Assembly (NCBI RefSeq): GCF_041886205.1 | Contig: NZ_CP169029.1 | Strand: one strand, 5' to 3' | Length of the DNA: 64,000 bases | Origin: Escherichia coli | Lineage (GTDB): Bacteria > Pseudomonadota > Gammaproteobacteria > Enterobacterales > Enterobacteriaceae | Part shown: positions 1 through 64,000 of the stretch, one piece after another | How positions within the stretch are numbered: the first letter of the stretch is position 1 | How the letters are laid out: each line of letters starts with the position of its first letter | The notes under the pieces: model-generated | Database searches by the model: none | What the model saw: the letters and a program-made list of their open reading frames with translations, nothing else | What the model was told of the DNA's origin: nothing | Translations under genes and position numbers: made by a program

Positions 1-1
1 A

Positions 2-1519
<1,518 letters not shown>

Positions 1520-1591
1520 GTAAAAAAGTTAGAACGGCAACGCGTACCCTGGGTACGCGTTGTTTGTCTGGAGTTTCAGTTTAACTAGTGA

Positions 1592-2905
<1,314 letters not shown>

Positions 2906-3288
2906 TCCTGTTCTTTAACTCTTAACGTAAAAACCGCTTCGGCGGCAATGCCGATCAGTTAAGGAGCGGTTGACTGATCCTTAAACTGCGGCACTATAAC
3001 GGCTTCCACTCCAGGGAGCCGTTTTCTTATGCCACTTCTCAATGATCTGTTCGCCGCATGAGCCTCAGCGCTGATGGCGAGGTCGGAGAAAAGGTCCTGT
3101 CGCGCAATGCCATTACTCAGGCCCGGCGACGGGTGGCACCGCGCCTCTGGAATGGCTCTTTCATCAGACGGCACAGATCCGGGGAGCAGAACATTACCCC
3201 AAAGATAGCTGGCGTGTATTACAGCCCTTTGTCGTGCACGGGGGACACCGGATAGCAGGAAGTCTGGGGTATATTGCTGGCCTACAAT

Positions 3289-3370
3289 CTGATACGACGG
3301 AAAGCTACAAAGGCAGTAGAAAAGCATAAAAGAGTGCTGAAAGAAATCAGCTTCAAATTTGCCGTATCAG
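3289..3370 (+). repeat. Imperfect direct repeat, copy A (~80 bp) flanking accessory PTS/porin module
   Basis: ctgatacgacggaaagctacaaaggcagtagaaaagcataaaagagtgctgaaagaaatcagcttcaaatttgccgtatcag is repeated with roughly 85% identity at 9475..9554 in the same orientation. Confidence 0.8.
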
Positions 3371-3566
3371 AAAGTAGATGAAATCAGACATTATCTAATA
3401 TTATATTTTGGTTAAAATAGATATCAGAATTTAGCTATCCAATCGGTTTAATAAAATGAACCCGATTAAGATTGCTATGTGCTGAATGTATTTCATTTAA
3501 ATATAAATTAAAAAGTCGCCAGCAAGCTTATTTAACAGAACCGATAAAATAAAAAATGATATAAAT

Positions 3567-4613
3567 TTAGAACCAAAATTCAAGACCGGCGCGGTAAAAA
3601 TAGTCATTACTTTCTGAATTATAGGCGTCAGTTCGACCAATACGGACATAAGGGAGAAAACCATTTTCCATATTCATCATTAACTGTAAAGACGTCACTT
3701 TATCGGCGGTGTCTTTCTGGGTGACATTGTCTATTTTATAATCATTATTTTTGGCATACCCTAGCTTAGCACCATAGATACCATGCCAGTATTCGCCAAT
3801 TAAACTATAGGCATCCTGGGTGCTTTTAACATGGGTAATAAGGTCGGTCGTTTGACCATTTTTATAGCCCGCGTAAAACCTCAGACCAAGATCTGTAATG
3901 GGTATCTCGAGGCCCAAAACATAACCAGAGGCATCCTCCAGATTGTCATTTAACGTGTCATCGGTCGGTTGAACTGATTTGTTGCGAGTTTCTTCATAAG
4001 CAACATGTACTTTCACTGTAGAGAACGGCGTCCAGGTTACCCGTGAGCTGTAAGTCGTCGATCCAGAAACCGTAGAATCATCGCGATTAACGCTGAGAAC
4101 CACATCAAATCCCCCATAGTCTTTTGTTGCAAGGCTACCGTCATAGCGCACCATATTCGACATGCGATTGCTTTGATGCCAATGAACGTCACCTCCCCAG
4201 TCAAAAACGCGACCGAGACCGGGGTTGGTATAAGGCCAGTCAATGATTTCGTATAACGCCCCCTTCATGCGGCCAAAGCGAAGTTTCCCATACTTACCTT
4301 CAAACCCCACAAAGGTATCAAACTTTCCCAGACCAGAGTCGTTGGCCTCATAACCAACATAACCACTTTCAATCTGGAATATAACATTTACACCTTCAGT
4401 TATTTCTTTGTTCCCGCGAAAACCAATATATGATTCGTTATCGAGAGTATAATCATAATTCCTTTCATTGGCCTGAGTGGTAAAAATGGACATGGCTAAT
4501 TTACCATAGATTTCCAGGTTAAAATCTTTTGGCCCTCCCACTTGCATTGCATTTACTATTGTAGGCATAGTCGTAAGCAAAGAAATGCAAATAATATTAC
4601 TTGTTTTATCCAT
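3567..4613 (-). CDS. Putative outer-membrane beta-barrel porin/channel (signal peptide, C-terminal Phe)
   Basis: 348-aa ORF; N-terminal signal peptide ending ...PTIVNA; alternating hydrophobic/aromatic beta-strand pattern throughout; terminal ...GLEFWF typical of OM beta-barrels; AT-rich coding sequence. Confidence 0.7.
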   Translation of the reverse strand: MDKTSNIICISLLTTMPTIVNAMQVGGPKDFNLEIYGKLAMSIFTTQANERNYDYTLDNESYIGFRGNKEITEGVNVIFQIESGYVGYEANDSGLGKFDTFVGFEGKYGKLRFGRMKGALYEIIDWPYTNPGLGRVFDWGGDVHWHQSNRMSNMVRYDGSLATKDYGGFDVVLSVNRDDSTVSGSTTYSSRVTWTPFSTVKVHVAYEETRNKSVQPTDDTLNDNLEDASGYVLGLEIPITDLGLRFYAGYKNGQTTDLITHVKSTQDAYSLIGEYWHGIYGAKLGYAKNNDYKIDNVTQKDTADKVTSLQLMMNMENGFLPYVRIGRTDAYNSESNDYFYRAGLEFWF

Positions 4614-4833
4614 AAGTTGCCCCAGTAATTTTATATCCGAAAAGAGTAAAACCCGCCTTCATGGAGGGCTGTATTCATTACGCCATGAAAGGGCGTATTA
4701 AAATCTTTAAAAAGAAGTCTTCTGCCAGTCCTGTGAGATTTAAATCCAAAGGCAATAAGACAGAGCCAAAACCAGTGGATGACCACGCCCATAGAACGTG
4801 GTTTTCAGTTGGCAATAAATATTGAAAATAGAA

Positions 4834-5691
4834 TTATTTAGTTCTATTGATAATGTCCAGTGAAGATATTATTTTCTCCACATTATCTCCCCGATTAATA
4901 AATAATAACGCATTGAATAAAACATCAACCATAAAACTTTGTGCAGCGGTAATCGTTGATGAATCTGACTGATAAGGATTTGACGTCCCACCCGTCAGTA
5001 AGACAACATCAGCGTACTGACTTAATGAGGAATGCTTTAGTTTACTAATAACAATAGTCATCGCCCCTTTCTCTTTCACTCTTCTTAACGCATCGACAAC
5101 ATCGCGCGTTTCACCAGAGTGTGAAATCGCAACCACCACATCCTTTTTCCCAACGTTGTTCGAATTTAAGGTCATGGTATGATTGTCGATCAGAGCATCG
5201 ACGTTTGCCATAATTCTCATGAATCGATATTTGGCATACAGGACGGATATGGCTGACATACCAATGCCGTAGAAATAAACCTGCCCCGCTTTGCTCAGAC
5301 CGTCAGCTGCACGCATTAGGGTCTGTTCCTCTTGCAGGGCAAGCGTTTCATTGATAACAACGTAATTATCATTAGCCAGCTGTTGTGCAATCCCTGTCAT
5401 GGAGTTCGTCTGCTCATCAAGAGAAATCACTTTTGATAACAATGTATCGTCTGTATCTGTTTCCAGGCGAAGAGTCGTCTTTAATTCTGAAAAGCCCTTG
5501 TATCCCAGCTTTTTACAAAACCGAATAATAGACGCCTCACCAACATTCATTGCATCCGCTAATTTTGCAATGCTCATATTGATGAATTGCATACGATTAT
5601 TTTTAATAAACTGGTAAATACGTATTTCAGTCTGGGTCAATTCATTAATTCTGGTGTTAATTAACGTGTTAAAGACGACTCGGGTTTTCAT
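4834..5691 (-). CDS. RpiR-family transcriptional regulator (HTH + SIS domain)
   Basis: 285-aa ORF; N-terminal HTH segment (IAKLADAMNVGEASIIRFCKKLGYKGFSELK) and C-terminal SIS-like region (VVVAISHSGETRDV); last gene of the PTS operon, 7 bp downstream of the IIA gene. Confidence 0.85.
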   Translation of the reverse strand: MKTRVVFNTLINTRINELTQTEIRIYQFIKNNRMQFINMSIAKLADAMNVGEASIIRFCKKLGYKGFSELKTTLRLETDTDDTLLSKVISLDEQTNSMTGIAQQLANDNYVVINETLALQEEQTLMRAADGLSKAGQVYFYGIGMSAISVLYAKYRFMRIMANVDALIDNHTMTLNSNNVGKKDVVVAISHSGETRDVVDALRRVKEKGAMTIVISKLKHSSLSQYADVVLLTGGTSNPYQSDSSTITAAQSFMVDVLFNALLFINRGDNVEKIISSLDIINRTK

Positions 5692-5698
5692 TAAGTAC

Positions 5699-6004
5699 TC
5701 ACTCCATCTTTTTATAAACCTCTATCAATTCTGTCACAAGTTCACGGCAAAGCATACCTGTCATAAGGTGATCTTGGGCGTGAACCATCACCAGAGTGAT
5801 TTGCAGTTTACCTACCCCCTCATCCAGACCAATTAGCCGAGTCTGCACCTCGTGTGCCTGCCTGAAGGCATCGTCAGAAACCTTTAAAGAGGCTTCCGCT
5901 TCAGCAAAGCTCCCCGCTTTGGCGAACCTGAGCGCCTCCATGGCACAACTGCGACCTTCGCCAGCGGCGATAATCAGCGACATCACATCATTTTCATAGC
6001 TCAT
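5699..6004 (-). CDS. PTS EIIA component, lactose/cellobiose family
   Basis: 101-aa ORF with size and helical pattern of the lactose/cellobiose IIA family; conserved His region (VMVHAQDHLM). Confidence 0.85.
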   Translation of the reverse strand: MSYENDVMSLIIAAGEGRSCAMEALRFAKAGSFAEAEASLKVSDDAFRQAHEVQTRLIGLDEGVGKLQITLVMVHAQDHLMTGMLCRELVTELIEVYKKME

Positions 6005-6040
6005 TTAAATTATCTCGTGTTAGGTATCGGTGGATACGAT

Positions 6041-6352
6041 TCATTTTGATGAAATCAGATCAACGGCCTGTTGATACACTTTTTCACCATTCATAGCCCC
6101 ATACAGTAACGGGCTGATGGCCTCTGATTTCTTGCCATTCATTTCTGCCAGCTTTTGTATTTCCGTCAGCTTAAATCGAATCTGAGGCGCAACCAGTACG
6201 ACGTCATAATTCGCGATGACATCTTTCAGAACATCAACGCCGTGAGCTTCAATAACTGATTCATGGCCGACGGAATTGGCGTAATCTTTCATTCGCTTCA
6301 TTAACATTGAGGTAGACATTCCCGCAGCGCACACTAAAAGTATCTTATTCAT
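6041..6352 (-). CDS. PTS EIIB component, lactose/cellobiose family
   Basis: 103-aa ORF starting MNKILLVCAAGMSTSMLMK; the phospho-Cys loop CAAGMSTS is diagnostic of cellobiose-type IIB. Confidence 0.9.
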   Translation of the reverse strand: MNKILLVCAAGMSTSMLMKRMKDYANSVGHESVIEAHGVDVLKDVIANYDVVLVAPQIRFKLTEIQKLAEMNGKKSEAISPLLYGAMNGEKVYQQAVDLISSK

Positions 6353-6376
6353 AGCAATTACCCGTCATTGATAAAA

Positions 6377-7921
6377 TTATGTCACAGTAATATGTAAACC
6401 ACTCATCCGCCGGAAAGGGGCGGAAATGGAAGTGATCGTAGGACTGCGGCCGTTAAAGCTATAGTGAATATTTTCCATCCAGGTCTTTTCGATTTCAGAC
6501 TTAATTTTATCGAACACCATCGTTTCCTTTTCTTCAAATGAGGAATAGCTCTGGCCAATTGAAGGTAAATATTCAAACTGAACAGGGAAGCGGACTTCGG
6601 TCTGGTAAGCCCAGTCCGATACCAGCCTTTCTTTTAAGAAACGTTCGATAGCGTCAGCATTATCGCCCATGGTCGAAAAGACAAGGTTCGCTATCCCCGT
6701 ACCTAACGAATTACACGTTGTGTTCCAGCCTGCGTAGCCCTTAATGGTATCGAGTGCGCCGGCTTTATCCAGCGCCCGAATAAGTTCAGTTTCACCGCCG
6801 TTTGACATCGCCACATCGATGACTACCACTGACACCTGCAAAGCTCTGCTGGCAATTTCTTTTGCATAGGTCACCAGGTCACGATGGGTGTAGTAAGTGA
6901 TATTTTTATACTTTGGCTTCCGCACACCGGTATGCAGGTTATAGCCATAGCTAATATCAAAAGCCTCCTGCATTATCTCACCGCACCCATTGATCGCTAA
7001 AACAGGCAGCGAGGCATCATTATCGACCAACGTTATACCCGACGCGGCTGCATACGAACGCAGTGAGTGTATAAAAGGACGATCTTCATAATTCGGGATA
7101 TAGGTTTTAAACAGTTCGTTTGAATAGAGTGTGGTGGCTATAAAATCCTTTTTCCTCATCGACAAATAGGCTTTGGTCAACAATGTGCATCCAGACTCAT
7201 CGGTGCCAGGATGAACAAACACCCGGTCCTGTACCCCAAGCAGGGATATCTTTTCGTAAATGCGTTCCTGATCCTGCATCGTAAAACCAAATTCCGCGGT
7301 ATCGTCCAGCGGGATTATCAGCTGATCGATAATCTTTTCATCAACGAGTTCTATCGCATTCTCAATGAGCTGCAGATTTTTACTTCTGCGCGACAGCCAG
7401 TCGTCAAAGGAAGCAGAATTAATAGCGGAACGATGTGCAAGCAGATGCGCTTTTTCGTCTTCGCTCAGCCCGACACGCTTCTCTTTGTCAGACAGATAAC
7501 CAACCTGAAAAATTGAATGCCCGATATGTGCATAGTAATCCGGTTCTTCTTCACTGGAATTATATTTTGGCGTACGTAGCACCAGTGAAGATGCATAAAT
7601 CTTAAGTGCCGGATAACTTTCTTTCAGTGTTTTAATTTTATTTAACCTTGCTATAAGCTCAGTTAATTCCATCTGATGAATACGCGCGGGAAAAAGTCCA
7701 CCGTAGAGATACATATCCAGGCTGATAATTAACGCATCGGAATCGGCACAGTGGCTGTTTATAAAGTCATCTACAGCCTGATGTGAAGCTGGTTGTTTTT
7801 TGTATCCTAAAATCTCTTTCGCTGGCATTTTTAACGAAATATTGCTGTCCATCGAGGCCAGAGAAATCAGGAAGTCATAGTTATAAGGTCGGATATCCAG
7901 AGGTATGCTAATTATATTCAT
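6377..7921 (-). CDS. Uncharacterised 514-aa protein embedded in PTS operon (possibly DUF4127-like)
   Basis: Long intact AT-rich ORF, tightly spaced between the IIC and IIB genes (15 bp and 24 bp gaps); no signal peptide or TM segments evident; no catalytic motif I can assign by eye. The family guess comes from memory of size and PTS context only. Confidence 0.6.
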   Translation of the reverse strand: MNIISIPLDIRPYNYDFLISLASMDSNISLKMPAKEILGYKKQPASHQAVDDFINSHCADSDALIISLDMYLYGGLFPARIHQMELTELIARLNKIKTLKESYPALKIYASSLVLRTPKYNSSEEEPDYYAHIGHSIFQVGYLSDKEKRVGLSEDEKAHLLAHRSAINSASFDDWLSRRSKNLQLIENAIELVDEKIIDQLIIPLDDTAEFGFTMQDQERIYEKISLLGVQDRVFVHPGTDESGCTLLTKAYLSMRKKDFIATTLYSNELFKTYIPNYEDRPFIHSLRSYAAASGITLVDNDASLPVLAINGCGEIMQEAFDISYGYNLHTGVRKPKYKNITYYTHRDLVTYAKEIASRALQVSVVVIDVAMSNGGETELIRALDKAGALDTIKGYAGWNTTCNSLGTGIANLVFSTMGDNADAIERFLKERLVSDWAYQTEVRFPVQFEYLPSIGQSYSSFEEKETMVFDKIKSEIEKTWMENIHYSFNGRSPTITSISAPFRRMSGLHITVT

Positions 7922-7936
7922 GTGCTCTTTCTCTGA

Positions 7937-9259
7937 TTATTTCTGTTTATTCATGGCGAAAACAAATGGCAGATAAATGATAACCGACAAGCTGATTAAA
8001 AATACGGATAGCACCGCAGCTCTCCAGTCTCCTCCCGTAGCCAGGAAGGCGCTAATCACTGGTGGCGTTGTCCATGGCACAAGAACATATGTATGGTTAA
8101 TCAAATCCATTGCCGTCGCGGCATAAGCAATCACGATGCTGATAATCGGAGTGAATAAAAATGGTACAATTAGCACCGGGTTGAACATAATTGGCAAACC
8201 AAAAATGATGGGTTCATTTATGTTGAACAACATCCCAGGAGTTGCCAGACGAGTAATCGCACGATGCTCTGATTTTTTCGCTGCAATCCATAAAGCAATC
8301 AGTAAGCCGATTGTCTGGCCTCCGCCGCCCATAAATCCAAAGGCATCGATGAACGGTTTTGTGACGATATGTGGGATTTCAAGGCCAGCCTTAAACGCGG
8401 CAGTATTTTCCTGAATCGCCACCAGCAGGGTTGTCTCAGTAATAGGGTACATGATACTGGCACCATGGATCCCTGCCCACCATAATCCGTTTTGCGTCAA
8501 AAGTAGTCCTATTACTCCGCTCAGACCCTGTAAAATATTTTGCAGCGGAGCCTGAATCATCAGAGTAACGATTTCATGTATGTTTTTGTTGAAGAGACTG
8601 CTTAACGACCATGCAAAGAGACTCAGCAAGGTTAACACCAGGATCATCGGTATTAATACGTTAAAGCTCCTTGATACGGAGGGGGGAACTGAATCAGATA
8701 AAGTAATTTTCAATTTAGATGAGGCCGAAACTTTGCGAAAAAGTTCAGTGGAAATAAGCGCCACAAATATGCCTACAAACATACCAGACGCGCCACTTTC
8801 ATTGCCGCTGATTAGCCCCGAAACCTGAAAAACCTCGCCCGTCGGCGCTGTAACGGGAATGGTGACCGGGAACAAAACAAATAAACATGCCAGTGAGAAG
8901 ATGGCATACGTTATCCCATCCTCGCCATAGCTGTTGGCTAATCGATATGAAATCATCACCGTTGCCAGAAAGGCGAGAATATTCAGCGTTCCGTTATAGA
9001 CGCGGATGCCAATTTCCTGTAGGTGGCGAACCCATGCGCCTTCCAGCCCCAGAAAACCGACTAAACCGGATTCGCCGTTGAGCAATACATTATTTATTAA
9101 TATAAATAGAGACGCAGCAATAATTAAAGGCATGAGCGCGACAAATGATTCCCTCACTGCCGAAAGATGTCGCTGTCCTGAAAAATCGCCCGCCCAATTA
9201 GAGATCTTGTCAATGAAAACAAGACCACTCCCACTTTTAATTTTATTGATGAAATTCAT
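7937..9259 (-). CDS. PTS EIIC permease, lactose/cellobiose family
   Basis: 440-aa polytopic membrane protein with multiple hydrophobic segments; first gene of the operon IIC-unknown-IIB-IIA-RpiR. Confidence 0.85.
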   Translation of the reverse strand: MNFINKIKSGSGLVFIDKISNWAGDFSGQRHLSAVRESFVALMPLIIAASLFILINNVLLNGESGLVGFLGLEGAWVRHLQEIGIRVYNGTLNILAFLATVMISYRLANSYGEDGITYAIFSLACLFVLFPVTIPVTAPTGEVFQVSGLISGNESGASGMFVGIFVALISTELFRKVSASSKLKITLSDSVPPSVSRSFNVLIPMILVLTLLSLFAWSLSSLFNKNIHEIVTLMIQAPLQNILQGLSGVIGLLLTQNGLWWAGIHGASIMYPITETTLLVAIQENTAAFKAGLEIPHIVTKPFIDAFGFMGGGGQTIGLLIALWIAAKKSEHRAITRLATPGMLFNINEPIIFGLPIMFNPVLIVPFLFTPIISIVIAYAATAMDLINHTYVLVPWTTPPVISAFLATGGDWRAAVLSVFLISLSVIIYLPFVFAMNKQK

Positions 9260-9474
9260 ATAAGAAAATCTCGCGCCCTAGATATTAGTTTCAGCGTATT
9301 TTATTTATCCCCTTTCGTAATACTGTTAGCTTTGTCACAAAACTCCAAAAATTCCAACTAAAATGATACTAAATGGAGTTTTTTTGGTTTTGTAATCTAC
9401 CGTTCTGGAGTCTGGTATTAACAATAAAAGCGGCTTTCGCAGGAGGATAAATCATCAGCATTTGTCCAGACAAG

Positions 9475-9554
9475 CTGATACGACGGGAAGCTATAAAGGT
9501 ACAGAAAAGCATAAAAGAGCGCCGTTAGAAATCAGCTTTAAATTTGCCTTTCAG
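9475..9554 (+). repeat. Imperfect direct repeat, copy B (partner of 3289..3370)
   Basis: ctgatacgacgggaagctataaaggtacagaaaagcataaaagagcgccgttagaaatcagctttaaatttgcctttcag; same orientation as copy A. Confidence 0.8.
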
Positions 9555-9759
9555 TTTATACAACAGAAATGATAGTGCCGGGAAACACGTCGTCGCCGGG
9601 AATGCTCCCAAGAGACTGGAGTATCGGAGGGGAAACCTGGAAGCGCTGTTCATAACAAAACGCCCCGACCGTCAAGGCCGCGGGTGGTGAAGATATCAAA
9701 ACGTCCATGCTGTTCCGCTTAAGTGAACGGCATTGCGCTGCAGTGGGTTTTTTATGCCT

Positions 9760-10584
9760 TCAAAGTAGTAGCGGTAGGGTCGCACTCGCCGTTTGCTGGC
9801 TCACATCGTTGTACTTTTCATCCAGTCCAAACAGCGACGTGGTGAGCAGTTCCACCAACAGCATGACACCAACCTTGGCGTTTAGCGCGCCAGCACTCAA
9901 CGGACCTTCTGGTTTGGCTGCGACCAGTTGAATATCACTCAGCGAAGCCAGCGGACTATGCGGTGTATTACTCAGCGCCAGTATGCGTACACCTTGCTTA
10001 CGCGCCAGTTTAACCACATGCAGCAGATCGCGTGTGGAGCCTGAACTGGATATTGCCACTACCAGCGTGTCTTTGCTTAGCGTTGTAGCGTTCATAGCAG
10101 CACGGTGCATGTCGCTGAACAATTGCGCGGGTTTGCCGAGGCGCAGGAGTTTGTAATGTAAATACTCTCCCAGAATAGCGCTGGCCGCTACGCCATAAAT
10201 TTGTACCGACTGAGCCTGATGCAGCGCCAGAGCGGCTGCTTCCAGTAATGTTCTGTCGAGTAATTTTGCCGTGTCCTGCAGCGCTTGCACGGATTCATTG
10301 ACGACATTGTCAATCTCATCACCGCTGCGCTCTACCAGCTCTCCTTGCCGGAGATCGAGTGCCAGCGCCATCTTAAATTCGTTATAGCCCTTACACCCCA
10401 GCGTACGGCACAGACGTGTGACGCTCGCCTCGCTGGTGTCGCTTTCACGCGCCAGTTCGGTAATCGTCAGGTAGACCACTCTTGCCGGATCGCTAAGCAC
10501 AAACTCTCCCAGCTTCTGTTGAGTTCGACTATATCCATCAACGCTCTGGCGCAATCTCAGCAGTAGGTTTTCATTTTCTGACAT
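9760..10584 (-). CDS. RpiR/MurR-like transcriptional regulator (HTH + SIS)
   Basis: 274-aa ORF; N-terminal HTH (ITELARESDTSEASVTRLCRTLGCKGYNEFK), SIS-type C-terminal domain (LVVAISSSGSTRDL); divergent from the EIICB gene. Confidence 0.85.
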   Translation of the reverse strand: MSENENLLLRLRQSVDGYSRTQQKLGEFVLSDPARVVYLTITELARESDTSEASVTRLCRTLGCKGYNEFKMALALDLRQGELVERSGDEIDNVVNESVQALQDTAKLLDRTLLEAAALALHQAQSVQIYGVAASAILGEYLHYKLLRLGKPAQLFSDMHRAAMNATTLSKDTLVVAISSSGSTRDLLHVVKLARKQGVRILALSNTPHSPLASLSDIQLVAAKPEGPLSAGALNAKVGVMLLVELLTTSLFGLDEKYNDVSQQTASATLPLLL

Positions 10585-10710
10585 GCAAAATCCTTAATGC
10601 GTTTCTCTGCCGATAGTGTGGCGGAAAGTAGGGGAGAGATGCTAGTCATTTTAAAAAAGTATGATCGGTGCCCTGGTTTTTGATGGTAATTTTCATTTTT
10701 ATAATTAGTT

Positions 10711-12306
10711 GTGGTAAAAATTTTCATCAAAGAGCGGGGAGATGAAAAAATGATGCAAATATTTAGCGGCGCTTCGTCAGGCGCATGGTTTGAAAAAGCG
10801 CAGCGGTTCGGCAAATCGTTCATGCTGCCGATTGCGGTATTGCCCGCAGCGGGGTTGTTGTTGGGGATTGGTGGGGCTCTGTCGAATCCCAATACGCTGA
10901 CGGCCTACCCATTCTTGAATGTCGACTGGCTGCAGGCAATTTTCACGATCATGACCAGCGCAGGTTCTATCGTGTTTGCCAACCTGTCGGTGCTTTTTGC
11001 GGTTGGTGTTGCCGTGGGACTGGCGAAAACGGATAAAGGCACGGCGGGCCTTGCGGCATTGCTGGCTTTTCTGGTGATGAATGCCACCATCAATGCTTTG
11101 TTAACGCTCAACGGAACGTTGGCGCACGAAAATCCAGGTGCTGTGGGCCAAGGGATGACGCTGGGCATTCAGACGCTGGAAACGGGCGTTTTTGGCGGGG
11201 TCGTGATTGGTCTGGTCACCTGCGCACTGCATAACCGTTTCAATAAAGTCTCACTCCCTCAGTTTCTTGGCTTTTTCAGTGGTTCGCGTTTTGTACCGAT
11301 TATCAGTTCGCTTGCCGCGATTGTAGTGGGGGTGATCATGACGGTGGTATGGCCGCATTTCCAGAAGCTCATTTTTGGACTGGGCGGTCTGGTGGATGCG
11401 ACGGGCTATCTGGGGACGCTACTGTATGGTTTCATTCTGCGTATGCTTGGCCCACTGGGTTTACACCATATCTTTTATTTGCCGTTCTGGACAACAGCGC
11501 TGGGAGGGAGCGAAATCGTCAACGGTCAACTGGTCGAAGGCACCCAGCGTATTTTCTTTGCCCAACTTGCCGATCCGAATACGCAGCAGTTTTATGCCGG
11601 TACCTCGCGCTTTATGTCCGGGCGCTTTATCACCATGATGTTTGGCCTGCTTGGCGCATGCCTCGCGATGTACCACACGGCAAAACCGGAGAAGAGAAAG
11701 CTTGTCGCCGGACTGCTGTTGTCGGCGGCCCTGACTTCTTTCCTGACGGGCATCACTGAGCCTATTGAGTTCTCCTTCCTGTTTGTGGCTCCGGTGTTAT
11801 ATGTCATTCACGCCTTCTTCGATGGTCTGGCGTTTATGATGGCGCATATTTTACATATCACTATTGGGCAAACCTTTTCGGGTGGACTGATCGATTTCCT
11901 CCTCTTCGGCGTGCTACAGGGGGAAGCGAAAACCAACTGGATGTACGTCCCCTTGGTTGGGGTTCCGTGGTTCTTTCTTTACTACTTCACCTTCCGTTAT
12001 TTGATTAACCGTTTTAACTGGCTGACGCCCGGGCGCGAGAACACAGCCCAGGTGGAGTCCGGTCTGCCTCAGAGCGAACGCGCAGCGGCAGTCATCGCCG
12101 GACTGGGAGGCAAAGAGAATCTGGAAGAGGTGGACTGTTGCGCCACACGCTTACGCGTGACGGTGAAAGAGAGCAGCAAGGTAGATGAAGCTGCGCTGAA
12201 AGCGACCGGAGCGCGTGGCGTAATTATTCGCGGCAACGGTGTTCAGGTGATTTATGGCCCGCATGTCACCATAATTAAAAATGAAGTCGAAGAGATCTTA
12301 TCATGA
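10711..12306 (+). CDS. PTS EIICB component, glucose/N-acetylglucosamine superfamily
   Basis: 531-aa ORF; N-terminal IIC membrane domain, C-terminal IIB domain with the phospho-Cys motif ([11 protein letters not shown]). The start may instead be an internal Met at about 10750 (MMQIFSG...). Stop overlaps the next gene's start (ATGA). Confidence 0.85.
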
Positions 12307-12995
12307 TGAAAACTGTACTGGATTCCCTGAAAGGTAAACTAATTGTCTCCTGCCAGGCGCTGGAAAATGAACCCCTGCACAGCCCGTTTATTATGTCGCG
12401 TATGGCGCTGGCGGCAGCGCAGGGCGGTGCGGCAGGTATCCGTGCTAACAGCGTGGTAGATATTCGCTCGATCAAAGAGAGCGTCTCCCTGCCGGTAATA
12501 GGGATTATCAAGCGTGATTATCCGGGCTGCGAGGTGTTTATTACGGCCACTTTGCAGGAAGTGGATGAGCTGATGACCGTTGAGCCGGAAATTATTGCTC
12601 TGGATGCGACAGCGCGCCCGCGCCCCGGTGGGCAAATGCTGGAAGAGCTGGTTATGCAAATCCGTGTCCGCTATCCGTCCGTACTGCTGATGGCGGATAT
12701 CGCCACCGTCGATGAGGCGGTAACAGCCGAGCGGCTGGGTTTTGACTGCGTGGGCACCACGCTCTATGGCTATACCGCGGACACTGCCGGGCATGTAATG
12801 GTGGATAACGACTGCGGTTTTTTACGTGAGGTGTTGGCGGCGGTCACAATACCGGTCGTGGCGGAAGGTAATATCGATACCCCGGAACGCGCCGCACGTT
12901 GCCTGGCATTAGGCGCGCATACCGTGGTGGTTGGAGGCGCTATCACGCGTCCGCAGCAGATAACGGCACGATTTGTCGCGGCGATCGCCTCGTAA
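12303..12995 (+). CDS. Putative N-acetylmannosamine-6-phosphate 2-epimerase (NanE family)
   Basis: 230-aa ORF ([26 protein letters not shown]...) with NanE-like TIM-barrel pattern; translationally coupled to the EIICB gene. Confidence 0.8.
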
Positions 12996-13066
12996 AGCAT
13001 CGATGGGGCATGATACTTTGGCGGGGATCTGCGATAATTAACGTTTATCCCCATATTGAGAGCGCT

Positions 13067-13738
13067 ATGCAGTACCCGATTAACGAGATGTTCCAGACCC
13101 TGCAAGGTGAGGGTTACTTTACCGGCGTCCCCGCCATTTTTATTCGTTTACAGGGATGCCCGGTTGGCTGTGCCTGGTGCGACACCAAACACACCTGGGA
13201 AAAGCTTGAGGATCGGGAAGTCTCCCTTTTCAGCATTCTGGCGAAGACCAAAGAGAGTGATAAGTGGGGGGCGGCGAGCAGTGAAGACTTGCTGGCTGTC
13301 ATTGGTCGCCAGGGATACACCGCGCGGCATGTGGTGATTACGGGGGGGGAGCCTTGCATTCATGATTTGCTGCCACTGACTGACCTACTCGAAAAGAACG
13401 GTTTTAGCTGCCAGATCGAAACCAGTGGTACTCATGAAGTACGCTGCACACCGAATACCTGGGTTACCGTATCGCCAAAGCTGAACATGCGCGGCGGCTA
13501 TGAAGTGTTGTCACAGGCACTGGAGCGAGCCAACGAAATCAAGCATCCTGTGGGGCGCGTACGCGATATTGAAGCACTGGATGAACTACTGGCAACGCTG
13601 ACCGATGATAAACCGCGAGTCATTGCACTGCAGCCGATTAGCCAAAAGGATGATGCCACACGATTGTGCATTGAAACCTGTATTGCGCGTAATTGGCGTT
13701 TGTCGATGCAAACACATAAATATTTAAATATTGCCTAA
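13067..13738 (+). CDS. queE: 7-carboxy-7-deazaguanine synthase
   Basis: Start taken at the internal ATG 13067 of ORF 12899..13738 (MQYPINEMFQTLQGEGYFTGVPAIFIRLQGCPVGCAWCDTKHTW), giving a 223-aa radical-SAM protein with CxxxCxxC-type cluster motif. Confidence 0.93.
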   Translation: MQYPINEMFQTLQGEGYFTGVPAIFIRLQGCPVGCAWCDTKHTWEKLEDREVSLFSILAKTKESDKWGAASSEDLLAVIGRQGYTARHVVITGGEPCIHDLLPLTDLLEKNGFSCQIETSGTHEVRCTPNTWVTVSPKLNMRGGYEVLSQALERANEIKHPVGRVRDIEALDELLATLTDDKPRVIALQPISQKDDATRLCIETCIARNWRLSMQTHKYLNIA

Positions 13739-14077
13739 TTACACATTTATAAGCGTTATAAATGGGTGGAACTTGTAAAGAATTCCACTCATTTGTATTA
13801 TTTGTCGCCCCTGAAAACTCATCCATCTTGCCCATCCCGGACTAATCATTATCATTCTCTACAAATTCTGCGGCGTTAATTTTTCGCTGGAGTGAAAATT
13901 ATTGCGGCGAAGTTTGGTAGATTTTAGTTTGTATAGAGTTATTTTAAATATTTACCTTTTTAATCAAAAGATTAAGTGCTCTTTAACATAATGGATGTGT
14001 TGTTTGTGTGATACTGTAAAGTTGGTAGATTGTGACTGGCTTAAAAAATCATTAATTAATAATAGGTTATGTTTAGA
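13739..14077 (+). promoter_or_regulatory. CRISPR leader (AT-rich) of the queE-adjacent type I-E array
   Basis: ~340-bp AT-rich non-coding segment ending ...cattaattaataataggttatgtttaga immediately before the first repeat; matches my memory of the E. coli I-E leader terminus. Confidence 0.8.
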
Positions 14078-14350
14078 GAGTTCCCCGCGCCAGCGGGGAT
14101 AAACCGTTCGCTGGCAATCCACTCAGGAATTTCGGGAAGAGTTCCCCGCGCCAGCGGGGATAAACCGGGCAGTACCGACATGGACGGTCACCACGAGTTG
14201 AGTTCCCCGCGCCAGCGGGGATAAACCGTGTATAGCGCCAAAATTGACGAAAGACATGTTGAGTTCCCCGCGCCAGCGGGGATAAACCGGTTGTAGCTGA
14301 CAATGTAAATCATGGATTTACGAGTTCCCCGTGCCAGCGGGGATAACCAT
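14078..14350 (+). CRISPR. Type I-E CRISPR array: 5 repeats (last degenerate), 4 spacers of 32 bp
   Basis: 29-bp repeat GAGTTCCCCGCGCCAGCGGGGATAAACCG at 14078, 14139, 14200, 14261; degenerate terminal repeat gagttccccgtgccagcggggataaccat at 14322..14350. Spacers at 14107..14138, 14168..14199, 14229..14260, 14290..14321. Confidence 0.97.
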
Positions 14351-14360
14351 TCAGGTATGT

Positions 14361-14930
14361 TCAGGCCGGGCAGTTTCCCGCCCGGCCTTCCTCACTTACG
14401 CATTCGACCAGCTCTGGATCGAATCCGCATTCCCCATGCATCACTTCATACGATTTTTTCAGTATTACATCATTATGTTTGGTTAGGTCTTTGAAAATGC
14501 CTTTATTCATCGCGTCGTAGCGTTTGGCATTGCTCTCAATCGGTATAAAGATATCTTTCACGCGAACCATTTTGTCGACAGCCGTTGCGTAATCCGGGTA
14601 TAGTCCCAGACCTACCGCCGTATTAATCGCTGCCCCCAGACTTGCACAACCGTTAATGGCGTTACGTCGTGCCGGAAGGTTGAACATGTCGGCAAAAATC
14701 TGCATAAACAGATCGCTGTTCGAACCGCCGCCAGTAATGATCACATGCTTTGCAAAGTGATTCATTTCATTACGCATATTGTCGTAATTGTTCTTCAGCG
14801 TCAGAGCCACGCTTTCCAGTATCGAACGATATATCCATGCGTAACGCGCAAGCGCTGCCTGCAATACCGGCACCAATAATAATAATGTCGCAGTCATCTT
14901 CCGTGTCATACCCCAAATATCCAGACTCAA
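14361..14930 (-). pseudogene. ygcE: 3' remnant of FGGY-family sugar kinase (ygcE-like), N-terminal ~300 codons missing
   Basis: ORF encodes only a C-terminal FGGY-like segment (...HVIITGGGSNSDLFMQIFADMFNLPARR...); a full kinase would be ~490 aa, but queD begins only ~50 bp upstream, so no room for the N-terminal domain. Confidence 0.7.
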
Positions 14931-14980
14931 CTCCCTGACCGAGCCTTACTTAAGGGAAATTGACCGCCGACACACTCTTA

Positions 14981-15346
14981 TCATTCGCCGCGATAGATAC
15001 AACCTGCGGTGCAGGTTTCTTTTACCATCACCGCACTTAACAGCGGCACAACGGGTTTAACCTGATCCCAAATCCATTTTGCTAAAACTTCGCTGGTTGG
15101 GTTTTCCAGACCTGGAATATCATTGAGATAATGGTGATCGAGGCGCTCGTAGGTTGGCTTAAACGCCGCTTTCAGTTCAGCGAAATCGATAATCCAGCCC
15201 GTATGCGGATCGACTTCCCCGGTAATTTCCAGTCGCACCATAAAGGAATGCCCGTGCAGGCGACCACATTTATGCCCTTCCGGGACGTGTGGTAAGCGGT
15301 GAGCGGCTTCGAAGGTGAAATCTTTAAATAACGTGGTGGACATCAT
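14981..15346 (-). CDS. queD: 6-carboxy-5,6,7,8-tetrahydropterin synthase
   Basis: Start taken at internal Met ([35 protein letters not shown]...), 121 aa; divergent from cysJ. Confidence 0.93.
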
Positions 15347-15661
15347 AATTTCTCTACAGGACGATAAAACCGCCGTAGAGTACCGGAAAGGCTGTTTTTT
15401 CGCATTATCTAAAACGACTTTGTTGCGCAAAATCGCTGATTTATCTTATTGATGGGCAATATTCATTTGTTTTTCATTAGGTTGGTTAATCTATTTTGTT
15501 GTTAAAGACTATTGCTAAAACAGGTTAGTCGATTTGGTTATTAGTTATCGCTATCCCGTCTTTAATCCACACCGTTCACCCCGTTAACCTTACCTTCTCT
15601 TCTGTTTTATGGGCGCTGACAGGGCGCAGAAACAGCTTTGCTTACTGGAACATAACGACGC

Positions 15662-17461
15662 ATGACGACACAGGTCCCACCTTCCGCGTTGCTTCCGTTG
15701 AACCCGGAGCAACTGGCACGCCTTCAGGCGGCCACGACCGATTTAACTCCCACCCAGCTTGCCTGGGTTTCTGGCTATTTCTGGGGCGTGCTCAACCAGC
15801 AGCCTGCTGCGCTTGCAGCGACGCCAGCGCCCGCCGCAGAAATGCCGGGTATAACTATTATCTCTGCTTCGCAAACCGGCAATGCGCGCCGGGTTGCTGA
15901 AGCATTACGCGATGATTTATTAGCAGCAAAACTGAACGTTAAGCTGGTGAACGCGGGCGACTATAAATTCAAACAAATCGCCAGCGAAAAACTGCTTATC
16001 GTGGTGACGTCAACGCAAGGGGAAGGGGAACCACCGGAAGAAGCCGTCGCGCTGCATAAGTTCCTGTTCTCCAAAAAAGCGCCGAAGCTGGAAAACACCG
16101 CGTTTGCCGTGTTTAGCCTCGGCGATAGTTCTTATGAATTTTTCTGCCAGTCCGGGAAAGATTTTGACAGCAAGCTGGCGGAACTGGGTGGTGAACGCCT
16201 GCTCGACCGTGTCGATGCCGATGTTGAATACCAGGCTGCTGCCAGCGAGTGGCGCGCCCGCGTGGTTGATGCGCTTAAATCGCGTGCGCCTGTCGCGGCA
16301 CCTTCGCAATCCGTCGCTACTGGCGCGGTAAATGAAATCCACACCAGCCCGTACAGCAAAGACGCGCCGCTGGTGGCTAGCCTCTCTGTTAACCAGAAAA
16401 TTACCGGGCGTAACTCTGAAAAAGACGTTCGCCATATCGAAATTGACTTAGGTGACTCGGGTCTGCGTTACCAGCCGGGTAACGCGCTGGGTGTCTGGTA
16501 TCAGAACGATCCGGCACTGGTGAAAGAACTTGTCGAACTGCTGTGGCTGAAAGGCGATGAACCTGTCACCGTCGAGGGCAAAACGTTGCCTCTGAACGAA
16601 GCGCTACAGTGGCACTTCGAACTGACCGTCAACACCGCCAACATTGTTGAGAATTACGCCACGCTTACCCGCAGTGAAACACTGCTGCCGCTGGTGGGCG
16701 ATAAAGCGAAGTTACAGCATTACGCCGCGACGACGCCGATTGTTGACATGGTGCGTTTCTCCCCGGCACAGCTTGATGCCGAAGCGCTAATTAATCTGCT
16801 GCGCCCGCTGACCCCGCGCCTGTATTCCATCGCCTCCTCGCAGGCTGAAGTCGAGAACGAAGTACACGTCACCGTTGGCGTGGTGCGTTACGACGTGGAA
16901 GGCCGCGCCCGTGCCGGTGGTGCCTCCAGCTTCCTCGCGGACCGCGTGGAAGAAGAGGGCGAAGTCCGCGTATTTATCGAACATAACGATAACTTCCGCC
17001 TGCCCGCTAACCCGGAAACCCCGGTGATTATGATTGGCCCAGGCACCGGCATCGCGCCGTTCCGCGCCTTTATGCAGCAACGTGCTGCCGACGAAGCACC
17101 GGGTAAAAACTGGCTGTTCTTTGGCAACCCGCACTTTACGGAAGATTTCCTCTACCAGGTGGAGTGGCAGCGCTACGTCAAAGAGGGTGTGCTAACGCGG
17201 ATCGATCTCGCCTGGTCGCGCGATCAAAAAGAAAAAGTTTACGTACAAGACAAACTGCGCGAACAGGGCGCGGAGCTGTGGCGCTGGATCAATGACGGTG
17301 CCCACATTTATGTCTGCGGCGACGCTAATCGCATGGCGAAAGACGTTGAGCAGGCACTTCTGGAAGTGATTGCCGAATTTGGTGGCATGGACACCGAAGC
17401 GGCTGATGAATTTTTAAGTGAGCTGCGCGTAGAGCGCCGTTATCAGCGAGATGTCTACTAA
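15662..17461 (+). CDS. cysJ: Sulfite reductase [NADPH] flavoprotein alpha subunit
   Basis: 599-aa ORF with flavodoxin-like N-terminus and FAD/NADPH reductase C-terminus (...RYQRDVY); stop overlaps cysI start. Confidence 0.96.
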
Positions 17462-19173
17462 TGAGCGAAAAACATCCAGGGCCTTTAGTGGTCGAAGGAA
17501 AACTGACAGACGCCGAGCGCATGAAGCTTGAGAGCAACTACCTGCGCGGCACCATTGCGGAAGATTTAAACGACGGTCTGACCGGCGGCTTTAAGGGCGA
17601 CAACTTCCTGCTGATCCGCTTCCACGGCATGTATCAGCAGGATGACCGCGACATCCGCGCCGAACGTGCTGAACAGAAGCTGGAGCCGCGCCACGCGATG
17701 CTGCTTCGCTGTCGTCTGCCGGGTGGGGTGATTACCACCAAACAGTGGCAGGCGATCGACAAATTTGCCGGTGAAAACACCATCTATGGCAGCATTCGCC
17801 TGACCAACCGCCAGACGTTTCAGTTCCACGGCATTCTGAAAAAGAACGTCAAACCGGTGCACCAGATGCTGCACTCGGTTGGTCTTGATGCGCTGGCGAC
17901 CGCTAACGACATGAACCGTAACGTACTCTGCACCTCGAACCCTTACGAGTCGCAGCTACACGCGGAAGCGTATGAATGGGCGAAGAAAATCTCTGAACAT
18001 CTGCTGCCGCGTACCCGCGCGTATGCGGAGATCTGGCTCGATCAGGAAAAAGTCGCCACCACCGATGAAGAACCGATCCTCGGTCAGACTTATTTGCCGC
18101 GTAAATTCAAAACCACGGTAGTGATCCCGCCGCAGAACGATATCGATCTGCATGCCAACGACATGAACTTCGTGGCGATCGCCGAAAACGGCAAGCTGGT
18201 GGGCTTCAACTTGCTGGTGGGCGGTGGGCTTTCTATCGAACACGGCAACAAGAAAACCTACGCCCGCACCGCAAGCGAGTTTGGCTATCTGCCGCTGGAG
18301 CATACGCTGGCGGTGGCGGAAGCTGTCGTGACAACTCAGCGTGACTGGGGTAACCGAACCGATCGTAAAAATGCCAAAACCAAATACACGCTGGAACGCG
18401 TGGGGGTTGAGACGTTTAAAGCGGAAGTGGAGCGTCGCGCGGGGATCAAATTTGAACCGATCCGTCCGTATGAGTTCACCGGACGTGGCGATCGTATTGG
18501 CTGGGTTAAGGGCATTGATGATAACTGGCACCTGACGCTGTTTATCGAAAATGGTCGCATCCTTGATTATCCGGGGCGTCCGCTGAAAACCGGCCTGCTG
18601 GAGATCGCAAAGATCCACAAAGGTGATTTCCGCATTACGGCGAACCAGAATCTGATCATCGCCGGTGTGCCGGAAAGCGAGAAAGCGAAGATCGAGAAGA
18701 TCGCCAAAGAGAGCGGGTTAATGAATGCCGTCACGCCGCAGCGTGAAAACTCGATGGCCTGCGTGTCATTCCCGACTTGCCCGCTGGCGATGGCGGAAGC
18801 GGAGCGTTTCCTGCCGTCTTTTATCGACAACATCGATAATTTAATGGCGAAACATGGTGTCAGCGATGAGCATATCGTGATGCGTGTAACAGGCTGCCCG
18901 AACGGTTGTGGTCGCGCGATGCTGGCGGAAGTGGGCCTGGTGGGTAAAGCACCGGGTCGCTACAACCTGCATCTTGGCGGCAACCGCATTGGGACACGTA
19001 TCCCACGGATGTATAAAGAAAACATCACCGAGCCGGAAATCCTGGCGTCGCTTGATGAACTGATAGGGCGCTGGGCGAAAGAGCGCGAAGCGGGTGAAGG
19101 CTTCGGCGACTTTACGGTGCGTGCGGGCATCATTCGCCCGGTGCTCGATCCGGCGCGCGATTTGTGGGATTAA
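17461..19173 (+). CDS. cysI: Sulfite reductase [NADPH] hemoprotein beta subunit
   Basis: 570-aa ORF ([22 protein letters not shown]...) with siroheme/4Fe-4S Cys cluster (CPNGCGRA). Confidence 0.96.
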
Positions 19174-19189
19174 CCATCAGCCCGGTCTT

Positions 19190-19226
19190 GTAGGCCTGAT
19201 AAGACGCGTGAGCGTCGCATCAGGCA
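19190..19226. repeat. REP (repetitive extragenic palindrome) element
   Basis: gtaggcctgataagacgcgtgagcgtcgcatcaggca: canonical REP palindrome in the cysI-cysH spacer. Confidence 0.8.
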
Positions 19227-19246
19227 AGGCAAACAGTGAGGAATCT

Positions 19247-19981
19247 ATGTCCAAACTCGATCTAAACGCCCTGAACGAACTGCCGAAGGTAGATCGCATT
19301 CTGGCGCTGGCAGAAACTAACGCCGAACTGGAAAAACTGGACGCTGAAGGCCGCGTCGCCTGGGCGCTGGAAAATCTGCCCGGTGAATATGTACTTTCCT
19401 CCAGCTTTGGCATTCAGGCGGCGGTGAGCCTGCATCTGGTGAATCAGATTCGCCCGGATATTCCGGTGATCCTCACCGATACGGGTTACTTGTTCCCGGA
19501 AACCTACCGCTTTATTGACGAGTTAACGGACAAACTCAAGCTCAACCTGAAAGTGTACCGCGCTACCGAAAGCGCCGCCTGGCAGGAAGCACGTTACGGA
19601 AAACTATGGGAGCAGGGCGTTGAAGGCATTGAAAAGTACAATGACATCAACAAAGTCGAACCGATGAACCGGGCGCTGAAAGAACTGAATGCGCAAACGT
19701 GGTTTGCTGGCCTGCGGCGTGAACAATCCGGCAGCCGTGCCAATTTACCGGTGTTGGCAATTCAGCGTGGCGTATTTAAAGTGCTGCCGATTATCGACTG
19801 GGATAACCGAACTATTTATCAGTACCTGCAAAAACATGGCCTGAAATATCACCCATTATGGGACGAAGGATATTTATCGGTGGGCGATACCCATACAACC
19901 CGTAAATGGGAACCTGGCATGGCGGAAGAAGAAACGCGTTTCTTTGGCTTAAAAAGGGAATGTGGGTTACACGAAGGGTAA
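19247..19981 (+). CDS. cysH: Phosphoadenosine phosphosulfate (PAPS) reductase
   Basis: Start at internal ATG 19247 ([25 protein letters not shown]...), 244 aa, C-terminal ECGLH motif. Confidence 0.95.
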
Positions 19982-20245
19982 ATATTGCCGGATAAATTAA
20001 ACGCCTCTGTCAGAAATGATGGGGGCGTTTTTATTTTGCGAGCAGCATTCCTGATTTTAAACGTGAAAATAGCAGAGGGAATCAGCAGGCATAGAATGGC
20101 GTCGGGTGCTTGAGGCTGTCTGGCGTTGAGCATTCGCGAGGTTCCAGATGGACAAAAGCCCCAGGCGATATTTCTATCAACCTGAGGCCAGCGTTCGAAC
20201 CTAAGCAATTCGGATGTTAGTCTCTTCTTTGCAGGGAGGCAAGAC

Positions 20246-20398
20246 ATGCTGACAAAATATGCCCTTGTGGCAATCATCGTACTGTGTTGTACAGTACTGG
20301 GATTCACGCTGATGGTAGGCGACTCGTTGTGTGAGTTGAGTATCAGAGAACGTGGTATGGAGTTTAAGGCAGTTCTCGCTTACGAATCGAAGAAGTAG
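20246..20398 (+). CDS. Hok/Gef-family type I toxin-like small membrane peptide (50 aa)
   Basis: Unlisted small [53 protein letters not shown]: single TM helix followed by the Hok signature ...SLCE(L/I)..R.....E.A...AYES.K; GGAGG RBS upstream (gcagggaggcaagacATG). Confidence 0.7.
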
Positions 20399-20399
20399 C

Positions 20400-20635
20400 C
20401 ACCACGCGGGGGGTAAAATCCCGCGTACTGAATTGTGATGGTTTGGTCTCCTGCACCCTTTTTAATTTATATTGTTTATGTGAATATTATGCCTGTGTTT
20501 ATTATTTATATGTTTTATAGATGAAAACCATTGAATTATTCACAATGTAAATATTTTAATGAACGATATATATCACAGATAATTTTTAATATATGCGTAA
20601 ATATCCTTTAAGTTTTACGAAAGGATAAAAACATT
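20400..20635 (+). promoter_or_regulatory. AT-rich cas3 upstream/promoter region
   Basis: Strongly AT-rich ~230-bp tract immediately upstream of the cas3 start; in K-12 the equivalent region holds the H-NS-repressed cas3 promoter (from memory). No -10/-35 assigned. Confidence 0.45.
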
Positions 20636-22063
20636 GTGACTTTCTTTGATTTCTGGGGAAAAAACCGACGCGGCGAGAAAGAGGGCGGCGACGACTATCA
20701 TCTACTTTGCTGGCATTCGCTGGATGTAGCCGCGATGGGCTATTTAATGGTTAAAAGCAATTGCTTCGGGCTGGCTGACTATTTTCGTCAACTAGGTTTC
20801 GATGATACGGAGCAGGCAGCACAATTTTTCGCCTGGCTATTGTGCTGGCACGATATTGGAAAATTTGCCCGCTCTTTTCAGCAACTTTATCTGCATCCAC
20901 AACTCAAGGTTCCGGAAGGCGCAAGAAAAAATAACGAAAAGATCTCTCATTCAACGCTGGGTTACTGGTTGTGGAATCATTATTTAATTGAATGTGACGA
21001 GTTGCTTCCTTCCTCTTCACTCTCTCCCCGCAAACTTAAACGGGTAATAGCGATGTGGATGCCCATGAGCACGGGGCATCATGGTCGCCCACCTGACCGT
21101 ATTGATGAACTGGATAATTTTCTGCCTGAAGACAAAGTTGCCGCGCGAGATTTTCTCCTTGAAATCAAGTCACTGTTCCCGCTCATAGAGATCCCCACAT
21201 TCTGGGATGATGACGAGGACGTTGAACTTATAAAACAACTTTCCTGGTATATCTCTGCAACCGTCGTACTTGCAGACTGGACAGGATCGTCAACGAGATT
21301 TTTTCCACGCGTCGCACACCCAATGGATATTAAAGATTACTGGCAGAAGGCTTTAGTGCAGGCTCAAAACGCCTTAACCGTCTTTCCTCCAAAAGCAGAA
21401 ACCGCACCTTTCACCGGAATTAATACACTGTTTCCTTTTATTGAGAATCCGACACCGTTACAGCAAAAGGTGCTGGAACTGGATATCAGCCGGCCCGGGC
21501 CACAGTTATTTATTCTGGAGGATGTAACCGGCGCAGGTAAAACAGAAGCGGCGCTTATCCTGGCGCACAGGTTGATAGCTGCGGGGAAAGCTCAGGGGCT
21601 GTTTTTTGGTCTGCCAACAATGGCAACGGCCAATGCCATGTACGATCGGCTGGTCAAAACCTGGCTTGCTTTCTATTCGCCAGAATCCCGCCCCAGCCTG
21701 GTGCTGGCACACAGTGCCCGCACATTAATGGACCGCTTTAATGACTCACTCTGGTCCGGTGATTTAGTCGGGTCAGAAGAACCGGATGAACAAACGTTCA
21801 GTCAGGGATGTGCAGCCTGGTTTGCCGACAGTAACAAGAAGGCTTTACTGGCTGAAATTGGCGTCGGCACGCTGGATCAGGCGATGATGGCAGTGATGCC
21901 GTTTAAACATAATAATCTGCGGCTTCTGGGGTTGAGTAACAAAATCCTGCTGGCTGATGAGATCCACGCCTGTGACGCTTACATGTCGTGCATTCTTGAA
22001 GGGCTGATCGAGCGGCAGGCGCGTGGCGGAAACAGCGTTATTTTGCTTTCTGCTACGTTATCT
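20636..22063 (+). pseudogene. cas3: Truncated cas3 (type I-E): HD nuclease plus first half of helicase core; 3' half deleted
   Basis: ORF begins at GTG 20636; HD motifs (LLCWHSLDVAA, CWHDIGKF), Walker A (VTGAGKTEAA) and DExH box (LLADEIHA) present; coding sequence ends ...NSVILLSATLS and runs directly into a CRISPR repeat at 22064. Intact Cas3 is ~890 aa; only ~476 codons remain. Confidence 0.85.
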
Positions 22064-22214
22064 GTGTTCCCCGCGCCAGCGGGGATAAACCGCCATTCTT
22101 GTTGTCGTTCATCAAGCGCAGGGGGTGTTCCCCGCGCCAGCGGGGATAAACCGGGTAAATAACACAGCGTTTGAAACAGGCAAAAGTGTTCCCCGCGCCA
22201 GCGGGGATAAACCG
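22064..22214 (+). CRISPR. Residual type I-E CRISPR array (iap-proximal): 3 repeats, 2 spacers, no leader
   Basis: Repeat GTGTTCCCCGCGCCAGCGGGGATAAACCG at 22064, 22125, 22186; 32-bp spacers at 22093..22124 and 22154..22185. Differs from the queE-adjacent array repeat at position 2 (T vs A). Confidence 0.95.
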
Positions 22215-22330
22215 GCGCAATACGGTGCGGTTTTCCCGGAAGTAAACCGGGCGCACTGGATGCGATGATGGGTATGACTTAGAATTCCCCGCCCCTGCGG
22301 TAGAACTCCCAGCTCCCATTTTCAAACTCC

Positions 22331-23368
22331 TCAAGACGCCTTCGCCAGCTCCTTCACCAGCGGTAGCATTATCCGCATAACATCACGGCAGCGACGTTCT
22401 ATTCTTCCAGGAAGTGCCTTATCAATATGTTGTTGATTATCCAGTCTTACGTCATGCCAGCTATTTCCCGCCGGGAAGGCAGGTGTTTTTGCGCGTTGCT
22501 GATAACCATCCTTATTCCCAAGATTCCAGTTAGTCGCTTCCACCGAAAGTACAGCAATGCCCGCTTTGTCGAATATTTCTGCGTCATTACAACACCCAGT
22601 GCCTTTCGGATAATTTTTATTCAAACCCGGATTGGTCGTTGCGGCTATTCCGTGACTGCGCGCAATTGCCAGCGCCCTGTCGCGCGTTAATTTCCTTACT
22701 GCTTCAGGGGTTTTTACACCGCTGTTGAAATACAATTTATCGCCAACAATTAAGTTATCGAGATCAATCACCAGCAGCGTATTTTTCTTTTCGGTGTCAC
22801 TCATCCGCTTGAGTAAATTCTCAGCGCCTAATTTCCCTTCCTCTTCGCCGCTGGTCGCCACAAATCGAATACCATACTCGGTAGGCGTATTTTTCAGGCG
22901 TTCTGCCAGTTCCAGCATGACACCTAAACCTGCGGCGTTATCATCCATTCCTTGTAACGTCAGCCCGCCGAGATTGGCATCGGCGTCAGCATCGCTCAGC
23001 GGGGCGTAAGTATCCAGATGCGCCATAATGATGATCTGCTGCGGCGCTTTGCCTTCATGAGCGGCAATCACCGTACTTCCTGTCACGTTATGCCAGTTCT
23101 TGCGATTATCGCGGGCGGTATAAATATACCGACTATTAAATGTCCGAATATCACTGCGATAACCCATTTGCTGAAACTGTTGGCGAATATAATCGGCAGA
23201 TAACATTTCTGCAGGAGTTCCGGTCATGCGTCCCGGAAAGAAAGTAGCAATATGTCGTGCCTGAGTATTAGCAAAATCGCCAGGTTTAGGTAACGAGGCG
23301 TGTACGGGGAGAATAAAGCATACGCCGAGCGCCAGGGCAGCGGTACGGTGGCGCAATGCGGAAAACAT
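22331..23368 (-). CDS. iap: Alkaline phosphatase isozyme conversion aminopeptidase (M28 family)
   Basis: 345-aa ORF MFSALRHRTAALALGVCFILPVHA... with signal peptide and M28-type metal-binding region (IIIMAHLDT...DDNAAG...SGEEEG). Confidence 0.93.
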   Translation of the reverse strand: MFSALRHRTAALALGVCFILPVHASLPKPGDFANTQARHIATFFPGRMTGTPAEMLSADYIRQQFQQMGYRSDIRTFNSRYIYTARDNRKNWHNVTGSTVIAAHEGKAPQQIIIMAHLDTYAPLSDADADANLGGLTLQGMDDNAAGLGVMLELAERLKNTPTEYGIRFVATSGEEEGKLGAENLLKRMSDTEKKNTLLVIDLDNLIVGDKLYFNSGVKTPEAVRKLTRDRALAIARSHGIAATTNPGLNKNYPKGTGCCNDAEIFDKAGIAVLSVEATNWNLGNKDGYQQRAKTPAFPAGNSWHDVRLDNQQHIDKALPGRIERRCRDVMRIMLPLVKELAKAS

Positions 23369-23620
23369 AGTGAGTCCTTAAATACCATGCAAATTTTTTT
23401 ACCGCCATAGTATGAAACTGCCGCTGCGCTAAAACAATTTCAAATCTTCCTAAACGCCCGAAATCCGGTGGCTTAAGCACTTTTTGATATTAGCTTTGCC
23501 AAATCGTTATTCCGTTAAGGAACTACTCATTCTAATTGGTAATTTCATTCGTTCACTTACGCTCCCTATAGTCGAAACATCTGATGGCAAGAAAAATAGC
23601 GGTATTGCAAAGGAACGGTT

Positions 23621-24529
23621 ATGGATCAAAAACGACTCACTCACCTGCGGCAACTGGAGGCGGAAAGCATCCACATTATTCGCGAGGTGGCGGCAGAATT
23701 CTCAAATCCGGTGATGCTCTACTCTATCGGTAAAGATTCCAGCGTCATGCTGCATCTGGCGCGCAAGGCGTTTTATCCAGGTACGCTGCCTTTCCCGTTG
23801 CTGCATGTCGATACCGGCTGGAAATTCCGCGAGATGTATGAGTTCCGCGATCGTACGGCGAAAGCCTACGGCTGCGAGCTGCTGGTGCATAAAAACCCGG
23901 AAGGCGTGGCGATGGGGATTAATCCATTCGTACACGGCAGCGCGAAACATACCGATATTATGAAAACTGAAGGCCTGAAACAGGCGCTGAACAAATACGG
24001 TTTTGATGCCGCCTTCGGTGGTGCGCGCCGTGACGAAGAAAAATCCCGCGCTAAAGAGCGAATTTACTCTTTCCGTGACCGCTTCCATCGCTGGGACCCG
24101 AAAAATCAGCGCCCGGAGCTGTGGCACAACTACAACGGGCAAATTAACAAAGGCGAAAGCATCCGCGTCTTCCCACTCTCTAACTGGACCGAGCAGGACA
24201 TCTGGCAATACATCTGGCTGGAAAATATCGACATTGTTCCGCTGTATCTCGCTGCGGAACGTCCGGTTCTGGAACGCGACGGTATGTTGATGATGATTGA
24301 TGACAACCGTATCGACCTGCAACCGGGCGAAGTGATTAAAAAACGGATGGTGCGTTTCCGTACGCTGGGCTGCTGGCCGCTGACCGGTGCGGTGGAGTCA
24401 AATGCACAAACACTGTCGGAGATCATCGAAGAGATGCTGGTTTCCACCACCAGTGAACGTCAGGGTCGCGTGATTGACCGCGACCAGGCGGGATCCATGG
24501 AGCTGAAAAAACGTCAGGGGTATTTTTAA
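23621..24529 (+). CDS. cysD: Sulfate adenylyltransferase subunit 2
   Basis: 302-aa [30 protein letters not shown]...; PAPS-reductase-like fold with SIGKDSSV motif. Confidence 0.96.
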
Positions 24530-24530
24530 G

Positions 24531-25958
24531 ATGAACACCGCACTTGCACAACAAATCGCCAATGAAGGCGGCGTCGAAGCCTGGATGATTGCGCAACAAC
24601 ATAAAAGCCTGCTGCGTTTTCTGACCTGTGGTAGCGTCGATGACGGCAAAAGTACCCTGATTGGTCGCCTGCTGCACGATACTCGCCAAATCTACGAAGA
24701 TCAGCTCTCATCGCTGCATAACGACAGTAAACGTCACGGCACCCAGGGCGAAAAGCTGGATCTGGCGCTGCTGGTGGACGGCCTGCAAGCTGAGCGCGAA
24801 CAGGGTATTACCATTGACGTGGCTTACCGTTATTTCTCTACCGAGAAGCGTAAATTTATTATCGCCGACACCCCAGGACACGAGCAGTACACCCGCAATA
24901 TGGCGACTGGCGCATCGACATGTGAACTGGCGATCTTACTGATCGATGCCCGTAAAGGCGTGCTCGATCAAACCCGTCGTCACAGTTTTATCTCCACACT
25001 GTTGGGGATCAAACATCTGGTCGTGGCGATCAACAAAATGGATCTGGTGGATTACAGTGAAGAGACGTTCACCCGTATTCGTGAAGATTATTTGACCTTT
25101 GCCGGGCAGCTGCCGGGTAATCTGGATATCCGCTTTGTGCCGCTCTCTGCACTGGAAGGCGACAATGTGGCTTCGCAAAGTGAAAGTATGCCGTGGTACA
25201 GCGGTCCGACACTGCTCGAAGTGCTGGAAACCGTGGAGATCCAGCGAGTGGTGGATGCCCAGCCAATGCGCTTCCCGGTGCAGTACGTTAACCGCCCAAA
25301 TCTCGATTTTCGTGGCTACGCCGGAACGCTGGCATCCGGTCGCGTGGAAGTCGGGCAACGTGTAAAAGTGCTGCCCTCTGGTGTGGAATCAAACGTCGCG
25401 CGGATCGTGACTTTTGATGGTGATCGCGAAGAAGCCTTTGCCGGAGAAGCGATCACCCTGGTGCTGACGGATGAGATCGACATCAGCCGTGGCGATCTGC
25501 TGCTGGCGGCAGACGAAGCGTTACCAGCTGTGCAGAGCGCGTCGGTGGATGTGGTATGGATGGCGGAACAGCCGCTTTCCCCGGGCCAGAGTTATGACAT
25601 CAAAATTGCCGGTAAGAAGACGCGTGCTCGTGTTGATGGCATTCGTTATCAGGTTGATATTAATAACCTTACCCAACGCGAAGTTGAAAACCTGCCGCTG
25701 AACGGCATCGGCCTGGTGGATCTCACTTTTGACGAGCCACTGGTGTTAGATCGTTATCAGCAAAACCCGGTTACCGGTGGGCTGATTTTTATCGATCGCC
25801 TGAGCAATGTGACCGTAGGTGCCGGTATGGTGCATGAGCCAGTTAGCCAGGCAACTGCTGCGCCATCTGAATTTAGTGCATTCGAACTGGAATTGAATGC
25901 CCTGGTTCGCCGCCACTTTCCGCACTGGGGCGCGCGCGATTTGCTGGGGGATAAATAA
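24531..25958 (+). CDS. cysN: Sulfate adenylyltransferase subunit 1 (GTPase)
   Basis: 475-aa ORF; GTP-binding motifs ([21 protein letters not shown]). Confidence 0.96.
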
Positions 25959-26563
25959 TGGCGCTGCATGACGAAAACGTCGTCTGGCATAGCCATCCGG
26001 TCACTGTGCAACAACGCGAGCTACACCACGGTCATCGTGGTGTAGTGCTGTGGTTTACCGGCCTCTCCGGGTCCGGTAAATCAACGGTCGCCGGGGCGCT
26101 GGAGGAGGCGTTACATAAACTCGGCGTCAGTACGTATCTGCTGGATGGCGACAATGTTCGCCACGGATTATGCAGCGATCTCGGTTTTAGCGATGCCGAT
26201 CGTAAAGAGAATATCCGTCGCGTCGGTGAAGTGGCGAATTTGATGATTGAAGCCGGACTGGTGGTGCTGACCGCATTTATCTCGCCACACCGCGCCGAAC
26301 GCCAGATGGTTCGCGAACGCGTAGGAGAAGGGCGCTTTATCGAAGTGTTTGTCGATACGCCGCTGGCGATTTGCGAAGCCCGCGATCCAAAAGGCTTATA
26401 TAAGAAAGCGCGTGCCGGTGAACTGCGCAACTTTACGGGAATAGATTCCGTTTACGAAGCGCCTGAATCGGCAGAAATTCATCTCAATGGTGAACAATTA
26501 GTAACAAATTTGGTACAGCAATTATTAGATCTGTTGAGACAGAACGATATTATCAGATCCTGA
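25958..26563 (+). CDS. cysC: Adenylyl-sulfate kinase
   Basis: 201-aa ORF; P-loop GLSGSGKST; start overlaps cysN stop. Confidence 0.96.
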
Positions 26564-26612
26564 GACACCACCGGGTTTCCATGCCCGGTTCGTCAAAGTA
26601 ACAGGATCAAAT

Positions 26613-26936
26613 ATGCGTAATAGCCATAACATTACACTAACAAATAACGACAGCCTTACTGAGGATGAAGAAACCACATGGTCACTGCCTGGTGCCGTGG
26701 TCGGTTTTATCTCCTGGTTATTTGCGCTGGCGATGCCGATGTTGATTTATGGCTCTAACACGCTGTTCTTCTTTATCTACACCTGGCCTTTCTTTCTGGC
26801 GCTGATGCCCGTCGCAGTAGTGGTGGGGATTGCGCTGCATTCATTGATGGACGGAAAGCTACGCTACAGTATTGTTTTCACCCTGGTGACAGTAGGCATT
26901 ATGTTTGGCGCACTGTTTATGTGGCTACTGGGCTAA
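26613..26936 (+). CDS. ygbE: Inner membrane protein YgbE (DUF3561)
   Basis: 107-aa ORF with three hydrophobic helices; position between cysC and ftsB matches E. coli synteny. Confidence 0.85.
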   Translation: MRNSHNITLTNNDSLTEDEETTWSLPGAVVGFISWLFALAMPMLIYGSNTLFFFIYTWPFFLALMPVAVVVGIALHSLMDGKLRYSIVFTLVTVGIMFGALFMWLLG

Positions 26937-27129
26937 TTTGTACTTTCCCGTCTCTTCTGTTCATAATTCAAACCGTAACTAATAATGAGATTATGTTCTG
27001 CACGCCCTGGGTATACGTAACAATGGACAAATGTGGTACATTTGCCCGCGTTGTCGCGGTATCCCCAACAGAGGATGTAGAGTCGTCTTCGGATGCATGG
27101 GATGATGATGCCGTTTTTCAGGGGGCAGG

Positions 27130-27441
27130 ATGGGTAAACTAACGCTGCTGTTGCTGGCTATTCTGGTCTGGCTACAGTATTCGCTGTGGTTCGGTAAGAA
27201 CGGTATACATGACTATACCCGCGTCAATGATGATGTGGCGGCACAGCAAGCTACAAACGCGAAACTTAAAGCGCGAAACGATCAACTTTTTGCCGAAATT
27301 GACGATCTCAATGGCGGCCAGGAGGCGCTCGAAGAGCGTGCGCGTAATGAACTCAGCATGACCAGGCCGGGCGAAACTTTTTATCGTCTGGTGCCTGACG
27401 CGTCGAAGCGCGCACAGTCTGCGGGGCAAAACAATCGATAA
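27130..27441 (+). CDS. ftsB: Cell division protein FtsB
   Basis: 103-aa [28 protein letters not shown]...; N-terminal TM segment plus coiled coil. Confidence 0.95.
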
Positions 27442-27459
27442 ATCAGCCCGGGAATTAAC

Positions 27460-28170
27460 ATGGCAACCACTCATTTGGATGTTTGCGCCGTGGTTCCGGC
27501 GGCCGGATTTGGCCGTCGAATGCAAACGGAATGTCCTAAGCAATATCTCTCAATCGGTAATCAAACCATTCTTGAACACTCGGTGCATGCGCTGCTGGCG
27601 CATCCCCAGGTGAAACGTGTCGTCATTGCCATAAGTCCTGGCGATAGCCGTTTTGCACAACTTCCTCTGGCGAATCATCCGCAAATCACCGTTGTAGATG
27701 GCGGTGATGAGCGTGCCGATTCCGTGCTGGCAGGTCTGAAAGCCGCTGGCGACGCGCAGTGGGTATTGGTGCATGACGCCGCTCGTCCTTGTCTGCATCA
27801 GGATGACCTCGCGCGATTGTTGGCGTTGAGCGAAACCAGCCGCACGGGGGGGATCCTCGCCGCACCAGTGCGCGATACTATGAAACGTGCCGAACCGGGC
27901 AAAAATGCCATTGCTCATACCGTTGATCGCAACGGCTTATGGCACGCGCTGACGCCGCAATTTTTCCCTCGTGAGCTGTTACATGACTGTTTGACGCGCG
28001 CTCTAAATGAAGGCGCGACTATTACCGACGAAGCCTCGGCGCTGGAATATTGCGGATTCCATCCTCAGTTGGTCGAAGGCCGTGCGGATAACATTAAAGT
28101 CACGCGCCCGGAGGATTTGGCACTGGCCGAGTTTTACCTCACCCGAACCATCCATCAGGAGAATACATAA
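27460..28170 (+). CDS. ispD: 2-C-methyl-D-erythritol 4-phosphate cytidylyltransferase
   Basis: 236-aa [24 protein letters not shown]...; nucleotidyltransferase glycine-rich motif. Confidence 0.96.
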
Positions 28171-28649
28171 TGCGAATTGGACACGGTTTTGACGTACACG
28201 CCTTTGGCGGTGAAGGCCCAATTATCATTGGTGGCGTACGCATTCCTTACGAAAAAGGATTGCTGGCGCATTCTGATGGCGACGTGGCGCTCCATGCGTT
28301 GACCGATGCATTGCTTGGCGCGGCGGCGCTGGGGGATATCGGCAAACTGTTCCCGGATACCGATCCGGCATTTAAAGGTGCCGATAGCCGCGAGCTGCTA
28401 CGCGAAGCCTGGCGTCGTATTCAGGCGAAGGGTTATACCCTTGGCAACGTCGATGTCACTATCATCGCTCAGGCACCGAAGATGTTGCCGCACATTCCAC
28501 AAATGCGCGTGTTTATTGCCGAAGATCTCGGCTGCCATATGGATGATGTTAACGTGAAAGCCACTACTACGGAAAAACTGGGATTTACCGGACGTGGGGA
28601 AGGGATTGCCTGTGAAGCGGTGGCGCTACTCATTAAGGCAACAAAATGA
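28170..28649 (+). CDS. ispF: 2-C-methyl-D-erythritol 2,4-cyclodiphosphate synthase
   Basis: 159-aa [42 protein letters not shown]...; start overlaps ispD stop. Confidence 0.96.
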
Positions 28650-29675
28650 TTGAGTTTGATAATCTCACTTACCTCCACGGTAAACCGCAAGGCACCGGGC
28701 TGCTGAAAGCCAATCCGGAAGACTTTGTGGTGGTGGAAGATTTGGGCTTTGAGCCTGATGGTGAAGGTGAGCATATTCTGGTTAGAATCCTCAAAAACGG
28801 TTGCAATACCCGTTTTGTGGCGGATGCACTGGCGAAATTCCTGAAAATTCATTCCCGTGAAGTCAGCTTTGCTGGGCAAAAAGACAAACATGCTGTTACA
28901 GAACAGTGGTTATGCGCTCGCGTGCCGGGCAAGGAAATGCCCGATCTGAGCGCCTTTCAACTGGAAGGCTGCCAGGTGCTGGAGTATGCGCGGCACAAGC
29001 GCAAGCTGCGTTTAGGGGCGCTGAAAGGTAACGCCTTTACCCTGGTTCTGCGCGAAGTGAGCAATCGCGGTGACGTTGAACAACGTCTGATCGATATTTG
29101 CGTAAAAGGTGTACCGAACTACTTCGGTGCCCAACGTTTTGGGATTGGCGGTAGCAACTTGCAGGGCGCGCTGCGCTGGGCGCAAACCAATACTCCGGTG
29201 CGCGATCGCAATAAACGGAGTTTTTGGTTGTCGGCAGCCCGCAGTGCGTTGTTTAATCAGATTGTTGCTGAGCGCCTCAAAAAAGCAGACGTTAATCAAG
29301 TTGTTGACGGCGATGCGCTACAATTAGCCGGACGTGGTAGCTGGTTTGTTGCAACCACCGAAGAACTGGTGGAATTACAGCGTCGCGTCAACGATAAAGA
29401 GCTGATGATAACCGCCGCATTGCCGGGCAGTGGCGAATGGGGAACTCAGCGTGAAGCGCTGGCATTCGAACAGGCAGCTGTCGCCGCAGAAACTGAATTA
29501 CAAGCCTTACTGGTGCGCGAAAAAGTTGAAGCCGCGCGCAGAGCGATGCTGCTGTATCCGCAACAATTAAGCTGGAACTGGTGGGATGACGTCACCGTAG
29601 AGATCCGTTTCTGGCTTCCGGCGGGTAGTTTTGCAACCAGCGTTGTCAGGGAACTTATCAACACAACAGGTGATT

Positions 29676-29695
<20 letters not shown>
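28646..29695 (+). CDS. truD: tRNA pseudouridine(13) synthase
   Basis: 349-aa ORF; position after ispF and overall sequence consistent with TruD. Confidence 0.93.
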
Positions 29696-31057
<1,362 letters not shown>

Positions 31058-31196
31058 AACGTGAGGAAATACCTGGATTTTTCCTGGTTATTTTGCCGCA
31101 GGTCAGCGTATCGTGAACATCTTTTCCAGTGTTCAGTATGGTGCCTTGCACGGTAATTATGTCACTGGTTATTAACCAATTTTTCCTGGGGGATAA

Positions 31197-32336
31197 ATGA
31201 GCGCGGGAAGCCCAAAATTCACCGTTCGCCGCATTGCGGCTTTGTCACTGGTTTCGCTATGGCTGGCAGGCTGTTCTGACACTTCAAATCCACCGGCACC
31301 GGTCAGCTCCGTTAATGGCAATGCGCCTGCAAATACCAATTCTGGTATGTTGATTACGCCGCCGCCGAAAATGGGGACGACGTCTACAACCCAGCAACCG
31401 CAAATTCAGCCGGTACAGCAGCCACAAATTCAGGCTACTCAACAACCGCAAATCCAGCCAGTGCAGCCAGTAGCTCAGCAGCCGGTACAGATGGAAAACG
31501 GACGCATCGTCTACAACCGTCAGTATGGGAACATTCCGAAAGGCAGTTATAGCGGCAGTACCTATACCGTGAAAAAAGGCGACACACTTTTCTATATCGC
31601 CTGGATTACTGGCAACGATTTCCGTGACCTTGCTCAGCGCAACAATATTCAGGCACCATACGCGCTGAACGTAGGTCAGACCTTACAGGTGGGGAATGCT
31701 TCCGGTACGCCAATCACTGGCGGAAATGCCATTACCCAGGCCGACGCAGCAGAGCAAGGAGTTGTGATCAAGCCTGCACAAAATTCCACCGTTGCTGTTG
31801 CGTCGCAACCGACAATTACGTATTCTGAGTCTTCGGGTGAACAGAGTGCTAACAAAATGTTGCCTAACAACAAGCCAACTGCGACCACGGTCACAGCGCC
31901 TGTAACGGTACCAACAGCAAGCACAACCGAGCCGACTGTCAGCAGTACATCAACCAGTACGCCTATCTCCACCTGGCGCTGGCCGACTGAGGGCAAAGTG
32001 ATCGAAACCTTTGGCGCTTCTGAGGGGGGCAACAAGGGGATTGATATCGCAGGCAGCAAAGGACAGGCAATTATCGCGACCGCAGATGGCCGCGTTGTTT
32101 ATGCCGGTAACGCGCTGCGCGGCTACGGTAATCTGATTATCATCAAACATAATGATGATTACCTGAGTGCCTACGCCCATAACGACACAATGCTGGTCCG
32201 GGAACAACAAGAAGTGAAGGCGGGGCAAAAAATAGCAACCATGGGTAGCACCGGAACCAGTTCAACACGCTTGCATTTTGAAATTCGTTACAAGGGGAAA
32301 TCCGTAAACCCGCTGCGTTATTTGCCGCAGCGATAA
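31197..32336 (+). CDS. nlpD: Murein hydrolase activator lipoprotein NlpD (LysM + M23 domain)
   Basis: 379-aa ORF; lipobox (LAGCSD), Q/P-rich repeats (QQPQIQP), LysM region and C-terminal LytM/M23 domain. Confidence 0.95.
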
Positions 32337-32398
32337 ATCGGCGGAACCAGGCTTTTGCTTGAATGTTCCGTCAAGGGATCACGGGTAGGAGCCACCTT

Positions 32399-33391
32399 AT
32401 GAGTCAGAATACGCTGAAAGTTCATGATTTAAATGAAGATGCGGAATTTGATGAGAACGGAGTTGAGGTTTTTGACGAAAAGGCCTTAGTAGAAGAGGAA
32501 CCCAGTGATAACGATTTGGCCGAAGAGGAACTGTTATCGCAGGGAGCCACACAGCGTGTGTTGGACGCGACTCAGCTTTACCTTGGTGAGATTGGTTATT
32601 CACCACTGTTAACGGCCGAAGAAGAAGTTTATTTTGCGCGTCGCGCACTGCGTGGAGATGTCGCCTCTCGCCGCCGGATGATCGAGAGTAACTTGCGTCT
32701 GGTGGTAAAAATTGCCCGCCGTTATGGCAATCGTGGTCTGGCGTTGCTGGACCTTATCGAAGAGGGCAACCTGGGGCTGATCCGCGCGGTAGAGAAGTTT
32801 GACCCGGAACGTGGTTTCCGCTTCTCAACATACGCAACCTGGTGGATTCGCCAGACGATTGAACGGGCGATTATGAACCAAACCCGTACTATTCGTTTGC
32901 CGATTCACATCGTAAAGGAGCTGAACGTTTACCTGCGAACCGCACGTGAGTTGTCCCATAAGCTGGACCATGAACCAAGTGCGGAAGAGATCGCAGAGCA
33001 ACTGGATAAGCCAGTTGATGACGTCAGCCGTATGCTTCGTCTTAACGAGCGCATTACCTCGGTAGACACCCCGCTGGGTGGTGATTCCGAAAAAGCGTTG
33101 CTGGACATCCTGGCCGATGAAAAAGAGAACGGTCCGGAAGATACCACGCAAGATGACGATATGAAGCAGAGCATCGTCAAATGGCTGTTCGAGCTGAACG
33201 CCAAACAGCGTGAAGTACTGGCACGTCGATTCGGTTTGCTGGGGTACGAAGCGGCAACACTGGAAGATGTAGGTCGTGAAATTGGCCTCACCCGTGAACG
33301 TGTTCGCCAGATTCAGGTTGAAGGCCTGCGCCGTTTGCGCGAAATCCTGCAAACGCAGGGGCTGAATATCGAAGCGCTGTTCCGCGAATAA
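32399..33391 (+). CDS. rpoS: RNA polymerase sigma factor RpoS (sigma-38)
   Basis: Start at internal ATG 32399 ([21 protein letters not shown]...), 330 aa, sigma-70 family regions 2-4; codon 33 is GAG (Glu). Confidence 0.96.
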
Positions 33392-33408
33392 GTAAGCATC
33401 TGTCAGAA

Positions 33409-33442
33409 AGGCCAGTCTCAAGCGAGGCTGGCCTTTTTCTTT
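33409..33442 (+). terminator. Rho-independent terminator downstream of rpoS
   Basis: aggccagtctc-aagc-gaggctggcct hairpin followed by tttttctttt. Confidence 0.75.
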
Positions 33443-33511
33443 TGTTTGGGGAGTCGATGTGTTTTGTCGCCTGGATAAGACATGTCAGCGTCCCACCCGG
33501 CAATCAGCATC

Positions 33512-33919
33512 CTATTTGCTCATCATCTTGCGCACCAGCTGCATAAACAGCTCCTGCTCTTCTCCACTCAAACGCCCCAAAAATTCCTCATCCACGCTGT
33601 CACCAATGGGGATCGCCGCAGCAAGTACCTTTTCTCCTTCGGCAGTCAGCCAGACAAAGCGTCGCCGCTTGTCAGCGGCGTCATGTTCACGTCTGACTAA
33701 GCCACGATTTTCCATTCTTGCCAACATTTCTGCCAGCGTTGCTTTGGTGCTGACGGCTGCTTCCATCAGTGCAACCTGTTCGATACCAGGCTTATCAGCA
33801 ATGGCGCGCATCACCGCGTACTGCGGTTTGGTCAGATCAGGTAGCTCATGCTGCCAGCGAGATGTGTGCTGCTGAAAAAGCTGTCGTAACTGATGGAACG
33901 CTTTATTTCGTAACGCCAT
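33512..33919 (-). CDS. MarR/SlyA-family transcriptional regulator
   Basis: 135-aa ORF with winged-helix MarR pattern (LTKPQYAVMRAIADKPGIEQVALMEAA...); divergent from the decarboxylase cluster. Confidence 0.85.
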   Translation of the reverse strand: MALRNKAFHQLRQLFQQHTSRWQHELPDLTKPQYAVMRAIADKPGIEQVALMEAAVSTKATLAEMLARMENRGLVRREHDAADKRRRFVWLTAEGEKVLAAAIPIGDSVDEEFLGRLSGEEQELFMQLVRKMMSK

Positions 33920-34065
33920 GTAAACTCCGGGCTAATTCTCTGCCGCTATCATAGCGGTTTTTCAGTGACGAAGAAGATGTTGTTACTTTTCAGTGCTTGC
34001 CGCGATGAAAACAGAGGCGTATTTTAATAATAACGTTCGTATACGAACAATTAAGAGAATAAACA

Positions 34066-34659
34066 ATGAGACTGATCGTCGGGATGACAGGGGCTACCGG
34101 TGCGCCTCTTGGGGTGGCATTACTGCAAGCGCTGCGTGAGATGCCGAATGTCGAGACTCATCTGGTGATGTCAAAGTGGGCGAAAACCACCATTGAACTG
34201 GAAACGCCTTACAGCGCCCGCGATGTTGCTGCCCTCGCAGACTTCAGTCATAACCCGGCGGATCAGGCGGCGACCATCTCCTCAGGTTCCTTTCATACCG
34301 ACGGCATGATCGTTATTCCGTGCAGTATGAAAACGCTCGCCGGTATCCGTGCCGGTTACGCCGATGGCCTGGTAGGGCGCGCGGCGGACGTCGTGCTCAA
34401 AGAAGGCCGCAAACTAGTGCTGGTGCCGCGTGAAATGCCGCTTAGCACCATCCATCTCGAAAATATGCTCGCACTTTCACGCATGGGCGTGGCGATGGTG
34501 CCGCCGATGCCTGCCTTTTATAACCATCCCGAAACGGTAGAGGACATTGTCCACCACGTGGTAGCCCGCGTGCTGGATCAATTTGGCCTCGAACATCCCC
34601 ACGCCAGGCGCTGGCAAGGATTGCCGCAGGCCCGGAATTTTTCTCAGGAGAATGAATAA
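34066..34659 (+). CDS. ecdB: UbiX-like flavin prenyltransferase (decarboxylase B subunit)
   Basis: 197-aa ORF MRLIVGMTGATGAPLGVALLQALRE...; flavoprotein UbiX/Pad1 family signature. Symbol from memory of the O157-type rpoS-mutS segment. Confidence 0.85.
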   Translation: MRLIVGMTGATGAPLGVALLQALREMPNVETHLVMSKWAKTTIELETPYSARDVAALADFSHNPADQAATISSGSFHTDGMIVIPCSMKTLAGIRAGYADGLVGRAADVVLKEGRKLVLVPREMPLSTIHLENMLALSRMGVAMVPPMPAFYNHPETVEDIVHHVVARVLDQFGLEHPHARRWQGLPQARNFSQENE

Positions 34660-36086
34660 TGGCATTTGATGATTTACGCAGCTTTTTACAGGCGCTTGAT
34701 GACCACGGCCAGTTACTGAAAATCAGCGAAGAGGTGAACGCTGAGCCGGATTTGGCCGCTGCTGCCAATGCCACCGGGCGTATCGGAGACGGCGCACCGG
34801 CGCTGTGGTTTGATAATATTCGCGGCTTTACCGATGCACGCGTGGCGATGAATACCATCGGTTCCTGGCAGAACCACGCGATTTCCCTCGGCCTGCCACC
34901 AAACACCCCGGTCAAAAAGCAGATTGATGAGTTTATCCGCCGCTGGGATAACTTCCCGATTGCCCCGGAGCGCCGCGCCAATCCTGCCTGGGCGCAGAAC
35001 ACCGTTGATAGCGACGAGATTAACCTGTTCGATATCCTGCCGCTGTTTCGTTTAAACGATGGCGATGGCGGTTTCTATCTCGACAAAGCCTGCGTGGTTT
35101 CCCGCGATCCGCTCGACCCAGATAACTTCGGCAAGCAGAACGTCGGCATCTACCGCATGGAAGTGAAGGGCAAGCGTAAGCTCGGCCTGCAACCGGTGCC
35201 GATGCACGATATCGCCCTGCATCTGCATAAAGCAGAAGAGCGCGGTGAAGATCTGCCGATTGCGATCACGCTCGGTAACGATCCGATCATCACGCTGATG
35301 GGGGCCACGCCGCTGAAATACGATCAGTCTGAGTATGAAATGGCTGGCGCGCTGCGTGAAAGTCCATACCCGATCGCCACCGCGCCATTGACTGGTTTTG
35401 ATGTGCCGTGGGGTTCAGAAGTGATCCTCGAAGGGGTCATCGAAAGCCGTAAACGCGAAATCGAAGGGCCGTTCGGTGAGTTTACCGGACACTACTCCGG
35501 CGGACGTAACATGACCGTGGTGCGCATCGATAAAGTCTCTTACCGCACCAGGCCGATTTTCGAATCGCTGTACCTCGGTATGCCGTGGACCGAAATCGAC
35601 TACCTGATGGGGCCAGCCACCTGCGTGCCGCTGTATCAGCAGCTGAAAGCCGAGTTCCCGGAAGTGCAGGCGGTAAACGCCATGTACACCCACGGCCTGC
35701 TGGCGATTATCTCCACCAAAAAACGCTACGGCGGCTTTGCTCGCGCGGTGGGCCTTCGTGCGATGACCACGCCGCACGGTCTGGGCTACGTGAAGATGGT
35801 GATTATGGTCGATGAAGACGTTGATCCGTTCAACCTGCCGCAGGTGATGTGGGCGCTCTCCTCGAAAGTGAACCCGGCAGGGGATTTGGTGCAGTTGCCG
35901 AATATGTCCGTGCTGGAACTCGACCCAGGCTCAAGCCCGGCGGGGATCACCGACAAGCTGATTATCGACGCCACTACGCCTGTCGCCCCGGACAACCGTG
36001 GTCACTACAGCCAGCCGGTGGTGGATTTGCCGGAAACCAAAGCCTGGGCTGAAAAACTGACCGCTATGCTGGCTGCACGTAAATAA
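34659..36086 (+). CDS. ecdC: UbiD-family reversible (hydroxy)arylic acid decarboxylase, C subunit
   Basis: 475-aa ORF with UbiD-family length and conserved blocks; start overlaps ecdB stop. Confidence 0.85.
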   Translation: MAFDDLRSFLQALDDHGQLLKISEEVNAEPDLAAAANATGRIGDGAPALWFDNIRGFTDARVAMNTIGSWQNHAISLGLPPNTPVKKQIDEFIRRWDNFPIAPERRANPAWAQNTVDSDEINLFDILPLFRLNDGDGGFYLDKACVVSRDPLDPDNFGKQNVGIYRMEVKGKRKLGLQPVPMHDIALHLHKAEERGEDLPIAITLGNDPIITLMGATPLKYDQSEYEMAGALRESPYPIATAPLTGFDVPWGSEVILEGVIESRKREIEGPFGEFTGHYSGGRNMTVVRIDKVSYRTRPIFESLYLGMPWTEIDYLMGPATCVPLYQQLKAEFPEVQAVNAMYTHGLLAIISTKKRYGGFARAVGLRAMTTPHGLGYVKMVIMVDEDVDPFNLPQVMWALSSKVNPAGDLVQLPNMSVLELDPGSSPAGITDKLIIDATTPVAPDNRGHYSQPVVDLPETKAWAEKLTAMLAARK

Positions 36087-36096
36087 GGAGAAGAAG

Positions 36097-36333
36097 ATGA
36101 TTTGTCCACGTTGTGCCGATGAACAGATTGAAGTGATGGCGAAATCGCCGGTGAAAGATGTCTGGACGGTATATCAGTGCCAGCATTGCCTTTATACCTG
36201 GCGCGATACTGAACCGCTGCGGCGTACCAGCCGCGAACATTATCCCGAAGCGTTCCGCATGACGCAGAAAGATATTGATGACGCGCCGATGGTGCCGAGC
36301 ATCCCGCCGCTGCTGGCGGCAGATAAGCGTTGA
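36097..36333 (+). CDS. ecdD: Decarboxylase small (D) subunit, zinc-ribbon-like
   Basis: 78-aa ORF MICPRCADEQIEVMAKSPVKDVWTVYQCQHCLYTWRD... with CxxC...CxxC pattern, immediately after ecdC. Confidence 0.75.
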   Translation: MICPRCADEQIEVMAKSPVKDVWTVYQCQHCLYTWRDTEPLRRTSREHYPEAFRMTQKDIDDAPMVPSIPPLLAADKR

Positions 36334-36374
36334 TAAAAAAGTGCCGGGTAGAGGCTTTGCTTTACCCGGCCTCA

Positions 36375-37031
36375 TTACTTTATTTTATAAAATGACAGCC
36401 GCCCGCTTTTCGGCGTGTCGGTATCAATATAAATCTGGTTAGCGAAGGTCTGAATGTTATCAAACATCATATGTCCAAATATAAAATAATCAGCGCCGTT
36501 TATTTGTTGTAACTCGCCATTAAGCGATTTCTGCACACGATCAACAGGCCAGAGTAATTCGCTTTCTACTATTTCTTTACCAAACTGATATTCATCACCC
36601 GGATAATCTGCATGTGCGATGACATATTTTATGTTGTCATTAATGATTTCAATAATATGTGGAAGGTGATGGAATTTCAGCAACAGATCTATTGCCTCTT
36701 GTTGCTCTGAATCATTTAAATCGAAAAACCAGTCACCACCGCTGGCAAGCCACATATTTCCATCGCCAGTTTCGAATGCATCAAGCGCCATCGCTTCATG
36801 GTTGCCTTTAACCGATGTAAACCAGGGCTGGTTTAACAGGCGTAGCACGTTAAGACTCTCCGGCCCACGATCAATGTTATCGCCGACAGAAATAAGTAAG
36901 TCTGTTTCAGGGCAAAAAGAGAGTAGATGTAAGCGGGATTGTAATAATTGATAGTCACCATGAATATCACCAACGGCCCATATATGGCGATAGTGATGGG
37001 CATTGATTTTTTGATAGCGTGTAGATGGCAT
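36375..37031 (-). CDS. pphB: Serine/threonine protein phosphatase 2
   Basis: 218-aa ORF MPSTRYQKINAHHYRHIWAVGDIHGDYQ...; metallophosphatase motifs GDxHG, GDxxDRG, GNHE. Confidence 0.93.
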   Translation of the reverse strand: MPSTRYQKINAHHYRHIWAVGDIHGDYQLLQSRLHLLSFCPETDLLISVGDNIDRGPESLNVLRLLNQPWFTSVKGNHEAMALDAFETGDGNMWLASGGDWFFDLNDSEQQEAIDLLLKFHHLPHIIEIINDNIKYVIAHADYPGDEYQFGKEIVESELLWPVDRVQKSLNGELQQINGADYFIFGHMMFDNIQTFANQIYIDTDTPKSGRLSFYKIK

Positions 37032-37136
37032 GGTTTTACCCTGTAAAATAAGCTTTCCTATTATACAGGGTGTTTTTATTTTATTCGTCAGTTGTCGTTA
37101 ATATTCCCGATAGCAAAAGACTATCGGGAATTGTTA

Positions 37137-39698
37137 TTACACCAGGCTCTTCAAGCGATAAATCCACTCCAGCGCCTGACGCGGAGTCAGTGAATCCGGA
37201 TCGAGGTTTTCCAGTGCCTCGACCGCAGGCGAGGTTTCTTCCGGTACGGACAGCAAAGACATTTGCGTACCATCCACTTGCGTAGCGGCGGCGTTCGGCG
37301 AAATGCTTTCCAGCTCACGCAGTTTCTGCCGCGCACGCTTGATCACCTCTTTCGGCACACCCGCCAGCGCAGCAACCGCCAGGCCGTAGCTTTTACTCGC
37401 CGCGCCGTCCTGTACGCTGTGCATAAAGGCGATGGTGTCACCGTGCTCCAGCGCATCGAGGTGCACGTTAGCCACGCCTTCCATTTTCTCCGGCAGTTGA
37501 GTCAGCTCGAAGTAATGGGTGGCAAACAACGTCAATGCCTTAATCTTATTCGCCAGATTTTCAGCGCACGCCCACGCCAGCGACAGACCATCGTAAGTGG
37601 ACGTTCCACGCCCAATCTCATCCATCAGCACCAGACTGTACTCGGTGGCGTTATGTAAAATATTGGCGGTTTCGGTCATTTCCACCATAAAGGTTGAACG
37701 CCCGGATGCCAGATCATCCGCTGCCCCTACGCGGGTAAAGATGCGATCGATAGGTCCAATCTCGACTTTTTGTGCCGGTACATAGCTGCCGATGTAGGCC
37801 ATCAGCGCAATCAGTGCGGTCTGGCGCATATAGGTACTTTTACCGCCCATATTCGGACCGGTAATGATCAACATGCGACGCTGCGGCGACAGGTTCAGCG
37901 GGTTGGCGATAAACGGCTCATTCAGCACTTGTTCAACCACCGGATGGCGGCCTTCGGTGATGCGAATACCCGGTTTATCAATAAAGGTCGGGCAGGTGTA
38001 GTTCAGGGTATAGGCCCGCTCCGCCAGGTTAACCAGCACATCAAGTTCTGCCAGTGCGCTTGCGCTCTGTTGCAACGCTTCCAGATGCGGCAACAGCAGG
38101 TCGAACAGCTCTTCATAAAGTTGTTTTTCCAGAGCCAGTGCTTTGCCTTTTGAGGTGAGAACTTTATCTTCGTACTCTTTTAGCTCTGGAATGATGTAGC
38201 GCTCGGCGTTTTTCAGCGTCTGGCGACGCATGTAGTTGATGGGTGCCAGATGGCTTTGCCCACGGCTGATTTGAATGTAGTAGCCGTGCACCGCATTAAA
38301 GCCAACTTTCAGCGTGTCCAGGCCGGTACGTTCACGCTCGCGGACTTCCAGACGCTCCAGATAATCGGTCGCGCCGTCAGCCAGCGCGCGCCACTCATCC
38401 AGCTCTTCGTTATAGCCCGATGCGATAACACCACCGTCGCGTACCAGCACCGGCGGTGTGTCGATGATTGCTCGCTCCAGCAGATCACGCAGCTCGGCAA
38501 ACTCGCCCATCTTCTCACGTAGCGCCTGTACCGGTGCACTATCGACAGTTTCTAACTGCGCACGCAGCTCCGGCAGTTGCTGGAAAGCGTGGCGCATACG
38601 GGCCAGATCGCGTGGGCGAGCAGTTCGTAAAGCCAGACGTGCCAGAATACGTTCCAGGTCGCCGACCTGACGCAGTACCGGCTGCAACTCGGCGGTGAAA
38701 TCCTGCAATGCGCCAATAGTTTGCTGGCGCTCAAGCAACACGCGGGTATCGCGCACTGGCATATGCAGCCAGCGTTTCAGCATACGACTACCCATCGGCG
38801 TGACGGTGCAGTCGAGCACAGAAGCCAGCGTATTTTCCGCACCGCCCGCCAGGTTCTGAGTAATTTCCAGGTTACGACGTGTCGCGGCATCCATAATGAT
38901 GCTGTCCTGCTCACGTTCCATGGTGATAGAACGAATATGCGGCAGGGTCGTGCGTTGGGTATCTTTCGCATACTGCAACAGACAACCGGCAGCACAAAGT
39001 CCGCGCGGCGCGTTCTCGACGCCAAAACCGACCAGATCGCGGGTGCCAAATTGCAGATTCAACTGCTGGCGCGCGGTGTCGATTTCAAACTCCCACAGCG
39101 GGCGACGGCGCAGGCCGCGACGGCCTTCAATCAGCGACATCTCGGCGAAATCTTCTGCATACAGCAGTTCCGCCGGATTAGTGCGTTGCAGCTCTGCCGC
39201 CATCGTTTCGCGGTCGGCCGGTTCGCTCAGGCGAAAACGCCCGGAGCTGATATCCAGCGTCGCGTAGCCGAAACCTTTGCTGTCCTGCCAGATAGCCGCC
39301 AGCAGGTTGTCCTGACGCTCCTGTAACAGGGCTTCATCGCTGATGGTGCCTGGCGTAACGATACGCACAACTTTGCGCTCAACCGGACCTTTGCTGGTCG
39401 CCGGATCGCCAATTTGTTCGCAGATGGCAACGGACTCGCCCTGATTCACCAGTTTGGCGAGATAGTTTTCCACCGCATGGTAGGGAATCCCCGCCATCGG
39501 GATCGGCTCTCCCGCCGAAGCACCGCGTTTGGTCAGTGAAATATCCAGCAGTTGCGACGCGCGTTTTGCGTCGTCATAAAACAGTTCATAAAAATCACCC
39601 ATCCGGTAAAACAGCAGGATCTCGGGATGCTGGGCTTTCAGCTTGAGATACTGCTGCATCATGGGCGTATGGGCGTCGAAATTTTCTATTTCACTCAT
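37137..39698 (-). CDS. mutS: DNA mismatch repair protein MutS
   Basis: 853-aa [43 protein letters not shown]...; Walker A (GPNMGGKST). Confidence 0.97.
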
Positions 39699-39984
39699 GG
39701 GGTTATGTCCGGTTCCCTGATATTAAATGGGGTGTGATGGTTTTTATTTTCGTTGTAATCACATAAGGCGCACATGATACCGGAGTTAATCATTTCAGGG
39801 GAAGAAGCGAACGGCGAGTTCTTGATGCTGGTTCCGGGAAAGATGCTGTTTTGCAGCTTTTGCGTGATGCTTATGAAGCAAGTACGCAAAATTGTATCGG
39901 TTGGCTAACCCTTCTTCTTTAGAGTCATAGTGCCCTTTAAAATTAAGTTGTAATATAAATACATCTTAATGAGGTGGAGGCAGC

Positions 39985-40338
39985 ATGTCCGGCAAGCGTA
40001 TCTCTCGTGAAAAACTGACGATTAAAAAAATGATCGATCTTTATCAAGCGAAATGCCCGCAGGCGTCAGCGGAGCCGGAGCATTACGAGGCGTTGTTTGT
40101 TTACGCGCAAAAGCGGCTGGATAAATGTGTGTTCGGCGAAGAGAAACCAGCCTGTAAGCAGTGTCCGGTGCACTGTTACCAGCCTGCAAAGCGTGAAGAG
40201 ATGAAACAGATTATGCGTTGGGCCGGGCCGAGAATGCTGTGGCGTCATCCGATCTTAACCGTGCGTCATCTCATCGATGACAAGCGTCCGGTGCCAGAAC
40301 TACCGGAAAAATATCGTCCGAAAAAAACTCGTGAATAG
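39985..40338 (+). CDS. ygbA: Nitrous-oxide-stimulated-promoter family protein YgbA
   Basis: 117-aa ORF with Cys-rich core (KCPQA...CKQCPVHCY); divergent from mutS. Confidence 0.85.
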   Translation: MSGKRISREKLTIKKMIDLYQAKCPQASAEPEHYEALFVYAQKRLDKCVFGEEKPACKQCPVHCYQPAKREEMKQIMRWAGPRMLWRHPILTVRHLIDDKRPVPELPEKYRPKKTRE

Positions 40339-40374
40339 TATGCCGGACAGTCAGATCTGTCCGGCAATTTGCAG

Positions 40375-42453
40375 TTAAATCAATGCCGATTTATCAATTC
40401 CCAGTCGCTTCATCCGTGACAGCAGGGTCGTGCGTTTCAGCCCCAGACGTTGCGCAGCGCCTTTAGGCCCGGCAACCACGCCGTTAGTTTCTTTCAGCAC
40501 GCGAACAATCAACTGATATTCATCTTCGCCCTCCTGAGCGACAACCGTTGCGGCAGGCGGCGTTTCAGGCTCCGGTAAAGCAATATCTGGCAATGACAGC
40601 TGCAGCACGTTGCCGCGTGTTAGCAATACCGCGCGCTCAATGACGTTTTCCAGTTCGCGTACGTTACCCGGCCACTCCATATTGCTCAAGGTGCGCAACG
40701 TCTCGGCAGGAATGCTGTCGATATTGCGCCCCAGACGACGGGCAATTTTGAAGGTAAAGGCTTTCGCCAGCAGCGGAATATCTTCCGGACGCTCGCGTAG
40801 TGGCGGCAGGTGGATCGGGAATACGTTCAGGCGGTAATAGAGATCGCTACGGAACTCTCGGTCGGCGACCATTTTTTTCAGATCGCGGTTAGTCGCGGCG
40901 ATTAGACGCACGTCCGTCTGAATGATTTTGTTGCTGCCGAGACGTTCAAACTCCTGTTCCTGTAATACACGCAGCAACTTCGGCTGTAACTCCAGTGGCA
41001 TATCGCCCACTTCATCGAGGAACAGGGAGCTTTTATCCGCCAGTTCAAAACGACCGATACGCTGGGCGCTGGCACCGGTAAAAGCCCCACGCTCATGACC
41101 AAACAGATCGCTCTCCAGCAATCCGGCAGGCATCGCCGCGCAGTTCATTTTGACCATGCGGCGATTATTACGCCCACTGAGATTATGGATCGCGCGGGCA
41201 ATCAGCTCTTTACCCGTGCCAGTTTCACCGAGGATCAGCACGGTACTGTCACTTTGCGCCACCATTTCAACTTGTTTAAGCACGCTGTACATGGCTTCGC
41301 TGCGGCCAATAATCTCGCCAAATTCACTATCAACATTGTTGAGCTGCTCGGTCAGGGCGAGGTTTTCATCAACCAGCCGTTCTTTCAGACGATGGATTTC
41401 CTGATAGGCGAGGGCGTTATCGACAGCGATTGCCACACGTTCGGCAATCTGGCGCAGTAAATTCAGATTGGTAGTGGTAAACACTTTCTCTTCGCATTGC
41501 GCCAGTTTCAGCACGCCCAGCATGGTGTCGCCAGACATCAGCGGTAACAGGCACAAGGTTTGAATCTGGTTGCCCCAGGTGTCGAACAACATGCGTTCAT
41601 AGGGGGCTAAATCGTCCCGCTCGTGGAGATTGATCAGCAGCATCTCTTTACTTTTGAACACGCGTTCGGTGAGGGTTCCGGCTTCATCGACTTCGCTCTG
41701 TTCGTGGGCGGGATGTTGTTTATCAAGATAGTGAGTGGAGTAGATGTTGAGTTTGTTTTTACGGTGGCTGCGTAAGACAATGCTGATATCGTCAATGTCG
41801 AAATAGTAATGGATTTCTTTGGCGACTTCGCTGACCAGTTCGTCCATATCCAGGCGGGAAAGCACCGCGTTGGTGATGGCGACCAGGATGCGGAAGTTAT
41901 CGCGTTCCCGGCATAACAACTCATAGTCGACATTGTTAACGACGCGACTCTGGATTTGTTCGGTGACGACAGAAACGATCTGCGTAAATGTTTGCAGACG
42001 ATTGAACTCTTTTTCGCTCCAGGGGCGATCGTCATAACGAATAAATTCACAGCCACCAAAAATATGCCCTTCCGCCGCCAGTGGCATCAGGCAATAGTGA
42101 CCAAATTTTGGGTATAGCCCACCTGCGGCCAGCTGCGGCCAGGTTTCACAAAATTCTTCGTAACTGCAATGCAGCGTATCAGGGCGCGACAAAATGCTGC
42201 GTACCGGACCGTGTGCCAGAACAGTTTCGTCTTCATATTTAATGGGGGTGTCTTTTTCACGCGATGCGTAATAAGACGCACGTTGAGTCTGCGCTTGCCA
42301 CAACACAATAGCCGCGTTGTCGGCGAGCGCAGAACGCTTTACCAGTTGCGAAAGAGCCTCACACAGCGAGGCCAGATCGGGCTGCTGCAATAGTGTCCGA
42401 GTGATGTCGAACAACCCTTGCTGTCCGAGATCACTCATCGGTGTATATGACAT
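40375..42453 (-). CDS. fhlA: Formate hydrogenlyase transcriptional activator (sigma-54-dependent)
   Basis: Start at internal Met (MSYTPMSDLGQQGLFDITRTLLQQ...), 692 aa; GAF domains, AAA+ sigma-54 interaction domain (GETGTGKE, GAFTGA) and C-terminal HTH. Confidence 0.95.
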   Translation of the reverse strand: MSYTPMSDLGQQGLFDITRTLLQQPDLASLCEALSQLVKRSALADNAAIVLWQAQTQRASYYASREKDTPIKYEDETVLAHGPVRSILSRPDTLHCSYEEFCETWPQLAAGGLYPKFGHYCLMPLAAEGHIFGGCEFIRYDDRPWSEKEFNRLQTFTQIVSVVTEQIQSRVVNNVDYELLCRERDNFRILVAITNAVLSRLDMDELVSEVAKEIHYYFDIDDISIVLRSHRKNKLNIYSTHYLDKQHPAHEQSEVDEAGTLTERVFKSKEMLLINLHERDDLAPYERMLFDTWGNQIQTLCLLPLMSGDTMLGVLKLAQCEEKVFTTTNLNLLRQIAERVAIAVDNALAYQEIHRLKERLVDENLALTEQLNNVDSEFGEIIGRSEAMYSVLKQVEMVAQSDSTVLILGETGTGKELIARAIHNLSGRNNRRMVKMNCAAMPAGLLESDLFGHERGAFTGASAQRIGRFELADKSSLFLDEVGDMPLELQPKLLRVLQEQEFERLGSNKIIQTDVRLIAATNRDLKKMVADREFRSDLYYRLNVFPIHLPPLRERPEDIPLLAKAFTFKIARRLGRNIDSIPAETLRTLSNMEWPGNVRELENVIERAVLLTRGNVLQLSLPDIALPEPETPPAATVVAQEGEDEYQLIVRVLKETNGVVAGPKGAAQRLGLKRTTLLSRMKRLGIDKSALI

Positions 42454-42526
42454 TTTGTTCTTCCAGGAAAGCACCGCAAAGCGGTGCAAAAGGTCATTGA
42501 CTAACTATAGGAGATTTAGAATTTTA

Positions 42527-43537
42527 TTAGCATATACGCGGAAGCGGTTCGGCGTGTGGTAAATCGAGGGTTCGTTTCACGCCATACAGACCGGCAAGAC
42601 GAACACCTTTACGTTCCACCACTTCACCAATCAGCGCCGCGTCTTTCCCCAATGGATGGGAATGTAACGCTGCCAAAACTTGCTCTGCCGTGTTGCGTTC
42701 AACGGCGATCACCAGTTTGCCTTCATTGGCAAAGTTAAGGGCGTCCAGTCCCAGTAGTTCACAAACGCCGCGCACAGCAGGTTTAACCGGCAGTGCCGCT
42801 TCTGAAAGTTCAATACCGCAACCGCAGGCTGCCGCGAACTCATGAACCACCGCGTTTACACCACCACGGGTGGCATCACGCAGCGCTTTCACGCCGGGAA
42901 TGTCACGCAGCGTCTGAATAAGCGGCGTCAGCACCGCGCAGTCGCTGACCAGTTCGCCATCCAGCCCCAGCTGCTCACGCAGGTTAAGGATAGTCGCCCC
43001 GTGGTCGCCGAGTGTACCGCTAACCAGCAATACATCGCCTGCGGTTAGCGTCTGTGCGCCCCAGTGAATATTCGCCGGAATTGCGCCCATGCCAGCGGTG
43101 TTGATAAACAGTTTATCTGCCGCGCCGCGCTGCACCACTTTAGTATCGCCAGTAACGATGGCAATGCCTGCCGTGCGGGCGGTTTCTGCCATGCTGGTCA
43201 CTACGGCTTTCAGTGTCTCCATCGGCAATCCTTCTTCGAGGATAAAGCCACAGGAGAGATAGCGCGGAATAGCGCCACTGACCGCAACGTCATTCGCGGT
43301 GCCGCAAATCGCCAGCTTGCCGATATTACCGCCAGGAAAGAACAGCGGGTCAATGACGTAACTGTCGGTGGAGAACGCCAGACGGTCGCCTTCCGCTACC
43401 AGCTGCGCCAGATCAAGACGTGCCTGATCTTCCTGCTCTGCCAGCCACGGGTTGGCAAAGGCTTCCATAAACAGGCTGTTGATTAATTGCTGCATCGCCT
43501 GGCCGCCGCTGCCGTGGGCGAGTTGGATATTATTCAC
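42527..43537 (-). CDS. hypE: [NiFe]-hydrogenase maturation carbamoyl dehydratase HypE
   Basis: 336-aa ORF ending ...PRIC (C-terminal Cys characteristic of HypE). Confidence 0.95.
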   Translation of the reverse strand: MNNIQLAHGSGGQAMQQLINSLFMEAFANPWLAEQEDQARLDLAQLVAEGDRLAFSTDSYVIDPLFFPGGNIGKLAICGTANDVAVSGAIPRYLSCGFILEEGLPMETLKAVVTSMAETARTAGIAIVTGDTKVVQRGAADKLFINTAGMGAIPANIHWGAQTLTAGDVLLVSGTLGDHGATILNLREQLGLDGELVSDCAVLTPLIQTLRDIPGVKALRDATRGGVNAVVHEFAAACGCGIELSEAALPVKPAVRGVCELLGLDALNFANEGKLVIAVERNTAEQVLAALHSHPLGKDAALIGEVVERKGVRLAGLYGVKRTLDLPHAEPLPRIC

Positions 43538-44655
43538 GCTTCACTCTCCTGCTGACGATACTGATACCACGCGGCGCAAGCTCCTTCGGAGGAGACCATC
43601 AGTGCACCAAATGCGGTTTGAGGATTACAGGTGTTACCAAACAGCGGGCATTGATGCGGCTTACATTTGCCCGTTAATACCTCACCACAACGCGCGCGCG
43701 GGTCATCGCAGACCTGCTGCGGTGCCGGGCGGAAATGTGCTTCGGCATCGAATCGTTGATAATCCGGCGTCAGGTGCACGCCAGAAGATTCAATCACGCC
43801 TAAGCCACGCCATTCGCTGTCGCCGTTGACACAGAACACATCGGCAATCGCCTGTTGCGCCAGCAGGTTACCGGCATCCGGTACCACTCGACGATACTGA
43901 TTCTCTACCTTGCTGTGGGCCGCTATTTTCTGCTCCACCAGCATCACCACGCCTTGCAGTAGATCAAGGGGTTCGAAACCAGCGACCACCAGCGGACGAT
44001 GAAAATCGCTGGCGATAAAATTATAGGCATCAGTGCCGATAACCATACTAACGTGGCCCGGCGCGAGGAACGCGTCGATACCGTTATCCGGCTGTTCCAG
44101 CAAACTGCGCAGCGTCGGGATAAGCGTAATATGCTGGCAGAAGAAGTAAAAATTCTGCACATCGCGGGCTTTCGCCTGTTGCAGAGTGATGGCGGTGGTC
44201 GGCATGGTGGTTTCAAAACCTAAGCCGAAGAACACCACTTTGCGGGTTGGATTCTCCTGCGCCAGTTTCAACGCATCCATCGGCGAGTAAACGATGCGCA
44301 CATCGGCACCGCGTGCTTTTGCCTGCAACAGCGATCCCTGTTTCCCTGGTACGCGCATGGCGTCGCCAAAGGTACAGAAGATGACTTCCGGATGGCTGGC
44401 AATCTCCACGCAGGTGTCGATTCTACCCATCGGCAGTACGCACACCGGGCAACCCGGACCGTGGATAAACTCAACGTTTTCAGGCAGTAACTGGTCGAGG
44501 CCGAATTTAAAAATGGCGTGGGTATGACCACCGCACACTTCCATAATCCGCAGAGGGCGTTCGGCGGTGTAAGAGAGATGTGAAGCACGTTCGCGCAGAT
44601 GCTCAATTAACTGCATCACCTGTTCCGGCGCGCGATATTCATCAACAAAACGCAT
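43534..44655 (-). CDS. hypD: [NiFe]-hydrogenase maturation factor HypD
   Basis: 373-aa [24 protein letters not shown]... with CGGH and CPVC motifs. Confidence 0.95.
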   Translation of the reverse strand: MRFVDEYRAPEQVMQLIEHLRERASHLSYTAERPLRIMEVCGGHTHAIFKFGLDQLLPENVEFIHGPGCPVCVLPMGRIDTCVEIASHPEVIFCTFGDAMRVPGKQGSLLQAKARGADVRIVYSPMDALKLAQENPTRKVVFFGLGFETTMPTTAITLQQAKARDVQNFYFFCQHITLIPTLRSLLEQPDNGIDAFLAPGHVSMVIGTDAYNFIASDFHRPLVVAGFEPLDLLQGVVMLVEQKIAAHSKVENQYRRVVPDAGNLLAQQAIADVFCVNGDSEWRGLGVIESSGVHLTPDYQRFDAEAHFRPAPQQVCDDPRARCGEVLTGKCKPHQCPLFGNTCNPQTAFGALMVSSEGACAAWYQYRQQESEA

Positions 44656-44927
44656 TATTTTTCCTCGCCATACAACAGCGCGCCGACATCCGGCTCAACG
44701 TCAAACATGTTTTGTAAGGCGTCGAGAGTGTCGCGTGCTTCGGCTTCATTAATTACGCTCATGGCAAAGCCAACGTGTACCAGTACCCACTGGCCCACGC
44801 GCGGCTGACCGTTTTCATCGCAGCTGCCGACTAACGTTAAATCGACATCGCGCTGAATGCCGCAGACGTCGACTTTTGCCTGGTTGCCGTCAATGGTGCG
44901 GATCTGGCCGGGAACGCCTATGCACAT
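44655..44927 (-). CDS. hypC: [NiFe]-hydrogenase maturation chaperone HypC
   Basis: Start at internal Met giving [14 protein letters not shown]... (90 aa), the HypC N-terminal signature; overlaps the hypB stop. Confidence 0.93.
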
Positions 44928-45790
44928 CGCTGTGTCTCCAGCCAGTTCAGCCACTGGTCCATCCCTTCGCCGCTGGTGGCGGAAATAAGGATGATTTCAA
45001 TTTCTGGATTGACTTCGCGGGCGCAGGCGATGCACTTCTCAACGTCAAAGTTGAGATACGGCAACAGGTCAACTTTGTTGAGCAGCATCAGCGAGGCGGC
45101 GGCAAACATATGCGGATATTTCAGCGGTTTGTCTTCACCTTCGGTAACGGAAAGCACCGCCACTTTGTGTTTTTCACCGAGATCGAAGCTGGCCGGGCAT
45201 ACGAGGTTGCCAACGTTTTCGATAAACAGAATACCGTTATCGTCCAGTGGCAGACGCGGTGCGGCGTCGGCAATCATCTGTGCGTCAAGATGGCAGCCTT
45301 TACCGGTGTTCACCTGAATCGCTGGTGTGCCGGTAGCGCGAATGCGTGCGGCATCGTTCACGGTTTGCTGGTCACCTTCAATAACCGCGCACGGAACGCT
45401 GTCTTTCAGGCGCATTAAGGTTTCCGTCAGCAGGGTGGTTTTACCGGAACCTGGGCTGGAAACCAGGTTGAGCACCAGTTGCTTGCGGGCAGCAAAGCGC
45501 GCGCGGTTGCGTTCCGCCAGACGGTTATTTTTGTCCAGCACGTCAATTTCGACTTCCAGCATCCGACGCTGGCTCATGCCCGGCGCGTGAGTGCCCGCTT
45601 CGCCATGACCGTAATGCAGGTCGCCTTCTTCAGTCTGGCTGGGGGTAAATTCAGGCGCTTTAATGCCGGTGATTTTCATCTTCGGGCGTGCCGCCGGGGC
45701 AAATGGCGCGCTACGAAACGCGGAATGAGGGTTATGTTCATCACCCTCGATATACAGGTTGCCTTCACCGCAACCGCATGTTGTACACAT
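44918..45790 (-). CDS. hypB: Hydrogenase nickel-incorporation GTPase HypB
   Basis: 290-aa [13 protein letters not shown]... with N-terminal metal-binding Cys/His stretch and GTPase P-loop (GSGKTTLL). Confidence 0.95.
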
Positions 45791-45793
45791 CGC

Positions 45794-46144
45794 TCACTCC
45801 TGGTCTATTTCTATCCGCCGAATCTGTAAACCGTCGTCTGCCACAATCTGTAGCATGTCACCATGACACTGTGGACAGCGGCGGACGCGCTGGGTCAGTA
45901 GCGTCACATACTGTTGGCATGTTTCACACCAGCATTCGGCCTCTTGTTCTTCGAGGTGCAGTTTACAACCTTCCGCCACGCTGCCGCGGCAAACCAGATC
46001 AAAACAAAAGGCAAGAGAGCTGGTTTCGACACAAGAAAATGCGCCAATTTTGAGCCAGACCCCAGTTACGCGTTTTGCGCCGTGTTTTGCGGCCTGCTGT
46101 TCGATCAATTCCAGTGCCCGTTGGCAGAGGGTTATTTCGTGCAT
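45794..46144 (-). CDS. hypA: Hydrogenase nickel-insertion protein HypA
   Basis: Start at internal Met (MHEITLCQRALELIEQQ...), 116 aa; zinc-binding CxxC...CxxC. Confidence 0.93.
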   Translation of the reverse strand: MHEITLCQRALELIEQQAAKHGAKRVTGVWLKIGAFSCVETSSLAFCFDLVCRGSVAEGCKLHLEEQEAECWCETCQQYVTLLTQRVRRCPQCHGDMLQIVADDGLQIRRIEIDQE

Positions 46145-46174
46145 ATCGCCTCCCATTAACTATTGCCAGCTACA

Positions 46175-46191
46175 AGCAATAATTGTGCCAG
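46175..46191 (-). promoter_or_regulatory. Sigma-54 (-24/-12) promoter candidate for the hyp operon
   Basis: Minus strand reads cTGGCACaattaTTGCT, matching the TGGCAC-N5-TTGC consensus; correct orientation and distance for hypA. Confidence 0.65.
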
Positions 46192-46224
46192 TGTTGATTA
46201 TCTCTGCGGTGAATAATGTCGATG

Positions 46225-46262
46225 ATGTCGAAATGACACGTCGACACGGCGACGAAATTCAT
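46225..46262. promoter_or_regulatory. Candidate FhlA upstream activating sequence (hypA-hycA intergenic)
   Basis: atgtcgaaatgacacgtcgacacggcgacgaaattcat: TGTCGAAATGACA-type half-sites in inverted arrangement; the same motif recurs at 46877..46923. Confidence 0.5.
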
Positions 46263-46303
46263 CTTTAGCTTAAAAATCTCTTTAATAACAATAAATTAAA
46301 AGT

Positions 46304-46319
46304 TGGCACAAAAAATGCT
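46304..46319 (+). promoter_or_regulatory. Sigma-54 (-24/-12) promoter candidate for the hyc operon
   Basis: TGGCACaaaaaaTGCT, ~35 bp upstream of the hycA ATG; matches GG-N10-GC spacing. Confidence 0.65.
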
Positions 46320-46355
46320 TAAAGCTGGCATCTCTGTTAAACGGGTAACCTGACA

Positions 46356-46817
46356 ATGACTATTTGGGAAATAAGCGAGAAAGCCGATTACATCGCACAG
46401 CGGCATCGTCGCCTACAGGACCAGTGGCACATCTACTGCAATTCGCTGGTTCAGGGGATCACGTTATCGAAAGCGCGCCTGCATCACGCCATGAGCTGCG
46501 CGCCGGACAAAGAACTCTGTTTCGTCCTTTTTGAACATTTTCGTATTTACGTCACCCTGGCGGATGGCTTTAACAGCCACACCATCGAGTATTACGTCGA
46601 AACAAAAGATGGCGAAGACAAACAGCGGATTGCGCAGGCGCAACTGAGCATTGACGGCATGATTGATGGCAAGGTCAACATCCGCGATCGCGAACAGGTT
46701 CTGGAACACTATCTCGAAAAAATCGCTGGCGTTTACGACAGCTTATACACCGCTATTGAAAACAATGTGCCGGTGAATTTAAGCCAACTGGTAAAGGGAC
46801 AAAGCCCGGCAGCATGA
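46356..46817 (+). CDS. hycA: Formate hydrogenlyase regulatory protein HycA
   Basis: 153-aa ORF MTIWEISEKADYIAQRHRRLQDQWHIYCNSL...; first gene of the hyc operon. Confidence 0.93.
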   Translation: MTIWEISEKADYIAQRHRRLQDQWHIYCNSLVQGITLSKARLHHAMSCAPDKELCFVLFEHFRIYVTLADGFNSHTIEYYVETKDGEDKQRIAQAQLSIDGMIDGKVNIRDREQVLEHYLEKIAGVYDSLYTAIENNVPVNLSQLVKGQSPAA

Positions 46818-46876
46818 GCTGAGGCTTTGCCCGTTTTGCAGGCGTTACGCCTGTCTGGGGATGGGCGTGTCGATGA

Positions 46877-46923
46877 GTGTCGAAAATGACATTTCATCGG
46901 CATGTTTTCGTCAAAAATGACAA
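46877..46923. promoter_or_regulatory. Candidate FhlA-binding repeat motif in hycA-hycB spacer
   Basis: gtgtcgaaaatgacatttcatcggcatgttttcgtcaaaaatgacaa: two copies of (C)GAAAATGACA-type motif similar to that at 46225..46262. Confidence 0.5.
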
Positions 46924-46941
46924 TCACCTGAGGAATGCCTG

Positions 46942-47553
46942 GTGAATCGTTTTGTAATTGCTGACTCCACGCTCTGTATCGGCTGCCACACTTGTGAGGC
47001 CGCCTGTTCAGAGACGCATCGCCAGCACGGCCTGCAATCAATGCCGCGCCTGAGAGTGATGCTGAATGAAAAAGAATCTGCGCCGCAGCTCTGTCACCAC
47101 TGTGAAGATGCACCCTGCGCGGTGGTCTGCCCGGTTAACGCCATCACCCGCGTTGATGGGGCCGTGCAGTTGAATGAAAGTCTGTGCGTAAGCTGCAAAC
47201 TGTGCGGCATCGCCTGCCCGTTTGGCGCAATTGAATTTTCCGGCAGCCGTCCGCTGGATATTCCTGCAAACGCCAATACCCCGAAAGCGCCACCGGCACC
47301 GCCTGCTCCGGCGCGTGTCAGCACATTGCTTGACTGGGTGCCAGGTATTCGCGCGATCGCCGTCAAATGTGACCTTTGTAGCTTTGATGAACAAGGTCCG
47401 GCCTGCGTGCGGATGTGCCCGACTAAAGCCCTGCATCTGGTGGATAACACCGATATCGCCCGCGTCAGCAAACGTAAGCGTGAGCTGACCTTTAACACGG
47501 ACTTTGGCGATCTCACCTTGTTTCAGCAGGCTCAAAGTGGAGAGGCTAAATGA
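46942..47553 (+). CDS. hycB: Formate hydrogenlyase subunit 2 (4Fe-4S ferredoxin-type)
   Basis: 203-aa ORF with four CxxCxxCxxxCP clusters. Confidence 0.95.
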   Translation: MNRFVIADSTLCIGCHTCEAACSETHRQHGLQSMPRLRVMLNEKESAPQLCHHCEDAPCAVVCPVNAITRVDGAVQLNESLCVSCKLCGIACPFGAIEFSGSRPLDIPANANTPKAPPAPPAPARVSTLLDWVPGIRAIAVKCDLCSFDEQGPACVRMCPTKALHLVDNTDIARVSKRKRELTFNTDFGDLTLFQQAQSGEAK

Positions 47554-49376
47554 GCGCAATTTCCCTGATCAATAGCGGCGTGGCGTGGTTTGTCGCCGCC
47601 GCTGTTCTGGCATTTCTCTTTTCTTTTCAAAAGGCGCTAAGCGGCTGGATAGCCGGAATTGGCGGCGCGGTTGGTAGTCTGTATACGGCAGCCGCGGGCT
47701 TCACTGTACTGACTGGCGCGGTTGGCGTGAGCGGTGCGCTGTCGCTGGTAAGCTATGATGTGCAAATCTCTCCGCTTAACGCGATTTGGCTGATTACGCT
47801 CGGTCTGTGCGGTCTGTTTGTCAGCCTCTACAACATTGACTGGCATCGCCACGCGCAGGTGAAGTGCAACGGCTTGCAGATCAATATGTTGATGGCTGCC
47901 GCCGTCTGCGCCGTCATCGCCAGCAACCTCGGCATGTTCGTGGTAATGGCTGAAGTCATGGCCTTGTGTTCGGTGTTCCTTACCAGCAACAGCAAAGAGG
48001 GCAAACTGTGGTTTGCGCTGGGGCGTCTTGGCACTCTGCTGCTGGTGATTGCTTGCTGGCTGCTGTGGCAGCGTTATGGCACGCTGGATCTGCGCCTGCT
48101 GGATATGCGTATGCAACAGCTGCCGCTCGGTTCCGATATCTGGCTGCTCGGTGTGATTGGCTTTGGCCTGCTGGCCGGGATTATTCCGCTGCACGGCTGG
48201 GTGCCGCAGGCACATGCGAACGCCTCTGCGCCAGCTGCCGCGTTGTTTTCTACGGTAGTCATGAAAATTGGCCTGCTGGGCATTTTAACCCTGTCACTGC
48301 TGGGCGGTAATGCACCGCTGTGGTGGGGGATCGCGCTGCTGGTGCTCGGCATGATCACCGCGTTCGTCGGTGGTCTGTATGCGTTGATGGAACACAACAT
48401 CCAGCGCCTGCTGGCTTACCACACCCTGGAAAATATCGGCATTATCCTGCTGGGGCTGGGCGCTGGCGTAACGGGTATCGCGCTCGAACAACCGGCACTG
48501 ATTGCTCTTGGCCTGGTCGGTGGTCTGTACCATCTGCTTAACCATAGCCTGTTCAAAAGCGTACTGTTCCTCGGAGCGGGGAGCGTCTGGTTCCGTACCG
48601 GTCATCGCGATATCGAAAAACTCGGTGGTATTGGCAAGAAAATGCCGGTTATCTCCATCGCCATGTTAGTCGGGCTGATGGCAATGGCTGCGCTGCCGCC
48701 GCTGAATGGTTTTGCCGGGGAATGGGTTATCTATCAATCCTTCTTCAAACTGAGCAATAGTGGCGCGTTTGTTGCCCGTCTGCTGGGGCCGCTGCTCGCC
48801 GTGGGTCTGGCAATTACCGGTGCGCTGGCGGTGATGTGTATGGCGAAAGTCTATGGCGTCACGTTCCTCGGCGCGCCGCGTACCAAAGAAGCCGAAAACG
48901 CCACCTGTGCACCGCTCCTGATGAGCGTAAGCGTAGTGGCACTGGCGATTTGCTGCGTAATTGGCGGTGTTGCTGCGCCGTGGCTGCTGCCGATGCTGTC
49001 TGCTGCTGTACCTCTGCCGCTGGAGCCTGCTAACACCACCGTTTCTCAACCGATGATCACGTTGCTGCTGATTGCCTGCCCGCTGCTGCCATTCATCATT
49101 ATGGCGATTTGCAAAGGCGATCGTTTGCCATCGCGTTCCCGCGGCGCGGCCTGGGTGTGCGGCTACGACCACGAAAAATCAATGGTGATTACCGCTCACG
49201 GTTTTGCCATGCCGGTGAAACAGGCGTTTGCGCCAGTGCTGAAACTGCGCAAATGGCTGAATCCGGTGTCGCTGGTGCCGGGCTGGCAGTGCGAAGGTAG
49301 TGCGTTGCTGTTCCGCCGGATGGCGCTGGTTGAACTGGCGGTACTGGTGGTGATTATTGTTTCACGAGGAGCCTGA
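47550..49376 (+). CDS. hycC: Formate hydrogenlyase subunit 3 (membrane, NuoL/ND5-like)
   Basis: 608-aa polytopic membrane protein; start overlaps hycB stop. Confidence 0.95.
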   Translation: MSAISLINSGVAWFVAAAVLAFLFSFQKALSGWIAGIGGAVGSLYTAAAGFTVLTGAVGVSGALSLVSYDVQISPLNAIWLITLGLCGLFVSLYNIDWHRHAQVKCNGLQINMLMAAAVCAVIASNLGMFVVMAEVMALCSVFLTSNSKEGKLWFALGRLGTLLLVIACWLLWQRYGTLDLRLLDMRMQQLPLGSDIWLLGVIGFGLLAGIIPLHGWVPQAHANASAPAAALFSTVVMKIGLLGILTLSLLGGNAPLWWGIALLVLGMITAFVGGLYALMEHNIQRLLAYHTLENIGIILLGLGAGVTGIALEQPALIALGLVGGLYHLLNHSLFKSVLFLGAGSVWFRTGHRDIEKLGGIGKKMPVISIAMLVGLMAMAALPPLNGFAGEWVIYQSFFKLSNSGAFVARLLGPLLAVGLAITGALAVMCMAKVYGVTFLGAPRTKEAENATCAPLLMSVSVVALAICCVIGGVAAPWLLPMLSAAVPLPLEPANTTVSQPMITLLLIACPLLPFIIMAICKGDRLPSRSRGAAWVCGYDHEKSMVITAHGFAMPVKQAFAPVLKLRKWLNPVSLVPGWQCEGSALLFRRMALVELAVLVVIIVSRGA

Positions 49377-49378
49377 GA

Positions 49379-50302
49379 ATGAGTGTTTTATATCCGTTAA
49401 TTCAGGCGCTGGTGTTATTTGCCGTTGCGCCGCTGCTCTCCGGTATTACCCGCGTGGCGCGCGCCCGTCTGCATAACCGTCGTGGGCCGGGTGTGTTGCA
49501 GGAGTATCGTGACATTTTCAAACTGCTGGGCCGCCAGAGCGTTGGCCCGGATGCCTCCGGCTGGGTGTTCCGCCTGACGCCGTATGTGATGGTGGGCGTC
49601 ATGCTGACTATCGCTACTGCGCTGCCGGTGGTGACCGTCGGTTCTCCGCTGCCGCAACTGGGTGATTTAATCACCTTACTGTATCTCTTTGCCATCGCGC
49701 GTTTCTTCTTTGCCATTTCTGGTCTGGATACCGGTAGCCCGTTTACCGCTATCGGCGCGAGCCGTGAAGCGATGCTTGGCGTGCTGGTCGAACCGATGCT
49801 GCTGCTTGGTCTGTGGGTTGCCGCACAGGTTGCCGGTTCCACCAACATCAGCAACATCACCGACACCGTTTATCACTGGCCGCTGAGCCAGAGCATCCCG
49901 CTGGTACTGGCGCTTTGTGCCTGTGCGTTCGCCACTTTTATCGAAATGGGCAAACTGCCGTTCGACCTGGCGGAAGCCGAGCAGGAGTTGCAGGAAGGTC
50001 CGCTCTCTGAGTATAGCGGCAGCGGCTTTGGCGTCATGAAATGGGGTATCAGCCTGAAACAGCTGGTGGTGCTGCAGATGTTCGTCGGGGTGTTTATTCC
50101 GTGGGGACAAATGGAAACCTTCACCGCCGGTGGACTGCTGCTGGCGCTGGTGATTGCCATCGTAAAACTGGTGGTCGGCGTCCTGGTTATCGCGCTGTTC
50201 GAAAACAGCATGGCCCGTCTGCGTCTTGATATTACTCCGCGCATTACCTGGGCTGGGTTTGGCTTTGCATTTTTAGCGTTCGTCTCCTTGCTGGCGGCGT
50301 GA
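49379..50302 (+). CDS. hycD: Formate hydrogenlyase subunit 4 (membrane, NuoH-like)
   Basis: 307-aa polytopic membrane protein. Confidence 0.95.
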   Translation: MSVLYPLIQALVLFAVAPLLSGITRVARARLHNRRGPGVLQEYRDIFKLLGRQSVGPDASGWVFRLTPYVMVGVMLTIATALPVVTVGSPLPQLGDLITLLYLFAIARFFFAISGLDTGSPFTAIGASREAMLGVLVEPMLLLGLWVAAQVAGSTNISNITDTVYHWPLSQSIPLVLALCACAFATFIEMGKLPFDLAEAEQELQEGPLSEYSGSGFGVMKWGISLKQLVVLQMFVGVFIPWGQMETFTAGGLLLALVIAIVKLVVGVLVIALFENSMARLRLDITPRITWAGFGFAFLAFVSLLAA

Positions 50303-50319
50303 TTAAAGAGAGTTTGAGC

Positions 50320-52029
50320 ATGTCTGAAGAAAAATTAGGTCAACATTATCTCGCCGCGCTGAATGAGGCATTTCCGGGCGTCGTGCTGGACCACGCCTGG
50401 CAGACCAAAGATCAGCTGACTGTCACCGTAAAGGTGAACTACCTGCCGGAAGTGGTGGAGTTTCTTTACTACAAACAGGGTGGCTGGCTGTCGGTGCTGT
50501 TTGGTAACGACGAACGCAAACTGAATGGTCATTACGCCGTTTACTACGTGCTGTCGATGGAGAAGGGCACTAAGTGTTGGATTACGGTTCGCGTCGAAGT
50601 TGACGCCAACAAACCGGAATATCCGTCCGTGACACCGCGCGTTCCGGCGGCGGTGTGGGGCGAGCGCGAAGTGCGCGATATGTACGGTTTGATTCCGGTT
50701 GGTCTGCCGGATGAACGCCGTCTGGTGCTGCCGGATGACTGGCCGGATGAACTTTATCCGCTGCGTAAAGACAGCATGGATTATCGTCAGCGTCCGGCGC
50801 CGACCACCGATGCTGAAACCTACGAGTTCATCAACGAACTGGGCGACAAGAAAAACAACGTCGTGCCGATTGGTCCGCTGCACGTCACTTCCGACGAACC
50901 GGGCCACTTCCGTCTGTTCGTCGATGGCGAAAACATTATCGACGCCGACTACCGCCTGTTCTACGTTCATCGCGGTATGGAAAAACTGGCGGAAACCCGT
51001 ATGGGTTACAACGAAGTGACCTTCCTCTCTGACCGTGTGTGCGGGATCTGCGGCTTTGCCCACAGCACCGCCTACACCACGTCGGTAGAAAACGCGATGG
51101 GTATTCAGGTGCCAGAACGTGCGCAGATGATCCGCGCCATTCTGCTGGAGGTGGAACGCCTGCACTCGCATCTGCTCAACCTCGGCCTCGCCTGCCACTT
51201 TACCGGCTTCGACTCCGGCTTTATGCAGTTCTTCCGCGTGCGTGAAACCTCCATGAAAATGGCCGAGATCCTCACCGGTGCGCGTAAAACCTACGGCCTG
51301 AACCTGATCGGCGGGATTCGTCGCGATCTGTTGAAAGATGACATGATCCAGACCCGCCAGCTGGCGCAACAGATGCGTCGTGAAGTGCAGGAGCTGGTGG
51401 ATGTGCTGCTGAGCACACCGAACATGGAACAGCGCACCGTCGGCATTGGTCGTCTGGACCCGGAAATTGCCCGCGATTTCAGTAACGTTGGCCCGATGGT
51501 CCGCGCCAGCGGACACGCTCGCGATACCCGCGCTGATCACCCGTTTGTTGGTTATGGCCTGCTGCCAATGGAAGTCCACAGCGAGCAGGGCTGCGACGTT
51601 ATTTCGCGTCTGAAAGTGCGTATCAACGAAGTCTATACCGCGCTGAACATGATCGACTACGGTCTGGATAACCTGCCGGGTGGCCCGCTGATGGTGGAAG
51701 GCTTTACCTACATTCCGCACCGTTTCGCGCTGGGCTTTGCCGAAGCGCCGCGCGGTGATGATATCCACTGGAGCATGACTGGCGACAACCAGAAGCTGTA
51801 CCGCTGGCGCTGCCGTGCCGCGACCTACGCGAACTGGCCGACCCTGCGCTACATGCTGCGTGGCAACACTGTTTCCGATGCGCCGCTGATTATCGGTAGC
51901 CTGGACCCTTGCTACTCCTGTACCGACCGCATGACCGTGGTCGATGTGCGTAAGAAAAAGAGCAAAGTGGTGCCGTACAAAGAACTCGAGCGTTACAGCA
52001 TTGAGCGTAAAAACTCGCCGCTGAAATAA
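50320..52029 (+). CDS. hycE: Formate hydrogenlyase subunit 5, [NiFe]-hydrogenase 3 large subunit
   Basis: Start at internal ATG 50320 (MSEEKLGQHYLAALNEAF...), 569 aa; N-terminal RxCGxC and C-terminal DPCxxC nickel-binding motifs. Confidence 0.95.
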   Translation: MSEEKLGQHYLAALNEAFPGVVLDHAWQTKDQLTVTVKVNYLPEVVEFLYYKQGGWLSVLFGNDERKLNGHYAVYYVLSMEKGTKCWITVRVEVDANKPEYPSVTPRVPAAVWGEREVRDMYGLIPVGLPDERRLVLPDDWPDELYPLRKDSMDYRQRPAPTTDAETYEFINELGDKKNNVVPIGPLHVTSDEPGHFRLFVDGENIIDADYRLFYVHRGMEKLAETRMGYNEVTFLSDRVCGICGFAHSTAYTTSVENAMGIQVPERAQMIRAILLEVERLHSHLLNLGLACHFTGFDSGFMQFFRVRETSMKMAEILTGARKTYGLNLIGGIRRDLLKDDMIQTRQLAQQMRREVQELVDVLLSTPNMEQRTVGIGRLDPEIARDFSNVGPMVRASGHARDTRADHPFVGYGLLPMEVHSEQGCDVISRLKVRINEVYTALNMIDYGLDNLPGGPLMVEGFTYIPHRFALGFAEAPRGDDIHWSMTGDNQKLYRWRCRAATYANWPTLRYMLRGNTVSDAPLIIGSLDPCYSCTDRMTVVDVRKKKSKVVPYKELERYSIERKNSPLK

Positions 52030-52038
52030 GGAATCGCC

Positions 52039-52581
52039 ATGTTTACCTTTATCAAAAAAGTCATCAAAACCGGCACGGCGACCTCGTCTTATCCGCTGGA
52101 GCCGATTGCGGTTGATAAAAACTTCCGTGGTAAGCCAGAGCAGAACCCGCAGCAGTGCATCGGCTGCGCGGCCTGCGTCAATGCCTGCCCGTCAAACGCC
52201 TTAACGGTTGAAACTGACCTCGCCACAGGAGAGCTTGCGTGGGAGTTTAATCTCGGGCGCTGCATCTTCTGTGGACGCTGCGAAGAAGTTTGCCCGACGG
52301 CGGCGATCAAACTGTCGCAAGAGTACGAACTGGCGGTGTGGAAAAAAGAAGATTTCCTGCAACAGTCCCGCTTTGCGCTGTGCAACTGTCGCGTCTGCAA
52401 TCGTCCTTTCGCCGTCCAGAAAGAGATCGACTACGCCATTGCGCTGCTTAAGCACAACGGCGACAGCCGCGCGGAAAACCACCGCGAAAGCTTTGAGACT
52501 TGCCCGGAATGTAAGCGCCAGAAATGCCTGGTGCCGTCCGACCGTATTGAACTGACTCGCCATATGAAAGAGGCCATCTGA
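52039..52581 (+). CDS. hycF: Formate hydrogenlyase subunit 6 (Fe-S)
   Basis: 180-aa ORF with two CxxCxxCxxxCP motifs. Confidence 0.95.
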
Positions 52582-53348
52582 TGAGCAATTTATTAGGCCC
52601 CCGTGACGCCAACGGCATTCCGGTCCCGATGACGGTGGATGAATCCATCGCCAGCATGAAGGCGTCGTTACTGAAAAAAATCAAACGTTCTGCCTATGTT
52701 TACCGCGTGGACTGCGGCGGCTGCAACGGCTGCGAAATCGAAATTTTCGCCACTTTATCGCCGCTGTTTGATGCAGAACGCTTCGGCATTAAAGTCGTTC
52801 CTTCACCGCGTCATGCGGATATTTTACTGTTTACCGGCGCGGTCACCCGTGCAATGCGATCCCCTGCGCTGCGTGCGTGGCAGTCCGCGCCGGACCCGAA
52901 AATTTGTATCTCCTACGGTGCCTGCGGTAACAGCGGTGGTATTTTCCACGATCTCTACTGCGTGTGGGGCGGTACGGATAAAATCGTCCCGGTAGATGTC
53001 TACATTCCGGGTTGCCCGCCAACGCCTGCCGCCACGCTGTACGGCTTTGCAATGGCACTCGGCCTGCTGGAGCAGAAAATTCACGCCCGTGGCCCGGGTG
53101 AGCAGGATGAACAACCGGCTGAGATTCTGCATGGCGATATGGTGCAGCCGCTGCGCGTGAAAGTGGATCGCGAAGCACGTCGCCTGGCGGGTTATCGTTA
53201 CGGTCGTCAGATTGCCGATGATTACCTTACACAGTTAGGGCAGGGCGAAGAACAGGTTGCACGCTGGCTGGAAGCGGAAAACGATCCGCGTCTGAACGAG
53301 ATTGTCAGCCATCTGAATCATGTTGTTGAAGAGGCGCGTATCCGATGA
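52581..53348 (+). CDS. hycG: Formate hydrogenlyase subunit 7, hydrogenase 3 small subunit (NuoB-like)
   Basis: 255-aa ORF with NuoB-type cysteine motifs ([14 protein letters not shown]). Confidence 0.95.
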
Positions 53349-53755
53349 GTGAAAAGGTGGTGTTCAGTCAACTGAGCCGTAAATTTATTGATGAGAACGA
53401 TGCCACGCCCGCCGAGGCGCAGCAGGTGGTCTATTACAGCCTGGCGATTGGTCACCACCTTGGGGTTATCGATTGCCTGGAAGCGGCGCTCACCTGCCCA
53501 TGGGATGAATATCTGGCATGGATTGCCACTCTGGAGGCGGGCAGCGAAGCCCGCCGCAAAATGGAAGGCGTACCGAAATATGGCGAGATCGTCATCGACA
53601 TTAACCATGTGCCGATGCTGGCCAATGCATTCGATAAAGCCCGGGCAGCGCAAACTTCGCAGCAGCAGGAATGGAGTACAATGCTGTTAAGTATGCTGCA
53701 TGATATTCATCAGGAAAACGCCATCTATTTGATGGTGAGGAGACTGCGTGACTGA
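53345..53755 (+). CDS. hycH: Formate hydrogenlyase maturation protein HycH
   Basis: 136-aa [43 protein letters not shown]... Confidence 0.92.
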
Positions 53756-54218
53756 CGTTTTACTCTGTGTTGGCAATAGCATGATGGGCGATGATGGCGC
53801 AGGTCCGCTGCTGGCGGAAAAGTGCGCCGCCGCGCCGAAAGGTAACTGGGTGGTGATTGATGGCGGTAGTGCACCGGAAAACGACATCGTCGCCATCCGT
53901 GAACTGCGCCCTACGCGGTTACTGATTGTTGACGCTACTGATATGGGGCTAAACCCCGGCGAAATCCGCATCATCGACCCGGATGATATCGCCGAGATGT
54001 TTATGATGACTACCCATAACATGCCGCTGAACTATCTTATCGACCAGTTGAAAGAAGACATTGGCGAAGTGATTTTCCTCGGCATCCAGCCGGATATCGT
54101 CGGCTTTTACTACCCGATGACTCAGCCGATTAAAGATGCGGTAGAAACCGTTTATCAACGACTGGAAGGCTGGGAAGGGAATGGCGGCTTCGCGCAGTTA
54201 GCGGTGGAAGAAGAGTAG
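53748..54218 (+). CDS. hycI: Hydrogenase 3 maturation endopeptidase
   Basis: 156-aa [28 protein letters not shown]...; HybD/HycI protease signature. Confidence 0.94.
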   Translation: MTDVLLCVGNSMMGDDGAGPLLAEKCAAAPKGNWVVIDGGSAPENDIVAIRELRPTRLLIVDATDMGLNPGEIRIIDPDDIAEMFMMTTHNMPLNYLIDQLKEDIGEVIFLGIQPDIVGFYYPMTQPIKDAVETVYQRLEGWEGNGGFAQLAVEEE

Positions 54219-54288
54219 TTTTTCAATAAGGAATCAGGACAGGGATGTTCTTGATGGGGTGAACCAGCTCTGATGCCAAATGCTAAAT

Positions 54289-54376
54289 TGCCCGATGCGC
54301 TGCGCTTATCGGGCTTTCCTGGTTCGTGCGACACGTAGGCCGGATAAGGCGTTCACGCCGCATCCGGCACGGTTAC

Positions 54377-54378
<2 letters not shown>
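54289..54378. repeat. REP elements in hycI-ascB spacer
   Basis: tgcccgatgcgctgcgcttatcgggc and gtaggccggataaggcgttcacgccgcatccggca: REP-type palindromes. Confidence 0.75.
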
Positions 54379-57267
<2,889 letters not shown>

Positions 57268-57526
57268 CGGATTTTATCCTGTTATCAGTAGGGTAGATGT
57301 AGTTGTTATCAGTCGACGTGACGGAAAAATGCCGATGCTGAAACGGAATTAAGAAACCGGTTTCACAAAATCATGAATAGTTGTCACTAAATAAGCAAGA
57401 GAGTTAATTGTTCATTTTTTATATTTGTGAAACCGGTCACCTGAATATTTTTCCCGCCGATTGCGCAAGGACAATCGGCAAACGGTGCAGTACACTGCGT
57501 TGATTGCGTGTAAAGGGATGAAAATG

Positions 57527-58537
57527 ATGACGACGATGCTGGAAGTGGCGAAGCGCGCCGGGGTTTCAAAAGCGACCGTTTCCCGCGTGCTTTCAGGTAA
57601 TGGCTACGTCAGCCAGGAGACTAAAGATCGCGTGTTTCAGGCGGTAGAAGAGAGCGGTTACCGCCCAAACTTGCTGGCGCGTAATCTGTCGGCGAAGAGT
57701 ACTCAGACGCTGGGGCTGGTAGTGACCAACACGCTTTACCACGGCATTTATTTTAGTGAATTACTGTTTCATGCCGCGCGAATGGCGGAAGAGAAAGGGC
57801 GGCAGTTGCTATTGGCAGATGGTAAACACAGCGCCGAAGAAGAGCGCCAGGCGATTCAGTATCTGCTGGATCTGCGCTGCGACGCGATCATGATTTATCC
57901 GCGCTTTTTAAGCGTGGATGAAATTGATGACATCATTGACGCGCACAGTCAGCCGATAATGGTGCTTAATCGCCGCCTGCGCAAAAATAGCAGCCATAGC
58001 GTCTGGTGCGATCATAAACAGACCAGCTTTAACGCCGTGGCAGAGTTGATAAACGCCGGGCATCAGGAGATTGCTTTCCTTACCGGCTCGATGGATTCCC
58101 CCACCAGCATTGAACGTCTTGCCGGGTATAAAGACGCGCTGTCGCAGCATGGTATTGCGCTCAATGAAAAACTTATCGCTAACGGTAAATGGACGCCCGC
58201 CAGCGGGGCCGAAGGGGTAGAAACGTTGCTCGAACGTGGGGCTAAATTTAGCGCGTTAGTTGCCAGTAACGACGATATGGCGATAGGTGCGATGAAAGCG
58301 TTGCACGAGCGCGGCGTAGCGGTGCCAGAGCAGGTGTCAGTTATCGGATTCGATGATATCGCAATTGCCCCCTATATCGTTCCGGCGCTCTCCAGCGTAA
58401 AAATTCCGGTGACTGAGATGATTCAGGAAATTATTGGACGGCTGATTTTTATGCTCGATGGCGGGGATTTCTCACCGCCGAAAACCTTCAGCGGAAAACT
58501 GATCCGCCGCGACTCACTCATTGCTCTTTCGCGATAA
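57527..58537 (+). CDS. ascG: LacI-family repressor of the asc operon
   Basis: Start chosen at MTTMLEVAKRAGVSKATVSRVLSG... (336 aa); in-frame ATGs at 57518 and 57524 are alternative starts; LacI HTH and periplasmic-binding-like fold; reading frame intact. Confidence 0.93.
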   Translation: MTTMLEVAKRAGVSKATVSRVLSGNGYVSQETKDRVFQAVEESGYRPNLLARNLSAKSTQTLGLVVTNTLYHGIYFSELLFHAARMAEEKGRQLLLADGKHSAEEERQAIQYLLDLRCDAIMIYPRFLSVDEIDDIIDAHSQPIMVLNRRLRKNSSHSVWCDHKQTSFNAVAELINAGHQEIAFLTGSMDSPTSIERLAGYKDALSQHGIALNEKLIANGKWTPASGAEGVETLLERGAKFSALVASNDDMAIGAMKALHERGVAVPEQVSVIGFDDIAIAPYIVPALSSVKIPVTEMIQEIIGRLIFMLDGGDFSPPKTFSGKLIRRDSLIALSR

Positions 58538-58550
58538 ACATTGTCATCAC

Positions 58551-58587
58551 ATGTCATCGTCACTAGTGTCGATGACATCGTTTTTCC
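58551..58587 (+). terminator. Rho-independent terminator downstream of ascG
   Basis: atgtcatcg-tcactagtgt-cgatgacat hairpin followed by cgtttttcc. Confidence 0.7.
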
Positions 58588-58685
58588 TGCATTACAGAAA
58601 TTAATTTCCTTAAATAACAGCAAATTAAAAACTGGCATGATTTGTGAATGTATCGGCGCATTAACTGTCATTGCTGGAGAATTTG

Positions 58686-59213
58686 ATGAACCGTTTCATC
58701 ATTGCTGACGCGAGTAAATGTATTGGTTGCCGTACCTGTGAAGTGGCGTGCGTGGTTTCTCATCAGGAAAATCAGGACTGTGCATCGCTGACCCCGGAAA
58801 CCTTTTTACCGCGAATCCATGTCATTAAAGGTGTGAACATTTCCACGGCGACAGTCTGCCGTCAGTGTGAAGATGCACCGTGCGCTAACGTCTGCCCGAA
58901 TGGTGCTATCAGCCGTGATAAAGGGTTTGTTCATGTGATGCAGGAACGTTGCATTGGTTGCAAAACCTGCGTGGTGGCTTGCCCGTATGGCGCGATGGAA
59001 GTGGTGGTACGTCCGGTGATTCGCAACAGCGGCGCGGGGCTGAATGTACGGGCTGACAAAGCTGAAGCCAATAAATGCGACCTGTGCAACCATCGCGAAG
59101 ACGGCCCGGCGTGTATGGCGGCTTGCCCGACCCATGCGCTGATTTGTGTCGATCGTAATAAACTTGAACAACTGAGCGCAGAAAAACGTCGCCGTACGGC
59201 GCTGATGTTCTAA
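58686..59213 (+). CDS. hydN: Electron transport protein HydN (4Fe-4S ferredoxin-type)
   Basis: Start at ATG 58686 (MNRFIIADASKCIGCRTCEVACV...), 175 aa, with GGAGA RBS; multiple CxxCxxCxxxCP motifs. Confidence 0.94.
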   Translation: MNRFIIADASKCIGCRTCEVACVVSHQENQDCASLTPETFLPRIHVIKGVNISTATVCRQCEDAPCANVCPNGAISRDKGFVHVMQERCIGCKTCVVACPYGAMEVVVRPVIRNSGAGLNVRADKAEANKCDLCNHREDGPACMAACPTHALICVDRNKLEQLSAEKRRRTALMF

Positions 59214-59365
59214 AAATCTTATAGAACTGTTCTGGCATCAAAGGAATTCCCGGAAATATTCGTAGAATACGGAGCTGGCGGTATCGCCGACCTGAGACTG
59301 CCGGATACGACGCAGTCGTGTCCGGCAGGGCGGGTTACGCAATTCATGATGGCGGGAATAACTCA

Positions 59366-61618
59366 ATGGCAAAAAACACATCTTGCGGTGTCCAACTGCG
59401 TATTCGAGGCAAAGTGCAGGGCGTCGGTTTTCGTCCGTTTGTCTGGCAGCTGGCACAGCAATTAAATCTTCACGGCGATGTCTGTAATGACGGCGATGGC
59501 GTAGAAGTCCGGCTGCTGGAAGACCCGGAAACGTTTCTTGTTCAATTGCATCAGCACTGCCCGCCGCTGGCGCGTATTGATAGCGTCGAGCGTGAGCCGT
59601 TTATCTGGTCACAACTGCCCACCGAGTTCACTATACGCCAGAGCACAGGCGGCACCATGAATACGCAAATTGTTCCCGATGCCGCTACTTGCCCTGCCTG
59701 TCTTGCCGAAATGAATACCCCAGGCGAGCGGCGTTATCGTTATCCGTTTATCAACTGTACTCACTGTGGTCCGCGTTTCACCATTATTCGCGCCATGCCT
59801 TACGACCGCCCGTTTACCGTAATGGCGGCGTTTCCGCTGTGTCCAGCCTGTGATAAAGAGTACCGCGACCCGCTCGATCGTCGCTTCCACGCCCAGCCGG
59901 TGGCCTGCCCGGAGTGTGGCCCGCATCTTGAATGGGTAAGTCATGGTGAACATGCAGAACAAGAGGCGGCATTACAGGCAGCTATCGCACAGTTAAAAAT
60001 GGGCAACATTGTCGCCATCAAAGGGATTGGCGGATTTCATCTTGCCTGCGATGCACGTAACAGTAACGCGGTGGCGACACTTCGGGCGCGCAAACATCGC
60101 CCGGCGAAACCGCTGGCGGTCATGTTGCCAGTGGCTGACGGTTTACCAGACGCTGCGCGCCAGTTGCTTACCACGCCCGCCGCGCCGATTGTGCTGGTGG
60201 ATAAAAAATACGTTCCTGAGCTTTGTGATGATATCGCCCCTGGCCTTAACGAAGTCGGCGTGATGTTGCCTGCGAACCCGCTCCAGCATTTGCTGTTACA
60301 GGAACTGCAATGCCCGCTGGTGATGACCTCCGGCAACCTGAGCGGTAAACCACCGGCTATCAGCAACGAACAGGCGCTGGCGGATTTGCAGGGCATTGCC
60401 GACGGATTCTTGATACATAACCGCGACATCGTGCAGCGGATGGATGATTCGGTGGTGCGCGAAAGCGGCGAAATGCTGCGCCGTTCGCGGGGGTATGTAC
60501 CGGATGCACTGGCTTTGCCTCCGGGCTTTAAAAATGTGCCGCCTGTGCTGTGTCTCGGCGCAGATCTGAAAAACACCTTCTGCCTGGTGCGCGGTGAACA
60601 AGCAGTGTTGAGTCAGCATCTGGGCGATTTAAGTGACGATGGCATCCAGATGCAGTGGCGCGAAGCGTTACGCCTGATGCAAAACATCTACGATTTCACT
60701 CCGCAATACATTGTGCATGACGTGCATCCGGGCTATGTCTCCAGCCAGTGGGCGAGCGAAATGAATCTGCCGACGCAAACGGTGCTGCATCATCATGCCC
60801 ACGCAGCGGCGTGTCTGGCAGAACATCAGTGGCCGCTGGATGGCGGTGATGTCATTGCTTTGACGCTCGATGGTATCGGTATGGGGGAGAACGGCGCTTT
60901 GTGGGGCGGCGAGTGCCTGCGGGTGAACTATCGCGAATGTGAGCACCTGGGCGGCTTGCCCGCGGTGGCGCTTCCGGGCGGCGATCTGTCTGCAAAACAG
61001 CCGTGGCGAAATTTGCTGGCGCAGTGCCTGCGCTTTGTGCCGGAGTGGCAGAATTACTCTGAAACGGCACGTGTGCAACAGCAAAACTGGAGCGTGCTGG
61101 CGCGGGCCATTGAGCGTGGAATTAACGCGCCGCTGGCGTCGTCGTGTGGGCGTTTGTTCGATGCAGTGGCGGCGGCACTGGGCTGTGCGCCAGCCACGTT
61201 AAGTTATGAAGGTGAAGCGGCTTGTGCTCTGGAGGCGCTCGCAGCCTCATGCCACGGAGTGACGCATACGGTGACAATGCCGCTGGTGGACAATCAACTG
61301 GATCTCGCCACTTTCTGGCAGCAGTGGCTGAACTGGCAGGCACCGGTTAATCAACGCGCGTGGGCGTTTCATGATGCGCTGGCGCAGGGTTTTGCCGCGT
61401 TGATGCGTGAGCAGGCCACGATGCGTGGTATCACTACGCTGGTATTTAGCGGTGGGGTTATTCATAACCGTTTGCTGCGTGCACGTCTGGCGCATTATCT
61501 CGCTGATTTCACATTGCTCTTTCCACAGAGTTTACCGGCGGGTGATGGCGGTTTGTCTCTGGGGCAGGGGGTTATTGCTGCGGCGCGTTGGTTAGCGGGT
61601 GAAGTCCAGAACGGATAA
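59366..61618 (+). CDS. hypF: [NiFe]-hydrogenase maturation carbamoyltransferase HypF
   Basis: Start at internal ATG 59366 ([27 protein letters not shown]...), 750 aa; acylphosphatase domain, two zinc fingers (CPACLAEM...CTHCGPRF), YrdC and Kae1-like domains. Confidence 0.95.
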
Positions 61619-61642
61619 AACGTGTTGCATTTGGACACCATT

Positions 61643-61724
<82 letters not shown>

Positions 61725-61745
61725 ATTTTAGGCACAGTAGCCCAC

Positions 61746-62879
61746 CTACATCGGCAATGTTTTCAACAATCCAAATGCCTCTTTCATCCGATCCTCACTG
61801 ACCACAAAGGCGCGAAGCTGGTCAGCATCGTCAACGCCGCGCGCCACCATTCCCTGGCGTTCGGTATTAATTTGCCAGCGTAAATCCTGACGCTGGGTTT
61901 CGCCTGCCAGATGCAGCGGTAATTCCGGCGTTTTGATTTTCACCAGCATCGCCGGGAGTTTCAGCGGCGTGTTATTGCCGAGAAGATTTTTTGCCAGCAC
62001 CATCGCGCTAAGTTGAATCGGCTGGAGGAACGGCAATACCTGACCGTTAATTTCCGCGCAATCGCCCAGCGCGTAAATATCGGTATTACTGGTTTGCAGA
62101 TAACTATCGACGCAAACGCCGCGATTAATCGTCAGCCCGGCGCGTCGTGCCAGGGCGGTTTCCGGGCGCAGTCCGGTGGCGGCAATTACCGCATCCACTT
62201 CGATGCTACGCTGGCGGTCCAGCGTTGCCAGAATGCCAGAATCCGTTTTTTCCAGCCCCTGTAACTGAGATTTCAACAGCAGATGAACGCCCATCTCCGT
62301 CAACCGATGCTGCAAGCGGCTGCTTACTTCCGGTGGCATTAACGACGCCAGAATACTGGCAGCGTTGTCGATTAGCGTGACCGCTTTGCCTGCACGACAA
62401 AAATCCATCGCCAGTTCGCTACCAATCAAACCACCGCCAACAATCAACACGCGTCGGGCATCCCGCAGTTGCGTTTCACAGGCGCGATACTCTTGCTGAC
62501 TATTTAACGTCAGCATTAACTCACGCCCAGGCACAGGCGGGACAAAGGCGCTGGCACCGGTTGCCAGCACTAACTTGTCGTATTGCCACTGATTATTCTG
62601 GCTTTTCACCACATGGGCTTCGGCATCGATATCCGTCACCCAGGTGTGCGGAAACAGGCGCAGATTAAACTGCCCGGCAAATTCACCCGCCGTCTGGCGG
62701 GTAAGGTCATCGGCACGTTGCCCCTGACTGATAACATGGCTGATGTCAGGTTTGTTGTACTCATCCATGCTGTCGGCGGCAATCAAGGTTAATGGAATAG
62801 TGGCGTCCTGTTTGCGAATATTTTTCACCAGTTGTCGGGCGGCGAAGCCCGAACCAATGATCACAATGCCGTTGCTCAT
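61746..62879 (-). CDS. norW: Nitric oxide reductase FlRd-NAD(+) reductase
   Basis: 377-aa [26 protein letters not shown]...; FAD/NAD(P)-binding Rossmann motifs (GSGFAA, GGGLIG). Confidence 0.95.
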
Positions 62880-64000
62880 TTTGCCTCCGATGCCAGTTCG
62901 TCAAAGACGTCTTTGCCGAGGGAGCATTCCGGGCAGAGGAAGTTATCCGGAACTTCACTCCACGGCGTTCCTGGCGCAACGTCCTGCATTGGCTCGCCTT
63001 TTGCCGGATCGTAAATCCACTGGCAGACGCTGCACTGCATCCGTGGGCCGAGGTCAGCCGTCGTGGTGGCAGAGGTTTCTTCTTTAACCACCGAATTCAC
63101 CGTGCTCTGCGGCAGCGGCGCGAGCGCCCACTGACGGGCGATTTCGCGACCGTGTTCACGGCATAACTCCAGAGCGTCCTGGTCTGGTCGCCATTTGGCT
63201 TTCAGGCTGAGCGACATTTCGAAACCCGCATCCTGCAGGCGCGTGGAAAGACGATCCACCGCACCGCCGCTCCAGCCGTGAGATCCGAAAGCACTGGCGC
63301 GTTTGTTACGGAAGCGTAATCCGGTCATCTCCTCCACCAGCCCGGCGATTTTCGGCATCATCACGTTATTCATCGTCGAAGTGCCGACCAGCACGCCTTT
63401 TGAGCGGAAGACATTGGTCAGGATTTCGTTTTTATCGCTTCGGGCGACGTTGAAAATTTTCACCGCCACGCGTGGGTCGGTTTCCGCAATTCCCTGGGCG
63501 ATAGCGTCAGCCATCATGCGGGTGTTATTCGACATGGTGTCGTAGAAAATGGTGATTCTGTCTTCCTGATAATCAGCCGCCCATTTCAGGTACAGCTCGA
63601 CAATTTGCGTCGGGTTATCGCGCCATACCACGCCGTGGGAAGTGGCTATCATATCGACTGGTAAGTTAAAGCCCAGGATCTCGGTAATTTTCGGCGTTAC
63701 CAGGCGGCTGAACGGCGTCAGGATATTGGCGTAGTAACGTTGGCACTGCTCGAAAAGCTCCGTCTGATCCACTTCATCGTTGAACAGATGCTCGTCGCAG
63801 TAGTGCTGACCGAAAGCATCGTTACTGAACAGCACCGCGTCGCCTGTCAGGTAAGTCATCATGCTGTCCGGCCAGTGCAGCATTGGTGTTTCGACAAAAA
63901 TGAGCTGTTTGCCGTTGCCGATATCCAGCGTGTCGCCAGTTTTCACCACATTAAAATTCCACTCCGGATGATGGTGATGACCATTTATCGAGTCGATAGC
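62876..64000 (-). CDS. norV: Anaerobic nitric oxide reductase flavorubredoxin, 5'-partial (N-terminus beyond window end)
   Basis: C-terminal flavodoxin and rubredoxin domains ([10 protein letters not shown]...CPECSLGKD); frame open to position 64000, so the start lies outside the window. Confidence 0.93.

Follow-up and report, generated by a model that had tools for sequence, protein, structure and literature searches.

The window, by which we mean the whole 64,000-nucleotide stretch of Escherichia coli DNA that was analysed, contains a type I-E CRISPR array with its leader at positions 13739-14350, between queE (ygcF) and what is left of ygcE (Table 1). Five repeats of 29 bp are present, four of them exact copies of GAGTTCCCCGCGCCAGCGGGGATAAACCG and the last a degenerate copy (GAGTTCCCCGTGCCAGCGGGGATAACCAT, 25/29). 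The array keeps a period of 61 bp at every spacing and holds four different 32-bp spacers, numbered S1 to S4 from the leader end. The 27-nt core of the repeat is matched seven times in the window and not once in 100 shuffles; the remaining three of the seven matches are GTG-type repeats at 22064, 22125 and 22186 (span 22064-22214), to which we return below. The repeat fits the G[A/T]GTTCCCCGCGCCAGCGGGGATAAACCG consensus of E. coli type I-E (type 2 repeats), with a 7-bp stem and a 4-nt loop. Folding gives the repeat hairpin an energy of -15.1 kcal/mol (z = -3.6), and the repeat of K-12 CRISPR1 does not differ from the four exact copies at any base. An initial annotation of this DNA had described a type I-E array with an intact AT-rich leader, four 32-bp spacers and a degenerate end repeat, and this description is borne out by the five repeats at a 61-bp period and by a leader homologous to that of K-12.

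Table 1. Positions in the window of the array, its flanking genes and the remains of the second CRISPR locus. Coordinates of the ygcE remnant were converted from the collinear 6EVA record.
Feature	Position	Strand	Evidence or remark
queE (ygcF), upstream flank, full 223-aa QueE	13067..13738	+	translation; annotated queE in 6EVA, wlxctx60 and LHM10-1
Leader (leader 2.3) of the CRISPR2 array	13739..14077	+	AT-rich; homologous to K-12 CRISPR2 leader
Repeat 1, GAG type, exact	14078..14106	+	repeat match
Spacer S1, leader-proximal (newest)	14107..14138	+	
Repeat 2, exact	14139..14167	+	repeat match
Spacer S2	14168..14199	+	
Repeat 3, exact	14200..14228	+	repeat match
Spacer S3	14229..14260	+	matches phrog_2600 gene of the icd prophage
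Repeat 4, exact	14261..14289	+	repeat match
Spacer S4, leader-distal (oldest)	14290..14321	+	matches cI/cro intergenic region of the icd prophage
Terminal degenerate repeat, 25/29	14322..14350	+	homologous to last repeat of K-12 CRISPR2.2
G+C-rich hairpin between array and ygcE 3' end	14364..14387	.	-20.6 kcal/mol, z = -5.8; identical in K-12
ygcE (FGGY kinase) 3' remnant, downstream flank	14396..14843	-	pseudogene missing its N-terminus in 6EVA and wlxctx60
cas3 remnant, E1 variant, 5' part only	20593..22063	+	Cas3'' pseudogene annotation; alignment to intact cas3 of PT62 and K71-77
CRISPR1 (CRISPR2.1) remnant, leaderless	22064..22308	+	3 GTG repeats, spacers A and B, truncated spacer and partial repeat, conserved last spacer, degenerate terminal repeat

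The leader, 339 bp long, begins directly after the queE stop codon (13738) and has a G+C content of 31.9%, compared with 52.1% for the window. It is identical to the K-12 CRISPR2 leader at 319 of 339 positions (94%), at 137 of the last 140 and at all of the last 61, and its proximal core is common to CRISPR1 leaders. Consensus scans of the leader and trailer for promoters and terminators did no better than on shuffled sequence. At the far end of the array, the terminal repeat, with its ...GATAACCAT ending, and the flank downstream of it are the same as in K-12, and this repeat still folds into a 7-bp hairpin. The G+C-rich hairpin that follows is not called by a simple terminator scan, and Rfam at its gathering threshold reports no CRISPR family here, only sok.

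Judged by its sequence, the array is the CRISPR-II locus of E. coli (CRISPR2, in the contiguous CRISPR2.2-3 form), which lies between queE/ygcF and ygcE, as shown by homology to K-12 CRISPR2 in the flanking genes, the leader, the repeat, and the terminal repeat together with the sequence next to it. CRISPR-II has been defined as the array or arrays between ygcE and ygcF, either a single one (CRISPR2.2-3) or two with an AT-rich insert of 0.5 kb between them; a leader of its own is present but adjacent cas genes never are, the cas-E operon adjoining the iap-side array (PMC3903273, PMC10910852). In the array studied here nothing interrupts the series between the leader and the terminal repeat, which is of CRISPR2.2 type; the insert that K-12, B7A and 503829 have is absent. 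The absence of adjacent cas genes, which had been put forward as a mark of this array, is real, but it is the normal state of CRISPR-II in every E. coli (PMC3903273, PMC10910852) and so not distinctive.

All but three of 5,426 complete E. coli genomes have a match to the array region, at 100% only in strains 6EVA and wlxctx60, in both of which RefSeq annotates it as 'CRISPR'. Throughout its 64 kb the window runs collinear with 6EVA, from which 14 SNPs and one indel separate it, and it differs from wlxctx60 by two SNPs in 34.5 kb; a resistance/retron island found next to mutS in wlxctx60 is absent from the window. Downstream of the ygcE remnant the order is queD, cysJIH, a hok/sok locus, a truncated cas3, a short second array and iap. 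The cas3 stub and the short array before iap are the remains of the CRISPR-I locus.

The cas3 stub and the status of the array

In cas-positive strains, the I-E cas operon beside the iap-side array serves CRISPR2 in trans. The stub in the window is homologous to intact E1-variant cas3 (that of PT62, of K71-77 and of thousands of others) up to 22063, the next base, 22064, being the first of a CRISPR1 repeat. The stub keeps 476 codons, with an extra 1-nt insertion near its start that makes a frameshift. There is neither an IS element nor microhomology at the junction, the break running from codon 476 to the first base of the repeat. Missing are cas3 from codon 477 on, casABCDE, cas1 and cas2, and from CRISPR1 both the leader and the part of the array nearest to it, all taken by one deletion that fused the cas3 stub to a repeat.

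The initial annotation had noted that a truncated cas3 was the only cas material in the window, and the annotation of 6EVA across the collinear 64 kb likewise lists nothing else. It had also called the array an orphan and suggested looking for I-E or I-F cas operons in the rest of the genome. Both operons have been described in E. coli only at two places, iap-cysH for cas-E and clpA-infA for cas-F (PMC3903273). In 6EVA, the iap-cysH interval has no I-E operon, iap coming directly after the stub-repeat remnant, and the clpA-infA interval has no cas-F genes, containing a tRNA-Ser gene and an orphan three-repeat array of I-F type; a query consisting of cas3 and the junction found a single place in that genome. 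That the array is orphaned is thus strongly supported, a cas operon being excluded for the two canonical chromosomal sites of the near-identical 6EVA. In type I-E systems no spacers are added without Cas1-Cas2, a leader-driven transcript is neither processed nor used without Cas6e and Cascade, and there is no interference without Cas3. With these genes absent from the canonical sites, the array is most probably a non-functional relic. Its leader may still drive a pre-crRNA, leader 2.3 having been reported to carry a promoter (PMC3903273).

One possible route to the loss of the cas operon, which we think rather unlikely, starts from a self-targeting CRISPR1 spacer derived from cas3 (ACAGCGTTATTTTGCTTTCTGCTACGTTATCT, which would have stood just before spacer A) and its homologous recombination with cas3 itself. 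After recombination of this kind the cas3 sequence would run exactly to the first base of a repeat, as it does at 22063/22064. The would-be protospacer in cas3 is preceded by GAA, not AAG, and no strain carrying such a spacer was identified: cas-positive PT62 has only two unrelated CRISPR1 spacers, and spacers A and B are absent from KOr024 and D2. A BLAST query built as repeat-spacer-repeat was uninformative, joining separate repeat hits in thousands of genomes. If spacer-mediated excision did take place, this would be a natural case of CRISPR autoimmunity excising its own effector genes and leaving both arrays orphaned.

Targets of the spacers

When the four spacers were concatenated and compared by blastn with the INPHARED phages and the PLSDB plasmids, only chance hits were returned (E of at least 0.1, several of them spanning the artificial joins). 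Exact-pattern scans of IMG/VR in which the five non-pairing positions were set to N gave nothing for S1, S2 or S4 and one match for S3. This match, in IMGVR_UViG_2529293142_000021, reads AAG followed by TTTATAGCGCCAAAATTGACGAAAGACATGTT, and thus agrees with S3 at 31 of 32 positions and has an AAG PAM. The protospacer is inside a 241-aa gene of unknown function (phrog_2600), and its sole mismatch to S3 is synonymous, a GTT/GTG valine codon. The same 32 bases, without any mismatch (32/32), are a spacer in the CRISPR1 arrays of ST648-like, cas-positive strains. A mismatch-tolerant scan placed S4 in the same contig at 30/32, also with an AAG PAM, in the cI/cro intergenic region 2 kb from the S3 protospacer. 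Two spacers on one 40-kb element, each with a canonical I-E PAM, cannot be a product of chance, and from the AAG PAMs of S3 and S4 it follows that the four spacers were acquired by the canonical I-E route. For these two spacers, then, the suggestion in the initial annotation that the spacers document past exposures was correct.

Its predicted genes show the element to be a temperate phage; they code for an integrase and an excisionase, for a CI-like repressor and a cro/YdaS-like protein, and for KilR, a replication protein, a terminase, a portal and the baseplate of a contractile tail. Exact copies of the protein targeted by S3 occur in 176 index blocks of public assemblies, and the prophage is found integrated at icd, the site used by e14 for attachment, in E. 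coli draft genomes. The DNA beside the icd prophage is 98.6% identical to K-12 over 6.4 kb; given this flank and the icd site, the host of the prophage is E. coli.

The early region of the prophage is in none of the 5,426 complete E. coli genomes, while CRISPR spacers that match its 3.4-kb immunity region are in 553 of them, at no fewer than 13 distinct positions. A further search found spacers against the integrase side in 329 genomes, and 6 of 65 spacers, taken from the few arrays that were fetched, match the prophage contig with AAG or ATG PAMs. Having many E. coli spacers against it and no resident copy in the complete genomes, the icd prophage is in line with the published finding that the spacers of E. 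coli are directed for the most part at prophages and seldom share a genome with them (PMC10910852). An element that is seen in the complete-genome collection only as CRISPR spacers, and never as a resident, fits a role of the E. coli I-E system mainly against temperate phages.

Six copies of the prophage could be compared over 4.3 kb, in which there are 12 variable sites; four independent singleton SNPs fall within the 32 bp of the S4 protospacer. We do not endorse a reading of these SNPs (at positions 4, 24, 27 and 30) as escape from CRISPR, since the seed holds just one of the four and two lie where the spacer does not pair with its target.

The other searches gave no targets. Exact-pattern scans of GTDB species genomes returned nothing for S1 or S3, and the S3 protospacer was not found with a non-array PAM in metagenomes. 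None of S1, S2, the spacers X and Y of related arrays (see below) and the CRISPR1 spacers A to D matches the prophage contig (40,335 of 41,055 bp, 98%) or about 180 related IMG/VR loci at up to seven mismatches. In the E. coli genomes, every spacer match listed was in a CRISPR array or at an unannotated array position; 6EVA and wlxctx60 have one place of match each and no self-target, and S1 to S4 match neither cas genes nor any other sequence in the rest of the window. The comparison with phage, plasmid and E. coli databases that the initial annotation had proposed has thus traced S3 and S4 to the icd prophage and produced no target for S1 or S2.

Array variants in related strains

The exact junction of cas3 with the repeat occurs in 11 of the 5,426 complete genomes, and the same 11 contain S1. 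The sister strains LHM10-1, AH04, CX12, XJ5.2, CP52E, VE-T9, 6EVA and wlxctx60 share with the window this junction, a leader differing by at most one SNP, GAG repeats and S1 at the leader end. Every representative read of the 11 junction genomes, like both of the metagenome contigs that have related arrays (L175 and L176), has S1 as the spacer nearest the leader, and no spacer newer than S1 is seen in the 13 related arrays (11 complete genomes and 2 metagenome contigs). This is the expected result, because Cas1-Cas2 is absent; acquisition has stopped since the cas genes were lost.

The sister strains differ in what follows S1. The order S1-S2-S3-S4 is found in the window, 6EVA, wlxctx60 and contig L176, whereas eight strains (the LHM10-1 group) have S1-X-Y-S4 between flanks that are otherwise identical. 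VE-T9 has S1-X-Y followed by a hybrid terminal repeat, S4 having been lost, and contig L175, which came from a metagenome scan for S2, has S1-S2-X-Y-S4. S2 was found only in the arrays of 6EVA, wlxctx60, L175 and L176, and S4 is the sole CRISPR2 spacer of the cas-positive relative PT62. The CRISPR1 remnant varies in length as well, being A-B-partial in the window, A-B-C-D-D in LHM10-1 and A-D in VE-T9. The set of variants looked at odds with polarised acquisition until L175 joined both sets of spacers.

A single six-spacer ancestor, which we infer to have been S1-S2-S3-X-Y-S4 or S1-S2-X-Y-S3-S4, explains all of the forms by repeat-mediated deletions. Loss of one or two adjacent spacer-repeat units through recombination between identical repeats would be the only change that the array has undergone since the loss of cas. 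The array had been presumed frozen in the initial annotation, which is right as far as acquisition goes, S1 having stayed next to the leader, but its content does change in cas-less relatives through loss of spacers both internally and at the trailer end. Comparison of the spacer order with the arrays of relatives that share the junction, along the lines that had been recommended, likewise shows S1 constant at the leader end but the middle spacers differing (X-Y or S2-S3).

It might be asked whether such an array is kept for some use without resident cas genes, either as immunity or priming upon re-acquisition of an I-E cas module through recombination, or as a regulatory RNA. In the 61 bp closest to the array the leader does not differ from that of K-12, all four exact repeats remain intact, leader 2.3 is conserved in cas-less strains, and cas-E modules are exchanged between strains (PMC3903273). 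Against this, several relatives have lost spacers, as expected without selection, and the loss of cas looks recent, with no more than a few SNPs per 10 kb in the clade, which means that selection is not required to explain the conservation. We consider a retained use improbable.

We find it somewhat less probable again that S2-S3 and X-Y came not from deletions in a longer ancestor, which we prefer, but from continued or ectopic acquisition or from the import of array segments. Over 120 other CRISPR2 arrays of E. coli contain Y, a variant of S3 is in the CRISPR1 of ST648-like strains, and exchange of a module made up of cas, leader and CRISPR2.1 (CRISPR-I) has been documented in E. coli (PMC3903273). 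Yet L175 joins both sets in one array as an intermediate. Y lies between GTG repeats in other strains but has GAG on both sides in the junction clade, an arrangement that homologous exchange via the repeats cannot give. On these two grounds we reject import of the middle spacers from other strains. Clear deletions have taken place in the same clade (the hybrid terminal repeat of VE-T9 and the CRISPR1 variants), and Cas1-Cas2, which acquisition would need, is absent.

That the array is kept functional in trans by a matching I-E cas operon, at another place in the chromosome or on a plasmid, is very improbable: in E. coli, CRISPR2 always depends on cas genes acting in trans (PMC10910852) and direct inspection of 6EVA covered two loci, but these are the only two where I-E and I-F operons are described in E. 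coli (PMC3903273), both are empty in 6EVA, the query with cas3 and the junction found a single place in that genome, and no relative has a spacer newer than S1.

Our reading of the locus as a whole, to which we give a probability of about 0.9, is that it is the CRISPR2 array of a lineage from which the cas genes were deleted, an inert, slowly eroding relic of past encounters with phages.

Comparison with other CRISPR loci of E. coli

The closest well-known counterpart is CRISPR-II of K-12, in its two parts CRISPR2.3 and CRISPR2.2. The site, the orientation, the 29-nt repeat and its hairpin, the leader, and the terminal repeat with its downstream flank are alike. In K-12, however, an AT-rich insert of about 0.5 kb splits the array that is contiguous in the window, the CRISPR2 repeats are GTG rather than GAG, and no spacers are shared. 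K-12 also has an intact cas operon of the E2 variant 25 kb away, whereas the operon is deleted in the window and its two arrays are 7.7 kb apart. They are this close because, besides the cas operon, ygcN-yqcE is missing too.

The initial annotation had pointed out that the repeats are GAG here and GTG on the iap side, and had taken this to mean that the two arrays kept distinct repeat subtypes. The repeats of CRISPR2 in the window are indeed GAG and those of the CRISPR1 remnant GTG, but the two differ by a single base, at position 2 of the repeat and outside the 7-bp hairpin, so that both fold identically, and K-12 has the opposite arrangement, with GAG in CRISPR1 and GTG in CRISPR2. Elsewhere, CRISPR1 is GAG in ST648 and GTG in K71-77, KOr024 and D2, and the leader-distal repeat of the GTG-type CRISPR2.3 arrays in K-12, B7A and 503829 is GAG. 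Distinct repeat subtypes are thus not supported. By an established rule, a new repeat is copied from the leader-proximal one. The simplest reading would be that the GAG/GTG base is a lineage marker for the variant that sat next to the leader.

Neither the kind of locus nor the kind of orphaning is new, both being already known, and public genomes already carry an annotation of this array. Descriptions of the locus, of its leader, of the absence of cas genes beside it and of E. coli strains that have retained arrays without cas go back to 2010. Strains of E. coli that are cas-less or cas-truncated and keep I-E arrays are a recognised category (PMC3903273, PMC12736100). What the present array adds is a small, clean natural example, in which, after a single datable cas deletion (in 11 of 5,426 genomes), the leader end stayed fixed and spacers were lost piecemeal.

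A second orphan in the same genome background, the I-F-type array at clpA-infA in 6EVA, also has no cognate cas genes, but belongs to a different repeat family (28-nt, I-F type) and lies at another locus. Spacers against cas-F have been reported in orphan I-F-type arrays of E. coli without cas-F (PMC12736100); S1 to S4, as described above, match no cas genes in the window. Other lineages that have lost cas genes and retained I-E arrays are, for example, BL21/E. coli B, D2 (with IS421), KOr024 (with a cas3-cas1 fusion) and K71-77 (with a cas3-cas7 fusion), in all of which the arrays and leader 2.3 have outlasted partial or complete loss of cas-E. Their deletion end-points differ from, and are independent of, that in the window, where the break joins codon 476 of cas3 to a repeat with no IS element.

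Spacers against the icd prophage

Spacers S3 and S4 of the window's CRISPR2 array match the icd prophage, a temperate E. coli phage integrated at icd, and segments of it (IMGVR_UViG_2529293142_000021; L205 1-3400 and L009 11549-13415) were compared with 5,426 complete E. coli genomes. CRISPR spacers are the sole matches to its immunity region, occurring in 553 of these genomes and falling at at least 13 protospacer positions, with BL21 arrays among them; an additional search found spacers against the integrase side in 329 genomes. The prophage region itself is present in none of the 5,426 complete genomes, and many E. coli draft assemblies do carry it.

Different arrays and lineages have taken up the same protospacer independently, as seen for S3 and for spacer Y. 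S3 lies in CRISPR2 in the window (14229-14260) and in CRISPR1 in ST648-like strains (L003 2999-3030), the two copies differing by one synonymous nucleotide. Spacer Y has GAG repeats on its flanks in LHM10-1, a member of the window's clade, but B7A and 503829 (L173/L174 1501-1532) have it between GTG repeats.

Six copies of the icd prophage differ at 12 variable sites in 4.3 kb, and four of these, each an independent singleton, lie inside the 32-bp protospacer of S4 (at S4 positions 4, 24, 27 and 30), against a chance expectation of about 0.09. The protospacer overlaps the palindrome CTGACAaTGTCAG, and a cro-like start codon lies 14 nt downstream of it. The cluster could reflect CRISPR escape, a hotspot at a regulatory site or assembly noise.

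The cas3 junction and the CRISPR1 remnant

At the junction (22063/22064), the cas3 coding sequence breaks off and is followed directly by the first base of a CRISPR1 repeat. Neither an IS element nor microhomology in comparison with intact cas3 was found there, and GAA, not AAG, precedes the 32 nt upstream of the junction. Recombination of cas3 with a cas3-derived spacer is one possible origin for this arrangement, which is common to only 11 of the 5,426 complete genomes. The remnant array also bears an internal scar (22215-22308), and the sister strain LHM10-1 has a longer form of it without the scar, with a 33-nt spacer in duplicate.

Further independent routes of cas-E decay are seen in other complete E. 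coli genomes. KOr024 has the N-terminus of cas3 joined to the C-terminus of cas1 (L212 1348-2285), D2 has IS421 in place of the whole cas-E operon (L213 1131-2243), and K71-77 has a cas3-cas7e fusion (L005 9895-12541).

Features of the arrays, their surroundings and matched or related loci
Feature	Location	Remarks
Sugar-uptake island	window 3567-12995	porin, two RpiR regulators, PTS IIA/IIB/IIC, DUF4127, ptsG-like IIBC, ManNAc-6-P epimerase
IS4 transposase fragment	window ~9475-9722	within sugar-uptake island
hok/sok-type toxin-antitoxin locus	window 20104-20398	between cysH and cas3
Hok/Gef CDS	window 20246-20398	part of hok/sok-type locus
Truncated spacer, 29 nt	window 22215-22243	CRISPR1 remnant; runs into repeat fragment
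Repeat fragment AAACCG, 6 nt	window 22244-22249	CRISPR1 remnant
Last spacer	window 22250-22281	CRISPR1 remnant; conserved species-wide
Degenerate terminal repeat	window 22282-22308	CRISPR1 remnant
S4 protospacer, icd prophage	L205 461-492	compared also in L197-L208 and L009
Orphan I-F-type array, 6EVA	L171 27609-27750	clpA-infA, outside window; three repeats, two spacers

Closest relatives

The I-F-type array of 6EVA has two exact copies of the repeat GTTCACTGCCGTACAGGCAGCTTAGAAA and a degenerate third, and no cas-F genes were found beside it in the clpA-infA interval. Orphan I-F-type arrays are reported to hold, in many cases, spacers against I-F cas genes (PMC12736100). wlxctx60, the closest relative, has an insertion of about 20 kb beside mutS (L209 4100-24400) that is absent from the window and from 6EVA; it contains an integrase, ISEcp1-blaCTX-M-55, qnrS4, Tn3 and IS fragments, and a retron Eco8 system. 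The equivalent site in the window lies between ygbA (39985-40338) and mutS (37137-39698).

Surroundings of the arrays compared with K-12

The sok element of the hok/sok-type locus (20104-20261) is an Rfam match at 108 bits, and strains without the K-12 (E2) cas variant have been reported to carry hok/sok at this position (PMC3903273). Within 14396-15343 of the window, all that is left of ygcE is a 3' fragment adjoining queD, and ygcE is likewise annotated as truncated in PT62, B7A and 503829. The K-12 block ygcN-ygcO-ygcP-ygcQ-ygcR-ygcS-ygcU-ygcW-yqcE (about 13 kb) is missing from the window, and its absence, together with the cas deletion, leaves CRISPR2 and CRISPR1 7.7 kb apart; in K-12 the distance is 25 kb. 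The eno-queE interval holds yqcG-ygcG in K-12, an arrangement shared by the cas-positive relative PT62, whereas the window has at this place the sugar-uptake island of about 9.5 kb, which is partly deleted in the sister strain VE-T9.

Follow-up and report, generated by a model that had tools for sequence, protein, structure and literature searches.

In Escherichia coli K-12 MG1655 the genes of this region lie in the order queD-ygcN-O-P-Q-R-S-U-W-yqcE-ygcE-CRISPR II-queE. The ygc genes form a sugar-metabolism cluster whose products include an FAD oxidoreductase with ferredoxin, ETF alpha and beta subunits, two MFS transporters, two dehydrogenases, a GlpP-like antiterminator, and an FGGY kinase. 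The last is encoded by ygcE (b2776), described as a putative FGGY-family sugar kinase. CRISPR papers use ygcE-ygcF as landmarks of the locus only, and we found no paper that gives the ygc cluster a function or describes the deletion allele reported here. The closest counterparts of this allele are microhomology-mediated (illegitimate, RecA-independent) deletions in general and lesions at the same locus in two other genomes. In E. coli CT02, ygcN and ygcO are lost together with part of ygcP, and the gap is bounded by IS1. Escherichia sp. E1V33, the representative of a separate GTDB species, carries a separate ygcN'-'ygcE fusion in the queD-queE interval (fusion region 2471-3600). Here ~250 nt of ygcN meet ~840 nt of ygcE at an overlap of ~1 bp, and the ygcE remnant contains an additional internal stop. 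The 0.7-kb spacer between ygcE and queE in E1V33 also contains an 87-aa ORF (3777-4040).

The DNA analysed here (the window) is a 64,000-nt stretch of an E. coli genome, contig NZ_CP169029.1. Its order around the locus is queE (plus strand, ending at 13738), an AT-rich leader, a CRISPR array, a hairpin, an ORF of 189 codons, queD, and cysJ (plus strand, from 15662). The array (14078..14350, plus strand) is a type I-E CRISPR II (2.2-3) array with five repeats and four spacers, parsed from the sequence and annotated as CRISPR in E. coli 6EVA (NZ_CP138428.1), and its terminal repeat is degenerate. The left-hand neighbour of the scar, queD (14981..15346, minus strand; 6-carboxytetrahydropterin synthase), is intact. 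A 2-kb slice around the scar is 100% identical to 6EVA, and over the first 32 kb of the window the identity is 99.98%, with six mismatches and one 1-nt indel. The queE gene (13057-13738) has an intact 223-codon frame in the window, yet is labelled 'frameshifted' in the 6EVA annotation. A run of eight G residues within it (13342-13349) is the same in both genomes and, being read alike, is probably not the site of the indel.

BLAST comparison with K-12 places the breakpoints precisely. Positions 14839-17000 of the window correspond to K-12 2,892,722-2,890,560 and positions 14263-14844 to K-12 2,903,507-2,902,918. These two colinear blocks overlap by exactly six bases of the window (14839-14844), which read TTACGC on the minus strand and GCGTAA on the plus strand and form the deletion junction. 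The hexamer is found in K-12 both in ygcN (nt 61-66; 2,892,717-2,892,722) and in ygcE (nt 1023-1028; 2,902,918-2,902,923). Absent from the window relative to K-12 are 10,201 bp, that is, one copy of TTACGC and everything between the two copies: ygcN codons 23-423, ygcO, P, Q, R, S, U, and W, yqcE, and ygcE codons 1-341. An earlier sequence-only reading of this stretch had proposed an alignment of this kind as a check on breakpoints and microhomology, and the alignment located the junction and the 6-bp repeat. The K-12 gene order on which that reading drew, given as ygcN through yqcE together with the 5' part of ygcE, matches MG1655, and the case that it had held open against itself, a K-12 arranged in the same way, does not apply, as K-12 has the whole block between queD and CRISPR II.

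We propose, with a probability of roughly 0.93, that the interval is the scar left when one deletion removed 10,201 bp, and that the allele arose once, was inherited by ~5% of sequenced E. coli, and has since accumulated later changes. The deletion would have joined codon 22 of ygcN to codon 341 of ygcE at the 6-bp direct repeat and removed the whole ygcNOP / ygcQRSUW / yqcE-ygcE cluster. Neither stub would then be able to make a functional protein, ygcN being out of frame and ygcE lacking its N-terminal domain. Judging from the structure of the junction, the mechanism was most likely RecA-independent illegitimate recombination or replication slippage between the TTACGC copies. The flanks are colinear, the repeat is present twice in K-12 and once here, and the junction contains no bases from a mobile element. 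The allele thus resembles other microhomology-mediated deletions in its seamless junction and in the one retained copy of the 6-bp repeat, and has nothing unusual about it. A span of 10.2 kb is large for deletions at 6-bp repeats but within the known range. A repeat of 6 bp is short, and the microhomology could be partly coincidental.

A mobile element could also have produced the loss, either through an IS-mediated adjacent deletion or through recombination between two IS copies. IS1 did make a different deletion at the ygc locus, in CT02, and one carrier of the allele described here, XJ5.2, has an IS1 insertion nearby. At the scar itself, however, ygcN runs straight into ygcE via the six bases common to both, neither an IS end nor any foreign base intervenes, and the same clean junction is found in all seven aligned carriers. 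We regard involvement of an IS as extremely unlikely, and the clean junction led us to reject an IS-mediated origin. The CT02 lesion is alike in locus and outcome (loss of ygc function) and differs in having IS1 at the junction.

The deletion ends ~0.5 kb from a type I-E array, and CRISPR self-targeting selects for large deletions. If a spacer of the array had once matched the ygc block, the survivors could have been cells that had deleted the target. Against this, none of the 25 unique spacers in three carriers (the window, B7A, and H10) matches the K-12 block, the best alignment covering 16/18 nt (E 0.4), and the window strain has just a fragment of cas3 left. A historical spacer against the ygc block, later lost, is possible; escape from self-targeting as the cause of the deletion nevertheless has a very slim chance of being correct.

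As to polarity, the short arrangement might be ancestral, with K-12 and most other E. coli having gained the ygc block; E. coli genomes in general differ by many islands, and the nearby interval between queE and eno of the window does hold a strain-specific PTS/porin island. However, the gap lies between two truncated genes, each of which is completed by an intact ORF in K-12, and no insertion could have restored, in frame, both the 5' 1,022 nt that ygcE lacks here and the 3' 1,206 nt that ygcN lacks. The intact 10.9-kb block (at least 80% coverage) is present in 5,061 of 5,426 complete E. coli genomes (93%), including K-12, O157:H7, and ST131. Outside E. coli, ygcN adjoins queD in E. albertii, E. 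whittamii, Escherichia sp. MOD1-EC7003, and Citrobacter sp. MGH106, that is, in three other Escherichia species and one Citrobacter. This prevalence and the outgroup arrangement indicate that presence of the block is ancestral. The K-12 block also does not look like a genomic island: it has no annotated mobility genes, and the outgroups have ygcN at the same place. The likelihood of a gain in K-12 is therefore negligible in our view, and the reciprocal truncations, the 93% prevalence, and the presence in outgroups led us to reject that polarity. The evidence supports a deletion scar in the window and not an insertion in K-12, as the sequence-only reading had concluded; the reciprocal truncations, the seamless repeat junction, the prevalence, the outgroups, and the substitutions shared among carriers (below) all bear this out. 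One argument of that reading falls away, namely that the position of the fragment beside the terminal CRISPR repeat speaks for a deletion. The array is the usual neighbour of the ygcE 3' end and lies outside the deletion, so this ordinary ygcE-CRISPR II arrangement adds nothing on polarity.

What remains of ygcE is a 449-nt 3' remnant (14396..14844, minus strand), which corresponds to nt 1023-1479 of K-12 ygcE minus 8 bp. It is colinear with K-12 2,902,918-2,903,507 beside CRISPR II and queE, and it is orthologous to K-12 ygcE by both identity and synteny, in the same place and with the same downstream hairpin. It differs from K-12 ygcE in keeping the last 449 nt only, with the frame broken at both ends and the rest of the cluster gone. 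Upstream of it is a 66-nt (22-codon) stub of the ygcN 5' end (14839..14904, minus strand), which includes the shared 6 bp, followed by the native queD-ygcN intergenic spacer (14905..14980, minus strand; 76 nt, compared with 77 nt in K-12). The ygcE homology accordingly ends at 14844 and not at 14930, the start of the ORF. The ygcE fragment had been described as directly abutting queD; the queD stop (14981) is indeed 50 bp past the start of the ORF, but the remnant itself is separated from queD by the ygcN stub and the spacer. The stub encodes the start of the FAD-binding GxGxxG motif and gives a weak DAO match (E 0.0028, residues 10-26). The position of the ygcN start codon (14902-14904) reads ACG in the window strain, not ATG. 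The ygcN frame enters ygcE out of frame in a 48-aa ORF (14770-14916, minus strand) and ends at 14770 after 48 codons, so no in-frame fusion protein is possible.

The 189-codon ORF (14361-14930, minus strand, TTG start) is a chimera of an out-of-frame ygcN part, the ygcE 3' part, and a frameshifted tail. Its residues 1-29 derive from the ygcN 5' end and the queD-ygcN spacer, read out of frame. Residues 30-169 align by BLASTP with residues 342-481 of K-12 YgcE (135/140 identical, 96%, E 2e-97), which disposes of the possibility, raised with the original observation, that the ORF is a complete small gene unrelated to ygcE. The last 20 residues lie past a frameshift, which results from the loss of one copy of the 8-bp tandem repeat TGGGGAAT. 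This repeat has two tandem copies in K-12, in every sampled intact strain, and in most deletion carriers, and one in the window (14429..14436, minus strand; located by alignment to K-12 and other alleles). The second copy was lost by 8-bp slippage, which puts the last ygcE codons out of frame. In Pfam searches the ORF matches FGGY_C (PF02782) only (E 2.9e-16), and the match is incomplete, covering profile positions 121-196 of 198, while that of K-12 YgcE covers positions 1-196. FGGY_N (PF00370), the ATPase/sugar-binding half, has no match in the 189-aa ORF and is matched by K-12 YgcE (E 5.2e-19). The sequence-only reading was therefore right about a C-terminal fragment of an FGGY-type, ygcE-like kinase, and too generous about its length, since ~140 residues and not ~180 are in the native frame.

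In principle the product of the ORF could be a small protein with a function, such as a shortened kinase domain that has taken on a new role, given that its 189 codons are uninterrupted and a TTG start is present. This has an exceedingly low probability. The first 29 codons are out-of-frame ygcN and intergenic sequence, the last 20 come from a frameshift that is absent in most carriers, and just the last third of FGGY_C is kept, with the N-terminal domain gone. The promoter scan gave no convincing candidate. Half of the six carrier-specific substitutions (below) change an amino acid, consistent with relaxed constraint, and PGAP calls a pseudogene. The RefSeq (PGAP) annotation of 6EVA describes 14396-14843 as 'FGGY-family carbohydrate kinase; frameshifted; incomplete; missing N-terminus', so the pseudogene itself is already routinely flagged. 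The ygcE remnant has no start codon, promoter of its own, or FGGY_N domain and is therefore a pseudogene. It does not belong among functional FGGY kinases, FGGY_N being lacking and FGGY_C partial.

Between the ygcE stop and the terminal CRISPR repeat, positions 14351-14395 are noncoding and contain, directly past the stop, a hairpin with perfect 9-bp arms (14363..14388; AGGCCGGGC, an 8-nt loop, and GCCCGGCCT), to which no strand is assigned. The hairpin is kept in carriers and in intact strains, ST131 excepted. It may terminate transcription where ygcE and the CRISPR array are read towards each other. It has no T-tract and was not called by the terminator scan; searches for promoters and terminators in the scar and in the K-12 leader gave nothing above the expectation from shuffled sequences.

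The identical junction was found in 285 of the 5,426 complete E. coli genomes (5.3%). Exactly this number was obtained twice, with junction-spanning probes taken independently from the window and from strain B7A. Carriers come from humans, cattle, pigs, poultry, mice, dogs, pandas, and water, and include the serotypes O113:H21, O128:H27, and O27:H7 as well as strain B7A. The scar is an ordinary strain polymorphism in E. coli. It had been described as specific to one lineage, which holds in the sense of an allele shared by descent at ~5%, and not in the sense of an event private to the window strain.

The origin of the allele was assessed by aligning seven carriers with seven intact alleles. 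The junction is identical in all seven carriers. Over the 449 nt of the remnant, carriers are 0-3 sites apart and 12-20 sites from any of the seven intact alleles. Six fixed derived substitutions are present in all seven sampled carriers and in no sampled intact allele, and three of these change an amino acid (C365R, V394M, and T464N in K-12 numbering). Across 5,372 genomes, carriers have at least 97.5% identity to the remnant of the window, and the best intact genome has 95.5%. The six shared substitutions and this gap in identity indicate a single origin. The queD-side (left) flanks of carriers resemble several different intact alleles, which indicates that recombination has reshuffled the flank since the deletion. 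At the locus, these comparisons support a carrier allele that appears to be shared by descent; strict clonal descent of whole genomes would go beyond these data.

The variety of left flanks, and the many serotypes and hosts among carriers, would also be expected if the same junction had formed repeatedly at a microhomology hotspot in different strains, and E1V33 shows that ygcN-ygcE fusions can recur. Recurrence at one hotspot is, however, difficult to reconcile with six remnant substitutions that are common to all sampled carriers and found in no intact allele, or with a clean gap between at least 97.5% and at most 95.5% identity in 5,372 genomes. The E1V33 allele is likewise a fusion of a ygcN 5' stub to a ygcE 3' remnant, but its breakpoints differ, as expected if TTACGC is no special hotspot. 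We consider recurrent origin very unlikely.

Under a single deletion, the order of later events may be reconstructed from their distribution among carriers. The six substitutions in the remnant, three of them changing an amino acid, would have followed the deletion, an order suggested by their absence from intact genomes; an unsampled or extinct intact ancestor that already had all six is possible. The 8-bp repeat-slippage frameshift would then have occurred in the sub-branch that includes the window and, in a still smaller sub-branch including the window strain, a cluster of 11 changes would have destroyed the ygcN start codon.

Two sub-alleles can be distinguished. Type 1, which includes the window, retains one 8-bp copy, and its CRISPR array is a single fused one beside the remnant; it corresponds to the 19 genomes with at least 99% identity to the remnant of the window. 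Type 2 (sampled in B7A, H10, and STEC1585) has both 8-bp copies, with CRISPR 2.3 and CRISPR 2.2 separate and ~0.5 kb apart, and makes up the large majority of carriers, roughly 266 of 285 genomes as judged by identity bands. In the sampled type 2 carriers, CRISPR 2.3 is longer than the array of the window (17 spacers in B7A), the ~0.5 kb that follows it is AT-rich, and CRISPR 2.2 is degenerate. The first bases of the CRISPR repeat also differ, being GAGTTCCCC in the window and GTGTTCCCC in type 2.

The 11-change cluster is concentrated in a patch of 50 bp (14896..14945, minus strand; defined by alignments) with ten substitutions and a 1-bp deletion relative to K-12, including the change of the ygcN ATG to ACG. 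The patch spans the queD-ygcN spacer and the ygcN start, a region that otherwise hardly varies across Escherichia species; these have the K-12-like sequence here, as does Citrobacter, in which it is still recognisable. It was found in ~12 of the 5,426 genomes, and all 11 genomes among the matches listed by name are deletion carriers. Among the matches listed, we found no intact-block E. coli with the patch, the next best identity being 92.3%. A metagenome scan for a 22-mer of the patch returned two contigs, both with the same deletion junction. The comparison with strain PT62 is informative, as the two sequences have no differences at the 449 sites of the remnant, 11 differences within 51 alignment columns at the patch, and one difference in queD. 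PT62 retains the K-12-like spacer while its remnant is identical to that of the window, and uniform neutral decay therefore cannot explain the patch. A search for a donor did not find the exact 22-mer in ~100,000 species-representative genomes. No suitable direct or inverted repeat that could have served as a local template lies within 1.1 kb, and templating from a quasi-palindrome or local repeat was rejected on this ground. The patch may have come in as a short stretch from an unsampled donor, or a single episode of error-prone repair may have produced it.

The ygc cluster has also been damaged independently elsewhere in the genus, as in CT02 and E1V33. PGAP flags pseudogenes in four of six sampled intact blocks, affecting ygcQ and ygcS (an O157:H7 strain), ygcU (O169:H41), ygcW (N5D43), and yqcE (WP2-W18-CRE-03). 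These pseudogenes suggest relaxed selection on the whole ygc cluster across the species. A further ~80 E. coli genomes have neither the intact block nor the junction of the window. The loss described here fits a wider decay of a dispensable cluster.

A further-reaching possibility is that loss of the ygc cluster was favoured and not merely tolerated, and that the patch is one multi-base event kept because it silenced an orphaned regulatory element. Two Escherichia lineages have independently fused ygcN to ygcE, a third has lost ygcN-ygcP via IS1, and most of the sampled 'intact' clusters have a pseudogene, all of which would be expected if loss were favoured. We consider this idea unlikely. 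If it were true, the element silenced by the patch would otherwise drive transcription antisense into the CRISPR array.

With a single inherited deletion as the preferred reading, the allele is one more presence/absence polymorphism of E. coli, in which a ten-gene cluster beside CRISPR II is dispensable and repeatedly lost. Typing of CRISPR II by its 'ygcE-ygcF' flanks should expect a truncated ygcE in ~5% of strains, and a primer that anneals within the first 1,022 nt of ygcE is predicted to fail in carriers. The junction sequence is a clean marker of the carrier haplotype. Carriers also provide natural ygc knock-outs in many backgrounds, which could help to find the substrate of the cluster.

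Other parts of the window differ from the usual gene content as well. The type I-E cas operon (~20593-22223) is almost wholly missing; a 1.47-kb N-terminal fragment of cas3 is annotated in 6EVA, and after it come a small remnant of CRISPR 2.1, with repeats at ~22064-22223, and then iap. With the cas operon nearly gone, both CRISPR arrays of the window are orphans without cas genes. Between cysH and the cas3 remnant, a gene for a Hok/Gef-family toxin is annotated at ~20246-20398, similar to the hokX/sokX locus of K-12. The eno-queE interval (~1600-13000), where K-12 has only yqcG and ygcG, holds a strain-specific island of ~10 kb that encodes a porin, two MurR/RpiR regulators, PTS IIA, IIB, and IIC components, a DUF4127 protein, a ptsG-like IIBC gene, a NanE-like epimerase, and a fragment of an IS4 transposase. 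Finally, the variable region between mutS and rpoS (~32400-37000) contains pphB, the hydroxyarylic acid decarboxylase subunits B, C, and D, and a MarR-family regulator, a gene set that presumably differs from that of the K-12 interval.

Follow-up and report, generated by a model that had tools for sequence, protein, structure and literature searches.

In plasmid R1, the mok frame comprises 70 codons, overlaps hok, and is needed for its translation, and the Sok promoter with its -35 box overlaps the hok Shine-Dalgarno (SD) sequence. The fold-back of the hok mRNA through its tac and fbi elements has been described for the same plasmid (PMC9841398). In Escherichia coli, the name hokX denotes a homologue of a gene first seen in E. 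coli B, located in the cysH-iap region of strain NRG857c (PMC7232551). The hok/sokX module belongs to 'Region B' of the CRISPR loci; 90% of the urological isolates carried both genes, and the others had only sokX (PMC12736100). hokX/sokX was found in all CRISPR-I arrangements except that with the K-12-type cas-E2 genes (PMC3903273).

The locus described here lies in a 64,000-nucleotide stretch of E. coli DNA (referred to as the window). The open reading frame (ORF) at 20246..20398 on the plus strand is the known membrane toxin gene hokX, also called hokG, of the hokX/sokX locus beside cysH. Its protein is identical to RefSeq WP_000956458.1, which is annotated as 'Hok/Gef family protein' and also occurs in O157:H7, M8, Eco889, 21F61, and CFT073; in CFT073, the location of the gene (C_RS15775, hokG) between iap and cysH was confirmed. 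Positions 20000-20470 are 100% identical to E. coli strain wlxctx60, where the ORF lies between cysH and a frameshifted, truncated cas3. We are highly confident that the locus is the chromosomal hokX/sokX type I toxin-antitoxin system of E. coli, including the proposed closure of the mRNA, silencing by SokX, and toxicity. As hokX/sokX was already known, the finding is correct but ordinary. The functional locus begins with the -10 box near 20092 and reaches as far as the fbi element at 20458; an earlier annotation made from the letters of the window (the sequence-only reading) had placed it at 20100-20400, an interval that contains the ORF but is smaller than the true locus.

The hokX coding sequence runs from ATG to TAG and encodes 50 amino acids, with Cys14 in the N-terminal hydrophobic helix and Cys29 and Tyr46 in the C-terminal part. 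The hok SD sequence GGGAGG (20234..20239, plus strand) ends 6 nt 5' of the ATG; it falls within the invariant GGAGGCAA and shares bases with the sok -35 box of the opposite strand. The sequence-only reading had described this ORF as 50 codons with a good ribosome binding site, which is exact, and as a Hok/Gef toxin, which the profile search bore out: HOK_GEF (Pfam PF01848) matched with E=6.3e-10 over positions 1-42 of its 42-position model. The NCBIfam HokA and Hok-subfamily models matched as well (E-values of 2.6e-14 and 3.6e-10), both with scores under the curated cut-offs. In the alignment with HokA-E of K-12, Cys14, Thr16, Leu28, Glu30, Glu39, and Ala45 are invariant, Cys29 is present, and Tyr46 aligns as in HokC, HokD, and HokE. 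The identities of HokX to the K-12 paralogues are 78% for HokE, 48% for HokA, 39% for HokC, 38% for HokD, and 33% for HokB; these values make HokX a HokE paralogue located elsewhere on the chromosome rather than HokA. Assignment to HokA through the NCBIfam equivalog NF007290 was rejected (53 bits against a cut-off of 89, with 48% identity to K-12 HokA).

The pN/pS of hokX against its homologues ranges from 0 to 0.33, and the E. coli alleles differ by ten synonymous changes and one non-synonymous change; these low values indicate that selection maintains the HokX peptide. The matches to Pfam, NCBIfam, and Rfam models, together with this conservation, refute the explanation that a chance ORF resembles Hok by coincidence. 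A 152-aa ORF on the minus strand (19849..20307) was dismissed as spurious; it runs antisense through the end of cysH, the terminator, and the hok leader. The identical peptide is included in a published toxicity-assay set as homologue 46_982 on plasmid LRP171; in that survey, 42 of 45 Hok homologues were toxic, and the three non-toxic constructs bear ids other than 46_982 (bioRxiv 10.1101/2025.08.07.668861). For this peptide, the toxicity assay suggested by the sequence-only reading is in effect already in print.

At least 80% of the segment 20000-20470 is present in 4146 of 5426 complete E. coli genomes (~76%), and 5425 of the 5426 contain at least a partial match; every match is chromosomal. 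The alignment to K-12 stops at 20248. K-12 has kept the promoter, the entire leader, sokX, and the hok ATG, after which its own cas3 upstream region follows. The K-12 sokX gene (b4701), on the strand opposite cysH, maps to the window from 20206 to 20148. The sequence-only reading had named a K-12 sokX in this interval and had suggested that the ORF may be its intact hok partner; the alignment, which passes through the leader and the hok ATG before diverging, agrees with both.

Leader alleles were counted as exact matches over the 77-nt segment 20176-20252. The allele of the window, with TAA as the stop of an upstream ORF, is a minority allele matched by 219 genomes; the CAA (M8 type) and TAG (O157 type) alleles are matched by 2328 and 1012 genomes, respectively. 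A 23-bp patch at 20068-20090, just 5' of the hok -10 box and covering the would-be -35 site, differs at about ten positions from most E. coli alleles, while its flanks are nearly identical. To judge from the sequences, this patch suggests either a variable strength of the hok promoter or a recombination scar. In strains 21F61 and O10:H32, insertion sequences lie beside hokX: IS200C directly 5', replacing the end of cysH, and IS421 directly 3', cutting the fbi region. These arrangements recall the inactivation of hokA, hokC, and hokE by insertion sequences in K-12. In Enterobacter kobei (FTNJ01000002.1, 72-753), two hokE/X-type genes, called as 67 aa and 50 aa, are located in tandem about 530 bp apart.

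The hokX mRNA is predicted to span ~20104..20464 on the plus strand (~360 nt of leader, coding sequence, and 3' UTR), with its 5' end taken from position 1 of the Rfam model and its 3' end from the fbi element and U-run. Thirteen homologous loci could be aligned to this region over its entire length; they comprise five further alleles from E. coli, a metagenomic contig, two loci each from Klebsiella and Citrobacter, and one each from Enterobacter, Scandinavium, and Superficieibacter. With the window, these constitute the 14 homologues referred to below. The putative hok -10 box TAGAAT (20092..20097, plus strand), read from the sequence, lies 6 nt 5' of the mRNA end; the -35 box is poor and falls in the hypervariable patch. 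TAGAAT, TAGGAT, or TAAGAT occurs at an equal distance before GGGTGC in Klebsiella, Enterobacter, Citrobacter, Superficieibacter, and K-12 hokE. A scan for consensus promoters and terminators listed none of the hok promoter, the sok promoter, and the Sok terminator. The hok promoter was not flagged because its -35 box is weak, and the sok promoter because it scores 8/12 against the consensus; all three elements are sub-consensus and were therefore placed by homology.

The structured hok leader (20104..20261, plus strand) matched Rfam RF01794 over the full model (1-157) with 108.4 bits against a gathering threshold of 59 (E=1.4e-25), and RF01794 was the sole Rfam family found in the 64-kb window. 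The family is named 'sok'; however, its consensus starts from the tac sequence GGGUGCUUGAGG and continues up to the region where hok begins, and it therefore represents the sense leader. Sub-threshold Rfam matches to ctRNA_p42d (E=0.006) and Spot_42 at 19939-20039 were discarded, as they correspond merely to the cysH terminator hairpin (19997-20039).

The sequence-only reading had pointed to the fold-back elements of hok mRNAs, and such elements were indeed predicted. In the minimum free energy (MFE) fold of RNA 20104-20470 (-126.9 kcal/mol, z=-2.5), the tac element GGGUGCUUGAGGCU (20104..20117, plus strand) pairs with the fbi element GGUCUCCUGCACCC (20445..20458, plus strand), which is followed by UUUUU; nucleotides 1-6 and 9-14 pair with 20453-58 and 20445-50, respectively. 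For each of the 14 homologues, the MFE fold showed this 5'-3' closure, although trimming the homologue sequences at the GCACCC motif favors this result, and the helix was retained in the consensus fold by RNAalifold. GGGUGC of the tac element is invariant in the 14 homologues. Because six of the pairs are nearly invariant, covariation support for the helix is thin, and the predicted closure is supported by conservation and folding rather than by covariation. Citrobacter has C7:G in this helix where E. coli has U7/U. In the consensus fold, two-sided changes are seen in the leader hairpins. In one leader hairpin (20158..20188, plus strand), GCCCCAGG at 20158-65 sequesters CCUGAGGC, the arm with GAGG at 20184-87, in both the MFE and consensus folds; AGCCCC and GAGG show little or no variation among the 14 homologues. 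By analogy, GCCCCAGG may resemble the anti-SD/ucb element of R1, and GAGG at 20184-87 may be the counterpart of the R1 mok SD (PMC9841398). The 3' UTR contains a GC-rich hairpin, CGCGGGGGG-UAAAA-UCCCGCG (20405..20425, plus strand), whose pairs are kept across genera with some changes.

The SokX antitoxin RNA is predicted to be ~59 nt long (20148..20206, minus strand, starting at 20206), based on the alignment with K-12 sokX b4701. It folds into an 18-nt single-stranded 5' tail and a hairpin of 10+4 bp, followed by UUUUGU (-23.3 kcal/mol, z=-2.6). The sok promoter (20214..20242, minus strand) consists of a -35 box TTGCCT (20242 to 20237), a 17-nt spacer, and a -10 box TAACAT (20219 to 20214), 7 nt before the start at 20206, a position that agrees with the annotated 5' end of K-12 sokX. 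The sequences that contain these boxes, GGAGGCAA and ATG(T/G)TAGTC, vary little or not at all among the 14 homologues, and no indel occurs between them. The antisense partner that the sequence-only reading expected on the minus strand is thus found here as a promoter with conserved boxes and a gene homologous to b4701.

The overlapping mok-like frame that the same reading expected could not be identified: an R1-style long mok overlapping hok was sought in all frames, and none was found. In Klebsiella, E. kobei, and a contig designated L013 (ENA contig ERZ13448030 NODE_8936), an ATG equivalent to positions 20195-97 lies in frame, 17 codons 5' of hok and 7 nt after GAGG, and because of this in-frame upstream ATG, gene callers give 67-aa versions of the protein in these sequences. 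In the window, the corresponding mok start site (20195..20197, plus strand) reads UCG and provides no canonical start. TCG occupies this position in 10 of 10 E. coli hokX alleles, and the three allele classes with TCG exactly match 3559 genomes; a search of the complete E. coli genomes found the ATG-bearing leader to be essentially absent. Contig L013 has a hok coding sequence one synonymous base from that of the window, whereas its leader, with the mok ATG, is only 87% identical; this mismatch in divergence suggests recombination within the locus.

The mok SD-like GAGG is conserved, yet the homologous start codon is UCG; of the two other small ORFs considered, one is polymorphic and the other confounded. 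The first (20148..20204, plus strand) has GAGG at 20138-41 as SD and starts with ATG at 20148; it is out of frame with hok and ends with TAA at 20202-04. In CAA alleles, it extends to TGA at 20250-52, and in O157-type alleles it is cut by TAG. Codon 19 is therefore TAA, TAG, or CAA among common alleles, which makes a selected coding frame unlikely, and this ORF was rejected as mok. The second is a mini-ORF of 12 codons (20214..20252, plus strand), a candidate coupling ORF whose stop overlaps the hok start (AUGCUGA). Its ATG is invariant in the 14 homologues; however, this conservation is not attributable to coding because the same bases form the sok -10 box on the other strand. In the K-12 annotation, mokC and mokA share the reading frames of hokC and hokA, respectively, and extend them at the N terminus; mokB lies in a different frame from its hok, and no mok is annotated for hokE. 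The authors of the Hok survey likewise describe Mok as difficult to assign (bioRxiv 10.1101/2025.08.07.668861).

These observations bear on the possibility that hokX is a decaying relic with an intact ORF, silent in translation, whose toxin is never made natively for lack of a mok start, leaving a module without present function. For R1, the mok frame is needed for hok translation, and mutations of the mok start codon or nonsense mutations in mok abolish toxicity (PMC9841398); all E. coli alleles examined have UCG in place of the mok AUG, with the AUG allele essentially absent. K-12 has lost the hok coding sequence with no evident harm, and in the P0006 allele a deletion affects both the hok SD and the -35 box of sok. 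However, the peptide is under strong purifying selection in E. coli, with the one non-synonymous against ten synonymous differences and the same protein from O157 to CFT073. All RNA elements are conserved, the mRNA is expressed and edited (PMC13017025), hokE also lacks an annotated mok, and a strong SD precedes the hok ATG by 6 nt. We therefore consider a silent relic unlikely, and a functional hokX/sokX module remains our preferred reading.

Allele P0006 (81 aa, 424 contigs) has an apparent 5-nt deletion in GGGAGGCAAGACATG, through which the upstream ORF becomes continuous with the hok frame and the hok SD and sok -35 box are partly lost. From the sequence, this may be a natural mutation that inactivates or rewires the locus.

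Codon 46 of hokX and the following base form a UACG motif in frame 0 (20381..20384, plus strand), in which A20382 is the published TadA A-to-I site that converts Tyr46 to Cys. The mRNA for WP_000956458.1 (CFT073 C_RS15775, 'hokG') was found to be transcribed and edited (c.137A>G, p.Y46C) in urinary isolates and uropathogenic E. coli, with editing of 14.8% (188/1270 reads) and 23.6% (42/178 reads) in two isolates (PMC13017025). The published 21-nt context GUUCUCGCUUACGAAUCGAAG corresponds to 20372-20392 of the window, which identifies A20382 as the edited base; the validation primers of the same study match 20248-20267 and 20388-20407. The block GTTCTCGCTTACGAA around UACG is invariant in the 14 homologues. 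Folding of the local tRNA-Arg-like stem around UACG gave a weak structure, with no stable stem predicted, and the editing claim therefore rests on the published RNA data, not on structure. Editing also occurs at the equivalent Tyr of HokC, HokD, and HokE, whereas HokA and HokB encode Cys46, and a Cys29-Cys46 disulfide is needed for HokB toxicity (PMC12214031).

Downstream of the module, an AT-rich spacer with 18-24% G+C (20465..20635) extends from the end of the hokX mRNA to a cas3 pseudogene; it lies outside the toxin-antitoxin module. The cas3 start used in other strains corresponds to 20593, about 130 nt past the end of the hokX mRNA and on the same strand. In the window, the start region is frameshifted by one additional T near 20615 that is not present in other strains, and the truncated frame ends at 22063, where it abuts a type I-E CRISPR remnant (22064-22222) with three repeats at 22064, 22125, and 22186 (61-nt spacing). 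The genes casA-cas2 are deleted, and iap (22331-23368, minus strand) follows the remnant. The sequence-only reading had placed the ORF upstream of an AT-rich cas3 promoter region; the low G+C spacer is present, but the cas3 behind it is a frameshifted, truncated pseudogene.

The same arrangement raises the possibility, touched on in the sequence-only reading, that hokX acts mainly on its neighbor, with its transcription or read-through modulating the AT-rich cas3 promoter region. The position of the locus, with an mRNA that ends shortly before the spacer on the cas3 strand, would fit, and the locus co-varies with the cas-E variant (PMC3903273). However, hokX is unchanged in CFT073 and Eco889, which have no cas genes, and likewise beside a cas3 pseudogene, as in the window; hok genes show no enrichment near defense systems (12% observed versus 9.4% expected); and the fold-back helix with its U-run should terminate the transcript. 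A main role in cas3 regulation thus appears very improbable, and in this strain any interplay of hokX with cas3 is moot because cas3 is a pseudogene and casA-cas2 are deleted.

Taken as a toxin-antitoxin module, hokX/sokX would work as follows. The weak promoter would give rise to the ~360-nt hokX mRNA, which pairing of the 5' tac with the 3' fbi element would keep closed and untranslatable. The promoter overlapping the hok SD would drive the ~59-nt SokX RNA, whose pairing with the leader at 20148-20206 would keep the toxin off. As inferred from R1, slow trimming of the 3' end would open the mRNA, and its pairing with SokX would then lead to cleavage by RNase III. HokX, if translated, would insert into the inner membrane and kill or arrest the cell. 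Conversion of UAC to UIC by TadA in some transcripts supplies a second periplasmic cysteine, which, by analogy with HokB, should permit the Cys29-Cys46 disulfide required for full toxicity. The anatomy, conservation, and predicted structure in this scheme come from our analysis and the expression, editing, and toxicity from the literature; the 3' processing, the RNase III cleavage, the disulfide, and the way in which hok would be translated in the absence of a recognizable mok are extrapolated from R1 and HokB.

Since the mok AUG of Klebsiella and Enterobacter is UCG in E. coli hokX, translational control may differ from that in R1, and HokX may be translated directly or via a short coupling ORF. 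A broader and tentative reading, which we consider possible but doubtful, is that E. coli hokX, and probably hokE, have dispensed with a Mok leader peptide, with translation gated in a manner unlike R1 and with TadA editing of Tyr46 as a second safety catch. If so, ribosomes could initiate directly from the strong hok SD after opening of the mRNA, or by way of the 12-codon mini-ORF. The missing recognizable mok start in hokX and hokE bears on how chromosomal Hok toxins are translated, which is a small question. hokX is a useful point for annotation: filters for ORFs below 60 aa miss it, and K-12 has only the orphan antitoxin. Its value as a discovery is little, as hokX has been annotated, named, mapped against the CRISPR-Cas arrangements, included in toxicity assays, and found to be RNA-edited.

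Among known systems, hokX/sokX of E. coli (hokG; between cysH and cas3 or iap) is the same locus, with an identical protein and the same neighbors, leader, and Sok. Relative to the usual hokX/sokX, the strain of the window has the minority leader allele, the TAA in the upstream ORF, and the divergent patch at 20068-20090. The closest paralogue is hokE/sokE of K-12, with 78% peptide identity and the same leader architecture, UACG at codon 46, and position of Sok, likewise without an annotated mok. However, hokE occupies another chromosomal site (ybdK-entD) and is disrupted downstream by IS186 in K-12, and a 4-nt insertion before its ATG puts the mini-ORF in frame with hokE, unlike in hokX.

The likeness to hok/sok of plasmid R1 comprises the Hok peptide, the tac/fbi closure, the SD/anti-SD hairpin in the Sok target, and the Sok promoter over the hok SD. 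In contrast to R1, no R1-type mok is identifiable in hokX, and the locus is chromosomal, where post-segregational killing would not be anticipated; according to work cited in bioRxiv 10.1101/2025.08.07.668861, other hok loci on chromosomes did not bring about such killing. In the hokB/sokB system of K-12, a TadA edit of UAC(G) from Tyr to Cys likewise supplies one member of the Cys29/Cys46 pair. The two proteins, which share only 33% identity, differ in the member that editing provides: codon 29 is the edited one in HokB, where Cys46 is encoded, and codon 46 in HokX, where Cys29 is encoded.

What the first reader, a model, noticed from the sequence alone, without database searches (positions are those of the whole stretch)
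20636..22214. cas3 truncated after the DExH box and fused in frame to a residual CRISPR array: whole casABCDE12 module and leader deleted
The Cas3 coding sequence is intact for ~476 codons (HD nuclease domain, Walker A, DEIH) and then continues without any gap into a CRISPR repeat at 22064, so the 32 nt before the first repeat (acagcgttattttgctttctgctacgttatct) is cas3 coding sequence sitting exactly where a spacer would be. One explanation is recombination between a self-targeting anti-cas3 spacer and its protospacer, which would delete everything between them and give precisely this structure. However, the triplet 5' of that segment is GAA rather than the canonical AAG PAM, so illegitimate or microhomology-mediated deletion is equally possible. 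The surviving ORF would encode an HD-nuclease/half-helicase with a repeat-encoded tail, downstream of what in K-12 is an H-NS-silenced promoter.
Basis: partly seen in the sequence, partly recalled or inferred. Interest (0 to 1): 0.75.

Follow-up and report, generated by a model that had tools for sequence, protein, structure and literature searches.

The report
cas3 stump joined to CRISPR repeat
This is an inherited, decaying remnant of an E. coli CRISPR immune locus in which about 7 kb were deleted from the middle of cas3 to exactly the first base of a CRISPR repeat.

Summary
Homology to cas3 runs to window base 22063, and an exact 29-nt type I-E repeat starts at 22064. casA to cas2 and the leader are absent.

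The junction is not an artefact: 11 of 5,426 complete E. coli genomes share it. The remnant is a pseudogene. Its native ATG is frameshifted here, and relatives carry stops or an IS1.

It is one of at least 9 independent E. coli cas3-to-repeat-base-1 junctions, and I found 5 more in Salmonella and Klebsiella. Fabre et al. 2012 list 23 Salmonella classes, so the structure is a known kind.

Spacer-protospacer recombination is poorly supported:
- The AAG motif is present at 0 of 14 junctions.
- The 32-mer occurs once per genome and never as a spacer.
- No inversion products exist, against 9 deletion classes.
- All left ends lie in cas3.
- Breakpoints on the cas3 side coincide with those of deletions that do not involve a repeat.

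Microhomology is also rejected, at 0-1 nt.

My preferred explanation is inferred, not shown: the Cas1-Cas2 integrase joined a chromosomal 3' end inside cas3 to the leader-repeat junction. Why only cas3 is affected remains unexplained.

The parts
20104..20261 (+). sok antitoxin RNA of the hok/sok module that lies upstream of cas3 in this locus
   Evidence: Rfam RF01794, 108 bits.
20246..20398 (+). Hok/Gef-family toxin ORF (50 aa)
   Evidence: ORF list. The same gene is annotated in all related loci.
20593..22063 (+). cas3 remnant, a pseudogene. The native ATG is at 20593 and is frameshifted by a 1-nt insertion near 20613-20620. The remnant corresponds to cas3 nt 1-1470 of the intact reference.
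   Evidence: BLAST against intact L008. Frameshift shown. PGAP labels relatives as frameshifted or incomplete Cas3''. NCBIfam finds cas3_HD complete and cas3_core partial.
20636..22162 (+).
22032..22063 (+). The last 32 nt of cas3, sitting in 'spacer position' and preceded by GAA. Not a bona fide spacer.
   Evidence: It occurs once per genome in 400 genomes, and all 40 sampled rows lie in cas3.
22064..22092 (+). CRISPR repeat 1. Its first base is the deletion junction.
22093..22124 (+). Spacer CCATTCTTGTTGTCGTTCATCAAGCGCAGGGG
   Evidence: Found only in the 11 genomes that share this junction.
22125..22153 (+). CRISPR repeat 2
22154..22185 (+). Spacer GGTAAATAACACAGCGTTTGAAACAGGCAAAA
22186..22214 (+). 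CRISPR repeat 3
22282..22310 (+). Degenerate terminal repeat of the array, part of the trailer conserved across E. coli
   Evidence: The local alignment to the repeat matches 14 of 16 core bases at 22285-22300. The trailer matches K-12 and other strains.
22331..23368 (-). iap, the conserved gene flanking the trailer end of the array
   Evidence: ORF list. Annotated in all related loci.
21950..21957 (+). One of three CTGGCTGA copies in the remnant; the others are at 20771 and 21848. This 8-mer is enriched on the coding strand of this cas3 type and lies next to several junctions in other strains.

Best explanation
Shown: the locus is a dead type I-E CRISPR-Cas remnant. One old deletion of about 7.2 kb removed cas3 nt 1471 onward, casA to cas2 and the leader. 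It joined cas3 to the first base of a CRISPR repeat. The event was inherited by a lineage now seen in 11 complete genomes, and the remnant has since decayed.

Also shown: this is one member of a recurrent class. In every member the cas3 coding strand is joined to repeat base 1, in one direction only, without a PAM and without microhomology.

Inferred: the precision at repeat base 1 points to the Cas1-Cas2 integrase. The bond formed is exactly the first chemical step of spacer integration, in which a 3'-OH is joined to the 5' end of the repeat on the leader side. I propose that a 3'-OH end of the chromosome's own plus strand inside cas3 was used in place of a prespacer end. Such an end could come from a break, a resected end or a stalled nascent leading strand. 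This would be a half-site integration. Replication of that strand would then fix a deletion of everything between.

The breakpoints on the cas3 side appear to be set by local break or pause hotspots, because other deletion types in the locus share them.

Not explained: why the donor end is always in cas3.
For: Precision and recurrence:
- There are nine independent E. coli junctions, at cas3 nt 1263, 1353, 1470, 1486, 1555, 1569, 1671, 2046 and 2168. Five more come from Salmonella and Klebsiella-like genomes. All are at repeat base 1 with 0-1 nt of microhomology.
- Fabre 2012 lists 23 Salmonella classes that share the same repeat boundary.

No PAM:
- AAG at 0 of 14 junctions and AWG at 1 of 14.

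One direction only:
- 0 inversions against 9 deletion classes in 5,426 genomes.

No precursors:
-.

Hotspots shared with deletions that do not involve a repeat:
- 1466 to cas5, 1557 to cas2 and 2037 to cas2 lie 4, 2 and 9 nt from junctions at repeat base 1 (p = 0.001-0.014).

Contrast class:
- Microhomology deletions in the same locus end inside cas2 or inside a repeat, with 2-5 nt of shared bases.

Old, inherited event:
- The pre-junction sequence is identical across the 11 genomes, and the arrays differ only by loss or duplication of units.
Against: - No experiment shows that Cas1-Cas2 can use a chromosome-attached end in vivo. Its known substrates are fragments of about 33 bp.
- The model does not by itself explain why all left ends fall in cas3 and none in casA to cas1 (Fabre Table 3).
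- It does not explain why type-A and E1 left ends avoid the first ~1 kb of cas3.
- Final structures cannot distinguish a half-site event from integration of a short cas3 fragment followed by very rapid recombination.
- The inversion and PAM arguments assume such products would be equally viable and unselected.
- The CTGGCTGA and Chi associations were noticed post hoc.
Confidence: 0.4

Rival explanations
1. A self-targeting spacer was acquired from cas3. It was inserted next to the leader in the same orientation as the gene. It then recombined with its protospacer, deleting everything between them.
For: It predicts exactly this final structure: cas3 sequence in spacer position followed by a repeat. 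Self-derived spacers are acquired in naive adaptation, and a protospacer hotspot lies upstream of the array (PMC10011333). One junction, GF131, has an ATG PAM.
Against: - AAG at 0 of 14 junctions. If 35-50% of naive spacers carry AAG, the chance of 0 of 14 is 0.002 or less.
- The window's 32-mer is single-copy in all 400 genomes that hold it.
- At most 20 of 2,792 genomes have any second copy of cas-operon sequence, and no E2-type or cas-less genome has one.
- Naive spacers come from both strands, yet 0 inversion products exist against 9 deletion classes.
- Left ends fall only in cas3, although the array-proximal cas genes should be the hotter source (Fabre Table 3).
- cas3 breakpoints coincide with those of fusions that cannot involve spacers.
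- An intact relative of class C has an unrelated spacer at the position in question.
Confidence: 0.15
2. Break, resection and end-joining without integrase chemistry. A double-strand break occurs in the cas operon. RecBCD resects both ways until Chi or a protein roadblock is met. The IHF/Cas1-Cas2 complex or the repeat hairpin stops resection at the leader-repeat boundary, and the ends are then ligated.
For: - A correctly oriented Chi at cas3 nt ~2531 is conserved in 8 of 9 genera.
- All 9 E. coli left ends, and by my estimate 11 of 12 type-A Salmonella left ends (assuming a ~36-nt numbering offset and that LT2 carries the diarizonae Chi), lie 130-1,480 nt beyond it.
- The only opposite-strand Chi, at operon nt 8202, lies just before the cas2 hotspot (8321-8330) and the first repeat at 8651.
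- cas3 hotspots are shared among different right-hand partners.
Against: - A roadblock should give ends scattered over several bases. It should not give the same phosphodiester in more than 35 independent events with no microhomology.
- The other correctly oriented Chi sites, at 3815 and 6558, should yield left ends in casA to cas7, but none was found for this junction type.
- No junction sits at a Chi.
Confidence: 0.15
3. Ordinary illegitimate recombination, meaning replication slippage or microhomology-mediated end joining between cas3 and the array.
For: Deletions of this kind do occur in the locus. casA is joined inside a repeat through ATAAA, and X-to-cas2 fusions use TA, TAC or TTA.
Against: - The window junction has 0 nt of microhomology, and the class as a whole has 0-1 nt.
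- The right end is always repeat base 1, which has a chance of about 1 in 61 per event.
- There is no similarity between the leader end and the cas3 ends.
Confidence: 0.05
4. The truncated ORF is a selected, functional stand-alone HD nuclease or half-helicase with a repeat-encoded tail.
For: The frame from the internal GTG is open for 508 codons, and the HD domain is complete. Related ORFs are common in public assemblies, with clusters of about 600-770 sequences.
Against: - The native start is frameshifted in the window.
- Sister genomes are annotated as frameshifted or with an internal stop, and one has an IS1 inside the remnant.
- Remnant length varies from about 300 to 2,600 nt across classes.
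- The tails differ with the reading frame.
Confidence: 0.03

Closest known systems
Salmonella 'deletions of the Cas machinery', classes deltaA1-12 and deltaF1-12 (Fabre et al. 2012, PLoS One, PMC3356390, Table 3)
   Same: The deletion starts at the leader-side end of the last CRISPR1 repeat. It removes the leader and all cas genes and ends at a variable point inside cas3, leaving a 5' remnant. It recurs many times independently.
   Different: The species and the cas3 breakpoint differ. In what I read, that paper records coordinates for typing purposes and offers no mechanism. It contains no analysis of PAM, orientation or microhomology.
E. coli O156:H8 strain 13E0767 deletion (Geue et al. 2017, Front Microbiol, PMC5359238)
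   Same: It involves the same E. coli locus and the same kind of junction, from cas3 codon 683 to the boundary of a CRISPR2.1 repeat. This is my class B.
   Different: It is a different, independent breakpoint: cas3 nt 2046 against 1470 in the window. The paper describes it only in passing.
cas3 pseudogene as the sole remnant in Shigella flexneri and some Salmonella (Touchon and Rocha 2010, PMC2886076)
   Same: [quoted passage not shown]
   Different: That paper has no junction-level description. Its 'anti-CRISPR' spacers concern the I-F (Ypest) system, not I-E cas3.
Half-site integration intermediate of Cas1-Cas2 spacer acquisition (reviewed in PMC10011333)
   Same: The bond is the same: a DNA 3' end joined to the 5' end of the repeat at the leader side, and it is PAM-independent for that end.
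   Different: The known substrate is a free fragment of about 33 bp, and the intermediate is completed by a second attack. Here the 'prespacer' would be the chromosome itself and the outcome a 6-9 kb deletion. This has not been demonstrated.
Adjacent deletions made by transposable elements (own knowledge: IS1 and IS10 intramolecular strand transfer)
   Same: One end is fixed to the nucleotide and the other is variable. The events are unidirectional and lack homology.
   Different: In IS deletions the fixed end is the attacking 3'-OH. Here the fixed end would be the target and the variable end the attacker. No IS lies at the junction.

Membership tests
Type I-E Cas3 (NCBIfam PRK09694 / NF007248 equivalog) | The whole protein scores above the curated cut-off (569 bits), with the HD nuclease plus a complete SF2 helicase core and C-terminal domain | tested here: not met
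   The score is 260 bits and covers only profile positions 6-480 of 878. cas3_core scores 98.5 against a cut-off of 102.45. cas3_HD scores 91 against 43 and is complete.
Type I-E CRISPR array (E. coli CRISPR2.1) | 29-nt repeats of the I-E consensus spaced 61 nt apart, lying between the cas genes and iap | tested here: met
   There are three identical repeats at 22064, 22125 and 22186, a degenerate terminal repeat, and iap downstream.
Type I-E CRISPR array (E. coli CRISPR2.1) | An AT-rich leader with an IHF site, and cas1-cas2 upstream of the first repeat. These are needed for transcription from the leader and for adaptation. | tested here: not met
   cas3 sequence abuts repeat 1. In intact loci the leader ...GTATGCTTAGT precedes it.
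Bona fide spacer (for 22032..22063) | Flanked by repeats on both sides | tested here: not met
   The upstream flank is continuous cas3 sequence.
Bona fide spacer (for 22032..22063) | The protospacer is preceded by an AAG or ATG PAM | tested here: not met
   The triplet is GAA. Across 14 junctions of this kind, AAG appears 0 times and ATG once.
Bona fide spacer (for 22032..22063) | The same sequence is found as a spacer in some array | tested here: not met
   It occurs once per genome in 400 genomes, and all 40 sampled rows lie in cas3. This covers complete E. coli genomes only.
Recurrent cas3-remnant / repeat-boundary deletion (Fabre 2012 deltaA/deltaF type) | The right end lies exactly at the leader-side boundary of a CRISPR repeat | tested here: met
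Recurrent cas3-remnant / repeat-boundary deletion (Fabre 2012 deltaA/deltaF type) | The left end lies inside cas3, leaving a 5' remnant. All other cas genes and the leader are absent. | tested here: met
Microhomology-mediated deletion | At least 2 nt shared between the two parental sequences at the junction | tested here: not met
   Native cas3 continues CAACAG where the repeat reads GTGTTC, giving 0 nt shared.
Product of Cas1-Cas2 half-site integration (proposed) | A DNA 3' end is joined to repeat base 1 on the strand that reads leader to repeat | tested here: met
   The polarity and position fit. This is compatibility with the model, not proof.
Product of Cas1-Cas2 half-site integration (proposed) | Formation depends on the Cas1 active site and on IHF | not testable with these tools
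   This needs genetics.

The most novel reading that the evidence does not exclude
The cas3-to-repeat-base-1 junctions in E. coli, Salmonella and Klebsiella are scars of an undescribed side reaction of the CRISPR integrase. Cas1-Cas2 would transfer a chromosomal 3' end arising in cas3 onto the leader-repeat junction. The immune system would thereby delete its own genes, in a single direction and without any spacer intermediate. On this reading the loss of type I-E systems is partly self-inflicted by the adaptation machinery, and cas3 DNA is a privileged donor for reasons still to be found. Candidate reasons are proximity to the H-NS-bound cas3-casA region, fork pausing, and Chi or CTGGCTGA hotspots.
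Probability: 0.33. Interest if true: 0.75.

Novelty: new member of a known kind. Interest (0 to 1): 0.5.

Why it matters
For this window alone it matters little. The strain simply lacks a working type I-E system and keeps two orphan spacers.

The class it belongs to is more interesting. More than 35 independent deletions in three genera hit the same phosphodiester at the start of a CRISPR repeat. They always begin in cas3, always run in the same direction, and show no PAM, no microhomology and no spacer precursor.

That pattern makes a long-standing question directly testable: how and why enterobacteria keep losing their H-NS-silenced CRISPR-Cas systems. A simple junction-PCR and deep-sequencing assay in wild-type, Cas1-dead, ihf and recBCD backgrounds would do it.

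If the integrase is responsible, CRISPR adaptation carries a built-in risk of self-deletion. That would affect models of CRISPR maintenance and the use of Cas1-Cas2 as a molecular recorder.

It also has a practical side. Typing schemes and annotation pipelines meet these 'Cas3''' stumps often, with protein clusters of about 600-770 sequences.

Tried and rejected
- Repeat-32mer-repeat query to find a true spacer. The output was swamped by repeat matches and was uninformative. I replaced it with the bare 32-mer search and the whole-operon search.
- Partial matches to class A spacers. These turned out to be chance hits in the other array (CRISPR2.2-3, queE-ygcE).
- Looking for intact relatives that share class A spacers, to see what preceded spacer 1. 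None exist among complete genomes. For class C a relative exists, but it cannot distinguish the models.
- Chi at the junctions. None is present.
- Microhomology with the leader end (...TTAGT) or with the repeat start. Absent.
- Retrieving Salmonella LT2 to read the PAMs of Fabre's 23 classes. The genome-contig scan did not return LT2. I used truncated Cas3 proteins with repeat-encoded tails and their contigs instead.
- My provisional reading that Salmonella type F cas3 is inverted. I dropped it, because type F fragments such as P0030 are N-terminal.
- Promoter and terminator scan of the remnant. Nothing above the shuffled expectation.
- CTGGCTGA as a universal determinant. Other genera have only 0-2 copies in cas3, so at most it modulates breakpoints in Escherichia.
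- Literature search for a published spacer-protospacer recombination model for this deletion. No paper in the library matched the recombination phrases.
Full report
**What is in the window**

The window carries the E. coli cysJIH, hok/sok, cas3, CRISPR2.1, iap and cysDNC neighbourhood. An open frame runs from a GTG at 20636 to 22162. Three identical 29-nt type I-E repeats start at 22064, 22125 and 22186, and a degenerate terminal repeat lies near 22282.

Megablast and BLASTN against intact alleles show that cas3 homology stops exactly at 22063. That is cas3 nt 1470 of the intact reference AF3 (locus L008). The reference continues CAACAG where the window has the repeat start GTGTTC. About 7.18 kb is missing: the rest of cas3, casA, casB, cas7, cas5, cas6e, cas1, cas2 and the leader.

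The break lies just after helicase motif III (SAT), about 30 codons beyond DEIH. NCBIfam sees a complete HD domain and half a helicase core, well below the Cas3 equivalog cut-off. The native ATG at 20593 is put out of frame by a 1-nt insertion, and the long ORF begins at an internal GTG.

**It is real, old and decaying**

The identical junction, with identical sequence for at least 45 nt upstream, is present in 11 of 5,426 complete E. coli genomes. Their hosts include a bear, humans, a pig and cattle. The strains are wlxctx60 (100% identical to the window), 6EVA, AH02, AH04, CT01, CX08, CX12, VE-T9, LHM10-1, CP52E and XJ5.2.

Their arrays differ only by loss or duplication of internal units. 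Their spacers occur in no genome that has an intact cas operon. PGAP marks the remnants as frameshifted or carrying an internal stop, and XJ5.2 has an IS1 inside the remnant. A 508-aa version with an intact start is the representative of a cluster of 609 sequences in public assemblies. All of this indicates one ancestral event followed by neutral decay, not a selected new protein.

**It belongs to a recurrent, already recorded kind**

I used a chimeric query made of the cas3 5' end plus iap, so that only shortened loci align in one piece. It found 75 complete genomes with a cas3 stump close to iap.

Sequence inspection gave eight independent classes in which cas3 runs straight into repeat base 1. 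A GTDB contig gave a ninth:

| Class | Last cas3 nt | Example strains |
|---|---|---|
| I | 1263 | SCPM-O-B-8794 (GTDB contig) |
| F | 1353 | GF4-3 |
| A | 1470 | this window |
| G | 1486 | TCM3e1 |
| D | 1555 | MS20657, N17 |
| C | 1569 | STEC384 |
| H | 1671 | A36, A20 |
| B | 2046 | 13E0767, JNE23-001, the O169:H41 strains |
| E | 2168 | GF131 |

Truncated Cas3 proteins with repeat-encoded tails (VFPAPAGINR, CSPRQRG or VPRASGDKP) led to five more junctions. These came from Salmonella, including subsp. arizonae, and from Klebsiella-like genomes. A probable sixth comes from a more distant genus with a different repeat.

The literature already records the structure:
- Fabre et al. 2012 tabulate 12 type-A and 11 type-F Salmonella deletions. 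All start at the same repeat boundary and all end inside cas3.
- Geue et al. 2017 describe class B in O156:H8.
- Touchon and Rocha 2010 note cas3-only remnants.

I found no proposed mechanism in those papers or in full-text searches.

**Test of the spacer-protospacer recombination idea**

Five results count against it.

1. PAM. A same-orientation spacer would have its PAM at the three bases before the 32-mer. The 14 triplets are TCG, ATA, GAA, GCT, CCA, CGT, GTG, ATA, ATG, GGT, CTT, GCG, CGA and CTG. That is 0 AAG and 1 ATG. Naive adaptation yields up to 50% AAG and primed adaptation more than 90% (PMC10011333).
2. Precursors. The window's 32-mer occurs exactly once in each of the 400 genomes that have it, and all 40 sampled rows lie in cas3. 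A search with the whole 8.6-kb operon found 2,812 places in 2,792 genomes. At most 20 genomes therefore hold any extra copy, and no E2-type or cas-less genome holds one.
3. Orientation. Naive spacers come from both strands, so about half of such recombinations should invert the segment. A query that aligns in one piece only on an inversion found none in 5,426 genomes, against nine deletion classes.
4. Position. No base-1 junction has its left end between operon nt 3,200 and 7,300. All 23 Salmonella classes end in cas3.
5. Shared hotspots. Deletions that cannot involve a spacer break cas3 at nearly the same places. These run from 1466 to cas5 (WL297), 1557 to cas2 (AR_0069) and 2037 to cas2 (NT1F10). 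They lie 4, 2 and 9 nt from base-1 junctions (p about 0.001-0.014).

**Test of the microhomology idea**

The 14 junctions share 0-1 nt with the repeat start, and none shares bases with the leader end. By contrast, genuine microhomology deletions in this locus look different:
- EC596 joins casA to the inside of a repeat through ATAAA.
- Three independent deletions from cas3, casA and casB share one right end in cas2 (operon nt ~8330) through TA or TAC.
- PI12 uses TTA.

Random end points would hit repeat base 1 about once in 61 events.

**Most likely mechanism (inferred)**

The bond seen is the coding-strand 3' end of cas3 joined to the 5' end of the repeat at its leader side. This is the product of the first step of Cas1-Cas2 integration, which uses the non-PAM end and yields a half-site intermediate.

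A chromosomal 3'-OH in cas3, captured in place of a prespacer end, would give a junction with five properties after replication. It would be exact to the nucleotide, PAM-less, free of homology, strictly directional, and have a variable left end. That is what is observed.

From my own knowledge of the K-12 map, replication passes this locus in the direction of cas transcription. A stalled nascent leading strand would therefore have the right polarity.

A rival without integrase chemistry is RecBCD resection to Chi plus a roadblock at the leader. It gains some support from a conserved Chi at cas3 nt ~2531 and from the single opposite-strand Chi at operon nt 8202. It does not explain single-nucleotide precision or the absence of left ends beyond the other Chi sites.

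**What remains unexplained**

- Why the donor end is always in cas3.
- Why type-A and E1 left ends avoid the first ~1 kb of the gene.
- Whether the 8-mer CTGGCTGA matters. It has six copies on the coding strand of E1 cas3, against about 0.03 per kb elsewhere, and lies 1-6 nt from five of the nine E. coli junctions. It is rare in other genera, and I noticed it post hoc.

**Verdict**

The class as a whole deserves an experiment, because it may reveal self-deletion of CRISPR-Cas by its own integrase.

Noticed in passing
window 20771, 21848, 21950; L008 cas3 nt 178, 1255, 1357, 1560, 2175, 2419 and casA nt 2874: The 8-mer CTGGCTGA occurs 6-7 times on the coding strand of Escherichia E1-type cas3, in two reading frames (LAD/LAE and WLT). 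It is absent from the remaining 5.8 kb of the operon, and the background in the window is about 0.03 per kb per strand. Five of nine E. coli junctions lie 1-6 nt from a copy. Other genera have 0-2 copies.
   Followed up: partly
L008 cas3 nt 2531 and operon nt 6558; same positions in L024-L030, L033: A correctly oriented Chi (GCTGGTGG) sits at cas3 nt ~2531-2537, encoded by Ser-Trp-Trp. Another sits near operon nt ~6500. Each is conserved in 8 of 9 genera, down to 51% protein identity. Opposite-strand Chi sites are almost absent from the operon.
   Followed up: partly
L001 (4451), L039 (~4022), L040 (~5257), L018 (4079); operon nt 8321-8330 of L008: Three independent deletions (cas3 1557, casA 3215, casB 4457) share the same right end about 70 nt into cas2 (...TA|CTGGAAGTGCG). 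A fourth ends 9 nt away. They leave a shortened cas2 ORF plus an intact leader. This is a second, unexplained right-end hotspot.
   Followed up: partly
L051 (WL297) 1229; L004 (WCHEC020031) 12658; proteins P0004-P0007: In-frame fusion ORFs arise from internal deletions. They include cas3-cas5e in WL297 and cas3-cas7e in WCHEC020031, where 701-aa products (P0004, P0005, P0007) are named Cas7 by NCBI. By spread sampling the cas3-cas7e type is present in roughly 180 complete genomes. There is also a 704-aa Cas3-Cas1 fusion (P0006).
   Followed up: partly
L001 1429-2541; L018, L020, L039, L042, L043 (about 240 nt upstream of cas3): IS421 (IS4 family) is inserted between hok/sok and cas3 in many unrelated strains, in either orientation. 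In IAL7250 a second copy sits inside the array.
   Followed up: no
L031 (Klebsiella spallanzanii) 2192: A solitary I-E repeat-like sequence lies about 34 nt after the end of an apparently full-length cas3. It is 6.3 kb upstream of the regular array.
   Followed up: no
L050 (metagenome scaffold, ERZ23491059) about 1890-1915: A distantly related Cas3 (44% identity) is also cut off after its LLADVGVGT motif. It runs into a different I-E-type repeat (…GTTCCCCACACACGTGGGGATGAACCG). This suggests the same kind of junction occurs outside the Enterobacteriaceae examined.
   Followed up: no
L041 (EC596) 4767-4808: casA is joined to the last 8 nt of a repeat (ATAAACCG) through an ATAAA microhomology, followed by a normal spacer. 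It serves as a useful natural contrast to the base-1 junctions.
   Followed up: yes
L034 (Citrobacter sp. MAG) 11731-11951: cas3 appears to be truncated near codon 600 and followed by about 220 nt that end in an intact leader. This resembles the E. coli cas3-cas2 fusions, but in another genus.
   Followed up: no
window 20104-20398: A complete hok/sok-type toxin-antitoxin module lies directly upstream of the cas3 remnant (sok RNA by Rfam, plus a 50-aa Hok ORF). No deletion class examined here extends into it.
   Followed up: no

Follow-up and report, generated by a model that had tools for sequence, protein, structure and literature searches.

Does a decayed CRISPR repeat stand between a residual CRISPR array and the gene iap, and if it does, why is it set 67 nt rather than one 32-nt spacer away from the last good repeat? 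The question arises from a 64,000-nt stretch of Escherichia coli DNA (NZ_CP169029.1), which we call the window and whose numbering is used throughout. The array concerned belongs to the E. coli CRISPR-I locus, which was reportedly first sighted by Ishino et al. in 1987. A reading of the letters alone, below called the sequence-only reading, had proposed that a 29-mer in front of iap could be a repeat at the array's old, iap-proximal end, decayed and shortened by an internal deletion.

On the plus strand the locus opens with the 5′ 1470 nt of cas3 (E1 variant; 20593–22063), a pseudogene that is cut after ...TTATCT and fused to the first repeat, as established by blastn against the intact cas3 of strain HD12481 and by the annotation of relatives. 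It is followed on the same strand by the residual CRISPR-I (CRISPR2.1) array (22064–22214), which consists of three perfect 29-nt type I-E repeats (GTGTTCCCCGCGCCAGCGGGGATAAACCG), starting at 22064, 22125 and 22186 with a period of 61 nt, and two spacers of 32 nt each (22093–22124 and 22154–22185). Between the third repeat and the terminal spacer lie 35 nt (22215–22249, GCGCAATACGGTGCGGTTTTCCCGGAAGTAAACCG). They comprise a truncated spacer of 28 nt (22215–22242, plus strand, GCGCAATACGGTGCGGTTTTCCCGGAAG), which occurs only in scar-bearing genomes and always with the same junction, and the heptamer TAAACCG (22243–22249, plus strand), the final 7 nt of a penultimate repeat otherwise lost to the deletion, which align with the 3′-end where other strains have that repeat in full. 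The conserved terminal, and thus oldest, spacer comes next (22250–22281, plus strand, 32 nt, GGCGCACTGGATGCGATGATGGGTATGACTTA) and carries two substitutions relative to the common form. The candidate repeat (22282–22310, plus strand) and a 20-nt trailer (22311–22330, plus strand) then lead to the stop codon of iap, the gene for the alkaline phosphatase isozyme conversion aminopeptidase, which is encoded on the minus strand (22331–23368). Two mechanically called open reading frames pass through the repeats, one of 93 aa on the minus strand (22053–22334) and one of 508 aa that begins in cas3 and runs on into the array (20636–22162, plus strand); both are artefacts of the cas3-repeat fusion and not genes. 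The window holds a second type I-E array (CRISPR-II) with a leader at 14078–14350, with four GAGTTCCCCGCGCCAGCGGGGATAAACCG repeats and a last repeat (GAGTTCCCCGTGCCAGCGGGGATAACCAT, 14322–14350) that is degenerate more mildly (24/29).

The candidate 29-mer, GAATTCCCCGCCCCTGCGGTAGAACTCCC, occupies 22282–22310 and starts 67 nt past the end of the last perfect repeat (22214); re-read in the window, the coordinates, letters and spacing that the sequence-only reading had given are all right. Its figure of about 19 matches in 29 also holds, in that 19/29 positions agree with the GAG-type consensus, the type present in K-12 and in the window's second array, and 18/29 ungapped positions agree with the window's own consensus GTGTTCCCCGCGCCAGCGGGGATAAACCG. 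The gapped local alignment to the repeat consensus that it had proposed as a check returns as its best result a 16-nt core, TTCCCCGCCCCTGCGG, which matches at 14/16 positions and spans the palindrome of the repeat. The decay is biased toward the 3′-end, with 15/19 matches in positions 1–19 vs. 3/10 in positions 20–29. In a consensus scan of both strands of the 64-kb window, unrelated sites reach 20/29 once (at 5949) and 18/29 three times, and approximately 4e-5 of the window positions attain 18/29. The match count by itself is not beyond chance in a window of this size, so that position and orthology, rather than similarity alone, carry the call. A rate of this order is significant only when the position has been fixed beforehand, and here it is fixed by the repeat remnant TAAACCG, whose end lies exactly 32 nt before the start of the candidate.

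The evidence from orthology comes from a megablast search with 22186–22420 as the query against 5426 complete E. coli genomes. In the majority of array-bearing genomes the alignment begins at query position 58 (window 22243); in B2 strains without an array, UTI89 among them, it begins only at query position 135 (approximately 22320), inside or just before iap. In UTI89 (phylogroup B2, without array) homology resumes at approximately 22317–22320. We read the orthologous loci of K-12 MG1655, HD12481, WY517-2, O157:H7 Z892, KSC64 and EC9952 and aligned them with MAFFT. All six run from a full penultimate repeat through the same 32-nt spacer, the same degenerate 29-mer and the same trailer into iap, and in all six full arrays the 29-mer falls exactly into the 61-nt register of the repeats. 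The 29-mer of the window, 32 nt past TAAACCG, does not share the register of the three intact repeats. The terminal spacer has the common form GGCGCACTGGATGCGATGATGGATATCACTT(A/G) across strains. The 29-mer reads GAATTCCCCGCCCCTGCGGTAGAACTCC in KSC64 and EC9952, with one base different in O157 (GAACACC), and GAGTTCCCCCGCC(T/C)CTGCGGTAGAACTCC in K-12, HD12481 and WY517-2. A 69-nt query composed of the spacer, the degenerate repeat and the first trailer bases matches 4240 of the 5426 complete genomes. Each genome has a single match, which is invariably chromosomal, and in no case does a PGAP CRISPR feature cover it. Outside E. coli, an exact-match scan of 100,044 species genomes with a 22-mer of the terminal spacer gave no match in any other species, the E. 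coli representative being the only one found.

Cas-positive relatives carry the leader and cas2 at one end of the array and the degenerate repeat, beside iap, at the other, which places this repeat in the leader-distal position. Aligned at the array-iap junction with K-12 and O157, the 29-mer is found one 32-nt spacer after a full repeat and adjoining iap, orthologous to the terminal degenerate repeat of these and other strains, as expected for a decayed repeat at the old, trailer end. Of the 116 bp between the last perfect repeat and iap, the iap-proximal 88 (22243–22330) do occur beside iap in full-array genomes, where they align to the end of a repeat, a 32-nt spacer, the degenerate repeat in perfect 61-nt register and 20 nt of trailer, an outcome that favors a repeat over plain trailer sequence. 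Drawing on the repeat match, orthology, the hairpin and the literature, we conclude with a probability of about 95% that 22282–22310 represents the terminal repeat, in degenerate form, of the E. coli type I-E CRISPR-I (CRISPR2.1) array and that, together with 22250–22281, it forms the ancestral tandem beside iap.

The unusual spacing is explained one unit further upstream. The 67-nt gap is the sum of the truncated spacer (28 nt), TAAACCG (7 nt) and the conserved terminal spacer (32 nt). A spacer, a repeat and the terminal spacer should measure 32 + 29 + 32 = 93 nt; 67 nt are observed, and therefore 26 nt are missing, namely about 4 nt from the spacer and 22 nt from the start of the penultimate repeat. 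The alignment shows the deletion in all but its exact size, which would be approximately 26 nt, or 26 + 61n if whole units were lost too. As it is out of register, the deletion did not arise by repeat-repeat recombination, and we suggest that a single event not mediated by repeats took the end of the spacer together with the start of the penultimate repeat. The sequence-only reading is supported, with one correction to the place of the deletion, which it had put inside the terminal repeat; the deletion sits in the preceding unit, where TAAACCG is left at 22243–22249.

An intact form of the truncated spacer was found neither by a megablast search with 22203–22252 against the 5426 complete E. 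coli genomes, which gave 11 matches, all with the same scar, nor in metagenome contigs, among which an exact 23-mer scan returned one contig, identical to the window. As no ancestor with the intact spacer was found, the deletion may measure 26 nt or 26 + 61n and may or may not have involved microhomology at its junction; with a single deletion, the hypothetical intact 32-nt spacer would read GCGCAATACGGTGCGGTTTTCCCGGAAGnnnn. A search for a protospacer of the truncated spacer gave no match in phages. The best plasmid candidate (24/28 on an IncI2 plasmid, E = 3) has CTG where an AAG PAM is expected, and we regard it as a chance match.

MAFFT itself laid out 22215–22249 in another way, with a 15-nt spacer stump followed by a second decayed repeat (GTTTTCC / CGGAAGTAAACCG), which would be the penultimate repeat after a 9-nt internal deletion and four substitutions. 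In this layout GTTTTCC+CGGAAGTAAACCG matches GTGTTCC+CGGGGATAAACCG at 16/20 positions. We nevertheless consider it improbable, as it costs two deletions and four substitutions where one deletion suffices, and as the 28 nt before TAAACCG, in an anchored alignment to the repeat prefix, do no better than 6–18% of 66 real E. coli spacers and 15–43% of shuffles. We favor the single deletion that left a shortened spacer joined to TAAACCG.

The degenerate repeat differs from a working one in its fold. The canonical repeat has a 7-bp stem and folds with −15.2 kcal/mol; of this stem the terminal repeat of the window has only CCGC/GCGG (4 bp) left, with a fold of −6.4 kcal/mol and the 3′ tail UAGAACUCC. 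It thus lacks the arrangement of a functional type I-E repeat, the substrate of Cas6e, in which a 7-bp GC-rich stem and a tetraloop are followed by AUAAACCG. The K-12 terminal repeat folds with −14.1 kcal/mol (z = −5.6) into an extended hairpin, GAGUUC/GAACUC plus CCGC/GCGG. The outer stem of this hairpin is not conserved, with an A·C mismatch in the window variant and one further mismatch in the O157 variant. At the DNA level, the K-12 repeat (L001 1651–1679, minus strand of that locus) reads as an extended palindrome that is nearly perfect, with (G)GAGTTC...GAACTC(C) flanking CCGC/GCGG, and in which the "degenerate" 3′-end is the reverse complement of the repeat's own 5′-end, and this hints at a possible quasi-palindrome-templated mutation.

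Given the strength of the K-12 hairpin and its position 20 nt beyond the iap stop codon, one could suppose that the 29-mer is primarily a transcription terminator or an RNA 3′-end element, serving iap on the minus strand or the pre-crRNA on the plus strand, and that its likeness to a repeat is secondary. We judge this to be very unlikely, as no terminator-like sites occur on either strand in 21900–22500, the hairpin has no U-tract after it when read on the iap strand, and the outer stem is imperfect in both the window and the O157 variants. A comparison with Rfam gave sub-threshold chance matches only (Chlorobi-1 with 18.8 bits vs. a gathering score of 50, and snoZ242). Finally, the notion that 22282–22310 is ordinary non-repeat trailer sequence that matches the repeat at 18 positions by chance, which could appeal to the four unrelated sites of equal or better score in the window and to the fact that PGAP never annotates the segment as CRISPR, is hardly credible and appears effectively refuted by register and by co-occurrence with arrays: the 29-mer starts exactly 32 nt past a full repeat in every array-bearing genome examined, its matches cluster in the 14/16 core over the repeat's palindrome, it is absent along with the array in UTI89, the sole B2 strain examined in detail, other array-less strains align only from query position 135 on, and the literature, in the part of Almendros et al. 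(2014, PMC3903273) that concerns this tandem, treats the iap-proximal 29-mer as a degenerated repeat.

The scar identifies a small group of genomes. The 35-nt sequence at 22215–22249 is identical in 11 of the 5426 complete genomes and in one metagenome contig. Nine of these scar genomes were read, and in all of them and in the window the 35-nt scar, the terminal spacer, the terminal repeat and the cas3-repeat junction are identical. Their internal arrays, with 3, 5 or 6 repeats, vary in steps of whole units, and one spacer is tandemly duplicated in LHM10-1 and CP52E. Loss and duplication of whole units thus go on in this lineage by repeat-repeat recombination without Cas proteins. In blastn, homology to the cas3 of HD12481 stops at window 22063 (L010 4025), nt 1470 of 2700 and just past the codons of the SAT helicase motif, and at 22063/22064 cas3 abuts the repeat directly with nothing in between. 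The junction has no IS element and no visible microhomology, the intact cas3 going on with CAACAG and the window with GTGTTC. A deletion separate from that in the array joined mid-cas3 to the repeat, and with it went the remainder of cas3, the Cascade genes, cas1, cas2 and the leader. For relatives that have the same cas3-repeat junction and trailer, the only annotated cas component is an incomplete, frameshifted Cas3 pseudogene. The locus has no Cas6e, Cascade, Cas1 or Cas2 and lacks the intact cas3 and the adjacent AT-rich leader of a functional locus. From this observed state of the locus we infer the loss of function, and the whole residual CRISPR-I array is an inert fossil that is neither processed nor extended. 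The combination of the scar with the cas3-repeat fusion provides a compact and rare marker (11/5426 complete genomes) for one cas-less lineage.

Some spacers in and around this lineage deserve mention in their own right. The first spacer of the residual array (22093–22124, CCATTCTTGTTGTCGTTCATCAAGCGCAGGGG) recurs with 100% identity, as a mid-array spacer, in the CRISPR-II (queE/ygcF-ygcE) array of approximately 27 other complete E. coli genomes, of which copies were read at L019 2501–2532 and L020 2501–2532; either independent acquisition or exchange between arrays could account for the sharing. Relatives of the window's lineage keep extra spacers that the window has lost (L004 2897–2929 and 2959–2991; arrays of L016 and L017). 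One spacer of the relatives, CCAGAAAAGACATACATTATTTCAGCCTGATGC, matches virB3/virB4 genes of E. coli plasmids of approximately 31 kb at 33/33 positions, and another, TAACGGCGGCATTTTTCCGCCAGCTCCGGTGC, matches a prophage tail-fibre gene at 29/29.

In type I-E systems each new spacer is taken up at the leader end, where the first repeat is duplicated, and the last repeat contributes, with its 5′ part, the 3′ hairpin handle of the final crRNA. Under this established biology, the last repeat would never be renewed. Its 3′ part would correspond to the 5′ handle of a nonexistent crRNA, and for this reason could be free to drift, which agrees with the concentration of mismatches in positions 20–29 (3/10 matches vs. 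15/19 in positions 1–19). Once diverged, the repeat would no longer recombine with canonical repeats, and because of this the tandem would be expected to persist while the internal units turn over. Alternatively, the tandem of spacer and degenerate repeat could be kept by selection and not by inertia, as a recombination-proof anchor or as a structured 3′-end of the pre-crRNA, for which the strong extended hairpin of the K-12 variant could be cited; we regard such selection as improbable. The anchor idea is a proposal of Almendros et al. (2014, PMC3903273), in which the tandem would block complete loss of the array and let a cas/leader/CRISPR module be re-inserted later. Since the cas genes disappeared from the window's lineage, internal units have been lost or duplicated while the tandem and the off-register scar stayed fixed; the fixed tandem is compatible with an anchor and equally with a simple lack of homology.

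A degenerate terminal repeat beside iap is an already known and ordinary feature: the E. coli tandem at this site is described in Almendros et al. (2014, PMC3903273), where Diez-Villasenor et al. (2010) are cited for it. As a marker of where the E. coli CRISPR-I array has its ancient end, the tandem is of slight importance beyond correct annotation; automatic CRISPR annotation overlooks it, as PGAP features end at the last canonical repeat. The tandem of the window is like the known terminal tandem of CRISPR-I (CRISPR2.1) in locus, orientation and neighbor (iap), and in its 32-nt spacer, which is the same but for two substitutions. The 29-mer of the window equals the form of O157, KSC64 and EC9952 except for a T/A difference in O157, and differs from the K-12 form by two substitutions and a 1-nt indel. 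Unlike the known tandem, that of the window's lineage follows a penultimate repeat cut down to TAAACCG, is out of register with the three remaining repeats, and has a terminal spacer whose two substitutions are specific to the lineage. For E. coli CRISPR-I loci that lack cas genes or are partly deleted, Almendros et al. (2014, PMC3903273) distinguish arrangements A-I plus minor variants. The window resembles these in its layout of cysH, hok/sok, cas remnant, residual repeats, tandem and iap and in keeping part of the array despite the loss of cas, but it differs in that cas3 nt 1470 directly abuts a repeat and the junction contains no IS element. Degeneracy of the leader-distal repeat, chiefly at its 3′-end, is a general rule for CRISPR arrays according to Touchon and Rocha (2010, PMC2886076), and the terminal repeat of the window fits this rule by the distribution of its matches, as does, in milder form, the last repeat of CRISPR-II.

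Follow-up and report, generated by a model that had tools for sequence, protein, structure and literature searches.

Background

Codon 33 of rpoS is one of the better described polymorphic sites of Escherichia coli. Among K-12 strains it is TAG in some and encodes Glu, Tyr or Gln in others; natural isolates outside K-12 commonly have GAG, and every VTEC strain tested has GAG compared with CAG in MG1655 (PMC2700278). The substitution C97G, which results in Q33E, is found in most sequenced ECOR strains and the functional activity of the variants is stated to be similar (PMC3074542). Q33E is elsewhere described as very common (PMC5491219). As far as the relevant literature is quoted in PMC2700278, an amber rpoS allele yields a truncated sigma-S, except where the codon is suppressed or translation is re-initiated internally. 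Two further observations pertain to natural isolates: 20–30% of them are rpoS-defective, and the RpoS level varies widely among strains that have identical RpoS proteins (PMC3074542). The segment between rpoS and mutS is also polymorphic. A slyA-kpdBCD layout represents 'pattern I', the O157:H7/EHEC-1 type, and the layout of K-12 represents 'pattern II' (PMC4209514).

The locus described here is from an E. coli sequence of 64,000 nt, termed the window, which is the whole stretch of DNA that was analysed. An initial annotation of this sequence had drawn attention to codon 33 of its rpoS gene.

Results

The rpoS gene and its product

The rpoS coding sequence is at positions 32399–33391 on the plus strand and consists of 330 codons followed by TAA. 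Direct reading of the sequence places the ATG at 32399–32401 and the TAA at 33389–33391. Translation of 32399–33391 gives 330 residues and a single stop, which is terminal, and this confirms the intact 330-codon frame that the initial annotation had reported. A Shine-Dalgarno-like AGGAG, also read from the sequence, is present at positions 32387–32391 (plus strand), 7 nt upstream of the ATG. The list of open reading frames includes a longer in-frame option of 342 aa that starts with the ATG at 32363. This start was rejected; the Shine-Dalgarno sequence, K-12 and the RefSeq annotation all point to 32399. The numbering of codon 33 is correct because K-12 and near-identical genomes in RefSeq are annotated with an rpoS of 993 nt and 330 codons. 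In the near-identical genomes the product is annotated as WP_000081550.1, and the gene order surE-pcm-nlpD-rpoS of the window is that of K-12 and of the RefSeq annotation of these genomes.

Analysis of the window RpoS by Pfam shows that sigma-70 regions 1.2, 2, 3 and 4 are all present and in order. The domains Sigma70_r1_2 (residues 56–88), r2 (94–163), r3 (174–248) and r4 (262–315) all score above the curated cut-offs. Residue 33 is in the N-terminal tail, ahead of region 1.2, which is the first conserved sigma region and starts at residue 56. RpoS chains in solved holoenzyme structures match the window protein with E-values of 1e-210 or lower.

Codon 33 in the window and in other genomes

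Codon 33 is at positions 32495–32497 (plus strand) and is GAG, which encodes Glu; its G is nt 97 of the gene. The initial annotation had given this codon as GAG within gta gaa GAG gaa ccc, and re-reading the frame from the ATG at 32399 yields the same codon and the same flanks.

The prevalence of the three forms of the codon was determined with a 61-mer centred on codon 33, which was searched with GAG, CAG or TAG against 5,426 complete E. coli genomes. The GAG form has exact matches in 4,818 genomes, of 5,414 with any match. GAG is thus the majority state and is present in approximately nine of ten sequenced E. coli. The agreement extends to the entire gene: of the 5,414 genomes matched in a whole-gene search, 5,143 have an rpoS with at least 99% identity to that of the window. 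Approximately 300 matched genomes have differences elsewhere in the 61-mer, and one representative, EC31, was sampled from these. Its 61-mer is only 93.4% identical, yet its codon 33 is GAG and its RpoS protein is listed under the same accession.

The CAG form is found exactly in 173 of the 5,426 genomes. All 60 of the 60 carriers among the matches listed look like K-12 laboratory derivatives, e.g., MG1655, BW25113, DH10B and MC4100, several of these attributions being based on the strain name or the genome size and not on a test. The TAG form is found exactly in 121 of the 5,426 genomes. Among the matches listed, 60 of 60 carriers resemble K-12 stocks, their derivatives or BLR(DE3), and here also several of the K-12 attributions come from the strain name or the genome size. 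The TAG matches listed include W3110, the early K-12 stocks EMG2 and WG1, J53 and NCM3722, as well as apparent J53 transconjugants, O16:H48 mouse-gut isolates and BLR(DE3). The latter is presumably of B origin, with K-12 DNA introduced near recA.

Sigma-S chains of both kinds are found in solved structures: 5ipl_F has E33 and 6kj6_F has Q33, and both are from E. coli. A third chain, 6omf_F, has E33 and differs at residues 24 and 31. We take 6omf_F to be the Salmonella sigma-S, in which case it would be an outgroup.

These searches agree with the statement of the initial annotation that codon 33 is polymorphic with CAG and TAG as the K-12 forms: there are 173 and 121 matches, the carriers listed are K-12-like, and PMC2700278 describes the same. 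TAG and CAG at codon 33 are peculiar to K-12. The further statement that many natural isolates carry GAG is upheld by the 4,818 genomes, by the divergent EC31 and by most of the ECOR strains (PMC3074542). Because Glu33 is found in the 4,818 genomes, in EC31 and in 6omf_F, it is the species-typical state, encoded by GAG, and is probably also the ancestral one. The direction of change suggested by the sequences together with the literature is that an amber mutation changed GAG to TAG in the K-12 lineage, and that some K-12 sublines would then have acquired CAG (Gln).

The rpoS leader and terminator-like hairpin

The upstream gene nlpD is at positions 31197–32336 (plus strand), as shown by the list of open reading frames and by the annotation of K-12 and of a near-identical genome. 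The nlpD start differs between annotations (31197–31241). The K-12 ATG is equivalent to position 31197 and gives 379 aa, and PGAP places the start 45 nt later in the genomes wlxctx60 and 6EVA, which gives 364 aa; at this site the DNA of the two genomes is identical to the window.

In K-12, the main promoter of rpoS and the greater part of its 567-nt leader lie within nlpD. Over the 567 nt that precede the rpoS ATG, the window differs from K-12 by four substitutions, at positions -534, -294, -183 and -162. The final 161 nt, including the Shine-Dalgarno sequence, are unchanged; this stretch presumably holds the sRNA-pairing region. A scan of the whole window with Rfam gave no hit in the rpoS leader and only one elsewhere, sok at 20104–20261. 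A tRNA scan of the window found none.

Downstream of rpoS there is an intrinsic-terminator-like hairpin at positions 33405–33443 (plus strand). Its stem, GGCCAGTCTC/GAGGCTGGCC, is at 33410–33433 and is followed by TTTTTCTTTT. The RNA fold of this hairpin has a value of -27.3 kcal/mol and a z-score of -5.4.

The mutS-rpoS interval

Alignment shows that the window is colinear with K-12 up to position 33437, where the terminator stem ends, and again from 36376, the pphB stop codon. The ygbI-N block of approximately 6 kb, which in K-12 is downstream of rpoS and before pphB and mutS, is absent from the window. Its place is occupied by a 2.9-kb non-K-12 segment at positions 33438–36375, which joins rpoS to pphB-mutS. 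This segment has four genes: a MarR-family regulator (33512–33919, minus strand) and, on the plus strand, the hydroxyarylic acid decarboxylase subunits B, a UbiX-like flavoprotein (34066–34659), C, which is UbiD-like (34659–36086), and D (36097–36333). On the far side of the polymorphic interval are pphB (36375–37031) and mutS (37137–39698), both on the minus strand. The MarR-decarboxylase segment is found in 2,377 of the 5,426 genomes. With ygbN (o454) absent, and the slyA-like/MarR gene and decarboxylase BCD directly between rpoS and pphB-mutS, the arrangement is that of pattern I.

The breakpoints of the segment coincide with the end of the terminator stem (33437/33438) and with the pphB stop codon (36375/36376), so that entire gene cassettes are swapped and both flanking genes stay intact. 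Divergence from K-12 is uneven on the two sides of the segment, 0.85% on the truD-rpoS side (28950–33437) and 2.9% on the pphB-mutS-ygbA-fhlA side (36376–41791). This unevenness is in line with the mutS recombination that PMC4209514 describes.

At the far end of mutS, positions 39673–39845 of the window (173 bp, comprising the first 9 mutS codons and upstream sequence) are uninterrupted. In the otherwise identical wlxctx60 they are replaced by an island of approximately 20.4 kb (L002 3934–24328). The island carries a tyrosine integrase, ISEcp1-blaCTX-M-55, a Tn3 remnant, qnrS4, ISKpn19 and IS1, as well as the reverse transcriptase and effector of retron Eco8. It also provides a substitute MutS N-terminus, MNEEIDKDFSSHTPMM..., which replaces the one present in the window.

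Other features of the window

A hok/sok-type toxin-antitoxin module is present at positions 20104–20398, between cysH and a cas3 remnant. The sok hit in Rfam has a score of 108 bits (20104–20261), and a coding sequence of the Hok/Gef family is at approximately 20246–20398. The CRISPR-Cas locus is decayed, with a frameshifted and truncated cas3'' pseudogene at approximately 20593–22063. The annotation of the closest genome has no cas genes besides this pseudogene. An orphan CRISPR array of approximately 270 bp is found near queE, at approximately 14078–14350.

Discussion

Strain background

The window rpoS is almost certainly an ordinary wild-type allele of natural E. coli that encodes full-length sigma-S with Glu33, in a non-K-12 host with an interval of the O157:H7 type. 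None of the results is at odds with this. The host is a non-K-12 strain close to wlxctx60, from bear faeces in Japan, and 6EVA, from human faeces in Singapore. These natural isolates have 99.97–100% identity to the window; for 6EVA the value is 99.97%, with 10 mismatches and no gaps over 39 kb. The initial annotation had taken the GAG codon as a sign of a non-K-12 background. The background itself is borne out by the absence of ygbI-N, by the 2.9-kb segment and by the near-identity to wlxctx60 and 6EVA. Codon 33 as GAG is, by itself, not strict proof of a non-K-12 origin, because some K-12 stocks have been reported with GAG (PMC2700278); the neighbouring gene content is such proof.

The same report of Glu at codon 33 in some K-12 strains (PMC2700278) is what could be said in favour of the window coming from a K-12 derivative that reverted to GAG at codon 33. 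Against this, 4.5 kb around rpoS has 38 substitutions relative to MG1655, and pphB-mutS-fhlA has only 97.1% identity to K-12. In addition, ygbI-N is missing and the 2.9-kb non-K-12 segment is in its place. A search with the first 25 kb of the window yielded 9 genomes with at least 80% coverage and no K-12 among the matches listed. A reverted K-12 derivative is thus so improbable that it was rejected on the basis of SNP density and gene content, and a natural non-K-12 strain is the reading retained. The two remaining alternatives pertain to RpoS level and activity. According to one, the rpoS sequence is undamaged and the strain is nevertheless low in RpoS or attenuated, from causes that lie beyond the coding sequence, e.g., the four leader SNPs or, elsewhere in the genome, rssB, crl, Hfq/sRNA or ppGpp control. 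This is consistent with the very different RpoS levels of ECOR strains whose RpoS proteins are identical (PMC3074542) and with the four leader substitutions at -534, -294, -183 and -162. The sequence of the gene itself points the other way: coding changes are limited to codon 33 and two synonymous sites, the last 161 nt and the Shine-Dalgarno sequence are unchanged, and the rpoS of an O157:H7 strain has the same sequence (100% identity). A strain low in RpoS is therefore considered unlikely, with some chance of being correct.

According to the other alternative, E33 and Q33 are not equivalent, and a charge change in the N-terminal tail would alter the turnover of sigma-S, e.g., in a ClpXP/RssB-dependent manner, or its activity. 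The site belongs to the acidic N-terminal tail and not to a structured region, and the sigma-S N-terminus contributes to ClpX recognition, which favours a difference between the two forms. Because residue 33 precedes the conserved sigma regions, E versus Q would be expected to matter little. Sigma-S chains of both kinds are represented in the PDB (5ipl_F with E33 and 6kj6_F with Q33). When the literature was searched for reports that E33 and Q33 differ in function, the only relevant statement was one of similar activity for the Q33E variants (PMC3074542). Non-equivalence is held to be quite improbable. If it were true, what is known of sigma-S dynamics from MG1655 would not apply in every detail to natural strains with E33, such as that of the window.

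Function of the allele

The initial annotation had described the allele as functional. This holds as a deduction from a frame without interruption, a full set of sigma-70 regions and a near-unchanged leader, and the RpoS activity itself is predicted. A functional rpoS allele is the best inference, because the frame is intact, the four sigma-70 regions are present, there are few changes in the leader and the gene is followed by a strong terminator-like hairpin. An intact open reading frame is no guarantee of a strong RpoS phenotype, because RpoS levels vary among strains and 20–30% of natural isolates are defective (PMC3074542). The apparently intact gene would suggest no obvious loss of the general stress response, unlike in those defective isolates.

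The Glu33 form of rpoS is the allele of most E. coli at a polymorphic site that has been well studied, and it is already known from the literature. GAG at codon 33 is a handy marker of provenance and a sanity check, as it represents the species-typical allele rather than a K-12 laboratory form. Beyond annotation it has little significance, and codon 33 raises no new biological question.

Comparison with known rpoS alleles and intervals

The rpoS gene of MG1655 (b2741, NP_417221.1; NC_000913.3) is equal in length to that of the window, and the two are identical at 990 of 993 nt and at 329 of 330 residues. The sole protein change is E33 versus Q33, which results from G in the window and C in MG1655 at nt 97. 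The synonymous differences are in codon 273, which is GTA in the window and GTG in MG1655, and in codon 330, which is GAA in the window and GAG in MG1655. The K-12 rpoS(Am) allele, which has TAG and is found in W3110, EMG2, WG1, J53 and NCM3722, has the same 61-mer as the window except for the first base of codon 33. Where this allele has an amber codon, the window has a sense codon and a full-length product. The rpoS gene of the O157:H7 strain TR01 has 100% nucleotide identity with the window gene.

The genes nlpD-pcm-surE-truD flank rpoS in both MG1655 and the window, whereas downstream there is ygbN-ygbI in MG1655 and MarR-ecdBCD in the window. The 2.9-kb segment is approximately 96% identical to the nearest genomes listed besides wlxctx60, and those are bovine strains. 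The closest genomes to the window, wlxctx60 and 6EVA, are not O157:H7. The layout of the window, with rpoS, a MarR/slyA-like gene, kpdBCD/ecdBCD, pphB and mutS, and without ygbN/o454, is that of the O157:H7-type interval.
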